43,171 bases of DNA from a virus (taxonomy: Duplodnaviria; Heunggongvirae; Uroviricota; Caudoviricetes), in the IMG/VR virus record IMGVR_UViG_2939121850_000002, positions 1-43,171 of that record. The stretch is one strand, 5' to 3'. This document shows, piece by piece, positions 1 to 43,171 of the stretch. The notes under the pieces were generated by a model. The model saw nothing but the letters and a program-made list of their open reading frames with translations. It did not search any database and was not told the DNA's origin. The position numbers were made by a program, and so were the translations under genes. Positions within the stretch are counted from its first letter, which is position 1, and the number at the start of each line of letters is the position of its first letter.

Positions 1-870
1 TTGCTTGACAGCTTCACCGAAAAAATGGCGCGAAATTTTCATTTCGAATATGGAACAGCGCGCGCCTGGGGATCTTTTGGCTATGCTATTGGCGCGTTCT
101 TTGCCGGCATATTTTTTAGTATCAGTCCCCATATCAACTTCTGGTTGGTCTCGCTATTTGGCGCTGTATTTATGATGATCAACATGTGTTTTAAAGATAA
201 GGATCACCAGTGCGTAGCGGCGGATGCGGGAGGGGTAAAAAAAGAGGATTTTATCGCAGTTTTCAAGGATCGAAACTTCTGGGTTTTCGTCATATTTATT
301 GTGGGGACGTGGTCTTTCTATAACATTTTTGATCAACAACTTTTTCCTGTCTTTTATGCAGGTTTATTCGAATCACACGATGTAGGAACGCGCCTGTATG
401 GTTATCTCAACTCATTCCAGGTGGTACTCGAAGCGCTATGCATGGCGATTATTCCTTTCTTTGTGAATCGGGTAGGGCCAAAAAATGCATTACTTATCGG
501 TGTTGTGATTATGGCGTTGCGTATCCTTTCCTGCGCGCTGTTCGTTAACCCCTGGATTATTTCATTAGTGAAGCTGTTACATGCTATTGAGGTTCCACTT
601 TGTGTCATATCCGTCTTCAAATACAGCGTGGCAAATTTTGATAAGCGCCTGTCGTCGACGATCTTTCTGATTGGTTTTCAAATTGCCAGTTCGCTTGGGA
701 TTGTGCTGCTTTCAACGCCGACTGGGATACTCTTTGACCACGCAGGCTACCAGACAGTTTTCTTCGCAATTTCGGGTATTGTCTGCCTGATGTTGCTATT
801 TGGCATTTTCTTCTTGAGTAAAAAACGCGAGCAAATAGTTATGGAAACGCCTGTACCTTCAGCAATATAG
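1..870 (+). CDS. cscB: LacY-family oligosaccharide:H+ symporter, C-terminal 289 aa (sucrose permease CscB-like); 5' end lies outside the window
   Basis: Translation aligns along its length with LacY-type motifs (EKMARNFHFEYGTARAWG, YNIFDQQLFPVFY, GPKNALLIGVVIMALRI, KLLHAIEVPLCVISVFKY). The csc locus is known to sit next to argW in some E. coli. First codon TTG is a window-edge artefact. Confidence 0.6.
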   Translation: MLDSFTEKMARNFHFEYGTARAWGSFGYAIGAFFAGIFFSISPHINFWLVSLFGAVFMMINMCFKDKDHQCVAADAGGVKKEDFIAVFKDRNFWVFVIFIVGTWSFYNIFDQQLFPVFYAGLFESHDVGTRLYGYLNSFQVVLEALCMAIIPFFVNRVGPKNALLIGVVIMALRILSCALFVNPWIISLVKLLHAIEVPLCVISVFKYSVANFDKRLSSTIFLIGFQIASSLGIVLLSTPTGILFDHAGYQTVFFAISGIVCLMLLFGIFFLSKKREQIVMETPVPSAI

Positions 871-1311
871 ACGTAAACTTTTTCCGGTTGTTGTCGATAG
901 CTCTATATCCCTCAACCGGAAAATAATAATAGTAAAATGCTTAGCCCTGCTAATAATCGCCTAATCCAAACGCCTCATTCATGTTCTGGTACAGTCGCTC
1001 AAATGTACTTCAGATGCGCGGTTCGCTGATTTCCAGGACATTGTCGTCATTCAGTGACCTGTCCCGTGTATCACGGTCCTGCGAATTCATCAAGGAATGC
1101 ATTGCGGAGTGAAGTATCGAGTCACGCCATATTTCGCTATCAGGATTCTGTGTGATGGTTACATCGCCCGGCCCAGGGCTGTTTAGTCATCAGCGCTTTC
1201 TGACAGTGCTGAGATTTCAACCTGTTGCAGTAAAAATGAGTAGATATAAGGCAAGTGTGCTGCCAAACCCATCTTTTACGGGGTGAAGGTAGATTTCGTT
1301 TGAAGGGTATC

Positions 1312-1326
1312 TGGTGTCCCCTGCAG
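1312..1326. repeat. Prophage attachment core, left copy (tggtgtcccctgcag); displaced host-type argW 3' end
   Basis: 14/15 identity with the 3' end of argW at 42089-42103 on the same strand; exact shared 11-mer gtcccctgcag. Brackets the whole phage gene set between torI and int. Confidence 0.6.
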
Positions 1327-1399
1327 ACATCTACTTGAAGCGGCAGGGGATTGATTGGAATGGTGTTTTTTAGATGTGAGAAATATTTTACCCGCTATT

Positions 1400-1600
1400 T
1401 TACCCATTGGCGCGGCTTAAGAGCTTATTTTTGAATTCACAATGGTCACGATATAACCATCTTGCTCGCCCGTGGATAACTTTGGCTTTTGGAAGGTCTC
1501 CGGACTTAATCCGAGCATAGATGAAGGTTTTACCGAAGCCAGTATCGGCCATGATGAATTTCAAATCAACCAGTGAATCAGGCTGTAGTTCGTGTTGCAT
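1400..1600 (-). CDS. torI: TorI-like excisionase / recombination directionality factor (AlpA-type winged helix), 66 aa
   Basis: 66-aa protein with FIMADTGFGKTFIYARIKSGDLPKAKVIHGRARWL, matching my recollection of KplE1/CPS-53 TorI. Sits at the prophage end opposite the integrase, as in KplE1. Confidence 0.7.
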   Translation of the reverse strand: MQHELQPDSLVDLKFIMADTGFGKTFIYARIKSGDLPKAKVIHGRARWLYRDHCEFKNKLLSRANG

Positions 1601-1619
1601 GAGTGCTATCTCCGAATAG

Positions 1620-1635
1620 GGAATCGAACCTGCAA
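1620..1635. repeat. Second argW-derived fragment (ggaatcgaacctgcaa, T-arm region) inside the prophage, upstream of torI
   Basis: 16/16 identity with argW positions 42103-42118, same orientation. In the tRNA this segment directly abuts the att core; here it lies 293 bp from the core with torI in between. Confidence 0.5.
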
Positions 1636-1973
1636 ATCAGGCAATAAAAAACCGCATTGATGCGGCGATGGTATGTCTGGATATCTTGAGAAATGAACAG
1701 GCCTCATCGAGTGTGAGGCGGTGTGATTTCTTTATTTCCACTCTTAATGTTTGTCAGTGAATGGTTTCTCCATCTCCATTAATGCCTTATTCATCTCATT
1801 TCGTAACTCTATAGCCATCCTGACGGCTTCAACTTGTGCAGGATGTCGGTTAATTGCTGGAGAATATCGTCGGGAACGAAGGATTGAGAAAACAAAGATA
1901 ATGCAAGCAACTATCTGAATTGCATTGCATGTTATTGATACAATGTGAATTGCAGCCATCTACTACCCAAAAT

Positions 1974-1993
1974 AAAAAACCGCCATCAGGCGG
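1974..1993 (-). terminator. Rho-independent terminator at the end of the early-left operon
   Basis: On the minus strand: GGCGG-tgat-CCGCC hairpin followed by T6 (plus-strand aaaaaa-ccgcc-atca-ggcgg). Confidence 0.45.
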
Positions 1994-2168
1994 CTTGGTG
2001 TTCTTTCAGTTCTTCAATTCGAATATTGGTTACGTCTGCATGTGCTATCTGCGCCCACAGCATCCAGTGGTCATAGCAGTCGCTGATGTTCTCGGCTTCG
2101 ATAACTCTGTTGAATGGCTCTCCATTCCATTCACCTGTGACTCGGAAGTGCATTTGTGATTTCTCCAA
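1986..2168 (-). CDS. Hypothetical small phage protein (60 aa)
   Basis: Last ORF of the minus-strand early operon, ends at the terminator; no recognisable motif. Confidence 0.35.
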   Translation of the reverse strand: MEKSQMHFRVTGEWNGEPFNRVIEAENISDCYDHWMLWAQIAHADVTNIRIEELKEHQAA

Positions 2169-2188
2169 AAGATGCTTGAGTGCGCTTC

Positions 2189-2500
2189 TTATTCGATTCG
2201 CACACCTGGTATTTCGCCTTTTGAAATGGCTAAGTCATAAATTTGCGCAGCACTATACCCATCTCGCATCCATGAATCTAAGGCGCGAACAGCCTCGCTA
2301 CGCTTTTTATCTTCTCTCTCATTTTTGATATCAACGAGGACATCAACGCAATTAATGCATATGTGGATTTTGTCCTTACATTCGATCATGGCGGCTTTGC
2401 CATGATTTCCGCCACACAGTGAGCATAAATCTTCAGGGTCTGGCTGGTATTTCTGTAACGTTAGAGGGTTTAATGTTGAACAGACCATAATCATCTCCAT
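2189..2500 (-). CDS. Hypothetical Cys-rich (zinc-ribbon-like) phage protein, 103 aa
   Basis: CxxC...CxxC pattern (CSLCGG ... CINCVD); same strand and tight spacing with neighbouring early-left genes. Confidence 0.45.
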   Translation of the reverse strand: MEMIMVCSTLNPLTLQKYQPDPEDLCSLCGGNHGKAAMIECKDKIHICINCVDVLVDIKNEREDKKRSEAVRALDSWMRDGYSAAQIYDLAISKGEIPGVRIE

Positions 2501-2674
2501 AAAACAAAACCCGCCGTAGCGAGTTCAGATAAAAGAAATCCCCGTCAGTGCGAGGATTGTTAGTTGCGCTCTGCTGCTGCCTTAGCCATTACCATATCCA
2601 CCAAACTTCACCAGACATGATTCTCGCAATCACTATCATCACCAAAGTGATAATCACAACTTTAACTGGCGGCA

Positions 2675-3292
2675 TCATTCACCATCCTGCTCCGGCGGTT
2701 CAGGAATCGCCATCCATCTGATTACATCGCAATTACGTAGGCTGATGTCATCTCCAAGCCATCCTTGACCTTCAGACCAGCATTGCACGTAATACCCGTC
2801 TGCGGCGTCAACTACGCACCACTGCGCGTCGTTCGGCATTCGCTCACTACAGCTTATCCAACCATCCGGAGTTACCGGATAGTTGCCGGGTTCTTTAATG
2901 TGCAAGCGAGGCTCACCATCTTTTGGCTCAGGCCACTGGCGCTCCATGTTGATCTTCAATTTATCTTCCATAGCAGCGGTAATTTCAGCATCGCTGATGC
3001 CAGCACGGCGCTGTGCATCCCACAACAGAAACTGCATATCAGCCCACTCGCTAAGATCGTCTGGTTCGGCTGCGGCTTCCAGTGCCTCTTTTGAGAGATG
3101 TTTCAGCGGACCAATGGGGCCAACGCAGCCAAATGTGGAGTCAGACCATTTGGCATGCTCGTGGCGAATCTGTTCGCGTTCCAGTGATGCCAGTGCAATT
3201 CGTGCCAGTTCCATTTGTTCGCCACGAGTAAGTCCGTTATCAAGCGGATTTTTAATGAATAATTTGATACGTTCTTTGGTTATAGCGCTCAT
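2675..3292 (-). CDS. DUF551-domain early-left protein
   Basis: C-terminal PDGWISCSERMP...WCVV...RWMAIPEPP resembles the DUF551 signature common in enterobacterial prophages. Likely start is the Met at 3292, overlapping the upstream stop (ORF-track start 3334). Confidence 0.5.
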   Translation of the reverse strand: MSAITKERIKLFIKNPLDNGLTRGEQMELARIALASLEREQIRHEHAKWSDSTFGCVGPIGPLKHLSKEALEAAAEPDDLSEWADMQFLLWDAQRRAGISDAEITAAMEDKLKINMERQWPEPKDGEPRLHIKEPGNYPVTPDGWISCSERMPNDAQWCVVDAADGYYVQCWSEGQGWLGDDISLRNCDVIRWMAIPEPPEQDGE

Positions 3293-3293
3293 A

Positions 3294-3719
3294 TCACTCT
3301 CCTTTGATGCGAATGCCAGTAGCGCGGATTGCATCGATGACTTCAGAAACTTTGTATGCCATTACCGTTTGGTAATCCTCGTTAAAATCTGTTCGATGAA
3401 GCATACTGCTACGTTCCGGGAGCAGTATTTCCCGCGCTTCCAGTTCAGCAATGCGCTTACTTCCATCCGAGATTACTCCCTCGTAATATTCACGCTGCTC
3501 GTTGAGTTTTGATTTTGCCAACTCCAGTTGCTTTGTTAGTTCCGCAATACGGCAAACATCGTTGATACGCGTTTCCTCTAATGCGTTGAGATCACCCAGC
3601 AGCGCCAGCACAATCGATGGTGTTACCAGCTCATGGAAAAGGTCCGCGTCAAATCCCCAGTCGTCATGCATTGCCTGCTCTGCCGCCTCACGCAGTACCT
3701 GATAGTCAATATCGCTCAC
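3294..3719 (-). CDS. Ead/Ea22-like early-left protein (coiled-coil)
   Basis: EYYEGVISDGSKRIAELEARE-type coiled-coil segment typical of Ea22-like proteins. GTG start at 3719 is preceded by a strong AAGGAGG; the longer ORF-track start (3911) would overlap the Lar-like gene. Confidence 0.5.
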   Translation of the reverse strand: MSDIDYQVLREAAEQAMHDDWGFDADLFHELVTPSIVLALLGDLNALEETRINDVCRIAELTKQLELAKSKLNEQREYYEGVISDGSKRIAELEAREILLPERSSMLHRTDFNEDYQTVMAYKVSEVIDAIRATGIRIKGE

Positions 3720-3939
3720 TGGTTGCCTCCTTTGCTCGCTGATTCCACTCTGCTCTAACCTCTGAATAAAAAATCGCGCAGTCATTTCCAGGCGCTGCAT
3801 ATTTGCTACCAGATTGAGCGCGACACGTACCGCATCGAACGAAATAGAATCGACCGCCAGAGCCATATTCAGGGTGATCTGCTTCGCTGGCAACGTGCGC
3901 TGCACCGCCACAGAATGGACATGGTAGTAGGTTGCTCAT
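3706..3939 (-). CDS. Lar-family restriction-alleviation-like zinc-ribbon protein (77 aa)
   Basis: N-terminal [12 protein letters not shown] ... CGTC motif as in the Lar family; ATGA start/stop overlap with the upstream gene. Confidence 0.5.
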   Translation of the reverse strand: MSNLLPCPFCGGAAHVASEADHPEYGSGGRFYFVRCGTCRAQSGSKYAAPGNDCAIFYSEVRAEWNQRAKEATSERY

Positions 3940-4496
3940 GAATGCACTCCCTTGTGAAGCTGTTCCGCACAATGCAGCAGGGCGTCAGTCGCCTCTTTCA
4001 CCGTAACGCAGTCGCCATCGTCCAGCCCGGACACCGACGCGTGCTTAACGAACGCCGCGCAAAGGTCATCAAACGCCTTAGCCCGGACTTCAGCCAGGAA
4101 AGCATCGGTGGCTGGGGTGTCTGATTGCATAGACTTTGCGCGATAATCATTCCACCCTCTTGCATATATGGGATTAACTTGCACCCCATCTTTTACGCAA
4201 TATGCCTGCCCTCCACGGTTGATAACCTTGATTTCGTCCATAGCGCCAGACTTCAGCCCCGCATTCTCCGCCGCCAGCGCCGAAAACTTCTCGTGTGCCA
4301 ACTTAACAGCCGCATCAGCCTGCTTAATTGACTCAATCGCTTTCTGGTGGTCTTCGGACAGAGCCGAAATCTTGGCCTCCGCTTCAGCAAATTTACGCAC
4401 CAGATATTCACCGTTTGTTTCGTTAACCTTTAAATCTCGTGGGATGCATTGACCTTTCAGAAAACCATCCATCTCAATTAGTGACATTTGTTTCAT
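3936..4496 (-). CDS. Hypothetical early-left protein (186 aa, coiled-coil N-terminus)
   Basis: Unambiguous ORF, translationally coupled to the Lar-like gene; no motif recognised. Confidence 0.45.
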
Positions 4497-4653
4497 TTCT
4501 TCCCACTCCGCAACATCGCATTCAGATATTTGTTTTGATTCACTGATGGAAAAGAATTTCTCTTAAGCAATTCCTCTCTCGATGGCATTGGCTTTACGCG
4601 TTGGAGAATAATCATTTCTGCCGGAAGAATGCCGGGATTGTATGCAAGTCCTC

Positions 4654-4944
4654 TCATGATTTACTCTCCACGAACTGGTCAATAGCCATGCTAAGTGACA
4701 CACCTAAAGTCTCGATATGTTGCTGAATATCCTGTAGCGTCTGCGCCTGAGATAACAGGATTTCACGGTTGCATAATTCTTTAACCAGATGCTCAAACTT
4801 GCTGTAATAACCGATACGGCTTAGTGTTTCTTTCCCTGCATTCTCGCCTTCTTTTATAATTCCTCTTTCGCTAAGAATCAGATCGTGTTTGGTTCCGGTA
4901 ATAACGTATTTTCCGAGGTCGATGTTTAGCTTCATTGTTTTCAT
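4654..4944 (-). CDS. Hypothetical early-left protein (~96 aa)
   Basis: ORF in the operon; the internal Met at 4944 avoids overlap with the upstream gene. Confidence 0.4.
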
Positions 4945-4954
4945 TGTTAATTCC

Positions 4955-5248
4955 TCAGTCATTACTGATAGCGCCATAGCGTGAGCGGTAATTACGCAGG
5001 CGCGGGTCAATTTCAGGGAAGTGGGTATATGTGGCTTTGCGGAATGGTCGGATTGATGTCTGGTAAATTCGCTCGCGTTCTTCTTTCTCTGCAAGCCATA
5101 TACAGTGGCGAAATTCCTTTTCCTCTTTCGTTTCCTGCGGTAGCGACATTATCCGATCGTAGTTTTTTCTGAATTTATCCAGCACCTCCGATACGGAATT
5201 GCCGGAACAGCGGCGCGCGTCATCCGCACCATACAAAGGCGCTGGCAT
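4955..5248 (-). CDS. Hypothetical early-left protein (97 aa)
   Basis: ORF immediately downstream of ssb on the same strand. Confidence 0.4.
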   Translation of the reverse strand: MPAPLYGADDARRCSGNSVSEVLDKFRKNYDRIMSLPQETKEEKEFRHCIWLAEKEERERIYQTSIRPFRKATYTHFPEIDPRLRNYRSRYGAISND

Positions 5249-5261
5249 GTTTTTCTCCTGA

Positions 5262-5768
5262 TTAAATTGCGTGAATAGCGTGACGAGGGAAGGGGAGAGT
5301 TACTGGTGCAAAGGGTATATCGTCGTCAAAATCCATCGGAGGTTCGTTGTGTTGTGCTGGTGATGATTGCTGCTGTGGCTTCTGTGATTGCCTGCTGGCT
5401 GCTTGTTGTTTGCTGTCGCCAATGCCGCCAAGCATTTGCATCACGCCATTAATTCCGACATGAACCTCGGTTGTGTAACGGTCTTGCCCTGACTGGTCTT
5501 TCCACTTTCTGGTTCTCAGCATTCCCTCGAAATAAATCTGATCACCTTTTTTCACATACTGCCCCACGACCTCAGCCAGTTTCCCGGATACAGCAACACG
5601 ATGCCATTCAGTCAATTCCTTTTGCTCGCCAGTATTTTTATCTCGCCATTGTTCTGACGTGGCTATTGTCAGGTTAGCGAACGCTGTTCCTGATGGTGAG
5701 TATCGAACTTCCGGGTCTTGTCCTACCCGACCAAGGATAATCACCTTATTTATCCCGCGAGAACTCAT
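5262..5768 (-). CDS. ssb: Phage single-stranded DNA-binding protein (SSB) with an atypical 15-aa C-terminal extension
   Basis: OB-fold N-terminus ([20 protein letters not shown]), Gln/Pro-rich linker, MDFDDDIPF acidic tip; the frame then continues [15 protein letters not shown] before the stop. Confidence 0.85.
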
Positions 5769-6232
5769 TTGCTCCACCTCTTGCCAGTTTTTATGTTGCT
5801 TATAATTGATTGAGATACACCCATGTCTTTTGCTATCTTGTACTGACTCTCTTTTTCAGAGAGTCTTTTCCTAATTTCTATAACCTGCCACTCTGTTAAT
5901 TTTGCACCATGATGAGCATGACCTTTCTTGGCTCCACGATGCCTTCCTTTTGCTATCTTGTCGTCCATATTTTCTTGCGCGCTACCTAAAAAGAGATGTT
6001 CAGGATTAACGCAGCATGGGTTATCGCATTTGTGGCAAACCATCTTCCCAGATGGAATGGGGGAGTGATAAAGCTCAAAAGCAACCCGATGAGAAAGCAT
6101 TGTTACGCCAAAGGCTACAAATTTTGTGTATCCTCCTTTGTTTTTTGAATAGGTAGACTCCCAGCATCCTGTTGTTTCATTAACTTTGTAGCTGGACTCG
6201 AATCTTTTAATAATTCCGTCCAAGTGAGACAT
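5765..6232 (-). CDS. HNH homing endonuclease with C-terminal helix-turn-helix
   Basis: [21 protein letters not shown] motif plus a C-terminal HTH-like segment ([23 protein letters not shown]); inserted between the annealing protein gene and ssb. Confidence 0.75.
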
Positions 6233-6940
6233 TTATGCCGCCTGTTTTAGTTCGTTAACTCTGATGTTCATTACCTGAACGCATTTAGCCTGCGCCTCCT
6301 CGTTGCCAGCCATTAATTGCCAGTCACGCTGATAACGCTCGATGAGTTTTTTCTTGTCAGTTTCTGTTGACGCATAATCGCTGAAGTCTTTCAGGATTTG
6401 TTCGCAGTCAACCGATGGAGATTTCTGGTTGGTATTTTCTGGTGATGGTTTGTTATCTGATGCTGGGATTGCCCAGCCCGGCAGCGATGGAGGGAGCCAG
6501 TAAAATCCTGTTCCATCCTTCAGTTTTGCCCTGTGCCACCCCTGCTTTTTATCGAGAGATGTTTGTGCGAAACCTTCCTCAAGGTTATACAGATACCGAC
6601 CGATTCCCCATTGAACGGCAGCGCGCTTCATTGCACCGGAACGACCACCTTTGACGGCTTCTACCTGCGTGTTTTCAGCAGCATCCCATTTGGTTACCCA
6701 TTCGGAATCAATCTTTATTGATATGCCGCATTCAACGCCGCCGTTGTTGGGAATATCGCGGTATTCATTGCGCCATCCTGCTTTGCCGCAAACATCGTCC
6801 AGGCGTTTCATGATTGCCCGGTTCGTTACATAAGCCAGCACCATAGCCCACACCTTGCCATCGCGTGTTTTACCGCTTTGCTGTATTCGCCATTCGATAT
6901 CTTCAGGGCTGAATGGCTCATCGAATTTATTCAAATTCAT
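6233..6940 (-). CDS. Rad52/Rad22-family single-strand annealing protein (Sak-like recombinase)
   Basis: Resembles the Rad52 N-terminal domain (AYVTNRAIMKRLDDVCGKAGW ... AVQWGIGRYLY); occupies the bet/erf position of the early-left operon. Confidence 0.6.
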   Translation of the reverse strand: MNLNKFDEPFSPEDIEWRIQQSGKTRDGKVWAMVLAYVTNRAIMKRLDDVCGKAGWRNEYRDIPNNGGVECGISIKIDSEWVTKWDAAENTQVEAVKGGRSGAMKRAAVQWGIGRYLYNLEEGFAQTSLDKKQGWHRAKLKDGTGFYWLPPSLPGWAIPASDNKPSPENTNQKSPSVDCEQILKDFSDYASTETDKKKLIERYQRDWQLMAGNEEAQAKCVQVMNIRVNELKQAA

Positions 6941-7027
6941 AATTCACCTCAGAATGGACATGGCCCAAGGAAATAACGCTGATTTAATACTTCAGTCTTT
7001 GCCGCATTTAAAAATACGCGAACACCT

Positions 7028-7198
7028 TCACGATCTCCCTTCTGGCGATACATTAACGCCTGCTGCGTGTACATGCGTCTCTGTAACTTGCTCTCCTTCA
7101 CTGTGGTTGCAAGTGACATGCATATCTCCTTCGTTACCGATTAAATCTTTCATCTGACGAATGAATTCTTCGTCTGACCAGTTATCTGTAAAACTCAT
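7028..7198 (-). CDS. Small hypothetical protein at the kil position (57 aa)
   Basis: ATG at 7198 overlaps the cIII stop (ATGA); synteny only. Confidence 0.3.
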   Translation of the reverse strand: MSFTDNWSDEEFIRQMKDLIGNEGDMHVTCNHSEGEQVTETHVHAAGVNVSPEGRS

Positions 7199-7365
7199 GG
7201 ACGGCCTTGTTGTTTCAAAATATCCCAAAGCTTTTCGAGCAAACTTTTCATTCTTGGTTGTTTAAAGTCTGCTCCGGTTAAAATATTTTTTCGTGAATGC
7301 TGTACCGATAAAATCGGGTTGAAAGGGCGAACCGATGCCGCCCCTGCAATAGCGAACTGTTGCAT
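7195..7365 (-). CDS. cIII: CIII-like protein (56 aa), not in the ORF track because it is under 60 aa
   Basis: Hand translation: MQQFAIAGAASVRPFNPILSVQHSRKNILTGADFKQPRMKSLLEKLWDILKQQGRP. The MQ.AIAG N-terminus and central amphipathic helix resemble lambda CIII; AAGGAG RBS 6 nt upstream. Confidence 0.5.
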   Translation of the reverse strand: MQQFAIAGAASVRPFNPILSVQHSRKNILTGADFKQPRMKSLLEKLWDILKQQGRP

Positions 7366-7440
7366 AGGATGCTCCTTCTGTTTGATTGCATAACGAAAAC
7401 GCCTCGAGTGAAGCGTTATTGGTATGCGGTAAAGCCGCGC

Positions 7441-7752
7441 TTAGGCGGCTGATGTTTCTTCTTTCAGGCTTTCGAGATATTTACGTGGGTCGTCGTAACA
7501 TTGGCATTCGCTGTACCAATCCACCCAGCGATCAGTAAGCCCCATCTCTGATAAATCTTCATCGGTAAGGCTCTCATCCCACATCTCAAGGCCGTTAGCA
7601 TTGCAGTAATCAGGCTTGATGTTGTTGTCATACTGAAAGGCGTCATAATCAGCCAGTGCGTCCATCAGGCGAACACCCTCTTCAACACTTGCCACTTCTA
7701 CAATGAACGGCTTCATAGGTACTTGCGGGATATGCCAGACACGTAATTTCAT
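7441..7752 (-). CDS. Hypothetical acidic early-left protein (104 aa)
   Basis: Start at 7752 is preceded by GGAGGA; no family recognised. Confidence 0.45.
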   Translation of the reverse strand: MKLRVWHIPQVPMKPFIVEVASVEEGVRLMDALADYDAFQYDNNIKPDYCNANGLEMWDESLTDEDLSEMGLTDRWVDWYSECQCYDDPRKYLESLKEETSAA

Positions 7753-7927
7753 ATATCCTCCATCAAAAAAATTGCCCTCACACTGGAGGGCAAAGAAGAT
7801 TTCCAATAATCAGAACAAGTCGGCTCCTGTTTAGTTACGAGCGACATTGCTCCGTGTATTCACTCGTTGGAATGAATACACAGTGCAATGTTTATTCTGT
7901 TGTTTATGCCAAAAATAAAGGCCACCA

Positions 7928-8179
7928 TCAGGCAGCCTTGTTGTAAATGTTGCAGGTATCAAGTAAGTAATTAGATGGAGCGCCATAAATTATGAATTCA
8001 TCGTTTGTCGGGTCCATCTCCATCTCTTGGCCTATTGCCATTCTTGCGTCAGTGTCGTCAGCGGCGAAGCATAAAACAGCCCACGCACCCATTGTTTTAA
8101 AAAGAACTGCAATTGGCTGTGGTTTTACTGAATTTGCGTTAGCGCGAAAATCACAAATCGCACTTTCATGAAACTCCAT
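7928..8179 (-). CDS. Hypothetical early-left protein (83 aa)
   Basis: In the ral/ea10 position between N and cIII; the C-terminus (...NKAA) is faintly Ral-like, but this is weak. Confidence 0.35.
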   Translation of the reverse strand: MEFHESAICDFRANANSVKPQPIAVLFKTMGAWAVLCFAADDTDARMAIGQEMEMDPTNDEFIIYGAPSNYLLDTCNIYNKAA

Positions 8180-8241
8180 ATCTCACCTCAAATAAGTGGT
8201 TTGCTGCCAAAACAATGAACCATCCGGAAATTCCAGATAGT

Positions 8242-8469
8242 TCATAATTCACTCTTCAATACTTCCAACTTACTAATCGCCGATAGATATCCGCGCTGAT
8301 AGGGCATCATCATTCCTTCGAGCTTGCCACTTCTTAACTCCTCCCTGAGCAATTGTATTGCTTGATCAATAACCTCTGCCTTAGCGTCCTTTATGGCTTG
8401 CTTTCGGGGCTTTGCTTTCTGCTTTGACAGATTTCTCAAGCATGATGGAATGTATGTCTGATTCATCAC
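8242..8469 (-). CDS. Hypothetical early-left protein (75 aa)
   Basis: ORF directly downstream of N on the same strand. Confidence 0.4.
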   Translation of the reverse strand: MMNQTYIPSCLRNLSKQKAKPRKQAIKDAKAEVIDQAIQLLREELRSGKLEGMMMPYQRGYLSAISKLEVLKSEL

Positions 8470-8733
8470 TTACCTCGCTGTAACCTGCTTACTTGTACGA
8501 TGACCAGCTGCGAAAAGCGCAACTTCTGGCAGGCAGACAGTACCACCTTCAACTTCCTTCTGAAGCGTTCCGGCAAGCGAAATGGCTTTTGTTACGCGTG
8601 TACTGCATGTGCTATTTGCTACCCGGCGCGAAAGAGAAGCGTCCTGCATTGCCTGCTCACGTTGAGCCTGTCTGCGTGCTCTGCGGCGATTTCTGGCGTT
8701 ATCGTCAGCCAGATATGTAATGACTACTGTCAT
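8470..8733 (-). CDS. N: N-type transcription antiterminator (P22 gene 24-like)
   Basis: Arg-rich N-terminus (NARNRRRARRQAQREQ) and C-terminal RVTKAISLAGTLQKEVEGGTVCLPEVALFAAGHRTSKQVTAR as recalled for P22 gp24; first gene downstream of OL/pL. Confidence 0.6.
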   Translation of the reverse strand: MTVVITYLADDNARNRRRARRQAQREQAMQDASLSRRVANSTCSTRVTKAISLAGTLQKEVEGGTVCLPEVALFAAGHRTSKQVTAR

Positions 8734-8928
8734 GTTGACCTCCGATGATTGACTTTGGCGGTGACGCGCCGGGTGCTTATCTTCCGGTTGCCGTCGTGCA
8801 GCTGCACTTCACGTCACCCCAAAGCCAACTACTCTTTGGTTCCCGCATTTCGGCGGGACAATCCCATCAATGTTAAAGAGCCTGCCAATCTGTTCCGTTT
8901 GGCTTCCAGCGTCCTGCTGATGGCTAAA

Positions 8929-9015
8929 GAATACTGTAGGTATTTTATTGTGTAAATACCCAAGGTATTTATTTTTGATGAAATAATGATAAGCAAATGA
9001 ATACAAAGGATATTT
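8929..9015. promoter_or_regulatory. OL operator cluster / pL region: three AATAC-N5-GTATT sites
   Basis: GAATACTGTAGGTATTT (8929-8945), AAATACCCAAGGTATTT (8954-8970), GAATACAAAGGATATTT (8999-9015); same half-site as the OR sites. Confidence 0.55.
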
Positions 9016-9100
9016 ATTTTTTCGGTGTCTGCTTGTTCAGTGCTTTTTATGCGGGATATGTGAAGTGGATCCCGATAGCTATTGCTGCCGGGATTATAGG

Positions 9101-9469
9101 TTAGTCAGCGAAGGTTAAGACGAGAATTACCTTAATGATGTCTGCTACAACAGACACGGCCATAGATAAACCAAAGACGATCCAAGCCACAGTGATGTCT
9201 TCACTACCATCGTATAGAGTTCCGTAATCACTGGTGTAAGGCGTAAATGTCGCGCCTTGATACAATAGGTATAAGCTTGATCCATAGAGGATAAATGCAG
9301 ATATCCCTTGTATTGCTATGATCACCAGAATCATGAAACGAGCTGATCTATGCGCCCAAGCCTGGCTTATTTTTTCTGATAGAGATTTCGCAATAAAAGC
9401 ATGCGCTAAGCCGTAAATTGTCGAGATTGCCAACATCCCAAAAAAGCTTGCTATAGCGGTTCCAACCAT
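9101..9469 (-). CDS. Small polytopic membrane protein co-transcribed with cI (rexAB-position accessory gene)
   Basis: Hydrophobic segments consistent with 3-4 TM helices; ATG at 9469 is 18 nt after the cI stop (alternative TTG at 9490 overlaps the stop). Confidence 0.55.
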   Translation of the reverse strand: MVGTAIASFFGMLAISTIYGLAHAFIAKSLSEKISQAWAHRSARFMILVIIAIQGISAFILYGSSLYLLYQGATFTPYTSDYGTLYDGSEDITVAWIVFGLSMAVSVVADIIKVILVLTFAD

Positions 9470-9486
9470 AATCGCCCCTTGCGTGA

Positions 9487-10203
9487 TCAAACCAGCCTTA
9501 GTTTTGTCTCAATTGCAACGCCTATAATCTTGCAGTTTCCATTGATTGGCACGAGAGGCCATGCAGGATTAAGTCCCTTGAGGTATTTATTTCCGCCGTC
9601 GATTATCAGCTTCTTGAATGTTGCTTCGTTAGAGTCAGAAAGTTTTGCTATGACCAAGCTGCCGTTGATCGCCTCCCTTCCGGTATCGAAAAGAACGAAT
9701 GTTCCCTCTGGAATGCTTAACCCAACCGGTGCCGTCATTGAATCACCTTCCACTTTAAGCCAGAACGCATTACCTTGAATATGCGCGTCAGACTCAAGCC
9801 AAACATCTATGTCTTTAATGGTGTATGGTTCGCATGCTTCACACCACGAGCCAGCCTGGATACTGCTTAACACCGGATACCTCTTTCCTGCTCTGTATTC
9901 CCCTGCATACCTTACGTTGGCATCGCTCTTAAGGCTTTCTGCCTGTTCTGCAACCTTGGCAGCAATTGACTGGCTAAAATCAGCAATTGAGACTTGCAAC
10001 AGCCGTGCAAAACCAGATGCAACCTCAACGTTTAGCGCGTTTCTGCCATTAAGATAATGCCCTACCGCTCCTTGGGTGATACCCAGTTCATCAGCGATTG
10101 AGTATTGGGTTATTCCCAATTCTTTCTTTTTTGACTCATACAAAGCCTTAAGACGCTTAGCGTCTTCGAGCTGTTCTGTCGTCAGTGATTTTTTATTTTC
10201 CAT
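9487..10203 (-). CDS. cI: CI repressor (lambda cI-like HTH plus S24 LexA-type autopeptidase domain)
   Basis: TEQLEDAKRLKALYESKKKELGITQ ... FWLKVEGDSMTAP ... ATFKKLIIDGG; collinear with lambda CI; divergent from cro. Confidence 0.9.
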   Translation of the reverse strand: MENKKSLTTEQLEDAKRLKALYESKKKELGITQYSIADELGITQGAVGHYLNGRNALNVEVASGFARLLQVSIADFSQSIAAKVAEQAESLKSDANVRYAGEYRAGKRYPVLSSIQAGSWCEACEPYTIKDIDVWLESDAHIQGNAFWLKVEGDSMTAPVGLSIPEGTFVLFDTGREAINGSLVIAKLSDSNEATFKKLIIDGGNKYLKGLNPAWPLVPINGNCKIIGVAIETKLRLV

Positions 10204-10214
10204 AGCTTAATTCT

Positions 10215-10279
10215 AATAGCTAAGGTACTTAAACTAAAAATACCCTAAGTATTGATTACTTTGAATACCTGTAGTATTC
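10215..10279. promoter_or_regulatory. OR operator cluster with divergent pRM/pR
   Basis: AATACCCTAAGTATT (10239-10253), GAATACCTGTAGTATTC (10263-10279) and a weaker AATAGCTAAGGTACTT (10215-10230) in the 100-bp cI-cro intergenic region. Confidence 0.6.
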
Positions 10280-10309
10280 TTTGTTCATGGTTAATAACGG
10301 AGAGTGCAT

Positions 10310-10504
10310 ATGATTCGAATGACACTTGCCGATTACGCCAAAATCCATGGACAGGCTAAAGCAGCCAGTGACTTTGGTGTAATCCAGTGCGCTATCAGCA
10401 AGGCCATTCTGGCAGGCCGTAACATCATGGTTACGGTAAAGCCTGATGGCAGTGTGATTGGAGAGGAAGTTCGTCCTTTCCCAAGCAACAAGAAAAACAA
10501 ATAG
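10310..10504 (+). CDS. cro: Cro repressor
   Basis: [33 protein letters not shown]...PFPSNKK, collinear with lambda Cro; GGAGAG RBS 5 nt upstream of the ATG. Confidence 0.85.
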
Positions 10505-10612
10505 TAACACCGCTCTTTAACAGTCATGGTCCTCATTCCCGCCGAAATGCGGGAATACAACGCGCATAAGTTGATGCGCATAACTTCTTATTTGTTAAGG
10601 AAATACTTACAT

Positions 10613-10891
10613 ATGGAACTTACAAGTACTCGCAAGAAAGCGAATGCAATTACAAGCAACATCCTGAATCGAATTGCTGTACGTGGTCAGCGAAAGGTTG
10701 CTGATGCATTAGGGATCAATGAATCGCAAATTTCGCGATGGAAAGACAGCTTTATCCCAAAGATGGCCATGCTTCTGGCTGTGCTGGAGTGGGGTGTTGA
10801 AGACGAGGAATTAGCGGAGCTGGCAAAGAAAGTAGCCATGGTGCTGACAAAAGAAAAGCCTCAAGACTGCTGCAACAGTTTTGAGGCCTGA
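10613..10891 (+). CDS. cII: CII transcriptional activator
   Basis: [26 protein letters not shown] matches the lambda CII core; real start is the internal Met (MELTST...). Confidence 0.85.
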
Positions 10892-10925
10892 TGTAGAAAG
10901 ACTGGATCAATCCACAGGAGTAATT

Positions 10926-11072
10926 ATGACAAAACAACTCAGTCCTTACCAGGACAAAATTCACAAACACATACTACGTGATCGCTTCCTGTCCAGCTTC
11001 AAGCAGCCTGGTCGATTCCGGGCTGAGTTGGAAAAAGTGAAGCTGATGCAGAAGGAGAAAGGTCATGAGTAA
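10926..11072 (+). CDS. Small hypothetical protein between cII and O (48 aa)
   Basis: GGAG RBS before the ATG at 10926. Confidence 0.3.
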
Positions 11073-11925
11073 TCTTGCAACCGTAACACATTTAAGGCCT
11101 TCACAACGGCCTGTGGAGCGTCGTGTGGCAGAAGTTGAAGATGGTTATACCCGTCTTGCAAATGCCCTGTATGAAGAGCTTATCGGCGCAGATTTAACGA
11201 AAAATCAGAGCAAGGTTGCCCACGCCATATGCCGTAAAACATACGGCTACGGTAAAAAGATGGATCGCATCTCTGATAGTCAGTTAGCTCAAATTACCAG
11301 GCTGCCAAGACAGAAGGTAAACAAGGCCAAGAATGAGCTTATCGCGATGAAGGTTATCCTTCGCGAAGGACAGCAAATCGGGCCTAACAAGAACATCGAG
11401 GAATGGCAAATCGAAGGGTGTCACTACTCTGGTGATAATGTCACTGCATTGGTGACAAAAAGTGTCACCAAAACGGTGACAGCGCTGTCACCAAAACAGG
11501 GACACACAAAAGAAACTATTACAAAAGAAAAAAGAAATAATAAAAACACTATGTCCGAAAGTGTTCGGACGGAGTGTGAAAAATCATCTGACCGTCACGA
11601 AGAAACCGACAAGGCATTCGAGGAAATATTCTGGTGTGCAGGCATGCGGAAGGCCGGGAAGAAAAACGCAGCTTCGGCATTCAGAACACAGTTCAGGGAA
11701 TGGCGTAAAACTACCAGGGGTACGGCAAGCGAGTTTGCCACGATGCTGGCAGAAGACATCGCATGCAGGAATGGTAAGCAGTTCGGATTCGACAGGTTGT
11801 TACCATCGAGCTACCTGAACGGTCAGCGCTGGAACGACGAAAAGCCAGAAACCATTCAACCACAATCCAAACCATCATCCGCAATCACCGTATCGAAAAC
11901 TGGCTACGTGTTTTTCGACAGGTGA
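11065..11925 (+). CDS. O: Replication initiator O
   Basis: N-terminus ([49 protein letters not shown]) collinear with lambda O; iterons embedded in the gene. Confidence 0.85.
11416..11550. repeat. Origin of replication: GGTGACA/TGTCACC inverted-repeat iterons followed by an A-rich tract
   Basis: Palindromic iterons at 11431-11444, 11451-11469, 11475-11492 plus flanking partial copies; A-rich run 11506-11550; all inside O, as for ori-lambda. Confidence 0.6.
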
Positions 11926-12032
11926 ACCATGAAATCAAAAATCAAATCGTTACTGGTCGCTGGTTATAACCACGGCTGGTTAAGTATTTCGTTTGTCGAT
12001 TTCTGGTTTAAAAATCTCAATCTGAGGGAATC

Positions 12033-13913
12033 ATGAGGCCAAGTGAACTTAGCGACCTGCTTTGGGCGCAGGTTGACAGGGTGGCTCCGCACCTGTTGCC
12101 AAACGGCAAGAAAGAGGGGCATGAGTGGGTTGCCGGTAACGTCAACGGTGACAAGGGAAACAGCCTTAAGGTCAACCTTAGCGGCAAGAAAAAATGGGCT
12201 GATTTCGCTGAGGGAGACGGCGGTGACATGCTTGATTTGTGGATGGCATGTCGTGGAATTAACCTGCATCAGGCTATGCAGGAAGCGAAAGCATTTCTCG
12301 GTATCAAGGATGACGATCACCATTTCGATGCCAAACGTGAGAAGAAATTCTCCAGACCTGATCGCAAGAAAATCGCCCGCTACGTTACCAGAACAGAATC
12401 CCATCTTGAGTACCTGCAATCGCGTGGCATATCGCCAGAAATCGTAAAGCGCTACGAGGTTGTCAGCGGCAAGGTGTGGAATGGAGAACGAGAACTTGAT
12501 GCACTGGTGCTTCCGTACAAACGCGATGGTGAGTTGTTGCAGGTCAAGCGAATCAGCACTGAGCGCCCGGACGGGAAGAAAGTCATTATGGCAGAAGGTG
12601 ATTGCGAACCTTGTCTGTTCGGATGGCAGGCTCTGGACGCTGGCGTGAGGGCGGTTGTACTTTGCGAAGGCGAAATTGATTGTATGAGCTATGCGCAATA
12701 CGGCATCTCGGCGTTATCCGTGCCGTTTGGTGGCGGGAAAGGCGCTAAGCAACAGTGGATTGAGTTTGAGTATCACAACCTCGACAGGTTTGAGGAAATA
12801 TTCATCTCGATGGACGTTGATGATGTTGGTCGTGAAGCCGCAAGGGAAATCGCAAGCCGACTCGGTGAACATCGTTGCCGTCTTGTTACTCTGCCGTACA
12901 AAGACATCAACGAATGCCTGATGAACGGTGTTACCGAGGATGAAATCTGGCAGTACATCGGCACGGCATCCTACTTCGATCCTGAAGAACTCTACAGCGC
13001 GCGAGAGTTTTACCAGGACACTATCAACGCTTTCTACGGCAAGCAGCAGTATCTGTTTAATCCACCGTGGGAATCTCTCGCAGATAAATTCCAGTTCCGT
13101 GAGGCCGAGTTGACGCTGGTCAATGGTGTGAACGGTCACGGAAAAACGGAGGTTGTCGGGCATATGGCACTTGAGGCAATGCGTCAGGGTGTGAAGACGT
13201 GCATCGCGTCACTTGAGCTGAAGCCAGGCATTCTCCTTAAGCGACTTACCCGTCAGGCAACGTGCTGCAAGATGCCGCCAGTGCTGGAAATTGACTCTGC
13301 ATTTAAATTTTATGACGAAAGACTTTGGGTGTTTGGCCTGACCGGAACGGCGAAAGCCGACAGGCTGATCGAAATATTCGACTACGCTCGCCGCCGATAC
13401 GGCATCCAGTTATTCATCATCGACAGCCTGATGAAATGTGGCATAGGCGACGATGACTATAACGGGCAGAAGGCGTTTGTTGACTCGATTTGCGACTTCA
13501 AAAACAAAACAAACTCCCACGTCATTCTCGTTACTCACTCGCGAAAAGGAGACAGCGAAGAAAAACCAACCGGGAAAATGGACGTAAAAGGCTCTGGAGC
13601 GATAACAGACCTGACAGACAACCTTTTCATCATCTGGCGTAACAAGGCTCGCGAGAGAGCGTTACAGAGAGTTCAGAGTGGTGAAAAGATGTCAGAGAAG
13701 GACGAACAGCTACTGGCATCTCCGGCATCTGTTTTGATGCTTGAAAAACAACGTAACGGTGAAGGTTGGGAAGGTGGTGTCCCGTTGTTCCTTGACGAGC
13801 AATCGCACCAGTTCCTGCAACTTGAATCAGGATCGCCATATAGCTACATCGCCAATATGCCGAAATCGGAATATGACGAGGCGTGGCGACAGGAAAACGT
13901 GACAGAGTATTAA
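12033..13913 (+). CDS. Bifunctional DNA primase/helicase (Toprim domain plus RecA-fold helicase)
   Basis: Toprim motif VVLCEGEIDCMSY; Walker A GVNGHGKT; Walker B FIIDSLMK; occupies the lambda P / P22 gene 12 position. Confidence 0.8.
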   Translation: MRPSELSDLLWAQVDRVAPHLLPNGKKEGHEWVAGNVNGDKGNSLKVNLSGKKKWADFAEGDGGDMLDLWMACRGINLHQAMQEAKAFLGIKDDDHHFDAKREKKFSRPDRKKIARYVTRTESHLEYLQSRGISPEIVKRYEVVSGKVWNGERELDALVLPYKRDGELLQVKRISTERPDGKKVIMAEGDCEPCLFGWQALDAGVRAVVLCEGEIDCMSYAQYGISALSVPFGGGKGAKQQWIEFEYHNLDRFEEIFISMDVDDVGREAAREIASRLGEHRCRLVTLPYKDINECLMNGVTEDEIWQYIGTASYFDPEELYSAREFYQDTINAFYGKQQYLFNPPWESLADKFQFREAELTLVNGVNGHGKTEVVGHMALEAMRQGVKTCIASLELKPGILLKRLTRQATCCKMPPVLEIDSAFKFYDERLWVFGLTGTAKADRLIEIFDYARRRYGIQLFIIDSLMKCGIGDDDYNGQKAFVDSICDFKNKTNSHVILVTHSRKGDSEEKPTGKMDVKGSGAITDLTDNLFIIWRNKARERALQRVQSGEKMSEKDEQLLASPASVLMLEKQRNGEGWEGGVPLFLDEQSHQFLQLESGSPYSYIANMPKSEYDEAWRQENVTEY

Positions 13914-13990
13914 ATGACCATCTACATCACTGAGCTAATAACAGGCCTGCTGGTAATCGCAGGCCTTTTTATTTGGGGGAGAGGGAAGTC

Positions 13991-14431
13991 ATGAAAAAAC
14001 TAACCTTTGAAATTCGATCTCCAGCACATCAGCAAAACGCTATTCACGCGGTACAGCAAATTCTTCCAGACCCAACCAAACCAATCGTAGTAACCATTCA
14101 GGAACGCAACCGCAGCTTAGACCAAAACAGGAAGCTATGGGCCTGCTTAGGTGACGTCTCTCGTCAGGTTGAATGGCATGGTCGCTGGCTGGATGCAGAA
14201 AGCTGGAAGTGTGTGTTTACCGCAGCATTAAAGCAGCAGGATGTTGTTCCTAACCTTGCCGGGAATGGCTTTGTGGTAATAGGCCAGTCAACCAGCAGGA
14301 TGCGTGTAGGCGAATTTGCGGAGCTATTAGAGCTTATACAGGCATTCGGTACAGAGCGTGGCGTTAAGTGGTCAGACGAAGCGAGACTGGCTCTGGAGTG
14401 GAAAGCGAGATGGGGAGATCGGGCTGCATGA
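13991..14431 (+). CDS. ninB: NinB recombination protein
   Basis: MKKLTFEIRSPAHQQNAIHAV... near-identical to lambda NinB as I recall it. Confidence 0.85.
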   Translation: MKKLTFEIRSPAHQQNAIHAVQQILPDPTKPIVVTIQERNRSLDQNRKLWACLGDVSRQVEWHGRWLDAESWKCVFTAALKQQDVVPNLAGNGFVVIGQSTSRMRVGEFAELLELIQAFGTERGVKWSDEARLALEWKARWGDRAA

Positions 14432-14955
14432 CTATCAAATCAAATACGCCAGCACACGACAAGGACTGCTGGCAAACGCCGCTTTGGCTTTTTGATGCAC
14501 TGGATATTGAGTTTGGATTCTGGCTGGATTCGGCAGCGAGCGACAAAAATGCTCTGTGTGCTCACTGGCTAACTGAGGCCGACGACGCGCTCAATTCTGA
14601 GTGGGTAAGCCACGGTGCAATCTGGAATAACCCACCGTACAGCAATATCAGGCCGTGGGTGGAAAAAGCCGCTGAGCAGTGCATACAACAGCGACAGACG
14701 GTAGTTATGCTTGTGCCAGAGGATATGTCAGTCGGATGGTTCAGCAAGGCTCTGGAGAGTGTCGACGAAGTTCGCATTATCACTGATGGACGGATTAATT
14801 TTATCGAACCATCGACAGGGTTGGAGAAGAAGGGAAACAGCAAAGGCTCCATGCTGCTGATTTGGCGACCGTTCATCAGTCCTCGACGGATGTTTACTAC
14901 CGTATCCAAAGCGGCATTGATGGCGATCGGGCAGGGTGTCAGGAGGGCGGCATGA
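14428..14955 (+). CDS. Phage DNA N6-adenine methyltransferase (Dam-type)
   Basis: NPPY catalytic motif (WNNPPYS); ATGA overlap with ninB; sits in the ninC position. Confidence 0.8.
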
Positions 14956-15128
14956 GGCGACAGCGACGAAGTATCACCGACATAATCTGCGAAAACTGCA
15001 AATACCTTCCAACGAAACGCTCCAGAAATAAACGCAAGCCAATCCCAAAAGAATCTGACGTAAAAACCTTCAACTACACGGCTCACCTGTGGGATATCCG
15101 GTGGCTAAGACATCGTGCGAGGAAATGA
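14952..15128 (+). CDS. ninE: NinE
   Basis: [27 protein letters not shown]... matches lambda NinE as recalled; ATGA coupling to dam. Confidence 0.6.
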
Positions 15129-15490
15129 CAATGGATTATTCACAGTTAAGTGATTTTGAAATTAACAAGCGAGTGGCAATTTGCTGTGGATTTACTCCCG
15201 AAGATTGCGAAATCGCAAAGTTGGGAACATCAATCGTTGGTGTTGAGTGGGATGACGAAACTGGTTATGCAATAAAAACGGTTGATTACTGTAAAAGCCC
15301 ATCAGACGCAGAGCCGATTATCGTAGAGAACAGAATTGGCATTATTCCAGCGCCAGAAAATGGATTATGGAAGGCAGCGCATAGAAAAGTTGGCAGTGAT
15401 AGTACCCCATATCATATGACTCAAGATGAAAACCCACTCCGCGCCGCCATGATTGTCTTTCTCATGATGCAGGACGCCAATAATGCTTAG
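15125..15490 (+). CDS. nin-region hypothetical protein (NinX/DUF2591-like)
   Basis: 121-aa ORF translationally coupled to ninE; family assignment is tentative. Confidence 0.4.
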
Positions 15491-15659
15491 CCCATCCCAA
15501 TCCCTTCAATACCAGAAAGAAAGCGTCGAGCGAGCTTTAACGTGCGCTAACTGCGGTCAGAAGCTGCATGTGCTGGAAGTTCACGTGTGTGATCACTGTT
15601 GCGCAGAACTGATGAGCGATCCGAATAGCTCAATGTACGAGGAAGAAGACGATGGCTAA
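15483..15659 (+). CDS. ninF: NinF (58 aa; under the ORF-track cutoff)
   Basis: Hand translation [58 protein letters not shown], zinc-ribbon-like, matching lambda NinF as recalled. Confidence 0.55.
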
Positions 15660-16263
15660 ACCAGCACGAAGACGATGTAAAAACGGTGAATGTCGGGAAT
15701 GGTTTCACCCTGCATTCGCTAATCAGTGGTGGTGCTCTCCAGAGTGTGGAACAAAGATAGCACTCGAACGACGAAGTAAAGAACGCGAAAAAGCGGAAAA
15801 AGCAGCAGAGAAGAAACTACGACGAGAGGAGCAGAAACAGAAAGATAAACTGAAGATTCGAAAACTCGCCTTAAAGCCCCGCAGTTACTGGATTAAACAA
15901 GCCCAACAAGCCGTAAACGCCTTCATCAGAGAAAGAGACCGCGACTTACCATGTATCTCGTGCGGAACGCTCACGTCTGCTCAGTGGGATGCCGGACATT
16001 ACCGGACAACTGCTGCGGCACCTCAACTCCGATTTGATGAACGCAATATTCACAAGCAATGCGTGGTGTGCAACCAGCACAAAAGCGGAAATCTCGTTCC
16101 GTATCGCGTCGAACTGATTAACCGCATCGGGCAGGAAGCAGTAGACGAAATCGAATCAAACCATAGCCGCCATCGCTGGACTATCGAAGAGTGCAAGGCG
16201 ATCAAGGCAGAGTACCAACGGAAACTCAAAGACCTGCGAAATAGCAGAAGTGAGGCCGCATGA
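15652..16263 (+). CDS. ninG: NinG (Rap) recombination-associated protein
   Basis: Cys-rich N-terminus and basic region collinear with lambda NinG. Confidence 0.8.
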
Positions 16264-16466
16264 CGTTCTCAGTAAAAACCATTCCAGACATGCTCGTTGA
16301 AGCATACGGAAACCAGACAGAAGTAGCACGCAGACTGAAATGTAGTCGCGGCACGGTAAGAAAATACGTTGATGATAAAGACGGGAAAATGCACGCCATC
16401 GTCAACGACGTTCTCATGGTTCATCGCGGATGGAGTGAAAGAGATGCGCTATTACGAAAGAATTGA
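16260..16466 (+). CDS. ninH: NinH
   Basis: 68-aa protein with HTH ([19 protein letters not shown]) as in lambda NinH. Confidence 0.7.
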
Positions 16467-17115
16467 TGGCAGCAAATACCGAAATGTTTGGGTAGTTGGC
16501 GATCTGCACGGATGCTACACGAACCTGATGAAAAAACTGGAGACGATAGGATTCGACACCAAAAAAGACCTGCTTATCTCGGTGGGCGATTTGGTTGATC
16601 GCGGTACAGAGAACGTCGAATGTCTGGAATTAATCACATTCCCCTGGTTCCGAGCTGTACGTGGAAACCATGAGCAAATGATGATTGATGGCTTATCAGA
16701 GCGTGGAAACGTCAATCACTGGCTGTTTAATGGCGGTGGCTGGTTCTTTAATCTCGATTACGACAAAGAAATTCTGGCTAAAGCTCTTGCCCATAAAGCA
16801 GGTGAACTTCCGTTAATCATCGAACTGGTGAGCAAAGGTAAAAAATATGTCATCTGCCACGCCGATTATCCTTGTGATAAATACGAGTTTGGAAAGCCAG
16901 TTGATCATCAGCAGGTAATCTGGAACCGCGAACGAATCAGCAACTCACAAGACGGGATCGTGAAAGAAATCAAAGGCGCGGACACGTTCATCTTTGGTCA
17001 TACGCCAGCAGTGAAACCACTCAAGTTTTCCAACCAGATGTATATCGATACCGGCGCAGTGTTCTGCGGAAACCTCACATTGATTCAGGTACAGGGAGAA
17101 GGCGCGTGGGCATAA
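16444..17115 (+). CDS. ninI: NinI Ser/Thr protein phosphatase (lambda PPase type)
   Basis: GDLHGCY, GDLVDRG, GNHE metallophosphatase motifs; start at [12 protein letters not shown]. Confidence 0.85.
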
Positions 17116-17624
17116 GAGAAATAAACCTCACCAAAGAACAGCACGATTGGCTGAATGGCTGGCTTGAACTGTGGGGCGCATGGGTTTATTCAGGTCGTCT
17201 GGAAAAGCGCATGAGCAGCGTAATAGCGAAGTTCATGGAGAGCGTAGAGCCGGGAAGAGTTATGACAAGGCCAATGTGCAATGATGATGATGGAATGTTG
17301 ATTTCTCAGGTCGTCGATTCCGTCATGTGCATTGACAAGAAAGCCTTTGGCATCCTCCTCAGCTACTACGCTCATGGTTCATCTAAGCGAGCAATTGCAT
17401 CCTACTATCACGCGACTGCAAAGCCACGCAAGATGTGTGGACGTGGTGGCGAGGGATGGAGAAAACCTTCACTGGCAACCTGTAGAAACGAAATTGACGA
17501 CATCCTGAAAGCGTCGTTATTTGTTTTGTACCAGCCAATGCAAAATGCTTTCAAAATGCGTAAACGTGTTGAGAAAGTTAAGCATGTTGCTGTTAAAAGC
17601 CTTGACATGCAATTATCCATTTAG
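17106..17624 (+). CDS. Q: Late-gene antiterminator Q (non-lambda Q type)
   Basis: Position between ninI and pR'/lysis genes; likely GTG start preceded by GGAGAAGG; Cys/His-containing C-terminal half. Family assignment is from synteny more than motif. Confidence 0.55.
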
Positions 17625-17631
17625 CCATAAT
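17602..17631 (+). promoter_or_regulatory. Candidate late promoter pR' (TTGACA, 18 bp, cATAAT) overlapping the 3' end of Q
   Basis: TTGACA at 17602-17607 and CATAAT at 17626-17631. Confidence 0.4.
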
Positions 17632-17644
17632 TAGAAGGTAAGCT

Positions 17645-17682
17645 GCCGTTAGTGACTCTTAAGTTGCAACGGTGGCTTTTTT
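17645..17682 (+). terminator. Candidate tR' (weak hairpin followed by T6)
   Basis: T6 run at 17677-17682 preceded by an imperfect GC-containing stem; the structure is weak. Confidence 0.3.
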
Positions 17683-18220
17683 GTTTGCACAACAGGTAAG
17701 AGCATTGAACCCGCAGACCTCGCGGAATTGGTGAAAGGTGCCGCGCAGTACTCTTATCGTTGTGGTGAATACGCAGGCTGATGCGTTAATCAGGTGAACG
17801 AGACACCCGCCGGTCCGTGATATGGCACACCGTGCCGGTCATATCTGCCGCGGTTAGGTTTACGAGGATTTCGTAAAGCTGGTCTAGGGTGAAGCCGTGA
17901 AAGCGGAGGAAGTAAAACGAGGCGTCGGTACACGCCTATCGTCATTAAGTCGGAGTTCAGCACCGACCGCCACAACCCAAACTGAGCCGTAGCCACTGGC
18001 TATCCTGAACTCATCAGTGATAGTTATGCTGCGGCCTTCTACATATGATCTTCGTGAAAGCGGGTGGAAGGAGGTCGCGCTAACAACCTCCTGCCGTTTT
18101 GCCCGTGCATATCGGTCACGAACAAATCTGATTACTAAACACAGTAGCCTGGATTTGTTCTATCAGTAATCGACCTTATTCCTAATTAAATAGAGCAAAT
18201 CCCCTTATTGGGGGTAAGAC

Positions 18221-18544
18221 ATGAAGATGCCAGAAAAACATGACCTGTTAGCCGCCATTCTCGCGGCAAAGGAACAAGGCATCGGGGCAATCCTTGCGTT
18301 TGCAATGGCGTACCTTCGCGGCAGATATAATGGCGGTGCGTTTACAAAAACAGTAATCGACGCAACGATGTGCGCCATTATCGCCTGGTTCATTCGTGAC
18401 CTTCTCGACTTCGCCGGACTAAGTAGCAATCTCGCTTATATAACGAGCGTGTTCATCGGCTACATCGGTACTGACTCGATTGGTTCGCTTATCAAACGCT
18501 TCGCTGCTAAAAAAGCCGGAGTAGAAGATGGTGGAAATCAATAA
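18221..18544 (+). CDS. S: Holin S (class I, dual-start MKM)
   Basis: [34 protein letters not shown]... essentially identical to lambda S as recalled. Confidence 0.9.
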
Positions 18545-19004
18545 TCAACGTAAGGCGTTCCTCGATATGCTGGCGTGGTCAGAGGGAACTGATAACGGAC
18601 GACAGAAAACCAGAAATCATGGTTATGACGTCATTGTTGGCGGAGAGCTATTCACTGATTACTCCGATCACCCTCGCAAGCTTGTCACGCTAAACCCCAA
18701 ACTCAAATCAACAGCCGCCGGGCGTTACCAGCTTCTTTCCCGTTGGTGGGATGCCTATCGTAAGCAGCTTGGCCTGAAAGACTTCTCTCCGAAAAGCCAG
18801 GACGCTGTGGCACTGCAACAGATTAAAGAACGTGGCGCTTTACCGATGATTGATCGCGGTGATATTCGTCAGGCAATTGACCGTTGCAGCAATATCTGGG
18901 CTTCACTTCCGGGCGCTGGTTATGGTCAGTTCGAGCATAAGGCTGACAGCCTGATTGCAAAATTCAAAGAGGCAGGCGGAACGGTCAGAGAGATTGAGGT
19001 ATGA
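18528..19004 (+). CDS. R: Endolysin R (lytic transglycosylase)
   Basis: [24 protein letters not shown]... matches lambda R. Confidence 0.9.
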
Positions 19005-19438
19005 GCAAAGTAACCGCGATTATCTCCGCTCTGGTTATCTGCATCATCGTTTGCCTGTCATGGGCTGTTAATCATTACCGTGATAACGCCATGACCTACA
19101 AAGAGCAGCGCGATAAAGCCACATCCATCATCGCTGATATGCAGAAGCGTCAACGTGATGTAGCAGAACTCGACGCCAGATACACAAAGGAGCTTGCTGA
19201 TGCTAACGCGACTATCGAAAGTCTCCGTGCTGATGTTTCTGCTGGTCGTAAGCGCCTGCAAGTCGCCGCCACCTGTGCAAAGTCAACGACCGGAGCCAGC
19301 AGCATGGGCGATGGAGAAAGCCCAAGACTTACAGCAGATGCTGAACTCAATTATTACCGTCTCAGAAGTGGAATCGACAGGATAACCGCGCAGGTTAACT
19401 ACCTGCAGGAATACATCAGGACGCAATGCCTTCGATGA
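19001..19438 (+). CDS. Rz: Rz i-spanin
   Basis: N-terminal TM segment ([18 protein letters not shown]) and coiled coil; collinear with lambda Rz. Confidence 0.85.
19200..19385 (+). CDS. Rz1: Rz1 o-spanin lipoprotein, embedded in the +1 frame of Rz
   Basis: Signal peptide with lipobox (LLVVSAC) followed by a Pro-rich segment; entirely inside Rz in another frame. Confidence 0.75.
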
Positions 19439-19612
19439 TAGCGATAATTTTACTCATCATCCTTCACATCTGGCTCTGTAGACAGGGTGGTGATCACTTC
19501 TGGAGTAAATCCAGATTAAACATCTCATTGCTGATGCTTGATATTGAGCATCTGGCGCGCGGTAAGGGGCTGCGTTGAGATAAGAGCCAGTCATCACAAA
19601 CACCAGGATTTA

Positions 19613-19635
19613 GCCCCGCATTCGCGGGGCTTTTT
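19613..19635 (+). terminator. Rho-independent terminator downstream of the lysis cassette
   Basis: GCCCCGC-attc-GCGGGGC hairpin followed by TTTTT. Confidence 0.7.
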
Positions 19636-19779
19636 ATATCTGAATTTCACAGCGCATCTCACGCGCATATTAACGAGAGCCTTTCAGTAAGCGAGCCTGA
19701 GAAATGCCGTTATAGGTGGCGACCTCTCTCGGGCGGCTTTTCTGTGAGACAGGCTCACTTTCTAAAAGGTAAAGACGCT

Positions 19780-20304
19780 ATGAATAATCATTCAGTTATT
19801 CCAGCCTTCGACTTCCGAGAAATGGTGCAAGCCAAAAACGGAGAGGTCGTTACCACATCCAGAAAAATTGCCAAGTACTTCGGCAAGCGACACGGTGATG
19901 TTCTCAGGAAAATCGAGCAGGTTAAGGCTGATTGCTCACGTGAGTTTAGCCAACGCAATTTTGCGTCGGCTGATTATATCGATGAGCAGGGCAAGGTTCG
20001 CCCGATGTACAGCCTGACGAAAGATGGCTGGATCATGGTTGTGATGGGGTTCACCGGGAAAGCTGCTGCGGCAATCAAGGAGAGCTATATCGCAGCATTC
20101 AACTGGATGGCAGAGCAACTGAGCCGCCGCATGGCAATTGGCGAAGAAATGCAGCACCGCTACGCCATCAAAGAAACACGCTCAAAGCTGAAAGGTACGA
20201 TCGGCAGTCGGTTAATGAACGAACGGAAGAAAGAGAAGCGCGTCCTGGCTGTCGAGCATGAATACATCTTGCAGGTGACACAGCCTGAACTGCTGATTAA
20301 TTGA
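19780..20304 (+). CDS. rha: Rha-family phage regulatory protein
   Basis: N-terminal VVTTSRKIAKYFGKRHGDVLRKIE matches the Rha family signature; lies between lysis and packaging genes. Confidence 0.6.
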   Translation: MNNHSVIPAFDFREMVQAKNGEVVTTSRKIAKYFGKRHGDVLRKIEQVKADCSREFSQRNFASADYIDEQGKVRPMYSLTKDGWIMVVMGFTGKAAAAIKESYIAAFNWMAEQLSRRMAIGEEMQHRYAIKETRSKLKGTIGSRLMNERKKEKRVLAVEHEYILQVTQPELLIN

Positions 20305-20604
20305 AGATGTCATTACAAAGCCTATCTACGGGTGGGCTTGATAATGAAACCGGAGTTAATTTCTGGTCACTAATTAACGGCAGTACAGCGAAACAACCCA
20401 AGCCAGTAAGTGGGGAAATAACACTGGCAGCCACTGAAAGATGAACCTCCTGCCTTATGGCAAAAAAGATTCTTTGTGGTGGCGGACTGATGGAAAGACA
20501 TCGGTTATTGCAGGGGCCATTCAATGAGTGGTCTCGACAATGGCTTATACCCTACACGGGATAACTTAACTGATATCCCTTTTAACGGATAAACGGAGCC
20601 AACA

Positions 20605-20847
20605 ATGGCAGAGATTATTCCCATGACTGAAGAACAGAAATTCCAGTTAGAGATTTACAAACTGGTCATGAACCAGAACGCAGCCGCAGAAGAAGCATTT
20701 CAGTTCATTGGCACTGACGAGCTGAAGCTTGAGCTATTCAAAATTCACTTCCAGTCAGGCGGCGCTAATTCATATATCACGACCCGCACTATCGAAGCGG
20801 TGCGTAAATCGAAGGAAGCGTTAGACCTGTTCACCACCGGAGCATGA
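20605..20847 (+). CDS. Hypothetical protein upstream of the small terminase (80 aa)
   Basis: GGAG RBS; no family recognised. Confidence 0.4.
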   Translation: MAEIIPMTEEQKFQLEIYKLVMNQNAAAEEAFQFIGTDELKLELFKIHFQSGGANSYITTRTIEAVRKSKEALDLFTTGA

Positions 20848-20882
20848 TGCTCAACCTGAAATAACGATAAAGTGAGATGAAT

Positions 20883-21371
20883 ATGGCAGCACCAAAGGGC
20901 AACCGATTCTGGGAGGCCCGCAGTAGTCATGGGCGAAACCCTAAATTCGAATCGCCTGAGGCGCTGTGGGCTGCTTGTTGTGAATACTTCGAGTGGGTAG
21001 AAGCTAACCCGCTATGGGAGATGAAGGCGTTCTCGTATCAGGGTGAAGTGATACAAGAGCCTATCGCCAAGATGCGAGCGATGACCATTACCGGCCTCAC
21101 TCTGTTCATTGATGTGACGCTTGAAACATGGCGCACATATCGCCTGCGAGAAGATTTATCTGAAGTCGTTACGCGAGCAGAGCAGGTCATCTACGACCAG
21201 AAATTCTCTGGCGCAGCCGCTGACCTTCTCAACGCTAACATCATCGCCCGTGATTTGGGCCTCAAAGAGCAGTCGCAAGTTGAAGACGTGACACCTGATA
21301 AGGGAGATCGCGATAAGCGGCGCTCTCGTATCAAGGAGCTATTCAACCGTGGAACTGGACGCGATTCTTGA
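20883..21371 (+). CDS. Terminase small subunit (P22 gp3-type)
   Basis: [46 protein letters not shown]...; 162 aa from this start, as for P22 gp3. Confidence 0.8.
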
Positions 21372-22845
21372 TAACCTGAGCGACGAAGAGCAAATCGAAT
21401 TGCTCGAGCTACTCGAAGAAGAAGAGAACTACCGGAACACACACCTGCTATATGAATTTACGCCATACAGCAAACAGCGTGAGTTCATCGACGCCGGGCA
21501 TGACTATCCAGAGCGATGTTTTATGGCTGGTAACCAGCTTGGTAAGTCATTTACTGGTGCTGCTGAAGTCGCGTTTCACCTTACCGGGCGTTATCCGGGA
21601 ACAAAAGGCTATCCTGCTGATGGTAAATATGGTGGGGAGTGGAAAGGTAAGCGTTTCTATGAGCCTGTTGTCTTCTGGATTGGCGGCGAGACAAACGAGA
21701 CTGTAACCAAAACGACTCAACGCATCCTGTGCGGTCGTATCGAAGAGAATGATGAGCCTGGCTACGGTTCCATACCGAAAGAGGACATTATTAGCTGGAA
21801 GAAGTCTCCTTTCTTTCCGAACCTTGTTGATCACCTTCTGGTTAAGCATCACACGGCTGATGGCGTTGAAGATGGCATTTCAATCTGCTACTTCAAGCCA
21901 TACTCGCAAGGCCGCGCTCGCTGGCAGGGTGACACAATCCACGGCGTGTGGTTTGACGAAGAGCCACCATACAGCATTTATGGCGAAGGGCTTACCCGTA
22001 CCAACAAATACGGTCAATTCTCAATTCTGACGTTTACCCCGCTGATGGGGATGTCTGACGTTGTTACCAAGTTCCTGAAGAATCCAAGCAAGTCGCAGAA
22101 AGTGGTCAACATGACCATCTACGACGCTGAGCACTACACAGACGAACAGAAAGAGCAAATCATCGCATCTTATCCTGAGCATGAGAGAGAGGCGCGTGCT
22201 CGCGGTATTCCTACGATGGGTAGTGGTCGAATCTTCCAGATACCGGAAGAGACGATTAAGTGTCAGCCGTTCGAGTGTCCTGATCACTTCTACGTCATCA
22301 ATGCAATGGACTTCGGATGGGATCACCCACAGGCACACATCCAGCTTTGGTGGGATAAAGACGAGGACGTGATTTATCTTTCTCGCGTCTGGAAGGCCAA
22401 ACAGAAGAAGGCGACAGAGGCATGGAGTGCTGTTAAAGCATGGAGCAAAAACACCCCTACGGCTTGGCCTCATGACGGGCATCAGCACGAAAAGGGAGGC
22501 GGCGCTCAGCTCAAGGAACAATACGCCGACGCTGGGTTCGACATGTTGCCAGATCATGCAACATGGCCTGATGGAGGTAATGCGGTCGAACCCGGGATAG
22601 CAGAGATACGCGACATGATGCTCGACGGTCGTTTCAAGGTATTTAACACCTGCGAGCCATTCTTTGAAGAGTTTCGCCTGTATCACCGCGATGAGAACGG
22701 GAAGATCGTCAAGCTAAATGACGACATCCTTTCTGCTGTTCGCTATGGCTACATGATGAGGCGTTTTGCAATACAGATGCGAGACATCAAAGATCCTAAA
22801 GAGATTGATTACTCAAGCTACAACATACCTTGCGGAGTTGGATGA
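21349..22845 (+). CDS. Terminase large subunit (P22 gp2-type)
   Basis: 498 aa with ATPase and nuclease regions; collinear with P22 gp2. Confidence 0.9.
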
Positions 22846-25046
22846 TGGCTGATGATAGAAAGATGACTGACTGGCATCGCAAGGTGCTGTGCAACTTTGA
22901 TAATGCCTGGTCAGCAACGCAGGATATGCGTGAGCAGATTATTGAGGCTCAACGTTTCGTCCGGGTATCCGGCGCACAGTGGGAAGGCAGCACAAACGCT
23001 GGTTACTCGTTTGATGAGGGCAGGTTTGAGCATTATCCGCGCTTTGAACTGAATAAGATTGCCCGTGAATGTGATCGCATCATTGGCGAGTATCGACAGA
23101 ATCGCATAAGCGTTAAATTCAGGCCGAAGGACGATAAGGCATCGGAAGCGTTAGCCGAAAAGATGAACGGCAAATTCCGCGCTGACTATCAGGAAACATC
23201 CGGTGGCGAAGCGTGTGATAACGCATTTGATGATGCCGTAACGGGTGGATTCGGTTGTTTCCGCATGTGTGCCGATTACGAAGATGAAATGGATCCGAGT
23301 AACGAGCAGCGACGCATCAGTCTTCTTCCTGTTTACGACCCGGCGACATGCGTCTTCTTCGATCAGGACAGCAAGCAATATGACCGCTCTGATGCTATGT
23401 GGGCTATGGAAATGTTCTCCATGACGCCTAAAGCGTTCGAGGCTGAATACCCTGATTCCATCGCGGCAAGTCTTCCTCGTGATGACACTGGTACTCAATA
23501 TGACTGGTCAACACCTGATGCCATCTATGTTGGACGCTACTACGAAGTTCGCATAGAGAAGGTGAAGCTCACGGCGTGGCGCAATCCTGTCAGCGGAGAA
23601 ACGGCAATCTATGATGAAGAGCAAATCAAAGATATTGTTGACGAGCTGACCGATGGCGCATTCGAACTGATTGGTGAGCGGACAGTGAAGAAACGCAGAG
23701 TTTATTGCGGTCTTCTGTCTGGCGCTGAATGGCTGGAAGAACCGAAGCGTATTCCGGGCGAACATATTCCTCTCATCCCGGTATATGGGCGTCGTTCATT
23801 TGTTGATAATCAGGAGCGAATCGAAGGCCACGCAGCAAAAGCGATGGATGCACAGCGTCTTGAGAACCTGATGGTTTCCATGATTGCAGATAACGCTACT
23901 CAGGCTGGCGGCGATGGCATTCCTATCGTGGATGTTGATTTCATTCCCGGTCCATTAATGAATCACTGGGCAGAGAGGAATAAGAAAAGACCTGCAGTTC
24001 TTCCCATGACCAGCAAGAAGGACAAAAACGGAACGGTCATTTCAGAGGCTCAGGTTGCTGGCTGGACACCTCCGACACAAATGCCTCCTGCTCTTGCCGG
24101 GCTATTGCAGTACACCGGAACGGCTATTCAGCAAATTACAGGTGCGTCGCAGCTTGAGAACATGCCGAGCAACGTCGCTACCGATACCGTTGATAGCATC
24201 TTTAACCGGATGGACACGCAGTCCTATATCTACATGGACAACATGGCTAAATCCATGCGCCGTGCTGGCGTCGTGTGGCTTTCTATGGCTCGTGAAGTCT
24301 ATGGCAGCGATACGCCAATGCGCATCGTTAATGAGGATGGCAGCGATGACGTGGCGCTGATGACTGGTGAAGTGGTTGACCGTCAGACAGGGAAGGTTAT
24401 CGCGCTTAACGACCTTTCGCAGGGTAACTATGAAGTGACTGTCGATGTCGGTCAGTCGTTCGCTACTCGCCGTGATGCAACGGTTAAGTCGTTACTTTCC
24501 ATGCTGGCACTTATCCCACCAGGAACGCCGAAGCACGACCTTGTATCGTCGATGATTCTCGACAATATGGACGGCGAAGGGATGGACGACCTTAAAGAAT
24601 ACAACCGCAATCAGTTGCTTCTGTCTGGCGTTATCAAGCCGAGAACGCCTGAAGAACAGCAGATGGTTGAACAGGCGAAACAACAACAGGCCAGTCAGCC
24701 AGATCCGGCTATGGTTGCAGCGCAAGGTCAGCTTCTTGCTGGTCAGGCTGAATTGCAGAAAGCGCAGAACGAGCAGGCAGCCATTCAGGTTAAAGCATTC
24801 CAGGCACAGACGGATGCTCAGGTTGCAGCGGCAAATGTTGTGAAAATCCTCGCATCTGCCGATAGCCAGCAGAAATCTGATATCCGCGAGGCTCTGAAAC
24901 TGCTCGGACAGTTCCAGCAACAGCAAGGAGATAATGCCCGTGCTGATGCAGAGCTTGTCCTGAAAAGTCAGGCTCAGGGCCATGCGCAGCGCATGGACAT
25001 CAGCAGCATCCTGCAAAAATCAACTCAGCAACAACCACAGCAGTAA
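22845..25046 (+). CDS. Portal protein (P22 gp1-type)
   Basis: ~733 aa with a Gln-rich C-terminal barrel region; directly follows the terminase. Confidence 0.9.
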   Translation: MADDRKMTDWHRKVLCNFDNAWSATQDMREQIIEAQRFVRVSGAQWEGSTNAGYSFDEGRFEHYPRFELNKIARECDRIIGEYRQNRISVKFRPKDDKASEALAEKMNGKFRADYQETSGGEACDNAFDDAVTGGFGCFRMCADYEDEMDPSNEQRRISLLPVYDPATCVFFDQDSKQYDRSDAMWAMEMFSMTPKAFEAEYPDSIAASLPRDDTGTQYDWSTPDAIYVGRYYEVRIEKVKLTAWRNPVSGETAIYDEEQIKDIVDELTDGAFELIGERTVKKRRVYCGLLSGAEWLEEPKRIPGEHIPLIPVYGRRSFVDNQERIEGHAAKAMDAQRLENLMVSMIADNATQAGGDGIPIVDVDFIPGPLMNHWAERNKKRPAVLPMTSKKDKNGTVISEAQVAGWTPPTQMPPALAGLLQYTGTAIQQITGASQLENMPSNVATDTVDSIFNRMDTQSYIYMDNMAKSMRRAGVVWLSMAREVYGSDTPMRIVNEDGSDDVALMTGEVVDRQTGKVIALNDLSQGNYEVTVDVGQSFATRRDATVKSLLSMLALIPPGTPKHDLVSSMILDNMDGEGMDDLKEYNRNQLLLSGVIKPRTPEEQQMVEQAKQQQASQPDPAMVAAQGQLLAGQAELQKAQNEQAAIQVKAFQAQTDAQVAAANVVKILASADSQQKSDIREALKLLGQFQQQQGDNARADAELVLKSQAQGHAQRMDISSILQKSTQQQPQQ

Positions 25047-25136
25047 TTAACCCATAACGTGCAATGGCTGTCTTTATGAGGCCTGGCACCCTATTGCCTT
25101 CCGATGGGCTGAACATCGAGTAAACAGGGGTAACAA

Positions 25137-26030
25137 ATGGACCAGATGGCAGAAAACACACCAGAAGTTGAAATCGAAACCGACGCGTCAGAGCAGATTC
25201 CTGATGATGTCGAACTGGCTGAAGAAGTCGAAACAGAAGATGGCAGTGAGTCCTCCGGCAATGATGCAGAGGAAGCTACTGAAACTGATGACGACGAATC
25301 AGAACAGGAATTCTACTTTGGTGACGAAAAGCTGGATTCGCCAACCAGCGAAGATAGCGCAGAGCATGGACTGGTAAAACACCTGCGCAAGACGATTAAA
25401 GAGAAAGACCGCGAGCTGAAAGAGCTGATGCGTCAGTCTCAGAAACCCGTCGAGCAGCAGCCGGTAATCACTCAACCACCGCGAATGCCAAAACTGGATG
25501 ATGAGGACATCGGTTTCGATGAAGAAATCTACCAGCAACGCATGGCTAAGTGGGCAGAGGATAACGGCAAGTACCAGCAACAGGAGATGGCTCGCAAGCA
25601 GAAGGAGCAGGAGCTTCAGGCTGCCTATCAAGAGCGATTATCCAAATATCAGCAACGTGTTAAGGCTCTCAAAGTTCCTGGCTATCAGGAAGCTGAGCAG
25701 GCCGTACTCGAGGAAATCCCCACCGAGACACAAAACGCGATCTTGTTTGAGTCAGAGAAGCCGGAAATCGTTGTTCTGGCACTCGGTCGCAACGCTGAAC
25801 TGCGCAAGCAACTGGCAGAAGCTACCAACCCCGTAGCAATTGGTCGTCTGCTGGAACGTATCGAATCGAAGGCCAGAATCATGCCAAAAGCAAAAACCAC
25901 GGCAGCCACAACCCCGACAGTTAAGGGGAGCAACGGCGCAGTAATCAACAACCTCGACAAACTGAAAGCCAAGGTGCTGGAAACTGGTGACTGGACGCCG
26001 TATTTCGCCGCCAAAAAGGCAAAAAAATAA
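25137..26030 (+). CDS. Scaffolding protein (P22 gp8-type)
   Basis: Highly acidic, coiled-coil, ~300 aa; between portal and coat. Confidence 0.75.
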   Translation: MDQMAENTPEVEIETDASEQIPDDVELAEEVETEDGSESSGNDAEEATETDDDESEQEFYFGDEKLDSPTSEDSAEHGLVKHLRKTIKEKDRELKELMRQSQKPVEQQPVITQPPRMPKLDDEDIGFDEEIYQQRMAKWAEDNGKYQQQEMARKQKEQELQAAYQERLSKYQQRVKALKVPGYQEAEQAVLEEIPTETQNAILFESEKPEIVVLALGRNAELRKQLAEATNPVAIGRLLERIESKARIMPKAKTTAATTPTVKGSNGAVINNLDKLKAKVLETGDWTPYFAAKKAKK

Positions 26031-26048
26031 CCTATCGGAGCATTAAGC

Positions 26049-27302
26049 ATGGCTAACCAATTAGCAAAAGACCTTGAAATCATGTTCGAAAACTACGTTG
26101 AAGGCTTTGAGGCCGCCTGCGTAGTTTCCCGTAACGCTAAAAAATTCCGTCCCGGTGATACAGCAATGCAGCGAGCAGGTGATGTTCTGTATCGTCCGCA
26201 GCATTACCACATGAACATTGAGGAAGGCCTCGACCTCAGCGGAAAAACGCCTACAGCACTGGTTCAGCGCCTTGTTCCTTCTGTGTTCAAGGAGCCGAAA
26301 AACATTCTGTACACTCTGGATGCGCGTGAAATGCGTGACCCGGAACATAAAACTGAAGCTGGTCGCGCCGCAGGTATGCGCCTTGCTGCACAGATTGACT
26401 CTGACCTGATTTCCATGGTTACGCAGCGTGCTACTAACGTGATCACAATGTCTGACTCAACCACAGGTACGCAGGGCCGTGATTTGTGGAACTGTGCGGC
26501 AGGTATTGATGCCACCATGACGGCGATTGGTGTACCGCAGGGTATCAACCGTCGCTCTTTCTGGAACCCCTTCAACTACAAAGACCTTGCTGGCGAGCTT
26601 GGTCACCGTGCCTACGCTCAGGGCGCAACCCTGACAGCATACGAAAAAGCGCAGATCCCTCCGGTTGCTTCCTTTGATAGCTACAAGACCGATATTTCTG
26701 GTCGTGTTCCGAAGGGTACAGCAACTTCCATTACGCTGGCAGCAGCACCTGCGCACAAGGTTGAAGCGAAAGATGATAACGATATGCCAGTGGATAACCG
26801 ACAGGGGACTATTACGGTATCTGCATCTGGGTTGCAGGTTGGTGATGCGTTTACCATCGCAGGGGTGAATTCCGTACACCAGATCACCAAAGATACCACC
26901 GGGCAGCCGCAAGTATTCCGCGTTCTGGCAGTTAGCGGAACGACAGTAACTATCTCCCCGAAAATTCTGCCGCCTGACAACGCGGATGTCGCCAGCCGTC
27001 CATATGCAAACGTTGATGCTAATGCGGCAAGTAGCGCAGCAATCACCATTCTCAACAAAAATGCCGCACCGGCTAACCTGTTCTGGGCTGATGGTTCTGT
27101 TGAACTGATGTACGGCAAACTGGCGTTCCCGACTGGTCAGGGTCCACAGGTAATGACAGCAACCACCGAGCAGGGCGCTACGCTGATCATGTCTTACGCC
27201 TTCGACCACATCAAAGGTGTAACCACTGCGCGTTTCACCACCCTGTACGGTTGCTCTGTACTTGTTCCTGAATATACGGGCATCGTTATTGCCGGGCAGT
27301 AA
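26049..27302 (+). CDS. Major coat protein (P22 gp5-type)
   Basis: 417 aa; position and C-terminal similarity to the P22 coat. Confidence 0.85.
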   Translation: MANQLAKDLEIMFENYVEGFEAACVVSRNAKKFRPGDTAMQRAGDVLYRPQHYHMNIEEGLDLSGKTPTALVQRLVPSVFKEPKNILYTLDAREMRDPEHKTEAGRAAGMRLAAQIDSDLISMVTQRATNVITMSDSTTGTQGRDLWNCAAGIDATMTAIGVPQGINRRSFWNPFNYKDLAGELGHRAYAQGATLTAYEKAQIPPVASFDSYKTDISGRVPKGTATSITLAAAPAHKVEAKDDNDMPVDNRQGTITVSASGLQVGDAFTIAGVNSVHQITKDTTGQPQVFRVLAVSGTTVTISPKILPPDNADVASRPYANVDANAASSAAITILNKNAAPANLFWADGSVELMYGKLAFPTGQGPQVMTATTEQGATLIMSYAFDHIKGVTTARFTTLYGCSVLVPEYTGIVIAGQ

Positions 27303-27309
27303 TTTTGGT

Positions 27310-27329
27310 GGGGCTTCGGCCCCATTTTT
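27310..27329 (+). terminator. Hairpin plus T-run immediately after the coat gene (attenuator)
   Basis: GGGGC-ttcg-GCCCC followed by aTTTTTaTTT. Confidence 0.55.
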
Positions 27330-27343
27330 ATTTGGAGAAGACA

Positions 27344-27532
27344 ATGGCACGAACAATGCTCTATAAGCCTGGCAACATGATCACATGTGGTCAGTTTGCT
27401 GTCGATTACATCATTGTTGATGACGAAGAAGTTAAATCTCACCTGAAAAAAGGCTGGGTAAAAACTCCTGAAGAAACCGCAACGAAGCATAAAGTGGCTA
27501 AGGCGGAAGAAGATGGCGAAAACGAAGGGTGA
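27344..27532 (+). CDS. Small hypothetical protein between coat and gp4 (62 aa)
   Basis: GGAG RBS; ATG at 27344. Confidence 0.4.
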   Translation: MARTMLYKPGNMITCGQFAVDYIIVDDEEVKSHLKKGWVKTPEETATKHKVAKAEEDGENEG

Positions 27533-27974
27533 TCTCGTTCTTAAGGCTTTACGAAAAGCCGGGCTGTATTCCAATGCCACGTTGACAGATGCCGACCCTC
27601 AGGCAATAGAAGATGCCATTAATGACCTAGAAGACATGATGGCAGCATGGCAGGCGAAAGGTATCGAGCTTGGATATCAGTTTGCTGATACAGAAAACGG
27701 CATCATGCCGTTACCTGACGATGATTCAGGTATCCCTGCATGGGCAAATGATGGCGTCGCTTTGAAACTCGCTGTGCAAGTGTGCATGGATAACGTCATT
27801 CAGCCGTCAGATGCTCTCCTTACCGCTGCTGACAGCGCATATCAGACAATCTGCATCGCTTTAACCAAAATACCACCACTTGAGCGGCGAAATGACATGC
27901 CTCGCGGTAGTGGTAACAAAAGCGCGTTTACGTGGAATCGGTTTTACATCGAGAAAGATGATCCGAGTACGTGA
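27513..27974 (+). CDS. Head-completion / tail-adaptor protein (P22 gp4-type)
   Basis: MAKTKGDLVLKALRKAGLYSNATLTDADPQ... collinear with P22 gp4. Confidence 0.75.
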   Translation: MAKTKGDLVLKALRKAGLYSNATLTDADPQAIEDAINDLEDMMAAWQAKGIELGYQFADTENGIMPLPDDDSGIPAWANDGVALKLAVQVCMDNVIQPSDALLTAADSAYQTICIALTKIPPLERRNDMPRGSGNKSAFTWNRFYIEKDDPST

Positions 27975-27983
27975 GGTGAATAA

Positions 27984-29402
27984 ATGCCGATTCAGCAACT
28001 TCCGCTTATGAAAGGTGTCGGCAAAGACTTTCGAAACGCCGACTATATCGACTATCTGCCAGTGAATATGCTGGCTACACCCAAAGAAATCCTCAACAGC
28101 AGCGGATATCTTCGCTCATTCCCGGGCATTGCCAAACGTTCTGATGTGAACGGTGTATCTCGAGGCGTCGAGTACAACATGGCGCAGAATGCTGTCTATC
28201 GTGTGTGTGGCGGCAAGCTCTACAAAGGCGAAAGCGAGGTCGGTGACGTCGCCGGAAGTGGTCGCGTATCAATGGCGCATGGTCGGACATCACAGGCGGT
28301 AGGCGTTAACGGGAAACTGGTCGAGTATCGCTATGATGGCACGGTTAAAACCGTCTCAAACTGGCCTACAGACAGCGGATTCACGCAGTATGAGTTAGGC
28401 TTAGTCCGCGACATTACGCGCTTACGTGGGCGTTATGCGTGGTCAAAAGACGGCACTGATTCATGGTTTATCACTGACCTTGAAGACGAATCACATCCTG
28501 ACCGATACAGCGCACAATATCGGGCAGAATCACAGCCTGACGGCATCATCGGCATAGGTACATGGCGAGACTTCATAGTCTGCTTTGGTTCGTCGACGAT
28601 TGAATATTTCTCCCTGACTGGTGCAACCACTGTTGGTGCTGCTTTGTATGTCGCACAGCCATCGCTGATGGTGCAAAAAGGCATCGCCGGGACTTACTGC
28701 AAAACGCCGTTTGCTGATTCCTATGCTTTCATCAGCAACCCGGCAACTGGTGCGCCGTCTGTGTACATCATCGGCTCCGGTCAGGTATCACCAATCGCCA
28801 GCGCGAGCATTGAGAAAATACTACGCTCCTACACTGCTGATGAACTGGCTGATGGTGTGATGGAATCGCTGCGGTTTGATGCTCATGAGTTGCTGATTAT
28901 CCACCTTCCTCGCCATGTTCTCGTGTACGACGCATCTTCAAGCGCCAATGGTCCGCAATGGTGTGTACTGAAAACAGGCTTGTATGACGATGTGTACCGC
29001 GCTATCGACTTCATTTACGAAGGAAATCAGATAACGTGCGGCGATAAGCTGGAATCCGTGACCGGGAAACTGCAATTCGATATCAGCAGCCAGTACGACA
29101 AGCAGCAGGAACACCTGCTGTTTACTCCACTCTTCAAAGCAGATAACGCCAGATGCTTTGATCTGGAGGTGGAATCATCGACGGGTGTTGCTCAGTACGC
29201 TGACCGCCTTTTTCTCTCTGCAACCACTGACGGCATAAATTACGGTCGTGAGCAGATGATTGAGCAGAATGAACCGTTCGTTTACGACAAACGCGTTTTG
29301 TGGAAGCGAGTCGGGCGCATCAGGAAAAATGTCGGCTTCAAATTGCGCGTTATCACGAAGTCACCTGTCACTCTGTCTGGCTGCTCTATTAGGCTGGAGT
29401 AA
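27984..29402 (+). CDS. Tail-hub protein (P22 gp10-type)
   Basis: 472 aa, same length and position as P22 gp10. Confidence 0.75.
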   Translation: MPIQQLPLMKGVGKDFRNADYIDYLPVNMLATPKEILNSSGYLRSFPGIAKRSDVNGVSRGVEYNMAQNAVYRVCGGKLYKGESEVGDVAGSGRVSMAHGRTSQAVGVNGKLVEYRYDGTVKTVSNWPTDSGFTQYELGLVRDITRLRGRYAWSKDGTDSWFITDLEDESHPDRYSAQYRAESQPDGIIGIGTWRDFIVCFGSSTIEYFSLTGATTVGAALYVAQPSLMVQKGIAGTYCKTPFADSYAFISNPATGAPSVYIIGSGQVSPIASASIEKILRSYTADELADGVMESLRFDAHELLIIHLPRHVLVYDASSSANGPQWCVLKTGLYDDVYRAIDFIYEGNQITCGDKLESVTGKLQFDISSQYDKQQEHLLFTPLFKADNARCFDLEVESSTGVAQYADRLFLSATTDGINYGREQMIEQNEPFVYDKRVLWKRVGRIRKNVGFKLRVITKSPVTLSGCSIRLE

Positions 29403-29404
29403 TA

Positions 29405-29899
29405 ATGATTTCACATGAAGAGTTGAAGCGTCATTTATCATATGACCCAGAAACCGGGGTTTTTACCCGAAAAATATCAAATACAGCGAGCGTCACCGTT
29501 GGTGATGAAGCGGGAACCATGTGCACTGGTTATTTAAGGATAATGGTCTGTGGTAAGAGATACTTAGCGCATAGGCTTGCTTGGTTTTATATGACAGGAA
29601 AACCTGCAAATTGCTTAATAGATCATATTAACGGAGACAGAACGGATAACAGATTTTCAAATTTAAGATTGGCAAATAGATCCCAGAATGGGATGAACAG
29701 GAATATTCAAAGAAATAATAAGTCAGGATATCCGGGTGTCTGTTGGCACAAAAATCTCTGCAAGTGGACTGTTTCTTTCAAGAAAAATAAAAAACAGGTT
29801 CACGTTGGATGCTTCGATGACCTGGACGAAGCTATCTCAGCATCAATGATGGCAAGAGCAGAAAATTTTGGAGAGTTTGCAAGGCAGAGGATTGAGTAA
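29405..29899 (+). CDS. HNH-AP2 homing endonuclease inserted between gp10 and gp26
   Basis: HNH motif ([42 protein letters not shown]) plus AP2-like domain ([10 protein letters not shown]...WTVSF...[14 protein letters not shown]); locally AT-rich. Confidence 0.75.
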
Positions 29900-30600
29900 T
29901 GGTTGATTCATCACTGAATGATCCTGTCGTGGTTCAGGCTACGCGCCTTGATGCTTCAATTTTGCCACGCAATATATTCAGCCAGTCTTACCTGCTGTAT
30001 GTCATAAATCAGGGTGCTGATGTTGGCGCAATTGCCGGGAAGGCAAATCAGGCTGGTCAGGGCGCTTACGATGCCCAGGTAAAAAACGATGAACAGGACG
30101 TCGAACTGGCAGATCACGATGCAAGAATCACCGCAAACACAAAAGCGATAAATCTACTTGAGGTCAGGTTAACAACTGCCGAAGGGAAGATAGTCGTACT
30201 GCGTAGCGATGTTGATTACTTGCTGGATGAGGTTATCGATATTCAGGCGCATCTGGTCACTGTTGACCAAAGACTGGATGGCGTAGAAAGCGATGTATCT
30301 GACATTAAGAGTGATTACGTATCGAAAACCGTAACCGAATCGCAGTCTCTTGCGTCACCGCTGGATGTAAAAACATCATATTCAGTTGATGGAATTCAGG
30401 TTGTTGGAGCAAGAAATACCGGATGGACTGCAGCCACAGGTACGCCACTTCTTGGCTCATTCAACGCTAACCAGTCATACACTGTCGGCACTACGTACAC
30501 GCAATCCGAAGTCGCAGCTCTCGCTACAGGTTTGCAGCAGGCGCGGCAGCGTATTCTGGCGCTTGAAACAGCACTTAGATTACATGGGCTGATTGACTGA
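29899..30600 (+). CDS. Tail needle (P22 gp26-type)
   Basis: N-terminus [29 protein letters not shown] and C-terminus [13 protein letters not shown] match P22 gp26; 233 aa. Confidence 0.85.
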
Positions 30601-31055
30601 TGATTACATTCAAACCAACGCGAAACATCGACCTGATAGAAGCCGTGGGAAATCACCCCGACATTATCGCCGGGAGCAACAACGGTGATGGATACGACTA
30701 CAAGCCTGAATGCCGTTACTTTGAGGTTAACGTGTACGGTCAGTTTGGCGGCATTGTTTACTATCAGGAGATTCAGCCGCTGACATTCGATTGCCACGCC
30801 ATGTACCTGCCAGAGATTCGCGGCTTCAGCAAGGAAATCGGGCTGGCGTTCTGGCGATACATTCTGACTAACACCACCGTTCAGTGCGTCACATCGTTCG
30901 CTGCACGCAAATTCCGCCACGGTCAGATGTACTGCGCAATGATTGGCCTTAAGCGAGTAGGAACCATAAAGAAATACTTCAAAGGCGTGGATGACGTGAC
31001 TTTTTACAGCGCAACACGCGAAGAACTAATCGACTTCCTGAATCACGGGAGATAG
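30600..31055 (+). CDS. Ejection/assembly protein (P22 gp14-type)
   Basis: Synteny and size. Confidence 0.65.
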   Translation: MITFKPTRNIDLIEAVGNHPDIIAGSNNGDGYDYKPECRYFEVNVYGQFGGIVYYQEIQPLTFDCHAMYLPEIRGFSKEIGLAFWRYILTNTTVQCVTSFAARKFRHGQMYCAMIGLKRVGTIKKYFKGVDDVTFYSATREELIDFLNHGR

Positions 31056-31057
31056 CC

Positions 31058-31750
31058 ATGTTATATGCATTTAAGCTGGGCAGAAAACTGCGCGGCGAGG
31101 AACCTTATTGCCCTGAAAAAGGCGGGAAAGGTGGCAGTTCTGATAAAAGCGCAAAGTATGCCGCAGAAGCTCAGAAGTATGCAGCAGACCTGCAAAATCA
31201 GCAGTTCAACACCATCATGAACAACCTGAAGCCGTTTACTCCTCTGGCTGATAAGTATGTCGGCAGCCTCGAGAACTTATCGTCTCTGGAAGGGCAAGGT
31301 CAGGCACTTAACCAGTATTACAACTCTCAGCAGTACAAAGATCTTGCTGGTCAGGCTCGTTATCAGAGTCTGGCGGCAGCGGAAGCAACAGGTGGATTAG
31401 GTTCCACCGCAACCAGTAATCAGTTAGCAACAATCGCACCAACGCTTGGTCAGCAATGGCTATCTGGACAAATGAACAATTACAACAACCTGGCAAATAT
31501 CGGTCTTGGCGCTCTTCAGGGGCAGGCAAACGCCGGGCAGACATACGCCAACAACATGAGTCAGATTTCACAGCAAAGCGCGGCTCTTGCAGCGGCAAAC
31601 GCCAACCGACCGTCAGCATTGCAGCAGGGGGTTAGTGGTGCTGCATCCGGTGCGCTTTTGGGTGGTGGCATAGCCAGTGCTCTCGAGCTATCAACTCCGT
31701 GGGGTGCTGGTATCGGTGCTGGTCTTGGTCTGCTTGGCTCGTTGTTTTAA
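31058..31750 (+). CDS. Ejection protein (P22 gp7-type)
   Basis: 230 aa with a Gly/Ala-rich C-terminus; synteny. Confidence 0.7.
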   Translation: MLYAFKLGRKLRGEEPYCPEKGGKGGSSDKSAKYAAEAQKYAADLQNQQFNTIMNNLKPFTPLADKYVGSLENLSSLEGQGQALNQYYNSQQYKDLAGQARYQSLAAAEATGGLGSTATSNQLATIAPTLGQQWLSGQMNNYNNLANIGLGALQGQANAGQTYANNMSQISQQSAALAAANANRPSALQQGVSGAASGALLGGGIASALELSTPWGAGIGAGLGLLGSLF

Positions 31751-31760
31751 GGGGTAATCA

Positions 31761-33146
31761 ATGGCTACGTGGCAACAGGGTATTAATTCTGGTGGTTTTC
31801 TGGCTGGCATCGGTACGCAAAATGAGAATGCGCCAAAGGCAAGCGACATTAACGCAACGCTTGGTCTGATCCGCGAAAACAATGAACTGGCTCGCTCAGG
31901 TGCAAATAACGTTGGCCTGACCGCGTTACGTGGTCTGGCTGGAGTTGCTGATATTTATAAGCAGGAACAGCAACAGAAAGCGATTAGTGCGTTCAATAAG
32001 GTTCACGCTGATGCATGGGCTTCTGGTGATCCATCGGGACTATTTAAGTTTGCCCAGGAAAATCCAGCGTTTGTTGCACAGGCACAACAGGCGTTTTCCG
32101 GTCTTAATGAGCAGCAACGCAACGATATGGGCGATTTAGCCATGAGAGCTAACGTCGCTCTTTCTCAGGGACCGGAAGCCTACAGTAAATTCATTACTGA
32201 CAACAAGGACAGGTTAAATCGCGTGGGTGCGAATGCTGACTGGATGATTCAGACAGGTATCCAGAATCCAGAGCAGCTATCACACATGCTGACTACTATG
32301 TCTCTCGGTGCACTTGGGCCAGAAAAGGCGTTTGCTGTTCAGGATAAGATGGTTGGTCGCCAGCAGGAGCAGCAAAGAATTAACGAAACCATTCGCAATA
32401 ATGACATGACGAATGCGAGGGCTATTAGGGGGCAAAACCTTTCCTATCAGTCTGCAATGACCGGACACGGACTTGCAGCAGAAAGACTGGCACTTGATAA
32501 GCAGAAATTCGGTTTTGAAGTACAACAGGCACAAAAAAAGGCCGAGGAACTTATTAATGCTGCGCCAAAATTATCAGTGAACATGGAAAAGGCTATAGAA
32601 AAATCAGCAGGTGATGCGGCAGCTAGTCGTAATGCTGCCGATTCAATGACAACGCTCGCTGACACGCTGGAGAGGGAGAAGCCAACTCCTGGTTTGTTCG
32701 GTAACGCTGAAAATATGTTCTCTAAGCTTACGGGGCAAGATAACTACCTCCGAGATATGCGGATTAGATTCAACCAACTAGCCAATGCGCAGGCAACCAA
32801 GCTTCTCCCTCCAGGCCCTGCATCAGATAAGGATATTGAGTTTGCAAGGAAAGGCATTCCAAGCGAAACGGATAATCCAATGGTCATGGCTCGATGGTTA
32901 AGGGGTATGGCAAAAATGGAAAGTAATAACGCGAAGTTCAACGAGTTTAGGTCAGAGTGGATGAGTGCAAACGGCAGCCCAGGACAATCTGATCGCAACC
33001 GAAACATCATGGGGATGGATGTTAAGAAGGGTGAATCATTGAACTCTGCGGCAAAACGTTTTCTTTCCTCAAGTTATGGCGATATCCAACCTCAACAGCA
33101 ATTGTCCGATGACGAATTAATTAGCAAATATCTCGGAGAGCAGTAA
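31761..33146 (+). CDS. Ejection protein (P22 gp20-type)
   Basis: 461 aa; synteny. Confidence 0.7.
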
Positions 33147-34963
33147 TGGCCTATAGTCGCGAACAGTTGATGACGGCGTTAAGGAATGCTGATGCTGCCG
33201 GCGATACTGAGGGAGCACGTCGCATTGCTCAGATGCTGTCTTCTGGTGATCAATCCACTCAAAACCAATCGCAGCCAGAAGAACAATCTCTGGTAGGAAA
33301 AGCTACTGACTGGCTCACTGGTGGTCAAAGTGCAGGGCAAATTGCAGAACAGGCAGGTCGTGGTCTGGTAAACATACCATTTGACGTATTGCAGGGTGGC
33401 GCAAGTCTGATTAATGCAATCAGCCAGGGGCTTGGCGGCCCCAAGGTTTTGGATGATGTCTATCGTCCAGTCGATCGACCGACAGACTCTTACGCACAAG
33501 CCGGTGAAACAATTGGTGGGTATTTAGTTCCAGGAGTTGGAACGGCAGGAAGCATGGCTATTGGCTCACTGGCAGAGGCCGCAAATCAGAAAGGCGATTT
33601 CGCACAAAATGCAGCTAAAAATGCCGGAGTTAACCTTGCCGCTCAGGGGGTTCTTTCCGCAGCAGCAAAGGGAATAGGGCGTGGAATTACTGCTGTTCGT
33701 GGCGAAATATCACCAGCAGATCAGCAATTGCTCAAGCGTGCCGCTGCGGCAGATGTACCAGTTATGACATCGGATGTAGTTCCTCCAAAAACAAAACTTG
33801 GCAATCAACTGCAGGGTTACTCAGAAGGAGTCATAGCTGGTACTGGACCAATGAGATCCGCACAGCAGGATGCTAGAACCAAGCTTGTTAATCGCTTCAC
33901 CGAAAAATACGGCGACTACGATCCATCTGTAGTCGTTGATAGTCTAAAGTCAGGCGTTGCAAGGGAAAAATCGTTAGCCAAGTCAAAACTAAACAACCTG
34001 TCAGGAAGAATGGTTGGAAAGCCAGTTGATACAAATGGCGCCATAAGAGCTATCGACGGAGCAGTAAACGAACTTGGGAAACTTAAAGGTGTTTCTGACA
34101 CCCAGACCATTTCTGCGCTTAATGATTATAAGAATGCCATTCAGGAGATAACAAATGGAGATGATGCCTTTGAGTTACTTGATAAGCTGAGAACTCAGTT
34201 CCGCATTGACGTAAAAGGCGATCGTACAGTTCTGCCATCAATGTCGCAAACAATGGTCGACAGGGTCTACAACTCGCTAACCAATAGCCTTAGTAAATCT
34301 ATAGCAAAAGGACTTAGCCCAAAAGATGCTTCAGCATGGAGAGCGGGAAAAGCTGATTATGCAAAAATGGCAACACATGCAACTCAAACGCGCCTTAAAA
34401 ACGTTCTAAACAAAGGAGATTTAACTCCAGAGGCTGTAAATACCATTGTGTATGGACAATATGGGTCAGATATAGCTCGATTGTACGGGAAACTCGATCA
34501 AAAAGGTAAAGACATGCTAAGGGCGGCATATATCAGCAAAATAGCTGACAAGGTAGGTGACAGCCCTCAGAAAATGATGACCGAGCTTGGCAAGCTGCAA
34601 AAACAAGCAAATGGTCAGGTGTTTAAAACTGTATTTGGTGGGAAGAACGGAAAAGAGATAGAGGGGATGTTATCTATTCTCGATGCTACCAAAAGAGCAT
34701 CTGAGGCTAATGTTGTGACGAAGACTGGCATGACACTCGCGCCTTTGGTAAGGGTTATTGGTAACCTAAAAACCGGAGGCGCGCTATTGGCTGGGGAAAC
34801 AGGGATTGGCCTTATGTCGAGGGTTTATGAAAGCCCTATGGCCAGGAATGCGTTCTTACGTCTGGCAAACACCAAAGCAGGAACGCCAGCCTATGAAAGA
34901 GCATTAAGTAACGCTGCAAATGCCATCAGACCGCTGCTTGCCACTGAGGCAACACAGCAGTGA
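33146..34963 (+). CDS. Ejection protein (P22 gp16-type)
   Basis: 605 aa; synteny. Confidence 0.7.
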   Translation: MAYSREQLMTALRNADAAGDTEGARRIAQMLSSGDQSTQNQSQPEEQSLVGKATDWLTGGQSAGQIAEQAGRGLVNIPFDVLQGGASLINAISQGLGGPKVLDDVYRPVDRPTDSYAQAGETIGGYLVPGVGTAGSMAIGSLAEAANQKGDFAQNAAKNAGVNLAAQGVLSAAAKGIGRGITAVRGEISPADQQLLKRAAAADVPVMTSDVVPPKTKLGNQLQGYSEGVIAGTGPMRSAQQDARTKLVNRFTEKYGDYDPSVVVDSLKSGVAREKSLAKSKLNNLSGRMVGKPVDTNGAIRAIDGAVNELGKLKGVSDTQTISALNDYKNAIQEITNGDDAFELLDKLRTQFRIDVKGDRTVLPSMSQTMVDRVYNSLTNSLSKSIAKGLSPKDASAWRAGKADYAKMATHATQTRLKNVLNKGDLTPEAVNTIVYGQYGSDIARLYGKLDQKGKDMLRAAYISKIADKVGDSPQKMMTELGKLQKQANGQVFKTVFGGKNGKEIEGMLSILDATKRASEANVVTKTGMTLAPLVRVIGNLKTGGALLAGETGIGLMSRVYESPMARNAFLRLANTKAGTPAYERALSNAANAIRPLLATEATQQ

Positions 34964-34980
34964 CTAAATGCCATGGATGG

Positions 34981-35169
34981 TTATTTCCTTAGCACATGAA
35001 ACAATGTTTGCTTTAATTCCACCCATACAATTATGACCACTATAGACAGACAAAAGAAACTGAATGCATTGGCATCACGATCGAAACCTTCTCCGGCACT
35101 AAATCCGTAAAAGGTCATAAAAAATATAAAAATTGCGCACTTTGCAACGTTTACAAATTTTTTCTTCAT
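34981..35169 (-). CDS. Small membrane protein (62 aa), convergent with gp16
   Basis: ATG at 35169 preceded by a strong AAGGAGG; hydrophobic segments; AT-rich. Confidence 0.45.
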   Translation of the reverse strand: MKKKFVNVAKCAIFIFFMTFYGFSAGEGFDRDANAFSFFCLSIVVIIVWVELKQTLFHVLRK

Positions 35170-35199
35170 ACCAACCTCCTTAGTTTTGCGCAGGATACC

Positions 35200-35565
35200 A
35201 TGAAAAAAGTTAACATTGGAAACGTACCAAAGATGCTCGTTCCGCTCTTTGAGAGCGGTACAATTGTGTTTTGTAGAGACTTTCCAGAATGGCAACGCCT
35301 GCATCAAAAACTTGGCGTTGACGTGCAGGACTCGGATGCCAACGGAGCGTCTCATACAATGAGCAGCGAGAATGGTGTTTTGCATGTGATAGGCGTGTTC
35401 AATGGCAAACTATCTACTATTGCCCATGAGTGCGCTCACATGGCATTCGATATCTGCTCAAGGGTAGGTGTTGATGTTGAACCAGGAAGAGCCAACGAGA
35501 CTTACTGCTACTTAATGAGCAGGCTTGTTGAGTTCTGCGAGCGACATATCAAAAAGCCGGAGTGA
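35200..35565 (+). CDS. Small HExxH-motif protein (putative minimal zinc metallopeptidase), 121 aa
   Basis: IAHECAHMAF; divergently arranged ~30 bp from the 62-aa membrane protein gene. Confidence 0.45.
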   Translation: MKKVNIGNVPKMLVPLFESGTIVFCRDFPEWQRLHQKLGVDVQDSDANGASHTMSSENGVLHVIGVFNGKLSTIAHECAHMAFDICSRVGVDVEPGRANETYCYLMSRLVEFCERHIKKPE

Positions 35566-35578
35566 CCCGGCTTGATTA

Positions 35579-35803
35579 TTACTTTTTTTGGTATGTTAAG
35601 AATGGCAAGTCGCCAGTGTACCCCAAGCGGAAAAGCTCCAATTGCTTATCTCTTATGGATAAAAAATAATCGTTTCTTGCCTTTTTAAGCCACAACCAGC
35701 CGATCATCAAGATGAATAATATTGATATTATTGGCATCGGGGAGATCAACACCACTCCGATGAATAATGACGCTAGCAGCACCGATAAAATAGCAGAAAT
35801 CAT
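35579..35803 (-). CDS. Small two-TM membrane protein (74 aa)
   Basis: Two hydrophobic helices; AT-rich. Confidence 0.45.
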   Translation of the reverse strand: MISAILSVLLASLFIGVVLISPMPIISILFILMIGWLWLKKARNDYFLSIRDKQLELFRLGYTGDLPFLTYQKK

Positions 35804-35828
35804 ACTAATCTCCCACTAAGGTAACAAT

Positions 35829-36014
35829 ATGACTATAGAAGAACGTCTGAACAACATTGAGTTAAACCAAACCCTGCTTGACCAGCGACTTTCAGAGCTT
35901 GAACTTAAAGATCTAGATGCGCAAATATCAGAAGCAGAAGCCAAGCTCTCCAGCTTAAACCACCGTAAGAAGCAAATCCGCGACAGAATTACTCGTGGAC
36001 GCGGAGGCTGTTAA
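35829..36014 (+). CDS. Small coiled-coil protein (61 aa)
   Basis: Heptad-like Leu/Glu pattern and basic C-terminus; weak RBS. Confidence 0.3.
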   Translation: MTIEERLNNIELNQTLLDQRLSELELKDLDAQISEAEAKLSSLNHRKKQIRDRITRGRGGC

Positions 36015-36091
36015 GGTGTGATGGTAATCCTTGCTCACTAAATTTAAGGATGCGAATCTTTCCGGCCATAGGAGTAATCATGATTTACCCA

Positions 36092-36628
36092 TCAAACAAC
36101 CCACCAGTTTGCCTGATTGGATACCAGCCTTGCAGTTTTTATGGAATTAATTATGCCATGCTCAAGAGCCTTGTTAGCATCCAAAATGGTCGAGTCTGCT
36201 ATCAGGGATGCCCACCTAATATGGGTTCCGATGTCGATATTGAACGTCTCAACGAAGCGATCAAGATCGTTATCGAGGCATTTCCCGTACTCTCTCAATC
36301 TGGCATGGTCGGCGGCTGGGGTGGCAAAGCCCCATAATAGAGGATGTAACAGGAATCTTGATAATGGGTTTGCGAAACGTTCTGAGCCAGCCAGGAAAAC
36401 GATATTAGCTATGGATTCAACATTGCTTATGTTGTGAGTTCTAACGGTAACAGGGAGTGACTTAAGAAAGTTATACGCAGTAAAACCAGCGGCAGTTTCC
36501 CCTCCCTGACTTGATATATGGATATTTAATTCAGTTGCGCCTTGAGATAATGCGGTGAGACAGTGGTTCTGAAGTTGCCCAACAGTGGCAGTGTTAACGG
36601 GGCATAAGAAATGAATTGTGTGCAGCAT
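36092..36628 (-). CDS. ClpP-fold (Clp/crotonase-type) serine peptidase-like protein, translationally coupled to mnt
   Basis: Aligns by eye to the ClpP catalytic core (Ser in ...NVESIANIVFLAGSER..., His in ...FLLHPL...); its start shares one nucleotide with the mnt stop (TAATG). Confidence 0.55.
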   Translation of the reverse strand: MLHTIHFLCPVNTATVGQLQNHCLTALSQGATELNIHISSQGGETAAGFTAYNFLKSLPVTVRTHNISNVESIANIVFLAGSERFANPLSRFLLHPLLWGFATPAADHARLREYGKCLDNDLDRFVETFNIDIGTHIRWASLIADSTILDANKALEHGIINSIKTARLVSNQANWWVV

Positions 36629-36864
36629 TATTTTTCATCCTTACCATACATGGTTTTCAGCGTCTCAAGCAGCGCATCCCTGAATTTGTCAGCCTCTTTC
36701 TGAGCAAATTCATTGCTATTAAGCGATCTACCACAAACAGCATCTTCGATAATCTGTATTATTTCAGCATTCATGGAACGCTTGTTATGTTGCGCCCTGG
36801 CTTTAACCTTTTCCTTTAACTCTTTGGAAATCCTAATATTTATTTGCGGCTCTTCGCGTGACAT
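36628..36864 (-). CDS. mnt: Mnt-like ribbon-helix-helix repressor (immI maintenance repressor)
   Basis: RHH N-terminus (INIRISKELKEKVKARAQHNKRSMNAEIIQIIEDAV) as in P22 Mnt; divergent from arc-ant. Confidence 0.7.
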   Translation of the reverse strand: MSREEPQINIRISKELKEKVKARAQHNKRSMNAEIIQIIEDAVCGRSLNSNEFAQKEADKFRDALLETLKTMYGKDEK

Positions 36865-36916
36865 ACCACCTCCATAGCATTTTGGTGATATTACTATTGC
36901 ATCACTGCGATCACAA

Positions 36917-36935
36917 TGGTATAACGGTTATACCA
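36917..36935. promoter_or_regulatory. Perfect 19-bp palindrome in the mnt/arc intergenic region (candidate Mnt/Arc operator)
   Basis: TGGTATAAC-G-GTTATACCA, between divergent mnt and arc. Confidence 0.45.
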
Positions 36936-36952
36936 AATTGATTGGAGGTAAT

Positions 36953-37126
36953 ATGATAGTCAAGTCAGACGCACCAAAGTACCCTTTGCGCATCCCATTA
37001 GAGGTTAAGTTAGCAATCGAGAAGTCAGCGAAAGAAAATGGTCGCTCAATAAATACCGAGATGGTAATGCGGTTGGTGGATAGTTTAAGGCGGGATAGTT
37101 CTAAAGGTAATCTAGCAAAAAGTTGA
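36953..37126 (+). CDS. arc: Arc-like ribbon-helix-helix repressor
   Basis: 57 aa with PLRIPLEVKLAIEKSAKENGRSINTEMVMRLVDSL, similar to P22 Arc. Confidence 0.7.
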   Translation: MIVKSDAPKYPLRIPLEVKLAIEKSAKENGRSINTEMVMRLVDSLRRDSSKGNLAKS

Positions 37127-37205
37127 AGCCCCAACTGCGGTAACAGTCAGGGCTTCGGTTGTCGGTAAATCCGTGGAGAAAAACCAACATGAATAGTATA
37201 GCAAT
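37112..37205 (-). ncRNA. Candidate sar-like antisense RNA across the arc-ant junction
   Basis: Minus-strand intrinsic terminator (7-bp stem GAAGCCC/GGGCTTC, then TTTTT on the minus strand) in the arc-ant intergenic region, where P22 sar RNA terminates. 5' end and promoter not determined. Confidence 0.3.
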
Positions 37206-38091
37206 TTTAGAAGCAGTGAACACCTCTTACGTGCCTTTCAATGGTCAGCAAATTATCACCGCCATGGCTGCCGGAGTTGCATATGTTGCGATGAAACCAA
37301 TCGTTGAAAACCTCGGAATGAGTTGGGGTACTCAGCAACAAAAACTTATGAAACAACTAGATAAGTTCAACTGTATTCATATGAATATGGTTGCTGCTGA
37401 TGGAAAGCTTCGTAAGCTACTCTGCCTTCCTTTGAAGAAGTTAAATGGATGGCTGTTCAGCATCAACCCTGAGAAAGTTCGTGCTGACATCCGTGATAAA
37501 CTGATTCAGTACCAGGAAGAATGCTTTACTGTGCTGCATGACTACTGGACGAAGGGAAAGGCAGAAAATGCACGTAAGAAAACATCTGTTGATGACAGGA
37601 CTCCGCTTCGTGATGCTGTAAATATGCTAGTCAGCAAAAAGCATCTAATGTACCCAGAAGCTTATGCAATGATTCATCAGCGTTTCAATGTGGAAAGTAT
37701 TGAAGAGCTTGATGCATCTCAGATACCGCAAGCCGTAGAGTACATCCACAGGGTAGTGCTTGAAGGCGAGTTAATCGGCAAACAAGAGAAGAAAACCAAC
37801 GAGCTTTCTGCAAAAGAAGCAAACAGCCTTGTATGGTTATGGGATTATGCCAACCGTTCACAGGCATTATTCCGCGAACTGTATCCGGCATTAAAACAAA
37901 TTCAATCGAACTATTCCGGCAGATGCTACGACTACGGTCATGAGTTCTCGTATGTTATCGGAATGGCGAGAGACGTTTTAATCAATCACACACGAGATAT
38001 TGATATCAATGAGCCAGACGGACCAACGAATCTTTCCGCATGGATGAGACTTAAGAATAAAGAATTACCTCCTTCAGTACATAACTACTGA
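37189..38091 (+). CDS. ant: Antirepressor Ant
   Basis: [52 protein letters not shown]... matches P22 Ant as recalled; GGAGAA RBS. Confidence 0.8.
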
Positions 38092-38110
38092 CAGATAACC
38101 AACGCAAAGA

Positions 38111-38132
38111 CCCAGCTTCGGCTGGGTTTTTT
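38111..38132 (+). terminator. Rho-independent terminator between ant and the tailspike gene
   Basis: CCCAGC-ttcg-GCTGGG followed by TTTTTT. Confidence 0.65.
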
Positions 38133-38190
38133 ATGCCCAAAACTCACCGTAGCTATGCTGCGGCGATTCCTTGCATCTGGAGCAAATTAA

Positions 38191-40641
38191 ATGACAGATT
38201 CAATAAATGCCAATGTTGTAGTGAGTATGCCTTCGCAACTCTTCACTATGGCTCGTTCTTTTAAAGCCGTAGCCAATGGCAAAATTTATATCGGTAAAAT
38301 TGACACTGACCCGGTAAATACTGAAAACCAGATTCCGGTTTATGTAGAGAACGAAGACGGCTCTCACGTTCCTGTTTCTCAACCAATCATCATTAACGCT
38401 GCTGGTTATCCTGTATATAACGGACAGATTGCTAAGTTCGTTACTGTACAAGGGCATTCTATGGCTGTGTACGATTCATATGGATCACAGCAGTTCTATT
38501 TCCCTAATGTGCTGAAGTACGATCCAGATCAGTTTTCATATTTGCTGAAAAGTGATGATGGCTATAAGTATATAGGAGAATGCAAAGATATATCTACATT
38601 GAGAACAATTGAACCAAGTTATGATGGACAGGTTATAAGACTGAGGGGATATTACTCTGACAGCTATTCAGGAGGTGGAAGGTTTTTCCGTAGTGTTAAT
38701 CCTGATGGATTGACAGATAACGGAGGAACGATAATTTTCACATCAGAAGGAAATGTATGGAAATCAGATGATATATATAATGTTATGCTTGAGGATTTCG
38801 GAGCTAAAGATGGCGCTGACAACACCGAAGCATTTCATAAAGCAATTAACTCACCAGCAAAAAAAATCACAACAAATATAAAAGAGTTGATACTAACAAA
38901 CAATATTGTAATTACACGCGGCGACCTGGCAATTGATATGCCTGATACGGAGATAATATGGAATGCTCCGGAAGGGCATATTCCTGATAGAAGTGGATCT
39001 ACAAATCCAAGTAACTATCGTTTTCCTGGCATTCTAGCATTTCGCGGCACTGCTGGAGATATAATAGACTCTTTTACTCTAACAAATAGAATATCAAAAG
39101 GAGATACAACATATTGGTGTACGAACAACTCTCTTTTTGAGAATAGACAGTGGGTTATTATGTCATCGGATGTTGGCGGCGGAACCGTAGGTAGAGAAAT
39201 AAATGTAATGACACAAGTGCAGGGCAGTGGTGGAGCAATAACTCAATTGCGAGTTGATTATAAAACAGGCTGGCATCTTGATGTCGGAAGGGTATTGACA
39301 TATAGAAATGTAACCCCAATAGAAAATGTAAGAATTGCTTTTAAAGGCGTAAAATGGAATCAAAACATAACAGATGCTTCAGGTAGTGGCGATGGATTTG
39401 CCAGTCAACAATCATGCGCACTTGTGTCCCTTGAATACGTAAATAACGCTGACATTTGTCTCGGGTATGGATTTAATCACCCTTACCCAATGGTTGTAAC
39501 TGCCATGGTCAGGAATGTTTTTGTTCATGATACGGAAACAAATTTCCCAAGAGTTCCAGGGTCCGATCATGTTGTTCAATTCAATAACGCATATGAATGC
39601 CACGCAAGAAGATTACGCAATATTTCAGGCAGGCACGTAGTTGATTTTAGTGGTGCAAGTTATTGCTCTGTAAGAGATTGCGGAGAAACAGGAACAAGAA
39701 ATGGTGCATTTACTACGCACGGTATGTTTGAGCACAATTTGCGATTTGATAATAATTATGGTCTTTTAAGCATTGCAAACAGTGGTGAATATTATGGTGA
39801 GTCAGCAGATAATATAACTGTAACCCATCATTTCGGAGATTATTTAATTGCAACTTCAAAAGTTACCAACCTTAACATATTGCATGCAATATTTACAAAA
39901 GGTGCAAGATTAAACAATGATGCCGTCACATTGATTGATGTTACTATTGGAGAAAACTCAACTGATGCCGATAGAGGGCTTAGATTTACCCAAAGCTCTA
40001 ATGTTTATGGGCGTGGGGCAAAAATATTCGGCTGTGACATTGTGTTAAACAAGCAAGCAGGGAATGCTCTGCCTGATTCTCTTAACCAAAGGGTGAAAAT
40101 CGAATCGACATATATCAGGAATTCAAACGCTTCATATTATGGTGGTAGTTGGATTGAACTAATTAATTGTGATGTTTCAGGATCAGGTTCAAGTCTTGAG
40201 AATGTTGTTGCTGCAACGCGGTTTAGCATGCTGTCCGGATCATTATCTAATACTGGTTTTATTTTTCAAGGCCCATCAGAGCAAATCGTAAAAATACATG
40301 ACGTTTCACAGTCTGGAACAGGAGCGTCAGGGCTTAATAGTCATTTTATTTTAAATAAAGATGAGGCAGGAAGTGGACCAATAACAATGTCATATAAAAA
40401 TAATCAATGTATATTGAGCGGAGAAACATGCGCATTCAAAATAAATAATGCTTCAGGAGCATTCAGAGTAAACTCTACAGGGAATACGTTTCAAGGTGGA
40501 AAAATAGAGTTTCAGAAATCTATTACATCAGGTGGCAGTTACTTAAATCACACTGGAAACGTAGAGCGTGGCGTTAGTAGAGTCAACGAGCCAGAAAATA
40601 CTCCATATATAGTAACAACAGGGAATATGATAATTCCCTGA
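38191..40641 (+). CDS. Tailspike (P22 gp9-type head-binding domain with a divergent AT-rich receptor-binding domain)
   Basis: First ~115 aa ([43 protein letters not shown]...[12 protein letters not shown]...[10 protein letters not shown]) match the P22 gp9 head-binding domain; the remaining ~700 aa are AT-rich and unrecognised. Confidence 0.85.
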
Positions 40642-40769
40642 TATAATATAAATCGCCAAGGATGGCTCATTCAAATAAGAATCTTTAGTAATCAGATTGT
40701 TAATTAAAGATGGTTTGTTGGTTTTTATGTTTATTAAAAAAGGTTATATCAACGCGCTGTTATTGTTCT

Positions 40770-41963
40770 TTAATCAACCTTCCCATCAAGCCAGTCCGCC
40801 CACCACTGCATCATTTCTCTGCGCTTATCGAGATACTGAGCATGGTTGTAAATTCCACGCACAGAACCGCCGTTGGCATGTGCTAGTTGCACTTCAATGG
40901 CGTCGGCAGGCCATTCGTGCTCGTTCATAATCGTGCTGAATTCATGCCTGAATCCGTGACCGCTTTCCAGACCTTCATAGCCGATTTGTTTGATCACAAG
41001 CAGTACCGCGTTCTCGCAGATTGGCTTCTTCTTATCGTTGCGCCCGGCAAAAACAAACTCTGAGACTGGTTTGGTTATTGAGCTTAGCGTAGTGAGAAGT
41101 TCAACCACCTGGTCTGACATCGGGACCACATGAATTTTGCGTCCCTTCATCACACTGGCGTCGATGGTGATAATCCTGTTTTCAAAATCGACGTTCTTCC
41201 ATAGCATGGAACGAAGCTCTTTCGTTCTTAGGGCTGTGTAGCGTAAAACTTTGGTCGCAATGAGCGATACGATACTTCCTGAAAATGTTGCCAGTGCTTT
41301 GTTGAATGCAGGGATCTGGTCTGCTGGAAGAAACGGGAAGTTCTTCTTGCGGTATCCTTTCATGGCGTCTGCAAGGTCAGGTGCCGGGTTATATTTAGCC
41401 CTTCCGGTGACAATAGCGTAACGAAAAACCTCGCCGCATCTTCTGCGGGCTTTGTTGGCTCGCTCCATTGCACCGCGATCTTCAAATCTGCGGATTACTT
41501 CCAGCAGTTGCATCGGCTCAATATCCTGAATCTCAAGACCGCCGATGATGGGTAAAATGTCGTCATCAAACATTTTGGCAAGTTCAGTTGCATAGCCTAC
41601 TGACCAGACTTGCTTCTTGTGCTCGTACCATTCCTTGTAAATCGCACTAAATGAATTGTTGTTAGACGAAGCCTTTTTCGCCTTTACCGGATCTATGCCA
41701 ACCGAGATGTCTTTCCTCGCAGTCCATGCCTTATCCCTTGCTTCCTGCAAAGTCATAAGCGGATATTTTCCGACAGTCAGGATTTTCTCCTTACCGTCAA
41801 TCTTGTAGCGAAGCTGCCATACCTTTTTCCCTGATACAGGGACATAAAGGTACAGGCCATTACCATCGAGAAGGCGGTATGGTTTTTCTTTCGGCTTTGC
41901 TGCTTCAATCTGCTTAACGGTGAGCATGGGTAAAAATCCGGTGGGTAAAATTATTTTATCCAC
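40770..41963 (-). CDS. intS: P4-type tyrosine integrase (IntS-like)
   Basis: N-terminus (LTVKQIEAAKPKEKPYRLLDGNGLYLYVPVSGKKVWQLRY) is typical of P4-family integrases; transcribed away from argW. Internal Met at 41927 may be the true start. Confidence 0.85.
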   Translation of the reverse strand: MDKIILPTGFLPMLTVKQIEAAKPKEKPYRLLDGNGLYLYVPVSGKKVWQLRYKIDGKEKILTVGKYPLMTLQEARDKAWTARKDISVGIDPVKAKKASSNNNSFSAIYKEWYEHKKQVWSVGYATELAKMFDDDILPIIGGLEIQDIEPMQLLEVIRRFEDRGAMERANKARRRCGEVFRYAIVTGRAKYNPAPDLADAMKGYRKKNFPFLPADQIPAFNKALATFSGSIVSLIATKVLRYTALRTKELRSMLWKNVDFENRIITIDASVMKGRKIHVVPMSDQVVELLTTLSSITKPVSEFVFAGRNDKKKPICENAVLLVIKQIGYEGLESGHGFRHEFSTIMNEHEWPADAIEVQLAHANGGSVRGIYNHAQYLDKRREMMQWWADWLDGKVD

Positions 41964-42088
41964 TTTTTACCCGTCATGGAGTGCGGCTGTCAACGATCTG
42001 ACGCGAACCATTACGAACTGTTAATCTACGGAAGGCTTGATATTCAGGGGATTTTGCGGACTGGTACGGATGGGAGCGAACTGATAAA

Positions 42089-42103
42089 TGGCGTCCCCTG
42101 CAG
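42089..42103. repeat. Prophage attachment core, right copy, forming the 3' end of argW
   Basis: tggcgtcccctgcag; partner of 1312-1326. Confidence 0.6.
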
Positions 42104-42163
42104 GAATCGAACCTGCAATTAGCCCTTAGGAGGGGCTCGTTATATCCATTTAACTAAGAGGAC
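42089..42163 (-). tRNA. argW: tRNA-Arg (anticodon CCU)
   Basis: 75-nt cloverleaf on the minus strand: acceptor GTCCTCT/AGGGGAC, anticodon loop CTCCTAA, T-arm GCAGG-TTCGATT-CCTGC, encoded CCA end. Confidence 0.9.
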
Positions 42164-42238
42164 AATGCGGCATGAGTATACCCGCTAATGGAGTGCGGGG
42201 TAAGTACGCTGCCGCTCGATTGCTTAAACCCTCGCCAT

Positions 42239-43171
42239 TTATGCCGGGTTTTTATCATTTTTCTTAATGTTTTCCGCACGTTCTGCTTTTTGGCGTGCTT
42301 CTGCTTTACGCTTGTTGCTCATGTCGTTACGAATCTGTGCATGACTCATTAACGCGAAGATAAAGGTGCCGCCGCAGATGTTCCCCGCTAAAGTAGGTAG
42401 TGCGAAGGGCCAGATGAAATCGCTCCAGTGCAGCGTACCGTTAAACACCAGATAGAGGATTTCAACAGAACCGACCACGATATGGGTGGTGTCACCCAGG
42501 GCAATAAGCCAGGTCATCAATATAATCACCACAATCTTTGCCGCACCTGCTGCAGGAAACATCCATACCATAGTGGCGATCAGCCAGCCGGAAATGATCG
42601 CGTTGGCAAACATCTCGCTGGGGGTGTTCTTCATCACATCCATGCCGATTTTGACAAATGCATCGCGAGTTTCTTCATTGAAGATAGGCATATATTCAAA
42701 TGCCCATGCAGCAATACCTGTCCCGAGAATATTACCCAGCAGCACGACGCCCCATAATCGCATAAGTAAGCCGACGTTGCTCATTGTCGGTTTTTGCATG
42801 ACGGGTAGTACCGCAGTCACGGTGTTTTCGGTAAATAATTGCTGGCGGGCCATAATGACGATAATAAAACCAAAGGTATAACCGAGATTCTCCAGTAAGA
42901 AGCTGCCCGGCACACCTTCCAGTTCGACATGAAATATCCCTTTTGCCAGTAACGAAGCGCCCATCGACAGACCCGCCGCAATGGCTGACCACAGTAGCGC
43001 CATTGCGTCGCGTTCCAGCTCTTTTTCACCATCCTGGCGGATATGCTCATGAATTGCCATCGCCCGGGAGGGGAGTCGGTCTTCATCTATTTCTATTTTT
43101 TTGCCGCGCTCTTTTTCTTCGCTCTCAACTTCAATTTCGTCGCTGTGTTGATCAATTTTGTCGTTGTCCAT
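42239..43171 (-). CDS. yfdC: Formate/nitrite-transporter-family inner membrane protein (YfdC-like)
   Basis: 310-aa polytopic membrane protein; position next to argW as in E. coli K-12. Start codon sits at the window edge. Confidence 0.6.
   Translation of the reverse strand: MDNDKIDQHSDEIEVESEEKERGKKIEIDEDRLPSRAMAIHEHIRQDGEKELERDAMALLWSAIAAGLSMGASLLAKGIFHVELEGVPGSFLLENLGYTFGFIIVIMARQQLFTENTVTAVLPVMQKPTMSNVGLLMRLWGVVLLGNILGTGIAAWAFEYMPIFNEETRDAFVKIGMDVMKNTPSEMFANAIISGWLIATMVWMFPAAGAAKIVVIILMTWLIALGDTTHIVVGSVEILYLVFNGTLHWSDFIWPFALPTLAGNICGGTFIFALMSHAQIRNDMSNKRKAEARQKAERAENIKKNDKNPA

Follow-up and report, generated by a model that had tools for sequence, protein, structure and literature searches.

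The P22-like phages carry a variable accessory region, the 'ant moron', between genes 16 and 9, for which 'ten types in sixteen genomes' have been described (PMC2629481). The term moron, which that paper applies to this very region, denotes an insert in a late operon that is expressed independently from its own promoter and terminator, varies or is missing among related phages, and takes no part in morphogenesis. According to the annotations of the P22 and HK620 records, the gene order in this region is sieA, the promoter PsieA, hkcC, a terminator, orf59a and mnt. The best-known occupant, SieA, whose mechanism has been explained only recently, belongs to the superinfection exclusion proteins (types A–C), which block DNA injection by P22-like phages; it possesses multiple transmembrane helices and the cytoplasmic motif FxRYPxEAxxFNK, and an 85-bp segment together with sieA, placed at galK, sufficed for exclusion (PMC10883804). 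The same paper cites the moron product gp15 of HK97 as a small membrane exclusion protein. For 'hkcC' and 'orf59a', the literature contained genome-annotation mentions only, and no functional work was found. A small membrane exclusion protein is also encoded by phage T4 (Imm).

The DNA analysed here is a stretch of 43,171 nt of a Caudoviricetes virus (IMG/VR record IMGVR_UViG_2939121850_000002), hereafter the window. A sequence-only reading of it had pointed to an AT-rich accessory island of four small ORFs in alternating orientation at the sieA position, between gene 16 and immI. The coordinates and strands of the four ORFs were confirmed (Table 1), and the moron-like layout ascribed to them matches the published 'ant moron'. 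The promoter and the terminator are homologous to annotated P22 and HK620 elements, and the interval is variable among 85 related loci. The region is already known, and the window contains four separately swappable pieces, including the known hkcC, and not one new defence system. The interval 34964–36091 probably belongs to a P22-like prophage (Lederbergvirus), as the left arm of its 'ant moron' or sieA/immI accessory region, and is built as a mosaic of four independently swapped single-gene modules with the expression programmes and roles proposed below.

Table 1. Features of the accessory region and its neighbours (positions in the window).
Feature	Position	Strand	Remarks
Gene 16 (ejection / DNA transfer protein)	33146-34963	+	605-aa ORF; left anchor of the variable region
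Spacer, 17 nt	34964-34980	.	Separates the stop codons of gene 16 and ORF1, which converge here
ORF1	34981-35169	-	62 aa; AAGGAGG 5 nt upstream of ATG
PsieA-type promoter, 5'UTR and Shine-Dalgarno region	35170-35254	-	Overlaps the first hkcC codons
ORF2 = hkcC	35200-35565	+	121 aa; motif HECAH
Bidirectional intrinsic terminator (t-mnt / tORF59A)	35554-35573	.	Common to hkcC and the convergent gene
ORF3	35579-35803	-	74 aa; GGGAG Shine-Dalgarno site read off the sequence
ORF4	35829-36014	+	61 aa, coiled coil
3' remnant of a 69-aa gene found behind mnt in other P22-like prophages	35989-36081	-	30-aa ORF
ClpP-like protease, second gene of the mnt operon	36092-36628	-	178 aa; Pfam CLP_protease E 4e-12; PDB 9UXT PpClpP1 E 5.8e-35
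mnt-like ribbon-helix-helix repressor	36628-36864	-	Pfam Arc E 6e-14

Relatives of the gene 16 product are annotated as 'DNA transfer protein' or as PF26808 Phage_P22_gp16. ORF1 and ORF2 lie head-to-head with 30 nt between them, ORF2 and ORF3 tail-to-tail with 13 nt between them and a hairpin at 35554–35573, and ORF3 and ORF4 head-to-head with 25 nt between them. Downstream, the start of the ClpP-like gene overlaps the stop of the mnt-like gene, and immI is complete, with the mnt-like gene, an arc-like gene (Pfam Arc), sar RNA (RF00262, 96 bits) and ant, followed by the tailspike gene. The description of the interval as AT-rich and unlike its flanks holds in part. Its GC-content is 42.1% against 47.0% for the window (7th percentile among windows of the same size), and ORF1 (33.9%) and ORF3 (38.7%) are low in GC; hkcC (46.4%) and ORF4 (44.6%), however, are ordinary, and the downstream immI and tailspike genes are as AT-rich as the interval itself. 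A repeat and Rfam search of the interval found no repeats and no Rfam match.

ORF1 is the only one of the four ORFs that occupies the actual sieA position, where it stands behind the same promoter and Shine-Dalgarno region; the placement made earlier for the whole group does not apply to the other three. The promoter segment is identical in 84 of 85 nt to the P22 segment upstream of sieA, where PsieA is an annotated feature of the P22-pbi record, and it is joined to ORF1 at its start codon. A consensus promoter scan of the window did not call PsieA. To the left of the hkcC ATG, positions −1 to −33 are conserved, reaching through the start codon of the slot gene, after which the sequence is random (47 distinct flanks); the start codon of ORF1 is the exact module junction. 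At its other end, ORF1 adjoins gene 16 convergently in all contexts examined, and the 17-nt spacer hardly differs between copies of the E. coli and Salmonella types, whose gp16 C-termini are only 53–58% identical. The slot is occupied in relatives by at least 10 unrelated envelope-type proteins, including SieA, an HkcB-type protein, a 161-aa lipoprotein, ORF1 and at least six others, and all occupants in the sampled loci have an N-terminal signal or hydrophobic segment.

The strong Shine-Dalgarno site and the hydrophobic character noted earlier for ORF1 were both recovered, with two hydrophobic segments at approximately residues 5–25 and 33–56 in Kyte–Doolittle windows. The protein matches phrog_21338 (E 5e-45), and its 62-aa homologues in Salmonella and Serratia are 77–81% identical to it, with 32 invariant residues (pS 0.20–0.27, pN about 0.09, pN/pS about 0.3–0.5). 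By tblastn, ORF1 was found in four phage records only (JEP4, phiv205-1 and UPF_BP1 twice). These include neither L nor ST64T, and the identification of ORF1 with 'orf62' of phage L is not supported. A tblastn search with P22 SieA gave no match in the window or in loci of the ORF1 type, and neither ORF1 nor ORF3 showed similarity to SieA, HkcB, Orf59a or any exclusion protein characterised so far. By hydropathy, ORF1 may form an inner-membrane helical hairpin with the short conserved acidic loop GEGFDRDxNxFS. Among its possible roles, we rank first that it keeps out the DNA of incoming phages at the inner membrane, by analogy with SieA. Both ORF1 and ORF3 are most likely envelope proteins made by the prophage, through which the lysogen would be altered or protected, and the position of the locus makes it a candidate for exclusion or defence.

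The ORF that faces ORF1, described earlier as a putative HExxH peptidase, already has a name. It is hkcC, with 99.3% nucleotide identity to the HK620 gene and 98.8% to that of P22, and with 99–100% identity at the protein level. The sequence-only reading had named correspondence to known SieA or Hkc homologues as evidence against itself, and the presence of HkcC is such a case; no ORF matches SieA. The window protein is 100% identical to those of many related loci and matches phrog_1365 (E 1.4e-39). Wherever HkcC is present among the 85 related loci it is 99–100% identical, and the changes in the gene, up to 9 synonymous versus 0–1 non-synonymous, indicate strong purifying selection.

At the 3' end of hkcC, a terminator-like hairpin was found on both strands. 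The equivalent terminator is annotated in P22-pbi and, as bidirectional, in HK620; t-mnt of P22 sits downstream of orf59a. To the right of the hkcC stop, positions +1 to +22 are conserved, and the sequence then falls into two classes. Convergent hkcC/orf59a pairs also occur in five other contexts, siphovirus tail-gene clusters among them, where HkcC identity falls as low as 43%; such distant pairs keep the hairpin with different stem sequences.

The HExxH motif of HkcC spans residues 76–80, of which H76, E77, C78 and H80 do not vary among 21 sequences with identities as low as 43%, and NET (residues 99–101), 20 residues after H80, is near-invariant (at least 90% conserved). The AF2 model (pLDDT 88.6) has the order beta-beta-alpha-beta-beta-alpha(HExxH)-alpha(NET), with HExxH within helix 71–88 and N99, E100 and T101 at the start of helix 100–116, where the Glu may be the third metal ligand. 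In a fold search, 24 BFVD entries matched at E < 1e-3, and a few of these bear the names SprT-like or metalloprotease. SPRTN was the best meaningful Foldseek match in the PDB, below significance; no solved zincin structure matched significantly, and the family profile found no matches among PDB sequences even at E 10. A single family member reached Pfam SprT-like, weakly (E 0.055), and there was no significant Pfam peptidase match. We take HkcC to be, most likely, a minimal peptidase that depends on zinc and whose layout is SprT-like or gluzincin-like. The peptidase suggested earlier is plausibly a small zincin, albeit of an already named family, and its SprT-like fold signal is weak.

The conserved cysteines C25, C78, C86 and C103, grouped around HExxH, could equally belong to a metal site that is structural and not catalytic, and this, along with the lack of a significant match to solved zincins, would speak for a small metal-binding Cys/His protein instead of a peptidase. 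Two weak BFVD matches named IrrE and the adjacency of hkcC to immI could similarly suggest an anti-repressor protease of the ImmA/IrrE type, with Mnt or C2 as its target. We regard these readings of HkcC as unlikely. HExxH with NE 20 residues further on has the spacing of thermolysin-type gluzincins (the zinc-site residues of thermolysin are H142, H146 and E166), and the better BFVD matches are those named SprT-like or metalloprotease. A repressor-specific role is also argued against because hkcC/orf59a in the siphovirus tail-gene clusters has no mnt or arc among the called neighbours. One particular peptidase function, the removal of the N-terminal 20 residues of the ejection protein gp7, was considered for HkcC and rejected, as this cleavage is assigned to OpdA, a protease of the host (PMC8402733).

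The usual convergent partner of hkcC is the YjzC-like orf59a, which is replaced by ORF3 in the window and in 11 of the 85 related loci; ORF3 and orf59a are mutually exclusive across these loci. This phage would thus have lost the normal partner gene of HkcC to ORF3. The ORF3 family is narrow, with all members at least 93% identical besides the divergent metagenomic copy L093, and it has no PHROG or Pfam match. Kyte–Doolittle hydropathy shows one long hydrophobic segment (residues 1–40) broken by SPMP, and the protein may consist of two short transmembrane segments and a charged tail.

ORF4 is a separate rightward module and has no hydrophobic segment by the Kyte–Doolittle scale. It ends in a conserved Cys, matches phrog_7586 (E 2e-43) and has 61-aa homologues at 74–75% identity, with pS of 0.13–0.24 versus pN of 0.02–0.05 (pN/pS about 0.15–0.2). 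The gene is present in phages Kapi1 and Emek and occurs in four upstream contexts, diverging at its ATG, and four downstream ones. XhlA is the name that PGAP or CDD attaches to some ORF4 homologues; compared with XhlA PF10779, ORF4 scored 13.3 bits (E 0.096), under the Pfam gathering threshold of 34.7. The adjacent gene remnant was recognised by its end, ...SHLNSLRVHE, which corresponds to ...SHLNSFRVHE/PE, the C-terminal sequence of the 69-aa gene, in three related loci (L010, L029 and L040).

The small size and very hydrophobic character of ORF3 invite comparison with toxin–antitoxin or addiction-like pairs, in which ORF3 would be a membrane toxin and the divergent coiled-coil ORF4 its regulator. 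The divergent pair recurs with the same 25-nt spacer in L093, where ORF3 differs at 29 of 74 codons and the ORF4 part resembles the 75%-identical homologue. Such a pair is nevertheless improbable. Elsewhere the divergent neighbour of ORF4 is an unrelated protein of 60 aa with a signal peptide, or ORF4 stands behind a terminator and has no such neighbour; a recombination break lies between ORF3 and ORF4, ORF4 lacks a DNA-binding or known antitoxin signature, and no Rfam antisense or antitoxin RNA was found in 34700–36100.

The reading of ORF3 and ORF4 as separate modules agrees with the assortment of all four genes in relatives, where each is found without the others. ORF1 occurs without hkcC in locus L003, and ORF4 without hkcC in Kapi1; ORF3 is not tied to ORF1. 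In the 85 related loci, at least 10 different left neighbours accompany hkcC, its right neighbour is orf59a or ORF3, and both ORF4 and the ClpP-like gene occur with either. The exact combination of the window is absent, at a coverage of at least 80%, from 5426 E. coli genomes and 50,697 phage records, as well as from the 85 loci. Module boundaries coincide with start codons or are found close to where the convergent gene ends, and neighbouring genes diverge to sharply different degrees, with 0–1 nt differences in ORF3 where ORF4 of the same loci has 8–15. The co-occurrence and junction data rule out the single island that the sequence-only reading proposed. They also weigh against a single cooperating exclusion or defence system of membrane sensors or effectors and a peptidase, even if the tight, alternating packing beside immI might suggest one, and even if the same stretch of relatives carries toxin–antitoxin-type and immunity-type cargo (HicAB, a Panacea-domain protein and Rap1a-like genes). 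Pfam, NCBIfam and PADLOC gave nothing significant for ORF1–4; in PADLOC-DB 2.0, ORF1–3 and the ClpP-like protein had no match, and ORF4 gave coiled-coil noise alone (PbeC, E 6e-4, 16 bits). We therefore hold such a cooperating system to be very unlikely.

Comparison of synonymous and non-synonymous changes with homologues reveals purifying selection in all four ORFs, which supports the earlier view that they are coding. Although PGAP and the GenBank phage records leave ORF1 and ORF3 unannotated and ORF3 lacks PHROG and Pfam matches, it is hardly credible that some of the small ORFs, especially these two, are chance frames in an AT-rich spacer, as the length and invariant residues of ORF1 are kept across three genera, ORF3 differs from the L093 copy by 22 synonymous versus 6 conservative replacement codon changes, both have Shine-Dalgarno sites and the ORF1 start codon is the junction in all 47 distinct flanks.

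The alternating orientation of the modules would correspond to two expression programmes, a leftward lysogenic strand and a rightward late-operon strand. On the leftward strand, the PsieA-type promoter is expected to drive ORF1 in the lysogen; promoter use in this phage is taken by analogy from P22 throughout. ORF3 would lie at the tail of the mnt transcript, which would end at the common bidirectional terminator; the promoter of the mnt-like gene is the presumed source of this leftward transcript, and the search of the minus strand from 36092 to 35803, between the ClpP-like gene and ORF3, gave no terminator-like site. On the plus strand, the consensus scan, which also missed PsieA, found no promoter-like site in 34800–37300. 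In two ORF4 contexts an intrinsic terminator is situated 25–45 nt upstream of the ORF4 ATG, so there is no room for a promoter of its own. With no recognisable sigma-70 promoters, hkcC and ORF4 are most likely expressed as part of the antiterminated late transcript that runs on toward the tailspike gene, and late read-through is our working assumption for both. Swapping of the modules probably proceeds by recombination in conserved anchors, namely the gene 16 3' end with the 17-nt spacer, hkcC with its embedded promoter and terminator, and ORF4/immI.

Within the P22-type morphogenetic operon, cargo is tolerated only in the stretch from gene 16 to the tailspike gene. The results refine a known hotspot, and current views of phage mosaicism stand. 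The sieA position emerges as a codon-precise swap slot, and its occupants, including ORF1, form a list of candidate exclusion or lysogenic-conversion proteins, while hkcC can now be put to biochemical test as a minimal zincin of the SprT-like kind, with orf59a as its conserved partner. Two further readings are offered tentatively, and we consider them rather doubtful. According to the first, the leftward strand of the 'ant moron' would be a series of fixed 'expression sockets' (PsieA with the Shine-Dalgarno site and start codon, the orf59a socket ending at the common terminator, and a socket behind mnt), in which unrelated envelope cassettes are exchanged with codon precision; ORF1 would then represent a new exclusion protein of minimal size (62 aa) that blocks injection, in physical linkage with one particular C-terminal allele of gp16. 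According to the second, hkcC and orf59a would be a mobile two-gene module not recognised before, a minimal zincin and a YjzC-like small protein convergent around a bidirectional terminator, inserted in late operons of both podovirus and siphovirus type. If the latter is true, hkcC/orf59a could be a protease/partner system in phage–host or phage–phage conflict.

Compared with the described systems, the locus shares with the 'ant moron' (PMC2629481) its position, its anchors (gene 16, hkcC, the bidirectional terminator, mnt/arc/sar/ant and the tailspike gene) and a rapid gene flux. Unlike the P22 version, it carries ORF1 instead of sieA and ORF3 instead of orf59a, together with an additional ORF4 and a ClpP-like gene behind mnt. 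Of the gene pairs hkcB/hkcC of HK620 and hkcC/orf59a of P22, it shares hkcC, and hkcB and orf59a are absent. HkcC resembles SprT-like proteins (PF10263; SPRTN, PDB 6MDX) and gluzincins in its HExxH helix, which follows a small beta-sheet and a backing helix, and resembles the thermolysin type (HExxH...NExx) in the conserved Glu 20 residues past the second His, where the next helix begins. It differs from SprT-like and gluzincin peptidases in its extra conserved cysteines, and it has no significant sequence or solved-structure match to them. With SieA (PMC10883804), ORF1 has in common the slot, the strand, the promoter and Shine-Dalgarno region, the position of the start codon and the predicted inner-membrane location. 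In contrast to SieA types A–C, it comprises 62 aa against about 160–200 aa and has two hydrophobic segments, the motif FxRYPxEAxxFNK is missing and no sequence similarity was detected. Its suggested action is that of HK97 gp15 and T4 Imm, to which it has no sequence relationship: as they do, ORF1 would act as a small inner-membrane prophage protein, with its own promoter inside the late operon.

The interval under study (34964-36091) runs between two stop codons, that of gene 16 (34963) and that of a ClpP-like gene (36092), and is followed downstream by the ClpP-like, mnt-like, arc-like, ant and tailspike genes. The ORF calls confirmed the sizes and the alternating orientation of the four small ORFs given by the sequence-only reading. 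Its claim of an AT-rich interval held in part: the GC-content is 42.1% against 47.0% for the window (7th percentile among same-size windows), but the low values are confined to ORF1 (33.9%) and ORF3 (38.7%), ORF2 and ORF4 being ordinary, and immI and the tailspike gene are as AT-rich as the interval. Judging from its sequence, immI is complete and its circuit looks intact, since the full-length sar RNA and the mnt-like, arc-like and ant genes are present. Hydropathy profiles feature two hydrophobic segments in ORF1 and, in ORF3, a single long one interrupted by SPMP; ORF4 has none.

Coordinates of features in the window and of the hkcC/orf59a gene pair in related loci
Feature	Locus	Position	Strand	Description
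ORF1	window	34981-35169	-	62 aa; AAGGAGG 5 nt 5' of ATG
ORF2 (hkcC)	window	35200-35565	+	121 aa; HECAH motif
Hairpin	window	35554-35573	both	between ORF2 and ORF3; terminator-like in scan of either strand
ORF3	window	35579-35803	-	74 aa
ORF4	window	35829-36014	+	61 aa
3' remnant of 69-aa gene	window	35989-36081	-	30-aa ORF ending ...SHLNSLRVHE
ClpP-like gene	window	36092-36628	-	178 aa; N-terminally truncated ClpP paralogue; second gene of mnt operon
sar antisense RNA	window	37121-37188	-	between arc and ant; full-length; RF00262, 96 bits
hkcC/orf59a pair	L095	4001-4563
hkcC/orf59a pair	L097	4001-4556
hkcC/orf59a pair	L103	4001-4557
hkcC/orf59a pair	L100	544-1131

Positions 35167-35587 were found by megablast to be 98.8-99.3% identical to P22 and HK620. 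The matching segment is annotated in HK620 as hkcC followed by a bidirectional terminator, and in P22 it is flanked by sieA and orf59a, the record also marking PsieA and t-mnt. This identity assigns ORF2 to HkcC, the product of an already named gene; a literature search turned up no study of what hkcC or orf59a does. In 2008, the gene 16 to gene 9 interval of P22-like phages was described under the name "ant moron", variable both in length and in the genes it carries ("ten types in sixteen genomes") (PMC2629481). The region is a variant of this published hotspot, and one of its four ORFs was previously named. The proposal of a candidate exclusion or defence locus at the sieA position was broadly reasonable and its observation real, but it concerned a known hotspot and, in ORF2, a named gene. 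The new elements are incremental and comprise the codon-precise slot, the demonstration that ORF1 and ORF3 are coding, the predicted zincin-like nature of HkcC and the conserved hkcC-orf59a partnership.

All four ORFs are under purifying selection. Among 38 nucleotide alleles of ORF2, up to nine synonymous differences stand against 0-1 non-synonymous ones. The pN and pS values are 0.02-0.05 and 0.13-0.24 for ORF4, and about 0.09 and 0.20-0.27 for ORF1. ORF4 homologues are 61 aa long, 74-75% identical and all end with Cys; ORF1 homologues in Salmonella and Serratia are exactly 62 aa long and 77-81% identical, with 32 invariant residues, including the inter-segment loop GEGFDRDxNxFS. ORF3 belongs to a very narrow family (four clusters, at least 93% identity), and its sole divergent copy, in the metagenomic contig L093, differs in 29 codons: 22 synonymously, six by conservative replacements (e.g., I/V, I/M, L/M) and one by a start codon change from ATG to GTG. 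ORF1 and ORF3 were left unannotated by PGAP and in GenBank phage records; despite this, chance reading frames are excluded by the substitution patterns in all four ORFs and the length-conserved homologues of ORF1 and ORF4.

In the 551-nt contig L093, a small hydrophobic ORF (410-550) follows ORF3 on the same strand, replacing hkcC, and an ORF4 homologue is located divergently upstream of ORF3 with the 25 nt spacing of the window. A 134-aa minus-strand ORF (34981-35385) lengthens ORF1 upstream across the antisense of hkcC, and versions of 86-103 aa are reported by gene callers in some assemblies; the conserved Shine-Dalgarno sequence, and a module junction that coincides with the start of the 62-aa form, suggest that the extension is an artefact of hkcC conservation.

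The gene neighbourhood was compared in 80 HkcC-encoding viral contigs together with loci from phage and E. coli genome collections and public assemblies. HkcC is 99-100% identical throughout, and its neighbours differ among 85 loci. Its left-hand neighbour, encoded on the minus strand, is one of at least 10 unrelated proteins (SieA, a 161-aa lipoprotein, three HkcB-type proteins of 109 aa, proteins of 122, 106, 149, 99 and 68 aa, the last YobH-like, and ORF1), almost all of which carry a signal peptide, a lipobox or a transmembrane segment at the N-terminus. In 47 distinct left flanks, conservation is 0.85-1.0 over positions -1 to -30 of the hkcC ATG, extends through the first two bases of the slot-gene start codon and is random farther out. 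This codon (35167-35169, minus strand) is ATG in the window versus GTG in 46 of the 47 flanks, which may represent a translational up-mutation. On the right, conservation extends 22 nt beyond the hkcC stop codon, over the terminator and the final codons of the gene that converges on hkcC, after which the flanks fall into two classes, with orf59a or with ORF3; the two genes are mutually exclusive, ORF3 being present in 11 of 85 loci and in the window.

ORF4 accompanies orf59a or ORF3, or occurs without hkcC (phage Kapi1); its surroundings come in four versions on either side, upstream and downstream, and the breaks coincide with its start and stop codons. Divergence of adjacent genes is sharply unequal, with 8-15 nucleotide differences in ORF4 versus 0-1 in ORF3 of the same loci. 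The ClpP-like gene is found with or without ORF4. In other P22-like prophages a 69-aa gene follows mnt; its sequence remnant in the window marks the swap point at which the ClpP-like gene displaced it. The end of the remnant overlaps the 3' end of ORF4. Neither the phage collection nor 5426 complete E. coli genomes yielded the exact gene combination of the window at 80% coverage or more. Assortment and junctions thus contradict the notion of an "island", and the architecture is almost certainly that of an ant moron in which four real genes form a mosaic.

In Serratia-type P22-like prophages, a Rap1a-like gene of PF18602, described in Pfam as immunity proteins, occupies the sieA slot (L090-L092, 3643-3999; L098, 209-562). 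Its place is either upstream of the 62-aa homologue of ORF1 or next to hkcC. Rap1a provides immunity against a type VI secretion effector, and by analogy the slot gene may have such a role, as an orphan immunity gene carried by the prophage. Further occupants of this stretch in relatives (L089, 2483-3019; E. coli APEC IMT5155, H45) include a HicA/DUF1902 pair beside the ClpP-like gene and a Panacea-domain protein, in keeping with a hotspot for TA-type and defence-type cargo. The start of the ClpP-like gene in the window overlaps the mnt-like stop codon, and its best solved relative is PpClpP1 of Pseudomonas plecoglossicida (PDB 9UXT, E 5.8e-35). PpClpP1 is a non-canonical ClpP that cannot bind ClpX and forms mixed tetradecamers with canonical ClpP, raising proteolysis (PMC12900304). 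The ClpP-like protein is, by analogy, a putative prophage-expressed ClpP modifier beside the repressor gene.

Only 32 relatives of HkcC, with identity down to 43%, were found in 5.8 billion protein clusters, and those with an organism name all belong to Enterobacterales. In a 21-sequence alignment, S72, T73, A75, H76, E77, C78, H80, A82, F83, C86, G90 and V91 are invariant, and N99, E100, T101, C25 and C103 are at least 90% conserved. The confident AlphaFold model (pLDDT 88.6, pTM 0.83) has the order beta-beta-alpha-beta-beta, HExxH helix and a helix starting at NET. From the second His to E100 there are 20 residues, the spacing of H146-E166 in the HExxH...NExxSD signature of thermolysin. A comparison with predicted viral structures gave 24 matches (E<1e-3, query-normalised TM-scores 0.55-0.82) to small proteins of many phages, including Ralstonia, Pseudomonas, Erwinia, Achromobacter and Eggerthella phages; the name SprT-like is given to a few, and metalloprotease or IrrE to matches that are slightly weaker. 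One family member has a weak Pfam SprT-like match (E 0.055). We conclude that HkcC would work like a zinc peptidase of minimal size, SprT-like or gluzincin-like in type, outside any curated peptidase family; the chances that this candidate is an active metallopeptidase are about even.

Distant HkcC homologues (43-63% identity) occur in Klebsiella oxytoca, Rosenbergiella and metagenomic contigs, each followed by a hairpin of varying sequence and a convergent 59-aa gene with 36-50 of 59 residues identical to P22 Orf59a. In three of these contexts the pair lies within a siphovirus tail-gene cluster, with tail tube/Phage_YdaY genes on one side and the tape-measure gene on the other. The recurrence of the pair and hairpin in other contexts characterises hkcC-terminator-orf59a as a mobile two-gene module, of which the window carries a derived form with the partner replaced by ORF3. 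Orf59a has a weak, below-threshold YjzC-like Pfam match (E 0.006). The pair once adjoins a PF18894 PhageMetallopep gene.

The 85 nt upstream of ORF1 are identical in 84 positions to the P22 segment upstream of sieA; placed at galK, that segment plus sieA was enough to cause exclusion (PMC10883804). On this basis, ORF1 should be expressed from the prophage like sieA, even if PsieA itself was not called by the simple consensus scan. In P22, t-mnt is located downstream of orf59a, and in the window no terminator-like site was detected on the minus strand from the ClpP-like gene to ORF3; most simply, ORF3 would be the last gene of the mnt transcript. The consensus scan found no promoter-like site on the plus strand at 34800-37300, and in two other contexts an intrinsic terminator 25-45 nt 5' of the ORF4 ATG leaves no room for a promoter. 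Both hkcC and ORF4 point in the direction of the late operon in P22-like phages, as does hkcC in siphovirus-type prophages, and an economical reading is that they would be transcribed from the antiterminated late transcript. The assignment of leftward genes to the prophage and rightward genes to the late transcript is slightly favoured.

None of the four ORFs matched a family in Pfam, NCBIfam or PADLOC. HkcC and ORF4 would be late-expressed accessory proteins, and ORF3 a second prophage-expressed membrane protein beside ORF1. All divergent ORF1 homologues examined abut gene 16 convergently with the same 17-nt spacer and are preceded by another slot gene of the same direction (the 161-aa protein in Salmonella, the Rap1a-like protein in Serratia). 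The window-type gp16 C-terminus (at least 98% identity) occurs in five of six related loci with ORF1 versus one of 56 without it, an association expected from physical linkage and no evidence of targeting. By analogy with its slot-mates, ORF1 would be a prophage-expressed inner-membrane hairpin most likely interfering with incoming phage at the membrane; that it excludes phages is a tentative suggestion, somewhat less likely than not. Judged by sequence, size and motif, all of which differ, ORF1 is not a SieA, but the two have in common the slot and a near-identical upstream segment.

Follow-up and report, generated by a model that had tools for sequence, protein, structure and literature searches.

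The analysed window, which is the whole stretch of 43,171 nucleotides of IMG/VR record IMGVR_UViG_2939121850_000002, represents a P22-like E. coli prophage and carries, joined to a mnt-like repressor gene, a gene for a predicted truncated ClpP-family serine peptidase. We propose, with a probability of roughly 0.6 for the whole picture, that this gene provides a prophage-borne ClpP subunit which is made in the lysogen and co-assembles with the ClpP of the host, and that it is accompanied by an antisense gene, designated orf85. The clpP-like gene is already annotated in RefSeq, with no biological role described for it, and a literature search covering ClpP genes in immI regions, prophage ClpP and descriptions of the phages phiv205-1 or E212 yielded nothing relevant.

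The clpP-like gene (positions 36092-36628, minus strand; 178 aa) was assigned by Pfam, phmmer, AF2 and Foldseek. Its product matched Pfam CLP_protease (PF00574) with 46.7 bits, well over the gathering threshold of 20.2, and residues 24-165 corresponded to positions 37-180 of the 182 profile positions. The AF2 model (pLDDT 94.1, pTM 0.90) adopted the ClpP alpha/beta fold including the handle helix. Foldseek returned 9uxt_A as the best match of the model (TM 0.95, rmsd 1.4 Å) and placed two-paralog ClpP structures among the best fold matches, with a TM of about 0.83 for E. coli ClpP; phmmer against PDB 9UXT gave an E value of 4.6e-35 over residues 3-175. The putative catalytic Ser72 (codon TCC, 36413-36415, minus strand) aligns with Ser97 of E. 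coli ClpP and Ser73 of PpClpP1, and His95 (codon CAT, 36344-36346, minus strand) with His122 and His96, respectively, both residues being invariant across an alignment of 36 family sequences. Where canonical ClpP has the triad residue Asp171, the window protein has Ser146 (codon 36191-36193, minus strand) and the family Ala or Ser, so that no catalytic Asp is conserved. The first-pass annotation had predicted a ClpP-type Ser/His core and proposed modelling of a dyad or triad; the core and the Ser-His dyad were borne out, whereas the Asp of a triad was not found. In the alignment with mature E. coli ClpP, Met1 falls at about residue 25, and the axial loops and helix A, which in canonical ClpP gate the pore and dock ClpX/ClpA, are absent. 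Profile, alignment and model together identify the product as a genuine member of the ClpP family (MEROPS S14), a predicted serine peptidase subunit resembling PpClpP1 in type and retaining the Ser72-His95 pair, and alignment places it in a truncated ClpP subfamily without N-terminal axial loops and without the catalytic Asp.

PpClpP1 of Pseudomonas plecoglossicida (PDB 9UXT) is a homotetradecamer with a pore of 42.7 Å, possesses a Ser-His-Pro triad and about 13-fold lower activity, does not bind ClpX on its own and combines with PpClpP2, the canonical ClpP of this organism, into a heterotetradecamer (PLoS Pathog 2026, PMC12900304). Its role in growth and motility is housekeeping-like, deletion slows growth, and phage relatives are not mentioned in that paper (PMC12900304). 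The window protein resembles PpClpP1 in its length of about 180 aa, in the loss of the axial loop and helix A, in the retained Ser/His and in a third triad residue other than Asp, which is Pro in PpClpP1 and Ser here. Both proteins share 38% identity in the Foldseek alignment, and the PpClpP1 clade aligns at 35-42%. The genetic settings differ, as PpClpP1 and its Pseudomonas and Azotobacter orthologues are chromosomal genes located beside genes for a KGG stress protein and DUF6555, and PpClpP1 shows neither mnt coupling nor evidence of an antisense gene. The idea that PpClpP1 itself is prophage-borne was rejected on the basis of this conserved chromosomal neighbourhood.

Canonical ClpP of E. 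coli (PDB 1YG6/1TYF) shares with the window protein the fold, the Ser/His positions and the SxGG motif of the oxyanion region, but identity is only about 21-26%, and the window protein lacks the first ~25 mature residues as well as Asp171. Docking of ClpX or ClpA to the window protein itself is doubtful because the axial loops and helix A are missing. The canonical gene is a core gene beside clpX, whereas the window gene is a phage accessory gene. Mixed rings are formed by ClpP1/2 of Listeria (PDB 4RYF), ClpP1P2 of M. tuberculosis and ClpP1/P2 of P. aeruginosa, and in such systems a weakly active paralog with an atypical triad gains function in the heterocomplex with a canonical subunit. By analogy, the prophage would supply the atypical subunit in the present case and the host the canonical one.

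The surroundings of the gene are those of a P22-type immI region, including the position between gene 16 and the tailspike gene. The mnt-like gene (36628-36864, minus strand) encodes a ribbon-helix-helix (RHH) repressor of 78 aa which matches Pfam Arc (6e-14) and can be aligned end to end with P22 Mnt. Divergent from it are located an arc-like gene (36953-37126, plus strand; 57 aa; Pfam Arc 2e-12) and the antirepressor gene ant (37189-38091, plus strand; 300 aa; phrog_245 anti-repressor Ant, 2.7e-96), with a sar-like intrinsic terminator consisting of a 14-bp stem followed by a T run (37125-37156, minus strand) between them; in phage epsilon34, sar is annotated at the homologous site. A relaxed promoter scan predicted a Pmnt-like promoter (36888-36916, minus strand; -35 TTGTGA at 36916-36911, -10 TAATAT at 36893-36888) and a Pant-like promoter (36897-36925, plus strand; -35 TTGCAT, 17-nt spacer, -10 TATAAC), each with 8/12 consensus matches, whereas a stricter scan reported neither. 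The position of the former mirrors that of P22 Pmnt. An Omnt-like operator, the 19-bp perfect palindrome TGGTATAAC-G-GTTATACCA (36917-36935), overlaps the -10 box of the Pant-like promoter. Divergent RHH genes, ant, the palindromic operator over this -10 box and the sar-like terminator are thus shared with P22 immI; in contrast, P22 records match the window over arc-ant alone, and neither the clpP-like gene nor orf85 is matched.

Within this region, the stop codon TAA of mnt (36630-36628) and the ATG of the clpP-like gene (36628-36626) overlap by one nucleotide according to the ORF list, base 36628 being common to both in the TAATG junction (36626-36630, minus strand), exactly as the first-pass annotation had described it. 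A Shine-Dalgarno sequence AAGGA for the clpP-like gene (36638-36642, minus strand) is embedded in the last codons of mnt, which specify Gly-Lys-Asp. This Shine-Dalgarno sequence and TAATG are kept in E. coli-type as well as in Pectobacterium-type loci, and the Pectobacterium counterpart of Mnt matches PF11423 Repressor_Mnt. Scanning for terminators between mnt and the clpP-like gene revealed none. Since the layout of Pant, Pmnt and operator resembles that of P22, the co-expression with Mnt that had been suggested earlier is plausible, and the Pmnt-like promoter presumably drives the clpP-like gene too, so that the lysogen would produce its product in concert with Mnt. At least three different Mnt alleles are joined to the clpP-like gene; they have the end ...YGKD(E/D/N)K in common and carry the clpP-like Shine-Dalgarno sequence, whereas P22 Mnt ends with ...LYKKTT.

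A census of relatives comprised 101 loci, 38 of them full-length loci with at least 79% identity (the window clade) and 63 with at most 74%. In this survey for mnt-coupled genes, of the kind that the first-pass annotation had proposed, the same 1-nt junction was present in 37 of the 38 closer loci, Pectobacterium prophages included, and an RHH gene was found within 1.5 kb in none of the 63 others. Comparison of the loci showed that the mnt-clpP junction moves with the C-terminal domain of Mnt among P22-like immI regions, even into lambda-like tail regions, and that junction and arc-ant travel as one cassette which reaches lambda-like phages, too. This distribution bears on two of the functions that had been suggested initially. 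A small RHH gene directly upstream with overlapping stop and start codons is typical of type II toxin-antitoxin operons, and an addiction module of RHH protein and protease might be read from it. However, the RHH protein is homologous to Mnt over its entire length, tetramerisation tail included, mnt is divergent to arc-ant with an Omnt-like palindrome over Pant, different DNA-binding alleles of Mnt have been swapped onto the same protease, and the homologue PpClpP1 is not toxic, its deletion slowing growth instead. As the pairing is restricted to one clade, a toxin-antitoxin pair is largely refuted by the census, and we regard it as very improbable indeed.

Alternatively, the protease might tune the immI switch, for instance as a backup to Mnt that degrades any Ant or Arc leaking through. 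The presumed co-expression with Mnt, the adjoining arc-ant genes and the common cassette argue for this function. Nevertheless, the clades at or below 74% identity lack RHH neighbours, and their annotated neighbourhoods contain no antirepressor gene, so that the function of the family cannot be specific for Ant or Arc. Furthermore, many P22-like immI regions work without a clpP-like gene, and in some loci (H78-H83) the same mnt allele is followed by other genes. Processing of Ant or Arc, proposed in the first-pass annotation, is weakened by these findings and appears improbable.

In about 17 other phage clades the relatives stand alone, lack an RHH partner and are encoded on the other strand than their neighbours. 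Copies of this kind are located between Rz/LysC and terminase in Klebsiella and E. coli, between N and erf/ssb in Proteus, and between tail fibre and lysis genes in Chromobacterium; one (L006) is equipped with its own promoter-like and terminator-like sites. Three insertion sites, the opposite orientation and a patchy distribution characterise the Enterobacterales members as prophage accessory genes (morons, putatively expressed in the lysogen) rather than virion genes, and in most clades the gene constitutes a free-standing unit with putative promoter and terminator, as far as gene order shows. In the window clade, the gene is instead attached to the 3′ end of mnt, through the shared TAATG and the Shine-Dalgarno sequence inside mnt. 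Stand-alone clades at classic moron sites, with no RHH partner, speak against three readings alike: a toxin-antitoxin pair, a protease specific for Ant/Arc and a prohead protease. Relatives are encoded by 114 viral contigs of IMG/VR, and a scan of GTDB species genomes returned 3 loci. Among 5,426 complete E. coli genomes, 126 (2.3%) carry the gene under the PGAP name ClpP subunit, counted with at least 80% of the gene at 95% identity or more, a threshold reached by 126 of the 128 matching genomes. Identical copies occur in phages phiv205-1, E212, EC.P3 and PhiR12. Databases thus already contained the gene, and one homologue, 9UXT, has a solved structure; PpClpP1 is now placed in a wider, largely phage-borne family.

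The same sites led us to consider that the protease is an anti-phage effector of the prophage, which would be produced in the lysogen and act in superinfection exclusion or abortive infection by destroying a protein of the incoming phage or a host factor. They match positions of known lysogen-expressed exclusion or conversion genes: the site downstream of mnt is the place of P22 sieA, the gap between Rz and terminase corresponds to the position of lambda bor, and the site next to N to that of sieB. The opposite orientation, the separate promoter-like and terminator-like sites and the patchy occurrence in 2.3% of the E. coli genomes are consistent with such a role, and the closest profile, phrog_94 of ClpP-like prohead proteases (5e-21), hints at a possible interference with the capsid assembly of other phages. 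On the other hand, position by itself is weak evidence, PADLOC-DB v2 contained no family matching the protease at E<=1 (a weak match to PDC-S02 was obtained for Mnt only), no paper on such a role was found, and the sole characterised homologue is housekeeping-like. We consider an anti-phage effector rather unlikely, though worth keeping in view; it could coexist with the mixing of subunits in ClpP rings as the molecular picture.

Phage phiv205-1 carries the GenBank label 'head maturation protease' for this gene, and phrog_94 and NF045542 (49.7 bits) are among the best profile matches. The window protein indeed has in common with the ClpP-like prohead proteases of phages (phrog_94; NF045542/NF045540) an S14 fold without the unfoldase-docking N-terminus; however, unlike for instance the protease-scaffold fusions of Stx phages, it contains no scaffold or capsid domain, and the NF045542 score is far below the cut-off of 120. 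Located in immI, the gene is 9 kb distant from the head genes and belongs to the non-late strand, its homologues occupy varied non-structural sites, and among solved structures a cellular ClpP paralog comes closest to its product. A prohead role is also unlikely because the capsid module is of the P22 type with a separate scaffolding protein and without a protease, in agreement with the first-pass remark that such phages need none. Context and NCBIfam cut-offs refute this function, which we find scarcely credible.

We therefore return to a prophage ClpP subunit acting together with host ClpP. The protein would be expressed from the Pmnt-like promoter alongside Mnt in the lysogen and, by analogy with PpClpP1 (PMC12900304), would form heptameric rings of the ClpP type whose pore is wide open and whose own activity is low. 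Its most likely action would be co-assembly with the canonical ClpP of the host, resulting in changed ClpXP/ClpAP-dependent proteolysis in the lysogen. Candidate benefits to the prophage are the exclusion of other phages, prophage stability, or an effect on the stress physiology of the host. ClpP is a central bacterial protease and a drug target, and paralogs able to enter mixed ClpP rings have so far been described only from chromosomes. If the lysogeny-maintaining promoter indeed delivers a phage subunit, prophages could have a means of retuning proteolysis in their host, possibly affecting antitoxin turnover, RpoS, SOS products, and the replication or repressor proteins of other phages. About 2% of E. 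coli genomes, together with several further genera of enterobacteria, would then possess a novel way of achieving lysogenic conversion or exclusion.

Opposite the 3′ part of the clpP-like gene lies orf85 (36080-36337, plus strand; 85 aa; phrog_7758, 1.6e-61), which is antisense to codons 98-178 in a codon-aligned frame, overlaps the 3′ 246 nt and is preceded by a Shine-Dalgarno sequence AGGAG (36070-36074, plus strand) 5 nt before its ATG. The first-pass annotation does not contain it. Since a codon-aligned antisense frame is naturally stop-poor, orf85 was at first viewed as a shadow ORF. Stop codons are, however, depleted in this frame across 19 clades (P=1e-12), and in a within-gene control the stop-generating codons amounted to 38% versus 11%, compared to 29.5% versus 24% for control A-ending codons. 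The Shine-Dalgarno sequence and ATG of orf85 are conserved in the census across loci, and in the E. coli clade only, the SNP periodicity flips from [1,0,10] in the 5′ half of the clpP-like gene to [7,3,0] in the 3′ half (P=3e-5). Moreover, orf85 is free-standing in two loci (L107/L108) in which the clpP-like gene is a remnant, and survives alone in E. coli 09-00049, where PGAP annotates it as WP_157924994.1. These results, from the within-gene control to the free-standing copies, led us to drop the shadow-ORF view; judged from these comparisons, orf85 behaves as a real protein-coding gene under selection in the antisense frame. Rho polarity or an effect of translation only does not explain the E. 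coli clade but may apply in the stand-alone clades, in which the orf85 sequence is without visible constraint. The AF2 model of orf85 reached a pLDDT of 54 with a shallow alignment.

These data raise the question whether orf85 is the selected unit in the window clade and the clpP-like ORF a decaying passenger. Of the ten SNPs in the 3′ half, seven are synonymous in orf85 and nine change the protease sequence in the E. coli clade, orf85 persists alone in the loci mentioned, and truncated clpP-like variants exist (L061, L062, L074 and H103). Against this, the 5′ half outside orf85 shows 10 synonymous versus 1 non-synonymous SNP among 18 alleles, which indicates purifying selection on this half, and all 35 full-length E. 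coli-clade loci sampled from phage records and IMG/VR retain an uninterrupted ORF of 537 nt. The protease-changing SNPs fall on family-variable positions, and the conservation of the Shine-Dalgarno sequence and TAATG as far as Pectobacterium as well as the 126 of 128 matching genomes with most of the gene likewise contradict a passenger, which we judge quite improbable. The C-terminal half of the protease including the handle region may nevertheless be under relaxed constraint.

As orf85 is located on the late-gene strand of the phage and overlaps the protease gene, both proteins would be made from opposite strands and are expected in different phases of the life cycle. A more far-reaching and, in our opinion, unlikely model connects both genes into a sense/antisense pair switched with the life cycle. 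Pmnt would drive Mnt and the truncated ClpP, which invades host ClpP rings and reprograms ClpXP/ClpAP in the sense of a proteolytic lysogenic conversion or exclusion, and the lytic late transcript would run antisense through the clpP-like gene and express orf85, silencing or antagonising the protease. In that model orf85 would have been born by overprinting opposite the handle and C-terminal half of the protease, later becoming independent enough to outlast the loss of the protease gene.

The start codon of orf85 lies outside the clpP-like gene, and stops can be introduced into the antisense frame via sense-silent changes of Leu codons; therefore, the two products are genetically separable. 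Comparative data make this locus a clear bacterial example of a long gene that overlaps another in antisense. Like the antisense overlapping genes of E. coli such as ano (PMC5960689; PMC9927249), orf85 is embedded in an annotated gene and missed by pipelines; in contrast to those, it is known from comparative evidence rather than Ribo-seq, and its overlap is codon-aligned and located on the late-gene strand of a phage.

The 178-aa product of the clpP-like gene (36092..36628, minus strand) is, with near certainty, a ClpP-family protein. It matched the Pfam CLP_protease profile with 46.7 bits (cut-off 20.2), and the NCBIfam models for ClpP and ClpP-related head proteases gave weaker, sub-threshold matches; a PADLOC search with the product yielded no match. 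An AF2 model calculated from 36 homologues (pLDDT 94.1) was most similar to PDB 9UXT (TM 0.95, rmsd 1.4 Å), followed by Listeria ClpP1/2 and E. coli ClpP (TM about 0.83), and 9UXT was also matched by sequence (E 4.6e-35). Profile match, model and superposition on ClpP structures bear out the fold predicted in the first-pass annotation, which had recognized a real, correctly delimited gene. Of its plausible catalytic core, Ser72 and His95 (counterparts of Ser97 and His122 of E. coli ClpP) proved invariant throughout the family; the column of the catalytic Asp171, however, is occupied by Ser146 in this protein, by Ala or Ser in relatives and by Pro in 9UXT. The protein begins at about residue 25 of mature ClpP and thus lacks the axial loops and helix A. 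Since the gene is annotated in databases and a homologue has been solved, it does not represent a new kind of protein.

The solved homologue 9UXT is ClpP1 of Pseudomonas plecoglossicida (PpClpP1), a homotetradecamer with a 42.7 Å pore and a peptidase activity about 13-fold below that of the canonical paralog; it is reported not to bind ClpX, and together with canonical ClpP a heterotetradecamer with enhanced ClpX-dependent degradation is formed (PMC12900304). The Pseudomonas/Azotobacter branch of the family is 183 aa long, chromosomal and located outside prophages, its genes adjoining those for a KGG stress protein and DUF6555. On the Pseudomonas chromosomes (loci L017-L021 of our homologue survey) the PpClpP1 orthologues lie in a conserved neighbourhood of KGG-repeat stress proteins and DUF6555, which suggests a stress or stationary-phase role. 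Such a role is absent from the discussion in the structural paper, as are phages from the paper as a whole (PMC12900304).

The clpP-like gene follows a mnt-like repressor gene (36628..36864, minus strand) within a P22-type immI region. As claimed initially, the ORF starts on the last nucleotide of the mnt stop codon, the TAA at 36630..36628 and the ATG at 36628..36626 having one base in common (TAATG), and an AAGGA Shine-Dalgarno motif (36642..36638, minus strand) is located within the last mnt codons. The 78-aa upstream protein contains an Arc-type ribbon-helix-helix (RHH) domain (Pfam Arc 6e-14), and the alignment with P22 Mnt spans its whole length. The region further comprises arc (36953-37126, divergent from mnt), a sar-like terminator (37125-37156) and ant (37189-38091; phrog_245 2.7e-96), and is flanked by the gene for a gene-16-type DNA-transfer protein upstream and the tailspike gene downstream. 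Between mnt and arc, the 19-bp perfect palindrome TGGTATAACGGTTATACCA (36917-36935) overlaps the -10 of a Pant-like promoter and adjoins the -35 of a Pmnt-like promoter, and probably serves this Mnt allele as operator. The arrangement mirrors the P22 layout, whereas the palindrome differs in sequence from P22 Omnt. The two promoters, which stand face to face around the palindrome (36888-36935), are 8-of-12 consensus matches only and were not reported by a stricter promoter scan. Lysogenic co-expression of the clpP-like gene with Mnt is likely. An identical prophage is carried by E. coli WCHEC025943.

Gene neighbourhoods were compared at 101 loci. Among the full-length loci at least 79% identical to the window gene, which cover an E. 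coli and a Pectobacterium type, 37 of 38 have a Mnt-like gene in front, with stop and ATG sharing a base. The sole exception to this junction is an E. coli-type locus (L046, IMG/VR contig 2565956773_000030, position 3745), in which the A-run ahead of the ATG has lost one nucleotide (aaaata, not aaaaata), so that mnt ends 34 nt inside the clpP-like gene. The gene is joined to no fewer than three Mnt DNA-binding alleles, each with a ...YGKD(E/D/N)K end. At identities of ≤74%, an RHH neighbour was found at 0 of the 63 loci in this census. As most of the family has neither an RHH nor an Ant/Arc partner, two functions considered earlier, a toxin-antitoxin-like pair of RHH protein and protease and a protease processing specifically Ant/Arc, are both unlikely. 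The genes of ≤74% identity are single and run against the direction of the surrounding phage operon. Their sites are, in Klebsiella and E. coli lambdoid prophages, between Rz/LysC and terminase genes; in Proteus, between N and erf/ssb; and in a Chromobacterium myovirus-like prophage, between the genes for tail fibre and lysis. At one of the surveyed loci (L006) the gene is preceded by a promoter-like site and directly followed by a terminator-like one. Single opposite-strand genes at such varied phage sites characterize the family as a moron, and mnt coupling, judging from the sequences compared, is derived and confined to a single clade.

The enterobacterial branch is phage-borne. Relatives are encoded on 114 IMG/VR viral contigs, and phage phiv205-1, in which it is mislabelled 'head maturation protease', has an identical gene, as have E212 and EC.P3. 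The gene is present in 126 of 5,426 complete E. coli genomes, in every case on the chromosome, and is named 'ATP-dependent Clp protease proteolytic subunit' by PGAP. Lambda-like PhiR12 phages carry an identical gene with the whole ant-arc/mnt-clpP cassette between tail genes L and K, indicating that the immI module plus protease gene moves between unrelated phage types; these phages are viable with the insertion (PhiR12_1, PV340549.1, 3525-5537). Both the largely phage-borne branch of the truncated-ClpP family and the capture of such a gene into the mnt operon of immI appear undescribed in the searched literature.

In the 5′ half of the gene, 18 alleles showed 10 synonymous versus 1 non-synonymous SNP, and this purifying selection shows that the gene is maintained. 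A prohead protease was excluded, as the head module (terminase, portal, scaffolding protein and coat) is of the P22 type, in line with the earlier statement that a P22-like phage needs none, and the clpP-like gene is located outside it, on the opposite strand. A hypothetical role in defence or exclusion fits the insertion sites of the family. The mechanism with the best support, which comes from homology only, would be a subunit of a ClpP-type ring that is made in the lysogen together with Mnt, under the Pmnt-like promoter, and acts with host ClpP; mixing with the host subunits is plausible by analogy to PpClpP1.

The 3′ half of the gene is overlapped by orf85 (36080..36337, plus strand; 85 aa, phrog_7758 1.6e-61), which covers clpP-like codons 98-178 in the codon-aligned antisense frame and is preceded by an AGGAG Shine-Dalgarno motif (36070-36074, plus strand) with a 5-nt spacer. 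Its reading as a shadow ORF was given up owing to stop depletion, start signals, polymorphism periodicity and survival without the sense gene, which argue at the sequence level that orf85 behaves as a real, selected gene. Across 19 phage-borne clades (<80% identity to one another), antisense-stop codons (TTA, CTA, TCA) accounted for 126/328 Leu/Ser codons in the 5′ part versus 23/207 in the 3′ part (P=1e-12), whereas control A-ending codons differed little (29.5% versus 24%). An ATG in the orf85 frame occurs 3-12 nt past the sense stop in 12 of the 19 clades, and CAT follows this stop directly in eight; a GGAG/GAGG motif is usually located 4-8 nt upstream of the ATG, with flanking DNA unrelated between clades. 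SNPs at the three sense codon positions in the E. coli clade numbered 1, 0 and 10 in codons 1-97 and 7, 3 and 0 in codons 98-178; in the 3′ half, 7 of 10 were synonymous for orf85 and 1 of 10 for the protease (P=3e-5). In the comparison of the window with Pectobacterium, synonymous differences amounted to 63% in the 5′ half but 25% in the 3′ half, and amino-acid differences rose. Two P22-like contigs (L107 and L108) resemble the window only over the orf85 span and lack immI; their clpP-like frame survives as a remnant that lacks the N-terminal part and has a stop at Trp175, and orf85 is intact with its own Shine-Dalgarno motif after a hairpin, differing mostly at its third codon position (8, 4 and 14 differences at positions one to three). 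PGAP annotates orf85 in E. coli 09-00049, whose clpP-like gene has had its 5′ part replaced.

The flip in SNP periodicity is confined to the mnt-coupled clade. In stand-alone clades the orf85 frame stays open and its sequence is without visible constraint, so that translation alone may matter there. AF2 gave no confident fold for orf85 (pLDDT 54). The ORF lies on the same strand as the flanking late genes, and late transcription in P22 reads through immI to reach gene 9; by analogy, orf85 probably encodes a lytic-phase product, and would be convergent with the lysogenic mnt-clpP transcript. The searched literature appears to contain no description of a selected antisense gene inside a clpP-like gene. 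Annotation pipelines rarely call orf85.

The mnt gene is itself mosaic, with a homology break near 36709: its last ~27 codons and the clpP-like gene are 97-99% alike in other prophages, and the N-terminal DNA-binding part differs. One Mnt allele, which shares a stretch of about 55 identical residues with P22 Mnt, is continued by this C-terminal end and the clpP-like gene as well. Replacement of the 5′ part of the clpP-like gene has recurred (loci L105 of E. coli 09-00049, 3489-4589, L061, L062 and L074, and match H103), with a breakpoint shared by three variants (L105/H77, L061 and L074) at the equivalent of window position 36463 (codon 56). At L105 the mnt stop and an unrelated 105-aa gene overlap by 4 nt. 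These recurrent replacements point to the slot downstream of mnt as an exchange site for accessory genes.

The interval from gene 16 to the clpP-like gene (34981-36014) contains small genes of no assigned function: a 62-aa ORF (minus strand; phrog_21338), a 121-aa ORF (plus strand; phrog_1365), a 61-aa coiled-coil ORF (plus strand; phrog_7586) and an uncalled 74-aa hydrophobic ORF (35579-35803, minus strand) with a promoter-like site at 35827-35799. A recognizable sieA homologue is absent from this interval. The first good minus-strand terminator downstream of mnt-clpP is a strong bidirectional terminator-like hairpin at 35554-35573 (AAGCCGG...CCGGCTT, T runs on both strands), so the Pmnt transcript may continue through the 74-aa ORF for ~500 nt beyond the clpP-like gene.

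Follow-up and report, generated by a model that had tools for sequence, protein, structure and literature searches.

A P22-like prophage tailspike with an exchanged receptor-binding module, possibly directed at a Wzx/Wzy-dependent surface glycan of Escherichia coli

The prophage and its tailspike gene

The window, that is, the whole stretch of 43,171 nt analysed here, holds a complete P22-like prophage together with both host flanks. The features used to place the tailspike gene are the following.

1..870, LacY-family permease fragment, left host flank (Pfam)
36092..36628, minus strand, Clp-protease-like gene, in the immI-type region (36092..38091) upstream of the tailspike gene (Pfam and H27 annotation)
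36628..36864, minus strand, Arc/Mnt-like gene, immI-type region
36938..37126, plus strand, Arc, immI-type region
37159..38091, plus strand, antirepressor Ant, immI-type region
38191..40641, plus strand, tailspike gene, 816 aa, ATG start, final late gene ahead of the integrase (ORF list)
40642..40769, spacer of 128 bp between tailspike and integrase, without a serotype-conversion gene; identical layout in annotated copies
40770..41963, minus strand, prophage integrase IntS (ORF list and RefSeq annotation of an identical locus)
42089..42163, minus strand, tRNA-Arg(CCT), argW, the attachment site (ARAGORN and annotated copies)
42239..43171, yfdC, after argW

The open reading frames and annotated copies give the gene order of a Lederbergvirus, with DNA transfer proteins, Arc, Ant, tailspike, IntS and tRNA-Arg, and the window contains a full set of morphogenesis-sized ORFs. 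The immI-type region is supported by matches to PF00574, PF03869, PF10547 and PF10548. The argW site is the insertion site seen in annotated E. coli genomes. The gene at 38191..40641 encodes the spike of this P22-like prophage, a Lederbergvirus that is integrated at argW.

We did not find gtr, oac or wzy beside the tailspike gene, either in the ORF list or in the 128-bp gap that runs from the stop codon at 40641 to the end of the integrase gene. The initial annotation, which had pointed out that gtr and oac are missing here, was right in this respect. In contrast, the sister prophage of strain WCHEC115106 has a wzy downstream of its tailspike, and a Klebsiella relative of the spike (62% identity) is found beside gtrABC. 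As the prophage has no receptor-modifying gene, its lysogen would not be protected by seroconversion. A promoter and terminator scan around the tailspike gene gave nothing beyond shuffled expectation, and no plus strand terminator was found past the stop codon.

Head-binding domain and junction

The tailspike is composed of the parts listed below.

38200..38532, plus strand, P22-type head-binding (particle-attachment) domain, aa 4-114 (PF09008)
38533..38544, plus strand, recombination junction, aa 115-118 (...YDPDQF|SYL...), where P22-like similarity stops
38545..38850, plus strand, conserved module after the adaptor, aa 119-220, common to many unrelated spikes
38851..40638, plus strand, predicted right-handed beta-helix depolymerase body and C-terminal beta region, aa 221-816, 38% GC
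39631..39921, plus strand, candidate active-site segment with R481, H482, D485, H510, E514, H515, H547, N575 and D577 and a motif of 18 residues

The N-terminal ~115 residues had been assigned to a P22 gp9-type particle-binding domain, and the database matches confirm this. Residues 4-114 match PF09008 (Head_binding) with E=1.8e-64 and 215 bits against a cut-off of 24. Among PDB sequences, the solved head-binding domain of Sf6 gp14 matches aa 1-116 with E=2e-62, and the P22 gp9 domain and those of HK620-type also match. At the nucleotide level this part is 87-93% identical to HK620 (92.7%), Sf6, CUS-3 and others, and the identity ends at nucleotide ~344-345 of the gene. Similarity to phage ESCO8 and to the other receptor-binding relatives starts at a stretch of 13 residues at the junction.

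Beyond aa ~118, sequence similarity to the Lederbergvirus spikes P22 gp9, Sf6 gp14 and HK620 gp9 is absent, and so are the catalytic residues of these spikes. Their substrates (Salmonella O-antigen rhamnosidic bonds, Shigella flexneri O-antigen and E. coli O18A1) are not common to the spike of the window, and no gtr or oac follows its gene.

The receptor-binding part

The receptor-binding part, 38536..40641, has a GC content of 38.0% (GC3 26%) against 47.0% for the prophage, and is the lowest-GC 2.1-kb stretch of the whole element. Asn, Gly and Ser together make up 28.7% of aa 116-816 and reach at most 45% in any 40 consecutive residues. The AT-rich and Asn/Gly/Ser-rich character described from the sequence alone is thus borne out, although the amino acid bias is an enrichment typical of beta-helices and not low-complexity sequence.

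The same description held that the ~700 residues after the head-binding domain were unrelated to anything recognisable. This does not stand: aa ~119-220 form a widely shared module, relatives at 61-71% identity exist, and the family counts at least 73 clusters. The module is PF27114 (Phage_tail_beta) in the precomputed Pfam assignment, and it matches CBA120 TSP2 (5w6p, 6w4q), CBA120 TSP4, Klebsiella Depo32 and Pantoea WceF with E=1e-8 to 1e-13. The catalytic beta-helices downstream of it in these proteins are unrelated in sequence to the spike of the window. AlphaFold confidence is low at aa 153-194. Conserved motifs at the same position have been described in other spikes and may be recombination hot spots (Pas et al. 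2023, PMC10408124).

For aa 221-816, searches of Pfam, NCBIfam and PDB sequences gave no match, and a PDB profile search for a relative of the catalytic domain returned only the module at aa 119-220. Spikes of known specificity were represented by the endorhamnosidases of P22 and Sf6, the HK620 endo-N-acetylglucosaminidase, CBA120 TSP2-4, the endosialidases of K1F and phi92, and gp63.1 and gp66 of G7C. None of these showed similarity in the catalytic domain, and all PDB matches were confined to aa 1-220. We looked for a spike of known specificity with high identity to this one and found none; ESCO8_00245, at 70% the nearest relative among phage proteins, has no assigned receptor. The initial reading of a module with an unassigned O-antigen or capsule specificity is retained.

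The structure prediction proposed as a check on the fold was made as a monomer model. The model is a beta-helix depolymerase with the right-handed parallel beta-helix that characterizes P22-type tailspikes. Its fold matches are the Klebsiella K1 lyase (7w1c), phi297 gp61, LKA1 gp49 and AP22 gp54, which are only 11-15% identical to the spike of the window. The modelled similarity to these depolymerases fixes neither the chemistry nor the substrate.

An exhaustive profile search places 73 clusters (at 50% identity) in the receptor-binding family at E<1e-30, and 243 below 1e-10. In an alignment of 30 family members, 18-70% identical to the query and most of them 18-33%, H510 and N575 are invariant, and conservation is 90% or higher for R481, H482, D485, E514, H515, H547 and D577. 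The conserved residues appear to recur every ~28-32 positions, roughly one helix turn, and for this reason we propose that they line the catalytic groove. Cleavage would most likely take place in this groove, between R481/H482/D485, H510/E514/H515, H547 and N575/D577, and could proceed by hydrolysis or by beta-elimination.

Relatives and exchange of the module

The closest phage protein in a tblastn search is ESCO8_00245 (UPW37474.1), which is 70% identical across all 691 receptor-binding residues. It is an extra spike of the phi92-like myovirus vB_EcoM_ESCO8, located in the slot of the phi92 endosialidase gp143. Whereas the spike of the window has a P22-type adaptor, that of ESCO8 has a phi92-type myovirus adaptor, and its phage was isolated on an O78 host. 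Among 50,697 phage records, only ESCO8 and distant proteins of Vibrio and Bacillus phages matched the receptor-binding part by tblastn. DNA identity to ESCO8 is just 70.6%, over nucleotides 694-1833 of the gene, indicating that the exchange was not recent. The ESCO8 genome has 37.5% GC, and in base composition the receptor-binding part resembles low-GC virulent phages rather than the prophage in which it now resides.

Relatives at 61-71% identity over the whole receptor-binding part are mounted on PF18668 or other N-terminal adaptors. They belong to siphovirus-type prophages of Klebsiella and other hosts (L010, L011 and L014), and in one unclassified element (L012) the spike lies just upstream of the terminase. 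The module is found on at least four other backbones, namely the myovirus ESCO8, siphovirus-type prophages and the unclassified element.

The sister prophage of WCHEC115106, which belongs to the same clone and occupies the same argW site, combines a head-binding domain 92% identical to that of the window with a different receptor-binding domain of the G7C gp66 type. Spikes of this type, which constitute the 'O8' subtype of Pas et al., have a receptor-binding domain unrelated to that of the window. In E. coli 2020CK-00188, similarity to the window starts at 38075, a short way ahead of the gene, and upstream of this point the prophage backbone is a different one.

The proposal of a horizontally swapped receptor-binding and glycanase module is well supported by the other backbones, by the in-place swap in the sister prophage and by the GC content, with the glycanase part of it resting on the modelled fold. 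As judged from these comparisons, everything past aa ~118 is almost certainly a horizontally exchanged depolymerase module of a family with uncharacterised chemistry, joined to a standard P22 head-binding domain. That receptor-binding domains are exchanged as modules behind P22-type adaptors is textbook knowledge, and in this sense the gene is routine.

Distribution in E. coli

The receptor-binding DNA is present in 14 of 5,426 complete E. coli genomes, always at 99.4% identity or more, while the head-binding part is found in about 1,100 of them. Diverged copies of the receptor-binding part were not found in these 5,426 genomes, which hold only the 14 near-identical ones. Across assemblies, the protein cluster of this receptor-binding domain at 90% identity counts 180 sequences. 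The reading frame is unbroken in the window, as it is in all 14 carriers, and RefSeq names the ~99% identical copies 'phage tailspike protein' or 'phage head-binding domain-containing protein'.

As an object the spike is not new. Pas, Latka, Fieseler and Briers (2023, PMC10408124, Table S1) list a subtype X8, composed of K71-77_Prophage_RBP (CP040886) and ESCO8_RBP, and give no serogroup for it. Subtypes in that catalogue are defined by at least 30% amino acid identity over the receptor-binding domain (PMC10408124). The spike of the window is 70% identical to ESCO8_00245 and has 99.0-99.6% nucleotide identity to the copy in K71-77, itself one of the 14 carriers, and is therefore catalogued already as X8. 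The 'O8' and 'O78' subtypes of the same study were considered as its home and rejected, as these are the families of G7C gp66 and CBA120 TSP4.

Host polysaccharide loci of the carriers

The carriers CUVET21-147, 1EC187, MS10495 and K71-77 have identical accessions across the galF-his region, and each encodes two O-polysaccharide loci. The one between galF and gnd is a six-gene Wzx/Wzy cluster consisting of wzy, wzx, an ORF of 496 aa (orf3), a GT4 glycosyltransferase gene, pssD and pssE. The other, between wzzB and hisI, is the ABC-transporter O8 mannan cluster (wzm/wzt/wbdA-C). Two carriers have a manC pseudogene in the O8 locus, and two have an inserted group II intron there.

The Wzx/Wzy cluster occurs in 66 of the 5,426 genomes and O8 genes in about 300. 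A chimeric query, made of a fragment of the cluster and the O8 wzt, matched 310 genomes, of which 57 have both loci, 9 the cluster only and, by subtraction, 244 O8 only. Besides 2020CK-00188, the cluster-only strains include 90-1 and ZYB62. The O-locus of LR882493, whose chromosome is rearranged, was placed with this query.

The cluster is present in 13 of the 14 spike carriers. At least 11 carriers have both loci, OZ501642 has at least the cluster, 2020CK-00188 has the cluster only, and SWYH.B349aT has neither. As 13 carriers hold the cluster and SWYH.B349aT lacks both loci, no carrier is among the 244 O8-only genomes. Fisher's test for the association of cluster and spike gave p=5e-25 with all other genomes as the comparison and p=7e-10 with the O8-only genomes, genomes being treated as independent despite their clonality. 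It should be noted that 12 of the 14 carriers represent one clone, which has both glycans. The ST410-type carriers probably belong to the multidrug-resistant ST410 high-risk clone.

Strain 2020CK-00188 is a separate lineage in terms of sequence, as it has different allele accessions and, upstream of 38075, a different prophage backbone. Its cluster is a 97% allele with all six genes intact; no O8 wzt was found anywhere in the genome, and wzzB abuts hisIE. The weight of the association rests on two lineages, and the discrimination between the cluster and O8 mainly on this one independent genome.

Strain SWYH.B349aT encodes an O125-family cluster with a frameshifted wzx between ST410-type flanking alleles, and a packaging-related gene of its prophage is truncated. 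Because of these flanking alleles and the decaying prophage, the strain looks like a case of O-locus replacement after lysogeny, an explanation that is post hoc. The diversity of O-loci within ST410 is high (PMC12753057).

Identity of the Wzx/Wzy cluster

The layout of the six genes is, we presume, that of the K40 cluster of E. coli O8:K40:H9, which was reportedly described as six ORFs by Amor and Whitfield in 1997 and by Amor and co-workers in 1999. In brief, K40 is a group 4 or K-LPS antigen encoded between galF and gnd, upstream of ugd, by wzy, wzx, an orf3 whose product adds serine, and genes for three glycosyltransferases, and it can coexist with O8. Its repeat is GlcA(L-Ser)-GlcNAc-GlcNAc. 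Gene order and content of the galF-gnd cluster fit this description. The PssD and PssE proteins also match the beta-1,4-glucuronosyltransferase WelK, the GT4 protein matches families of GlcNAc transferases, and ugd adjoins the cluster. ORF3 and Wzy are identical to the UniProt entries O30628 and O30626 from the late 1990s. None of the database names of the cluster matches mentions K40, and Pfam and NCBIfam searches with ORF3 and wzx gave no match. Based on the gene content we think it more likely than not that the cluster is K40.

Proposed substrate

In P22, Sf6 and HK620 the spikes are homotrimers, and six of them are attached to the phage tail by their N-terminal head-binding domains. With its C-terminal beta-helix the spike holds on to a long surface polysaccharide and cuts it, which lets the virion advance to the outer membrane. 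By analogy with these phages, the spike of the window would be a homotrimer of the P22 type whose beta-helix binds and cleaves a surface polysaccharide of the host.

We suggest that in ST410-type and related E. coli this polysaccharide is the product of the six-gene galF-gnd cluster, a Wzx/Wzy-dependent glycan, and not the O8 polymannan of the adjacent locus. The suggestion is based on the host association: 13 of 14 carriers have the cluster, no carrier is O8-only, and 2020CK-00188 has the cluster without O8. We put the probability that the K40-like glycan is the substrate at roughly 0.5-0.55. The sister prophage of WCHEC115106 encodes a Wzy paralogue that is 31% identical to the Wzy of the cluster (E=1e-37), which indicates that P22-like phages target the Wzy-made glycan in this clone. 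That spikes of Lederbergvirus prophages match the O-antigen of their host is a general rule attributed to Casjens and Grose (2016), as cited in PMC10408124.

What is new here is the link of the spike to the six-gene cluster, in 13 of 14 carriers, together with an independent carrier lineage that is O8-negative. The spike family has no characterised member, and the practical value of the link is that of a lead. It suggests as target a second, Wzy-made surface glycan that current in silico serotyping lumps with O8. If this is true, the recombinant domain could serve as a specific reagent for typing or decapsulation, or as cargo for engineered phages or pyocins, and it would be clear why Pas et al. 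gave no serogroup to subtype X8. More tentatively, the spike may turn out to be the first identified depolymerase for the Wzx/Wzy-dependent (K40-like) glycan of the ST410-type carriers, and also to found a new family of catalytic beta-helices with a His-rich centre (RH..D / THGxFEH / H / NxD) and a chemistry outside the solved structures; as a whole this is possible, if a little less likely than not.

Alternative explanations

The O8 polymannan had been the substrate favoured at first, since four carriers encode the O8 cluster, and was downgraded on account of the O8-negative 2020CK-00188. The spike would then be an endo-mannosidase acting on classical O8 polymannan. Biochemical work of the 1970s reportedly found an activity of this kind in coliphage Omega8, and the wzm/wzt/wbdA-C cluster is present in at least 11 of the 14 carriers. 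The 62% identical relative in a K. pneumoniae prophage lies beside gtrABC, which implies a receptor of the O-antigen type, and the Klebsiella O5 polymer is chemically the same as the E. coli O8 mannan. We nevertheless consider an O8 target quite improbable. Strain 2020CK-00188 has neither an O8 wzt nor mannan genes between wzzB and hisIE, and the spike occurs in 0 of the 244 genomes inferred to be wzt-positive and cluster-negative. The manC pseudogene in the O8 locus of two carriers and the group II intron in that of two also speak against it, as does, weakly, the finding that the best structural matches are lyases and depolymerases of acid polysaccharides and not mannosidases.

If the target were a glycan tied to neither locus (ECA, colanic acid, a capsule not yet recognised or a modified O-antigen, for example), the link to the cluster would be a matter of clonal hitch-hiking by a prophage passed on vertically. 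The dominance of one clone with identical accessions among the carriers would allow this. Two observations count directly against the Wzy-made glycan and in favour of another one: SWYH.B349aT carries the spike without either locus, and ESCO8, which carries the 70% relative, was isolated on a strain of O78, which has a galF-gnd cluster of its own. The host of ESCO8 is, however, uninformative on specificity, as this phage has several other receptor-binding proteins. Subtypes without a serogroup, as X8, may target K antigens (PMC10408124). On the other hand, a receptor as widespread as ECA or colanic acid would leave unexplained the restriction of the module to 14 of 5,426 genomes, when the head-binding domain is found in ~1,100, and 2020CK-00188, which received the spike with a different prophage backbone, has the cluster as well. 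We therefore regard a glycan outside both loci as rather unlikely, and the Wzx/Wzy-dependent glycan is kept as the proposed substrate.

It is also conceivable that the module only binds its glycan and does not cleave it, or that the gene has lost its function and is a relic in a prophage undergoing decay. The catalytic residues are candidates, and the prophage of SWYH.B349aT is degraded, as seen from the truncated packaging-related gene. Both ideas seem very improbable to us. A relic is hard to reconcile with an ORF that is intact in the window and in 14 genomes, and with a window in which all the morphogenesis-sized ORFs are retained. Between the window and the independent lineage 2020CK-00188 there are only 6 amino acid differences in the receptor-binding part, which likewise argues against decay. 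Binding without cleavage is at odds with a cluster of His, Asp, Glu and Arg residues that is conserved in relatives down to 18% identity.

O-antigen loci of the carriers

Two O-antigen loci are considered here, the six-gene galF-gnd Wzx/Wzy cluster and the O8 mannan locus, an ABC-transporter cluster (wzm/wzt) located between wzzB and hisI. L-numbers denote retrieved genome regions, each with its own coordinates, and carriers are the E. coli genomes with the same spike as the window prophage.

L003 7939-13817 and L008 22734-28612: galF-gnd Wzx/Wzy cluster
L003 19023-24019, L004 18365-19767 and L005 16882-18549: manC pseudogenes and group II intron in the O8 mannan locus of carriers

The wzx gene of the galF-gnd cluster is named "O8 family O-antigen flippase" by PGAP, and strain 90-1 (NZ_CP050047) was typed as O8 by SerotypeFinder in Pas et al. 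2023 (PMC10408124). In strain 90-1 and seven or eight further genomes, the Wzx/Wzy cluster is present and the O8 wzt is wholly absent. Two glycans thus seem to be conflated under the in silico label O8.

Within the mannan locus, manC is a pseudogene in carriers CUVET21-147 (internal stop) and 1EC187 (frameshift). CUVET21-147 and MS10495 each have a group II intron (ltrA) inserted in the interval separating manB from wzm.

L017 4984-17588 and L018 1-1001: O-locus and prophage regions, E. coli SWYH.B349aT

In carrier SWYH.B349aT, the backbone is otherwise of ST410 type, but the O-antigen cluster is of the O125 family and its wzx is frameshifted. The prophage gene of this strain encoding the "packaged DNA stabilization protein" is truncated. 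This looks like a switch of the O-locus after lysogeny, together with decay of the prophage.

Related prophages

L016 4501-8045: sister prophage spike and polymerase region, E. coli WCHEC115106 (NZ_CP043334)
L010 10001-15999: spike and gtr region, K. pneumoniae (GCA_023740275.1, contig JAMRPH010000017)

Strain WCHEC115106, of the same clone, harbors a P22-like sister prophage at argW with a spike of the G7C gp66 type, followed by a prophage-encoded WzyE-family polymerase gene. The polymerase is 31% identical to the Wzy of the host cluster, and its gene is likely a polymerase-type seroconversion module.

A siphovirus-type prophage of K. pneumoniae encodes a spike 62% identical to that of the window, and genes of the gtrA/gtrB/gtrC type, oppositely oriented, come directly after it.

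Window ends and immI region

Window 1-870: LacY-family sugar permease, C-terminal approximately 290 aa (PF01306, E=7e-133)
Window 36092-36864, negative strand: Clp-protease-family gene (PF00574) and Arc/Mnt-like repressor gene

With the permease fragment at its left end, the window therefore comprises the whole prophage and host DNA on both sides.

The Clp-like gene of immI encodes 178 aa (PF00574, E=4e-12) and abuts the repressor gene: a single base is shared by the 3' end of the repressor gene and the start of the Clp-like gene. The Clp-like gene, which may act in exclusion or be a moron, is present in the CUVET21-147 prophage and absent from those of 2020CK-00188 and SWYH.B349aT.

What the first reader, a model, noticed from the sequence alone, without database searches (positions are those of the whole stretch)
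42089..42163. The reconstituted argW 3' end differs at one base from the displaced host-type copy
The functional tRNA ends ...GGGGACGCCA, whereas the displaced left-end copy would encode ...GGGGACACCA. The mismatch falls at the discriminator base (position 73, G in the tRNA, A in the displaced copy). Which side of the crossover supplied each base is an inference, but if the tRNA 3' end here is phage-derived, integration has changed the discriminator of the only tRNA-Arg(CCU).
Basis: partly seen in the sequence, partly recalled or inferred. Interest (0 to 1): 0.4.

Follow-up and report, generated by a model that had tools for sequence, protein, structure and literature searches.

The report
Prophage rewrites argW tRNA discriminator base
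A P22-like prophage sits in the end of the E. coli arginine tRNA gene argW and supplies the gene's last four bases, and this phage's copy changes the unpaired base before CCA from A to G, a rare change that is probably harmless and illustrates a well-known integration mechanism.

Summary
argW (42089-42163, minus strand) ends GGGGAC-G-CCA. The displaced copy at 1312-1326 reads GGGGAC-A-CCA. The only mismatch in the 15-bp repeat is the discriminator (42092 vs 1315).

- A reconstructed empty site with A73 is 100% identical over 924 nt to at least 40 complete E. coli genomes.
- The unoccupied junction carries A in 2133 genomes and G in none.
- Overall 5374 of 5426 genomes have A73 and 45 have G73.
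- All 34 G73 genomes I classified have an integrase or integrase remnant directly 3' of argW, on at least six different element arms.
- One element arm is found only with G.
- Phage HZ41 carries the G-type core in a contiguous attP, with a P' arm nearly identical to the window's.

Host A at attR and G at attL place the crossover inside GTCCCCTGCAG (tRNA nt 62-72). G73, CCA and the 3' trailer are therefore phage DNA.

The effect is probably small. ArgRS identity allows A or G at 73, the predicted cloverleaf is unchanged, and 13 of 120 Enterobacterales species representatives have G73.

This is a minor variant of the known KplE1/HK620/Sf6 argW integration module.

The parts
1..870 (+). Host flank: 3' part of a LacY-family sucrose/oligosaccharide permease (cscB-like), running off the window start
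   Evidence: Pfam LacY_symp E=7e-133. The homologous gene in MS10495 is annotated as an oligosaccharide MFS transporter next to cscK/cscA/cscR.
871..1311 (.). Host DNA that directly follows argW in genomes with an unoccupied site (the B' arm)
   Evidence: The reconstructed attB (900-1326 joined to 42104-42600) is contiguous and 100% identical in at least 40 genomes. 1414 genomes cover at least 80% of it in one place.
1312..1326 (-). attR core: the displaced host-type copy of the argW 3' end (CTGCAGGGGAC-A-CCA in tRNA sense). The mismatch base is at 1315.
   Evidence: Phage similarity begins at 1312.
1327..42088 (.). Body of a P22-like (Lederbergvirus; Sf6/HK620/CUS-3/HZ41-like) mosaic prophage, about 40.8 kb
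   Evidence: Megablast finds 735 phage records. The best are vB_EcoP-720R6, IME10, HF4s, Sf101, Sf6 and CUS-3, at 95-98% identity over 34-46% of the query. Pfam finds a tailspike Head_binding domain and a P22 antirepressor.
1400..1600 (-). TorI-type recombination directionality factor (excisionase) at the prophage end opposite int
   Evidence: Intact 66-aa ORF. The collinear gene in MS10495 is annotated torI, and the flanks match at 99%. There was no Pfam hit.
40770..41927 (-). intS-type tyrosine integrase (385 aa)
   Evidence: Pfam Arm-DNA-bind_3, Phage_int_M and Phage_integrase. Annotated as prophage integrase IntS in the closest genomes.
41928..42088 (.). Phage P' arm of attL. It also forms the 3' trailer of argW and holds the intS promoter region.
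   Evidence: Conserved in free-phage attP sites. In KplE1, attL overlaps the intS promoter (PMC2951348).
42089..42103 (-). attL core, which is argW nucleotides 62-76 (CTGCAGGGGAC-G-CCA)
42089..42092 (-). Phage-supplied G73-C74-C75-A76 of the expressed tRNA. The discriminator is at 42092 (C on the + strand).
   Evidence: The host allele is A. The lysogen has G at attL and A at attR.
42093..42103 (.). Segment in which strand exchange must have taken place (GTCCCCTGCAG, tRNA nt 62-72)
   Evidence: This is an inference. The segment is bounded on one side by the A/G difference at 42092/1315 and on the other by the end of attP/attB identity at 42104/1327.
42089..42163 (-). argW, tRNA-Arg(CCU), a chimera of a host 5' part and a phage 3' end
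   Evidence: ARAGORN, Rfam 62.1 bits, and an intact predicted cloverleaf.
42239..43171 (-). Host flank: yfdC (formate/nitrite transporter family)
   Evidence: Pfam Form_Nir_trans. Annotated yfdC in all matched genomes.

Best explanation
A P22-like temperate phage of the Sf6/HK620/KplE1 argW-integrating group inserted into the 3' end of argW through its IntS-type tyrosine integrase. Strand exchange took place inside the 11 bp GTCCCCTGCAG (tRNA positions 62-72). Everything 3' of that in the expressed gene is therefore phage DNA: the discriminator, CCA and the trailer. The host's original A73-CCA end was displaced about 40.8 kb away to the other prophage end. This phage lineage carries G rather than the usual A at the discriminator position of its attP, so lysogeny converts the cell's single-copy tRNA-Arg(CCU) from A73 to G73. 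Shown here: the two copies and their single mismatch; the host-native allele is A; G73 occurs in E. coli only next to integrated elements; a free phage carries the G-type core. Inferred: that the infecting phage already carried G, rather than G arising in the lysogen; the exact exchange segment; and that the change is functionally near-neutral, because ArgRS accepts a purine at 73.
For: 1. Structure. The tRNA, the core repeat and the single mismatch are confirmed. intS lies next to attL and a torI-type RDF lies at the other end. Phage similarity ends exactly at the two cores.
2. Host allele. The reconstructed attB with A73 is 100% identical over 924 nt in at least 40 genomes. The empty-junction 31-mer occurs with A in 2133 genomes and with G in 0. 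Species-wide, 5374 genomes have A73 and 45 have G73. Fisher p = 2e-10, uncorrected for relatedness.
3. The G travels with elements. 18 G73 genomes have the Sf6-type P' arm. All 16 other G73 genomes I fetched have an integrase or integrase remnant directly 3' of argW, on five further arm types. The 420-aa-integrase arm never occurs with A.
4. Phage carriage. Phage HZ41 (OM022251.1) has a contiguous attP reading TGGCGTCCCCTGCAGGCATC, with a P' arm differing from the window's at 1 of 260 positions. MS10495 shares the window's P' arm plus G, yet differs at 31 sites in int and at 15 of about 1700 sites in the left flank, so the two are separate lysogens.
5. Diverse hosts. Five other Sf6-arm G73 genomes examined (those fetched) carry five different IntS proteins and four YfdC variants.
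6. Function. Arginine identity uses A/G73 (PMC9976931). The predicted cloverleaf and its energy are the same for A73 and G73. 13 of 120 Enterobacterales species representatives have G73.
Against: - No sequenced virion genome has exactly the attP predicted for this prophage, TGGCGTCCCCTGCAG-ACATC.
- All 16 other attP sequences of the family carry A: 14 IMG/VR matches plus the GenBank records of Sf6 and HK620. At least one IMG/VR contig (38,297 bp, with a flank identical to HK620's) appears to duplicate a GenBank phage, so distinct phages number fewer than 16.
- HZ41 is an UNVERIFIED record and differs at the base after the core.
- The G sits on at least 6 P'-arm haplotypes. A linked marker at 42022 seen at first did not hold up with more genomes. 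Recurrent mutation therefore cannot be excluded from sequence alone.
- The IntS overlap region has not been mapped experimentally as far as I could find.
- Eleven of the 45 G73 genomes were not individually inspected.
- Counts are not corrected for clonal relatedness.
Confidence: 0.8

Rival explanations
1. The G arose as a point mutation in the attL copy after integration in this lineage. The infecting phage had the usual A.
For: All 16 other attP sequences carry A. The exact predicted G-type attP is absent from 50,697 phage records. G occurs on many different P'-arm haplotypes, as recurrent mutation would produce.
Against: The identical 253-nt P' arm plus G occurs in MS10495, which has a different int (31 substitutions) and a diverged flank, and in phage HZ41's attP. 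A general mutational process should also hit unoccupied sites, yet 0 of 2133 have G. Because position 73 is on the phage side of the crossover, such a mutation would be exported with the phage at excision. This rival therefore differs only in timing.
Confidence: 0.13
2. G73 is the native host allele of this strain. The A in the left copy came from the phage, with the crossover 3' of the discriminator.
For: Most phages of the family do carry A in attP, which would fit an A at attR coming from the phage.
Against: No unoccupied site with G exists among the genomes searched, against 2133 with A. The window's own flanks joined with A are 100% identical to at least 40 genomes. The exchange would have to occur within the 3 bp TGG or in non-homologous DNA, which does not fit the 6-8 bp identical overlap that tyrosine integrases need (established knowledge of lambda-type integrases).
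Confidence: 0.04
3. The mismatch is a sequencing or assembly error in the window.
For: It is a single-base difference in a repeated sequence.
Against: The same G is present in 45 independently assembled complete genomes and in a phage record. In MS10495 the attL copy has G and the attR copy has A, as in the window.
Confidence: 0.01

Closest known systems
KplE1 (CPS-53) / HK620 / Sf6 / Kapi1 / CUS-3 argW recombination module (IntS integrase, TorI RDF, 16-17 bp core)
   Same: Same target (the 3' end of argW). Same core, CTGCAGGGGACACCA(T) (PMC2951348; PMC8787464). Same layout, with int beside attL and the RDF at the far end. int and the P' arm are 96-98% identical.
   Different: The core copy carried next to int has G instead of A at the discriminator position, so attL and attR are not identical. 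The papers I could search describe the core as an exact duplication. They do not mention a G variant.
General tRNA-gene integration by tyrosine integrases, in which the element restores the split gene and the displaced fragment marks the other end (Reiter et al. 1989; Williams 2002; Islander database, PMC4383910)
   Same: This is exactly that mechanism: the element-borne 3' segment regenerates the tRNA gene and a displaced fragment lies at the other end (abstract of PMC4383910).
   Different: Here the restored segment is not a faithful copy. It changes an aminoacylation identity position. I could not read Williams 2002, so whether comparable discriminator changes are tabulated there is unchecked.
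Phage HZ41 (OM022251.1, Lederbergvirus, UNVERIFIED record)
   Same: It carries the G-type core and a P' arm differing from the window's at 1 of 260 positions.
   Different: The base after the core is G rather than A. The rest of the genome is a different mosaic, covering 38% of window 1300-25000 at 94.7% identity.

Membership tests
IntS/TorI argW-integrating module (KplE1, HK620, Sf6) | Heterobivalent tyrosine integrase with an arm-binding N-terminal domain | tested here: met
   Pfam Arm-DNA-bind_3 (2e-25), Phage_int_M (6e-28) and Phage_integrase (5e-39). 96-98% DNA identity to the Sf6 and HK620 int genes.
IntS/TorI argW-integrating module (KplE1, HK620, Sf6) | Integration into the 3' end of argW with a duplicated core CTGCAGGGGACACCA(T) | tested here: met
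   The core is present at both ends and 14 of 15 bases are identical. The one difference is the discriminator. The core sequence is as published.
IntS/TorI argW-integrating module (KplE1, HK620, Sf6) | int next to attL, transcribed towards attL and argW (so attL overlaps its promoter region), with the TorI-type RDF at the opposite prophage end | tested here: met
   int is at 40770-41927 (-), next to 42089. A 66-aa ORF at 1400-1600 (-) is collinear with the annotated torI of MS10495.
IntS/TorI argW-integrating module (KplE1, HK620, Sf6) | Integrase-catalysed integration and excision at these sites | not testable with these tools
   This needs induction or an in vitro recombination assay.
P22-like phages (Lederbergvirus) | Genome similarity and hallmark virion genes | tested here: met
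   The best DNA matches are Sf6, Sf101, HK620-like, CUS-3, IME10 and HF4s. The tailspike has a P22-type Head_binding domain, and a P22 antirepressor is present.
Functional bacterial tRNA-Arg (substrate of E. coli ArgRS) | Cloverleaf with A20, C35, U/G36 and a purine at 73 | tested here: met
   ARAGORN and Rfam calls and the predicted cloverleaf. The anticodon is CCU. A20 was assigned by my own numbering of the D loop AAUGGAUA. G73 is a purine. The identity set is from PMC9976931.
Functional bacterial tRNA-Arg (substrate of E. coli ArgRS) | Normal aminoacylation and 5'/3' processing of the G73 form with the phage trailer | not testable with these tools
   This needs charging assays and tRNA sequencing.

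The most novel reading that the evidence does not exclude
The discriminator and CCA of argW behave as a mobile-element-owned part of a host tRNA. They evolve with phages and islands rather than with the chromosome. The G73 form, always brought by one island type and by about 1% of Sf6-type phages, may measurably alter charging, RNase P or 3' processing, or AGG decoding in lysogens. That would give the element a handle on rare-codon translation or on competition for the att site.
Probability: 0.1. Interest if true: 0.55.

Novelty: new member of a known kind. Interest (0 to 1): 0.3.

Why it matters
It gives a clean natural example of an integrating phage editing an identity position of a single-copy host tRNA instead of restoring the gene faithfully. 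The A/G difference also works as a natural marker. It confines IntS strand exchange to tRNA positions 62-72, and it flags argW alleles that owe their 3' end to a mobile element: 45 of 5426 genomes have G73, and none of those has an unoccupied site. In practice the effect on the cell is probably small. ArgRS tolerates either purine. argW also appears dispensable, since a 17-bp attB deletion strain was viable (PMC8787464). The value is therefore mainly for att-site annotation and as a modest test case for tRNA biology.

Tried and rejected
- I first read the left-flank gene as xapB from memory. Annotation and Pfam show it is a cscB-like LacY-family permease.
- I assumed the window was strain MS10495, because 41950-42300 matched at 100%. 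That is wrong. The int region differs at 31 sites and the left flank at 15. No complete genome in the collection has this int haplotype.
- A 31-mer search for the predicted G-type attP in 50,697 phage records found nothing. An IMG/VR pattern scan found only A-type attP. HZ41 was missed by the 31-mer because its base after the core differs. It surfaced only when I aligned P' arms.
- A marker at 42022 looked perfectly linked to G in the first sample. The link broke when five more G73 genomes were added, so I dropped it as an argument.
- Searches for earlier reports of a discriminator change at argW or through prophage integration found nothing relevant. Williams 2002 could not be read.

Full report
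**What is in the sequence**

ARAGORN finds a single tRNA in the window, tRNA-Arg(CCT), at 42089-42163 on the minus strand. Rfam's tRNA model matches 42092-42163 at 62.1 bits, and its last position, the discriminator, falls on 42092. In tRNA sense the gene ends ...CTGCAGGGGAC-G-CCA and is followed by tttatcagttcg.

The repeat finder pairs 1312-1331 with 42089-42108 (D15). On the + strand the copies read TGGTGTCCCCTGCAG (1312-1326) and TGGCGTCCCCTGCAG (42089-42103). Identity stops at 1327/42104 (A vs G) and at 1311/42088 (C vs A). The one internal mismatch, 1315 vs 42092, is position 73. No other copy with at most one mismatch exists in the window, against 0.0025 expected by chance.

**Context**

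- Between the two copies lies a prophage of about 40.8 kb. Its best DNA matches are P22-like phages Sf6, Sf101, HK620-like, CUS-3, IME10 and HF4s, at 95-98% identity over 34-46% of the query, a typical mosaic.
- A 385-aa tyrosine integrase with Arm-DNA-bind_3, Phage_int_M and Phage_integrase domains lies at 40770-41927 (-), next to the tRNA.
- A 66-aa ORF at 1400-1600 (-) is collinear with the annotated torI of strain MS10495.
- The host flanks are a cscB-like LacY-family permease (1-870) and yfdC (42239-43171).
- Similarity to free phage genomes begins exactly at 1312 on one side and ends at 42103 on the other. In Sf6 and HK620 the two arms are joined through one core that the depositors annotated as the attP core.
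- This is the KplE1/HK620/Sf6 argW module. Its published core is CTGCAGGGGACACCAT (PMC2951348), or AATGGTGTCCCCTGCAG for Kapi1 (PMC8787464).

**Which allele belongs to the host**

I joined the window's own flanks (900-1326 and 42104-42600) into a hypothetical unoccupied site carrying A73. At least 40 complete E. coli genomes match it at 100% over all 924 nt, and 1414 genomes cover at least 80% of it in one piece.

I then used 31-mers designed so that a mismatch at the discriminator removes every 28-nt megablast seed. The results were:

| 31-mer | Genomes matched (of 5426) |
|---|---|
| argW 3' end with A73 | 5374 |
| argW 3' end with G73 | 45 |
| Unoccupied junction (host B' arm + core + tRNA) with A | 2133 |
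| Unoccupied junction with G | 0 |

Fisher's exact test gives p = 2e-10, not corrected for relatedness. Even with only 15 independent events, the chance of zero G at unoccupied sites is about 5e-4. The displaced copy really is host-type.

**Where the G comes from**

Eighteen of the 45 G73 genomes have the Sf6-type P' arm next to the tRNA. That is about 1% of the 1717 genomes with this arm.

I fetched 16 of the other G73 genomes. Every one has an integrase or an integrase remnant directly 3' of argW, on five further arm types:
- a related 385-aa integrase (L73, 2452, M37H);
- a remnant (1303, PigCaeca_2);
- a 420-aa integrase (nine genomes);
- KCJ3K291;
- LZYWN_4.

The 420-aa-integrase arm joined to an A73 tRNA occurs in no genome, so that element always brings G.

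For the Sf6-type arm, 16 attP sequences carry A: 14 IMG/VR matches plus the GenBank records of Sf6 and HK620, with some duplication between the two sets. A 31-mer for the predicted G-type attP found nothing among 50,697 phage records.

Aligning P' arms then showed that phage HZ41 (OM022251.1, an UNVERIFIED record from waste water) has a contiguous attP reading TGGCGTCCCCTGCAGGCATC. Its P' arm differs from the window's at 1 of 260 positions. The 31-mer had missed it because the base after the core is G.

MS10495 has the same 253-nt P' arm plus G as the window. It differs at 31 sites in int and at 15 of about 1700 sites in the left flank, so it is a separate lysogen. Its attR also carries A. The five other Sf6-arm G73 genomes I examined have five different IntS proteins and four YfdC variants.

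**Mechanism**

The host attB has A and the lysogen has G at attL and A at attR. The exchange must therefore have occurred 5' (in tRNA sense) of position 73. It must also lie within the block of attP/attB identity, which leaves the 11 bp GTCCCCTGCAG (42093-42103, tRNA nt 62-72). That is enough room for the 6-8 bp overlap that tyrosine integrases need (established knowledge of lambda-type integrases; the inference is mine).

G73, C74, C75, A76 and the 3' trailer of the expressed argW are thus phage DNA. A mutation arising there in a lysogen would leave with the phage at excision. The rival of a post-integration mutation therefore differs from a phage-borne allele only in timing. I give it 0.13, mainly because the exact predicted attP has not been seen in a virion genome and because the G sits on at least six P'-arm haplotypes. 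A host-native G with a crossover 3' of the discriminator is effectively excluded, and so is a sequencing error (45 assemblies).

**Consequence**

Arginine identity in E. coli rests on A20, C35, U/G36 and a purine (A/G) at position 73 (Giegé and Eriani 2023, PMC9976931). This tRNA keeps A20 (my numbering of the D loop), C35 and U36.

The predicted cloverleaf and its energy are identical for A73 and G73. Among the first 120 Enterobacterales species representatives carrying this tRNA 3' half, 107 have A73 and 13 have G73. The G form is evidently tolerated in nature.

The gene seems dispensable, because a 17-bp attB deletion that removes its 3' end was viable (PMC8787464). I therefore expect at most a subtle effect on charging, end processing or AGG decoding. 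This was not testable here.

**Comparison and novelty**

In every tested structural feature this is a member of the known IntS/TorI argW module and of the P22-like phages. The mechanism is the textbook one, in which the element regenerates the tRNA gene and a displaced fragment marks the far end (PMC4383910).

The small new points are these:
- The regenerated end is not a faithful copy and changes an identity position.
- In 5426 complete E. coli genomes, G73 was found only where an element lies directly downstream of argW.
- One island type is fixed for G.
- The natural marker confines strand exchange to tRNA nt 62-72.

The searchable literature describes the core as an exact duplication and does not mention this variant. 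I could not read Williams 2002.

**Verdict**

It is a minor variant within a well-understood system. Interest is 0.3.

Noticed in passing
L162 (E. coli LZYWN_4, NZ_CP046416.1), locus about 1297-1305: Here the element-supplied end of argW reads GGGGAC-G-CTT. The gene has G73 but no encoded CCA, and RefSeq annotates it as only 72 nt. Another integrase arm (GCGAACTCAAAAC) lies downstream. Such a tRNA would depend on the CCA-adding enzyme.
   Followed up: partly
L020, L151-L155, L157, L160, L161 (E. coli genomes with a 420-aa integrase 3' of argW): An island with a 420-aa tyrosine integrase and an invariant arm (...GGTAGACAGGGTTC) is always joined to a G73 argW. The same junction with A73 occurs in none of 5426 genomes. 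In E14 the integrase is interrupted by IS3.
   Followed up: partly
L141 (phage HZ41, OM022251.1), locus about 1625-1645: The attP core is TGGCGTCCCCTGCAGG, followed by CATCTAC. Besides the G-type discriminator, the base after the core also matches the tRNA. Identity with a G73 argW is therefore 16 nt rather than 15.
   Followed up: partly
window 40650-42088: No complete E. coli genome in the collection has this int haplotype; the best identities listed are 97.8-98.3%. Even MS10495, which is identical over 41950-42300, differs at 31 sites in int. The window's source genome is not in the RefSeq complete set, or its prophage is a different mosaic.
   Followed up: partly
window 36092-36628 (-): A 178-aa ORF between the ejection-protein genes and the antirepressor gene has a ClpP-protease-family match (Pfam CLP_protease, E=4e-12). 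This is an unusual passenger at that position in a P22-like prophage.
   Followed up: no
window 37159-38091 (+) and 38191-40641 (+): A P22 Ant-type antirepressor (P22_AR_N and P22_AR_C) lies just upstream of the tailspike. Only the N-terminal head-binding domain of the 816-aa tailspike matches Pfam, so the receptor-binding part is unassigned. The closest genomes carry different tailspike proteins at this position.
   Followed up: no
L021-L140 (Enterobacterales species representatives): 13 of 120 species representatives carry G73 in this tRNA-Arg(CCU), including Pantoea, Xenorhabdus, Franconibacter and Pseudescherichia. I did not check whether those copies also lie next to integrated elements. 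The same arm (GTACGGCGGGA) occurs with G in E. coli 1303 and with A in E. albertii and a Citrobacter.
   Followed up: partly
window 1-870 and L001 4144-5391: argW is flanked by the sucrose (csc) locus. The cscB homologue in MS10495 is annotated as a pseudogene with an internal stop. In the window, the part visible (289 codons) is open.
   Followed up: no
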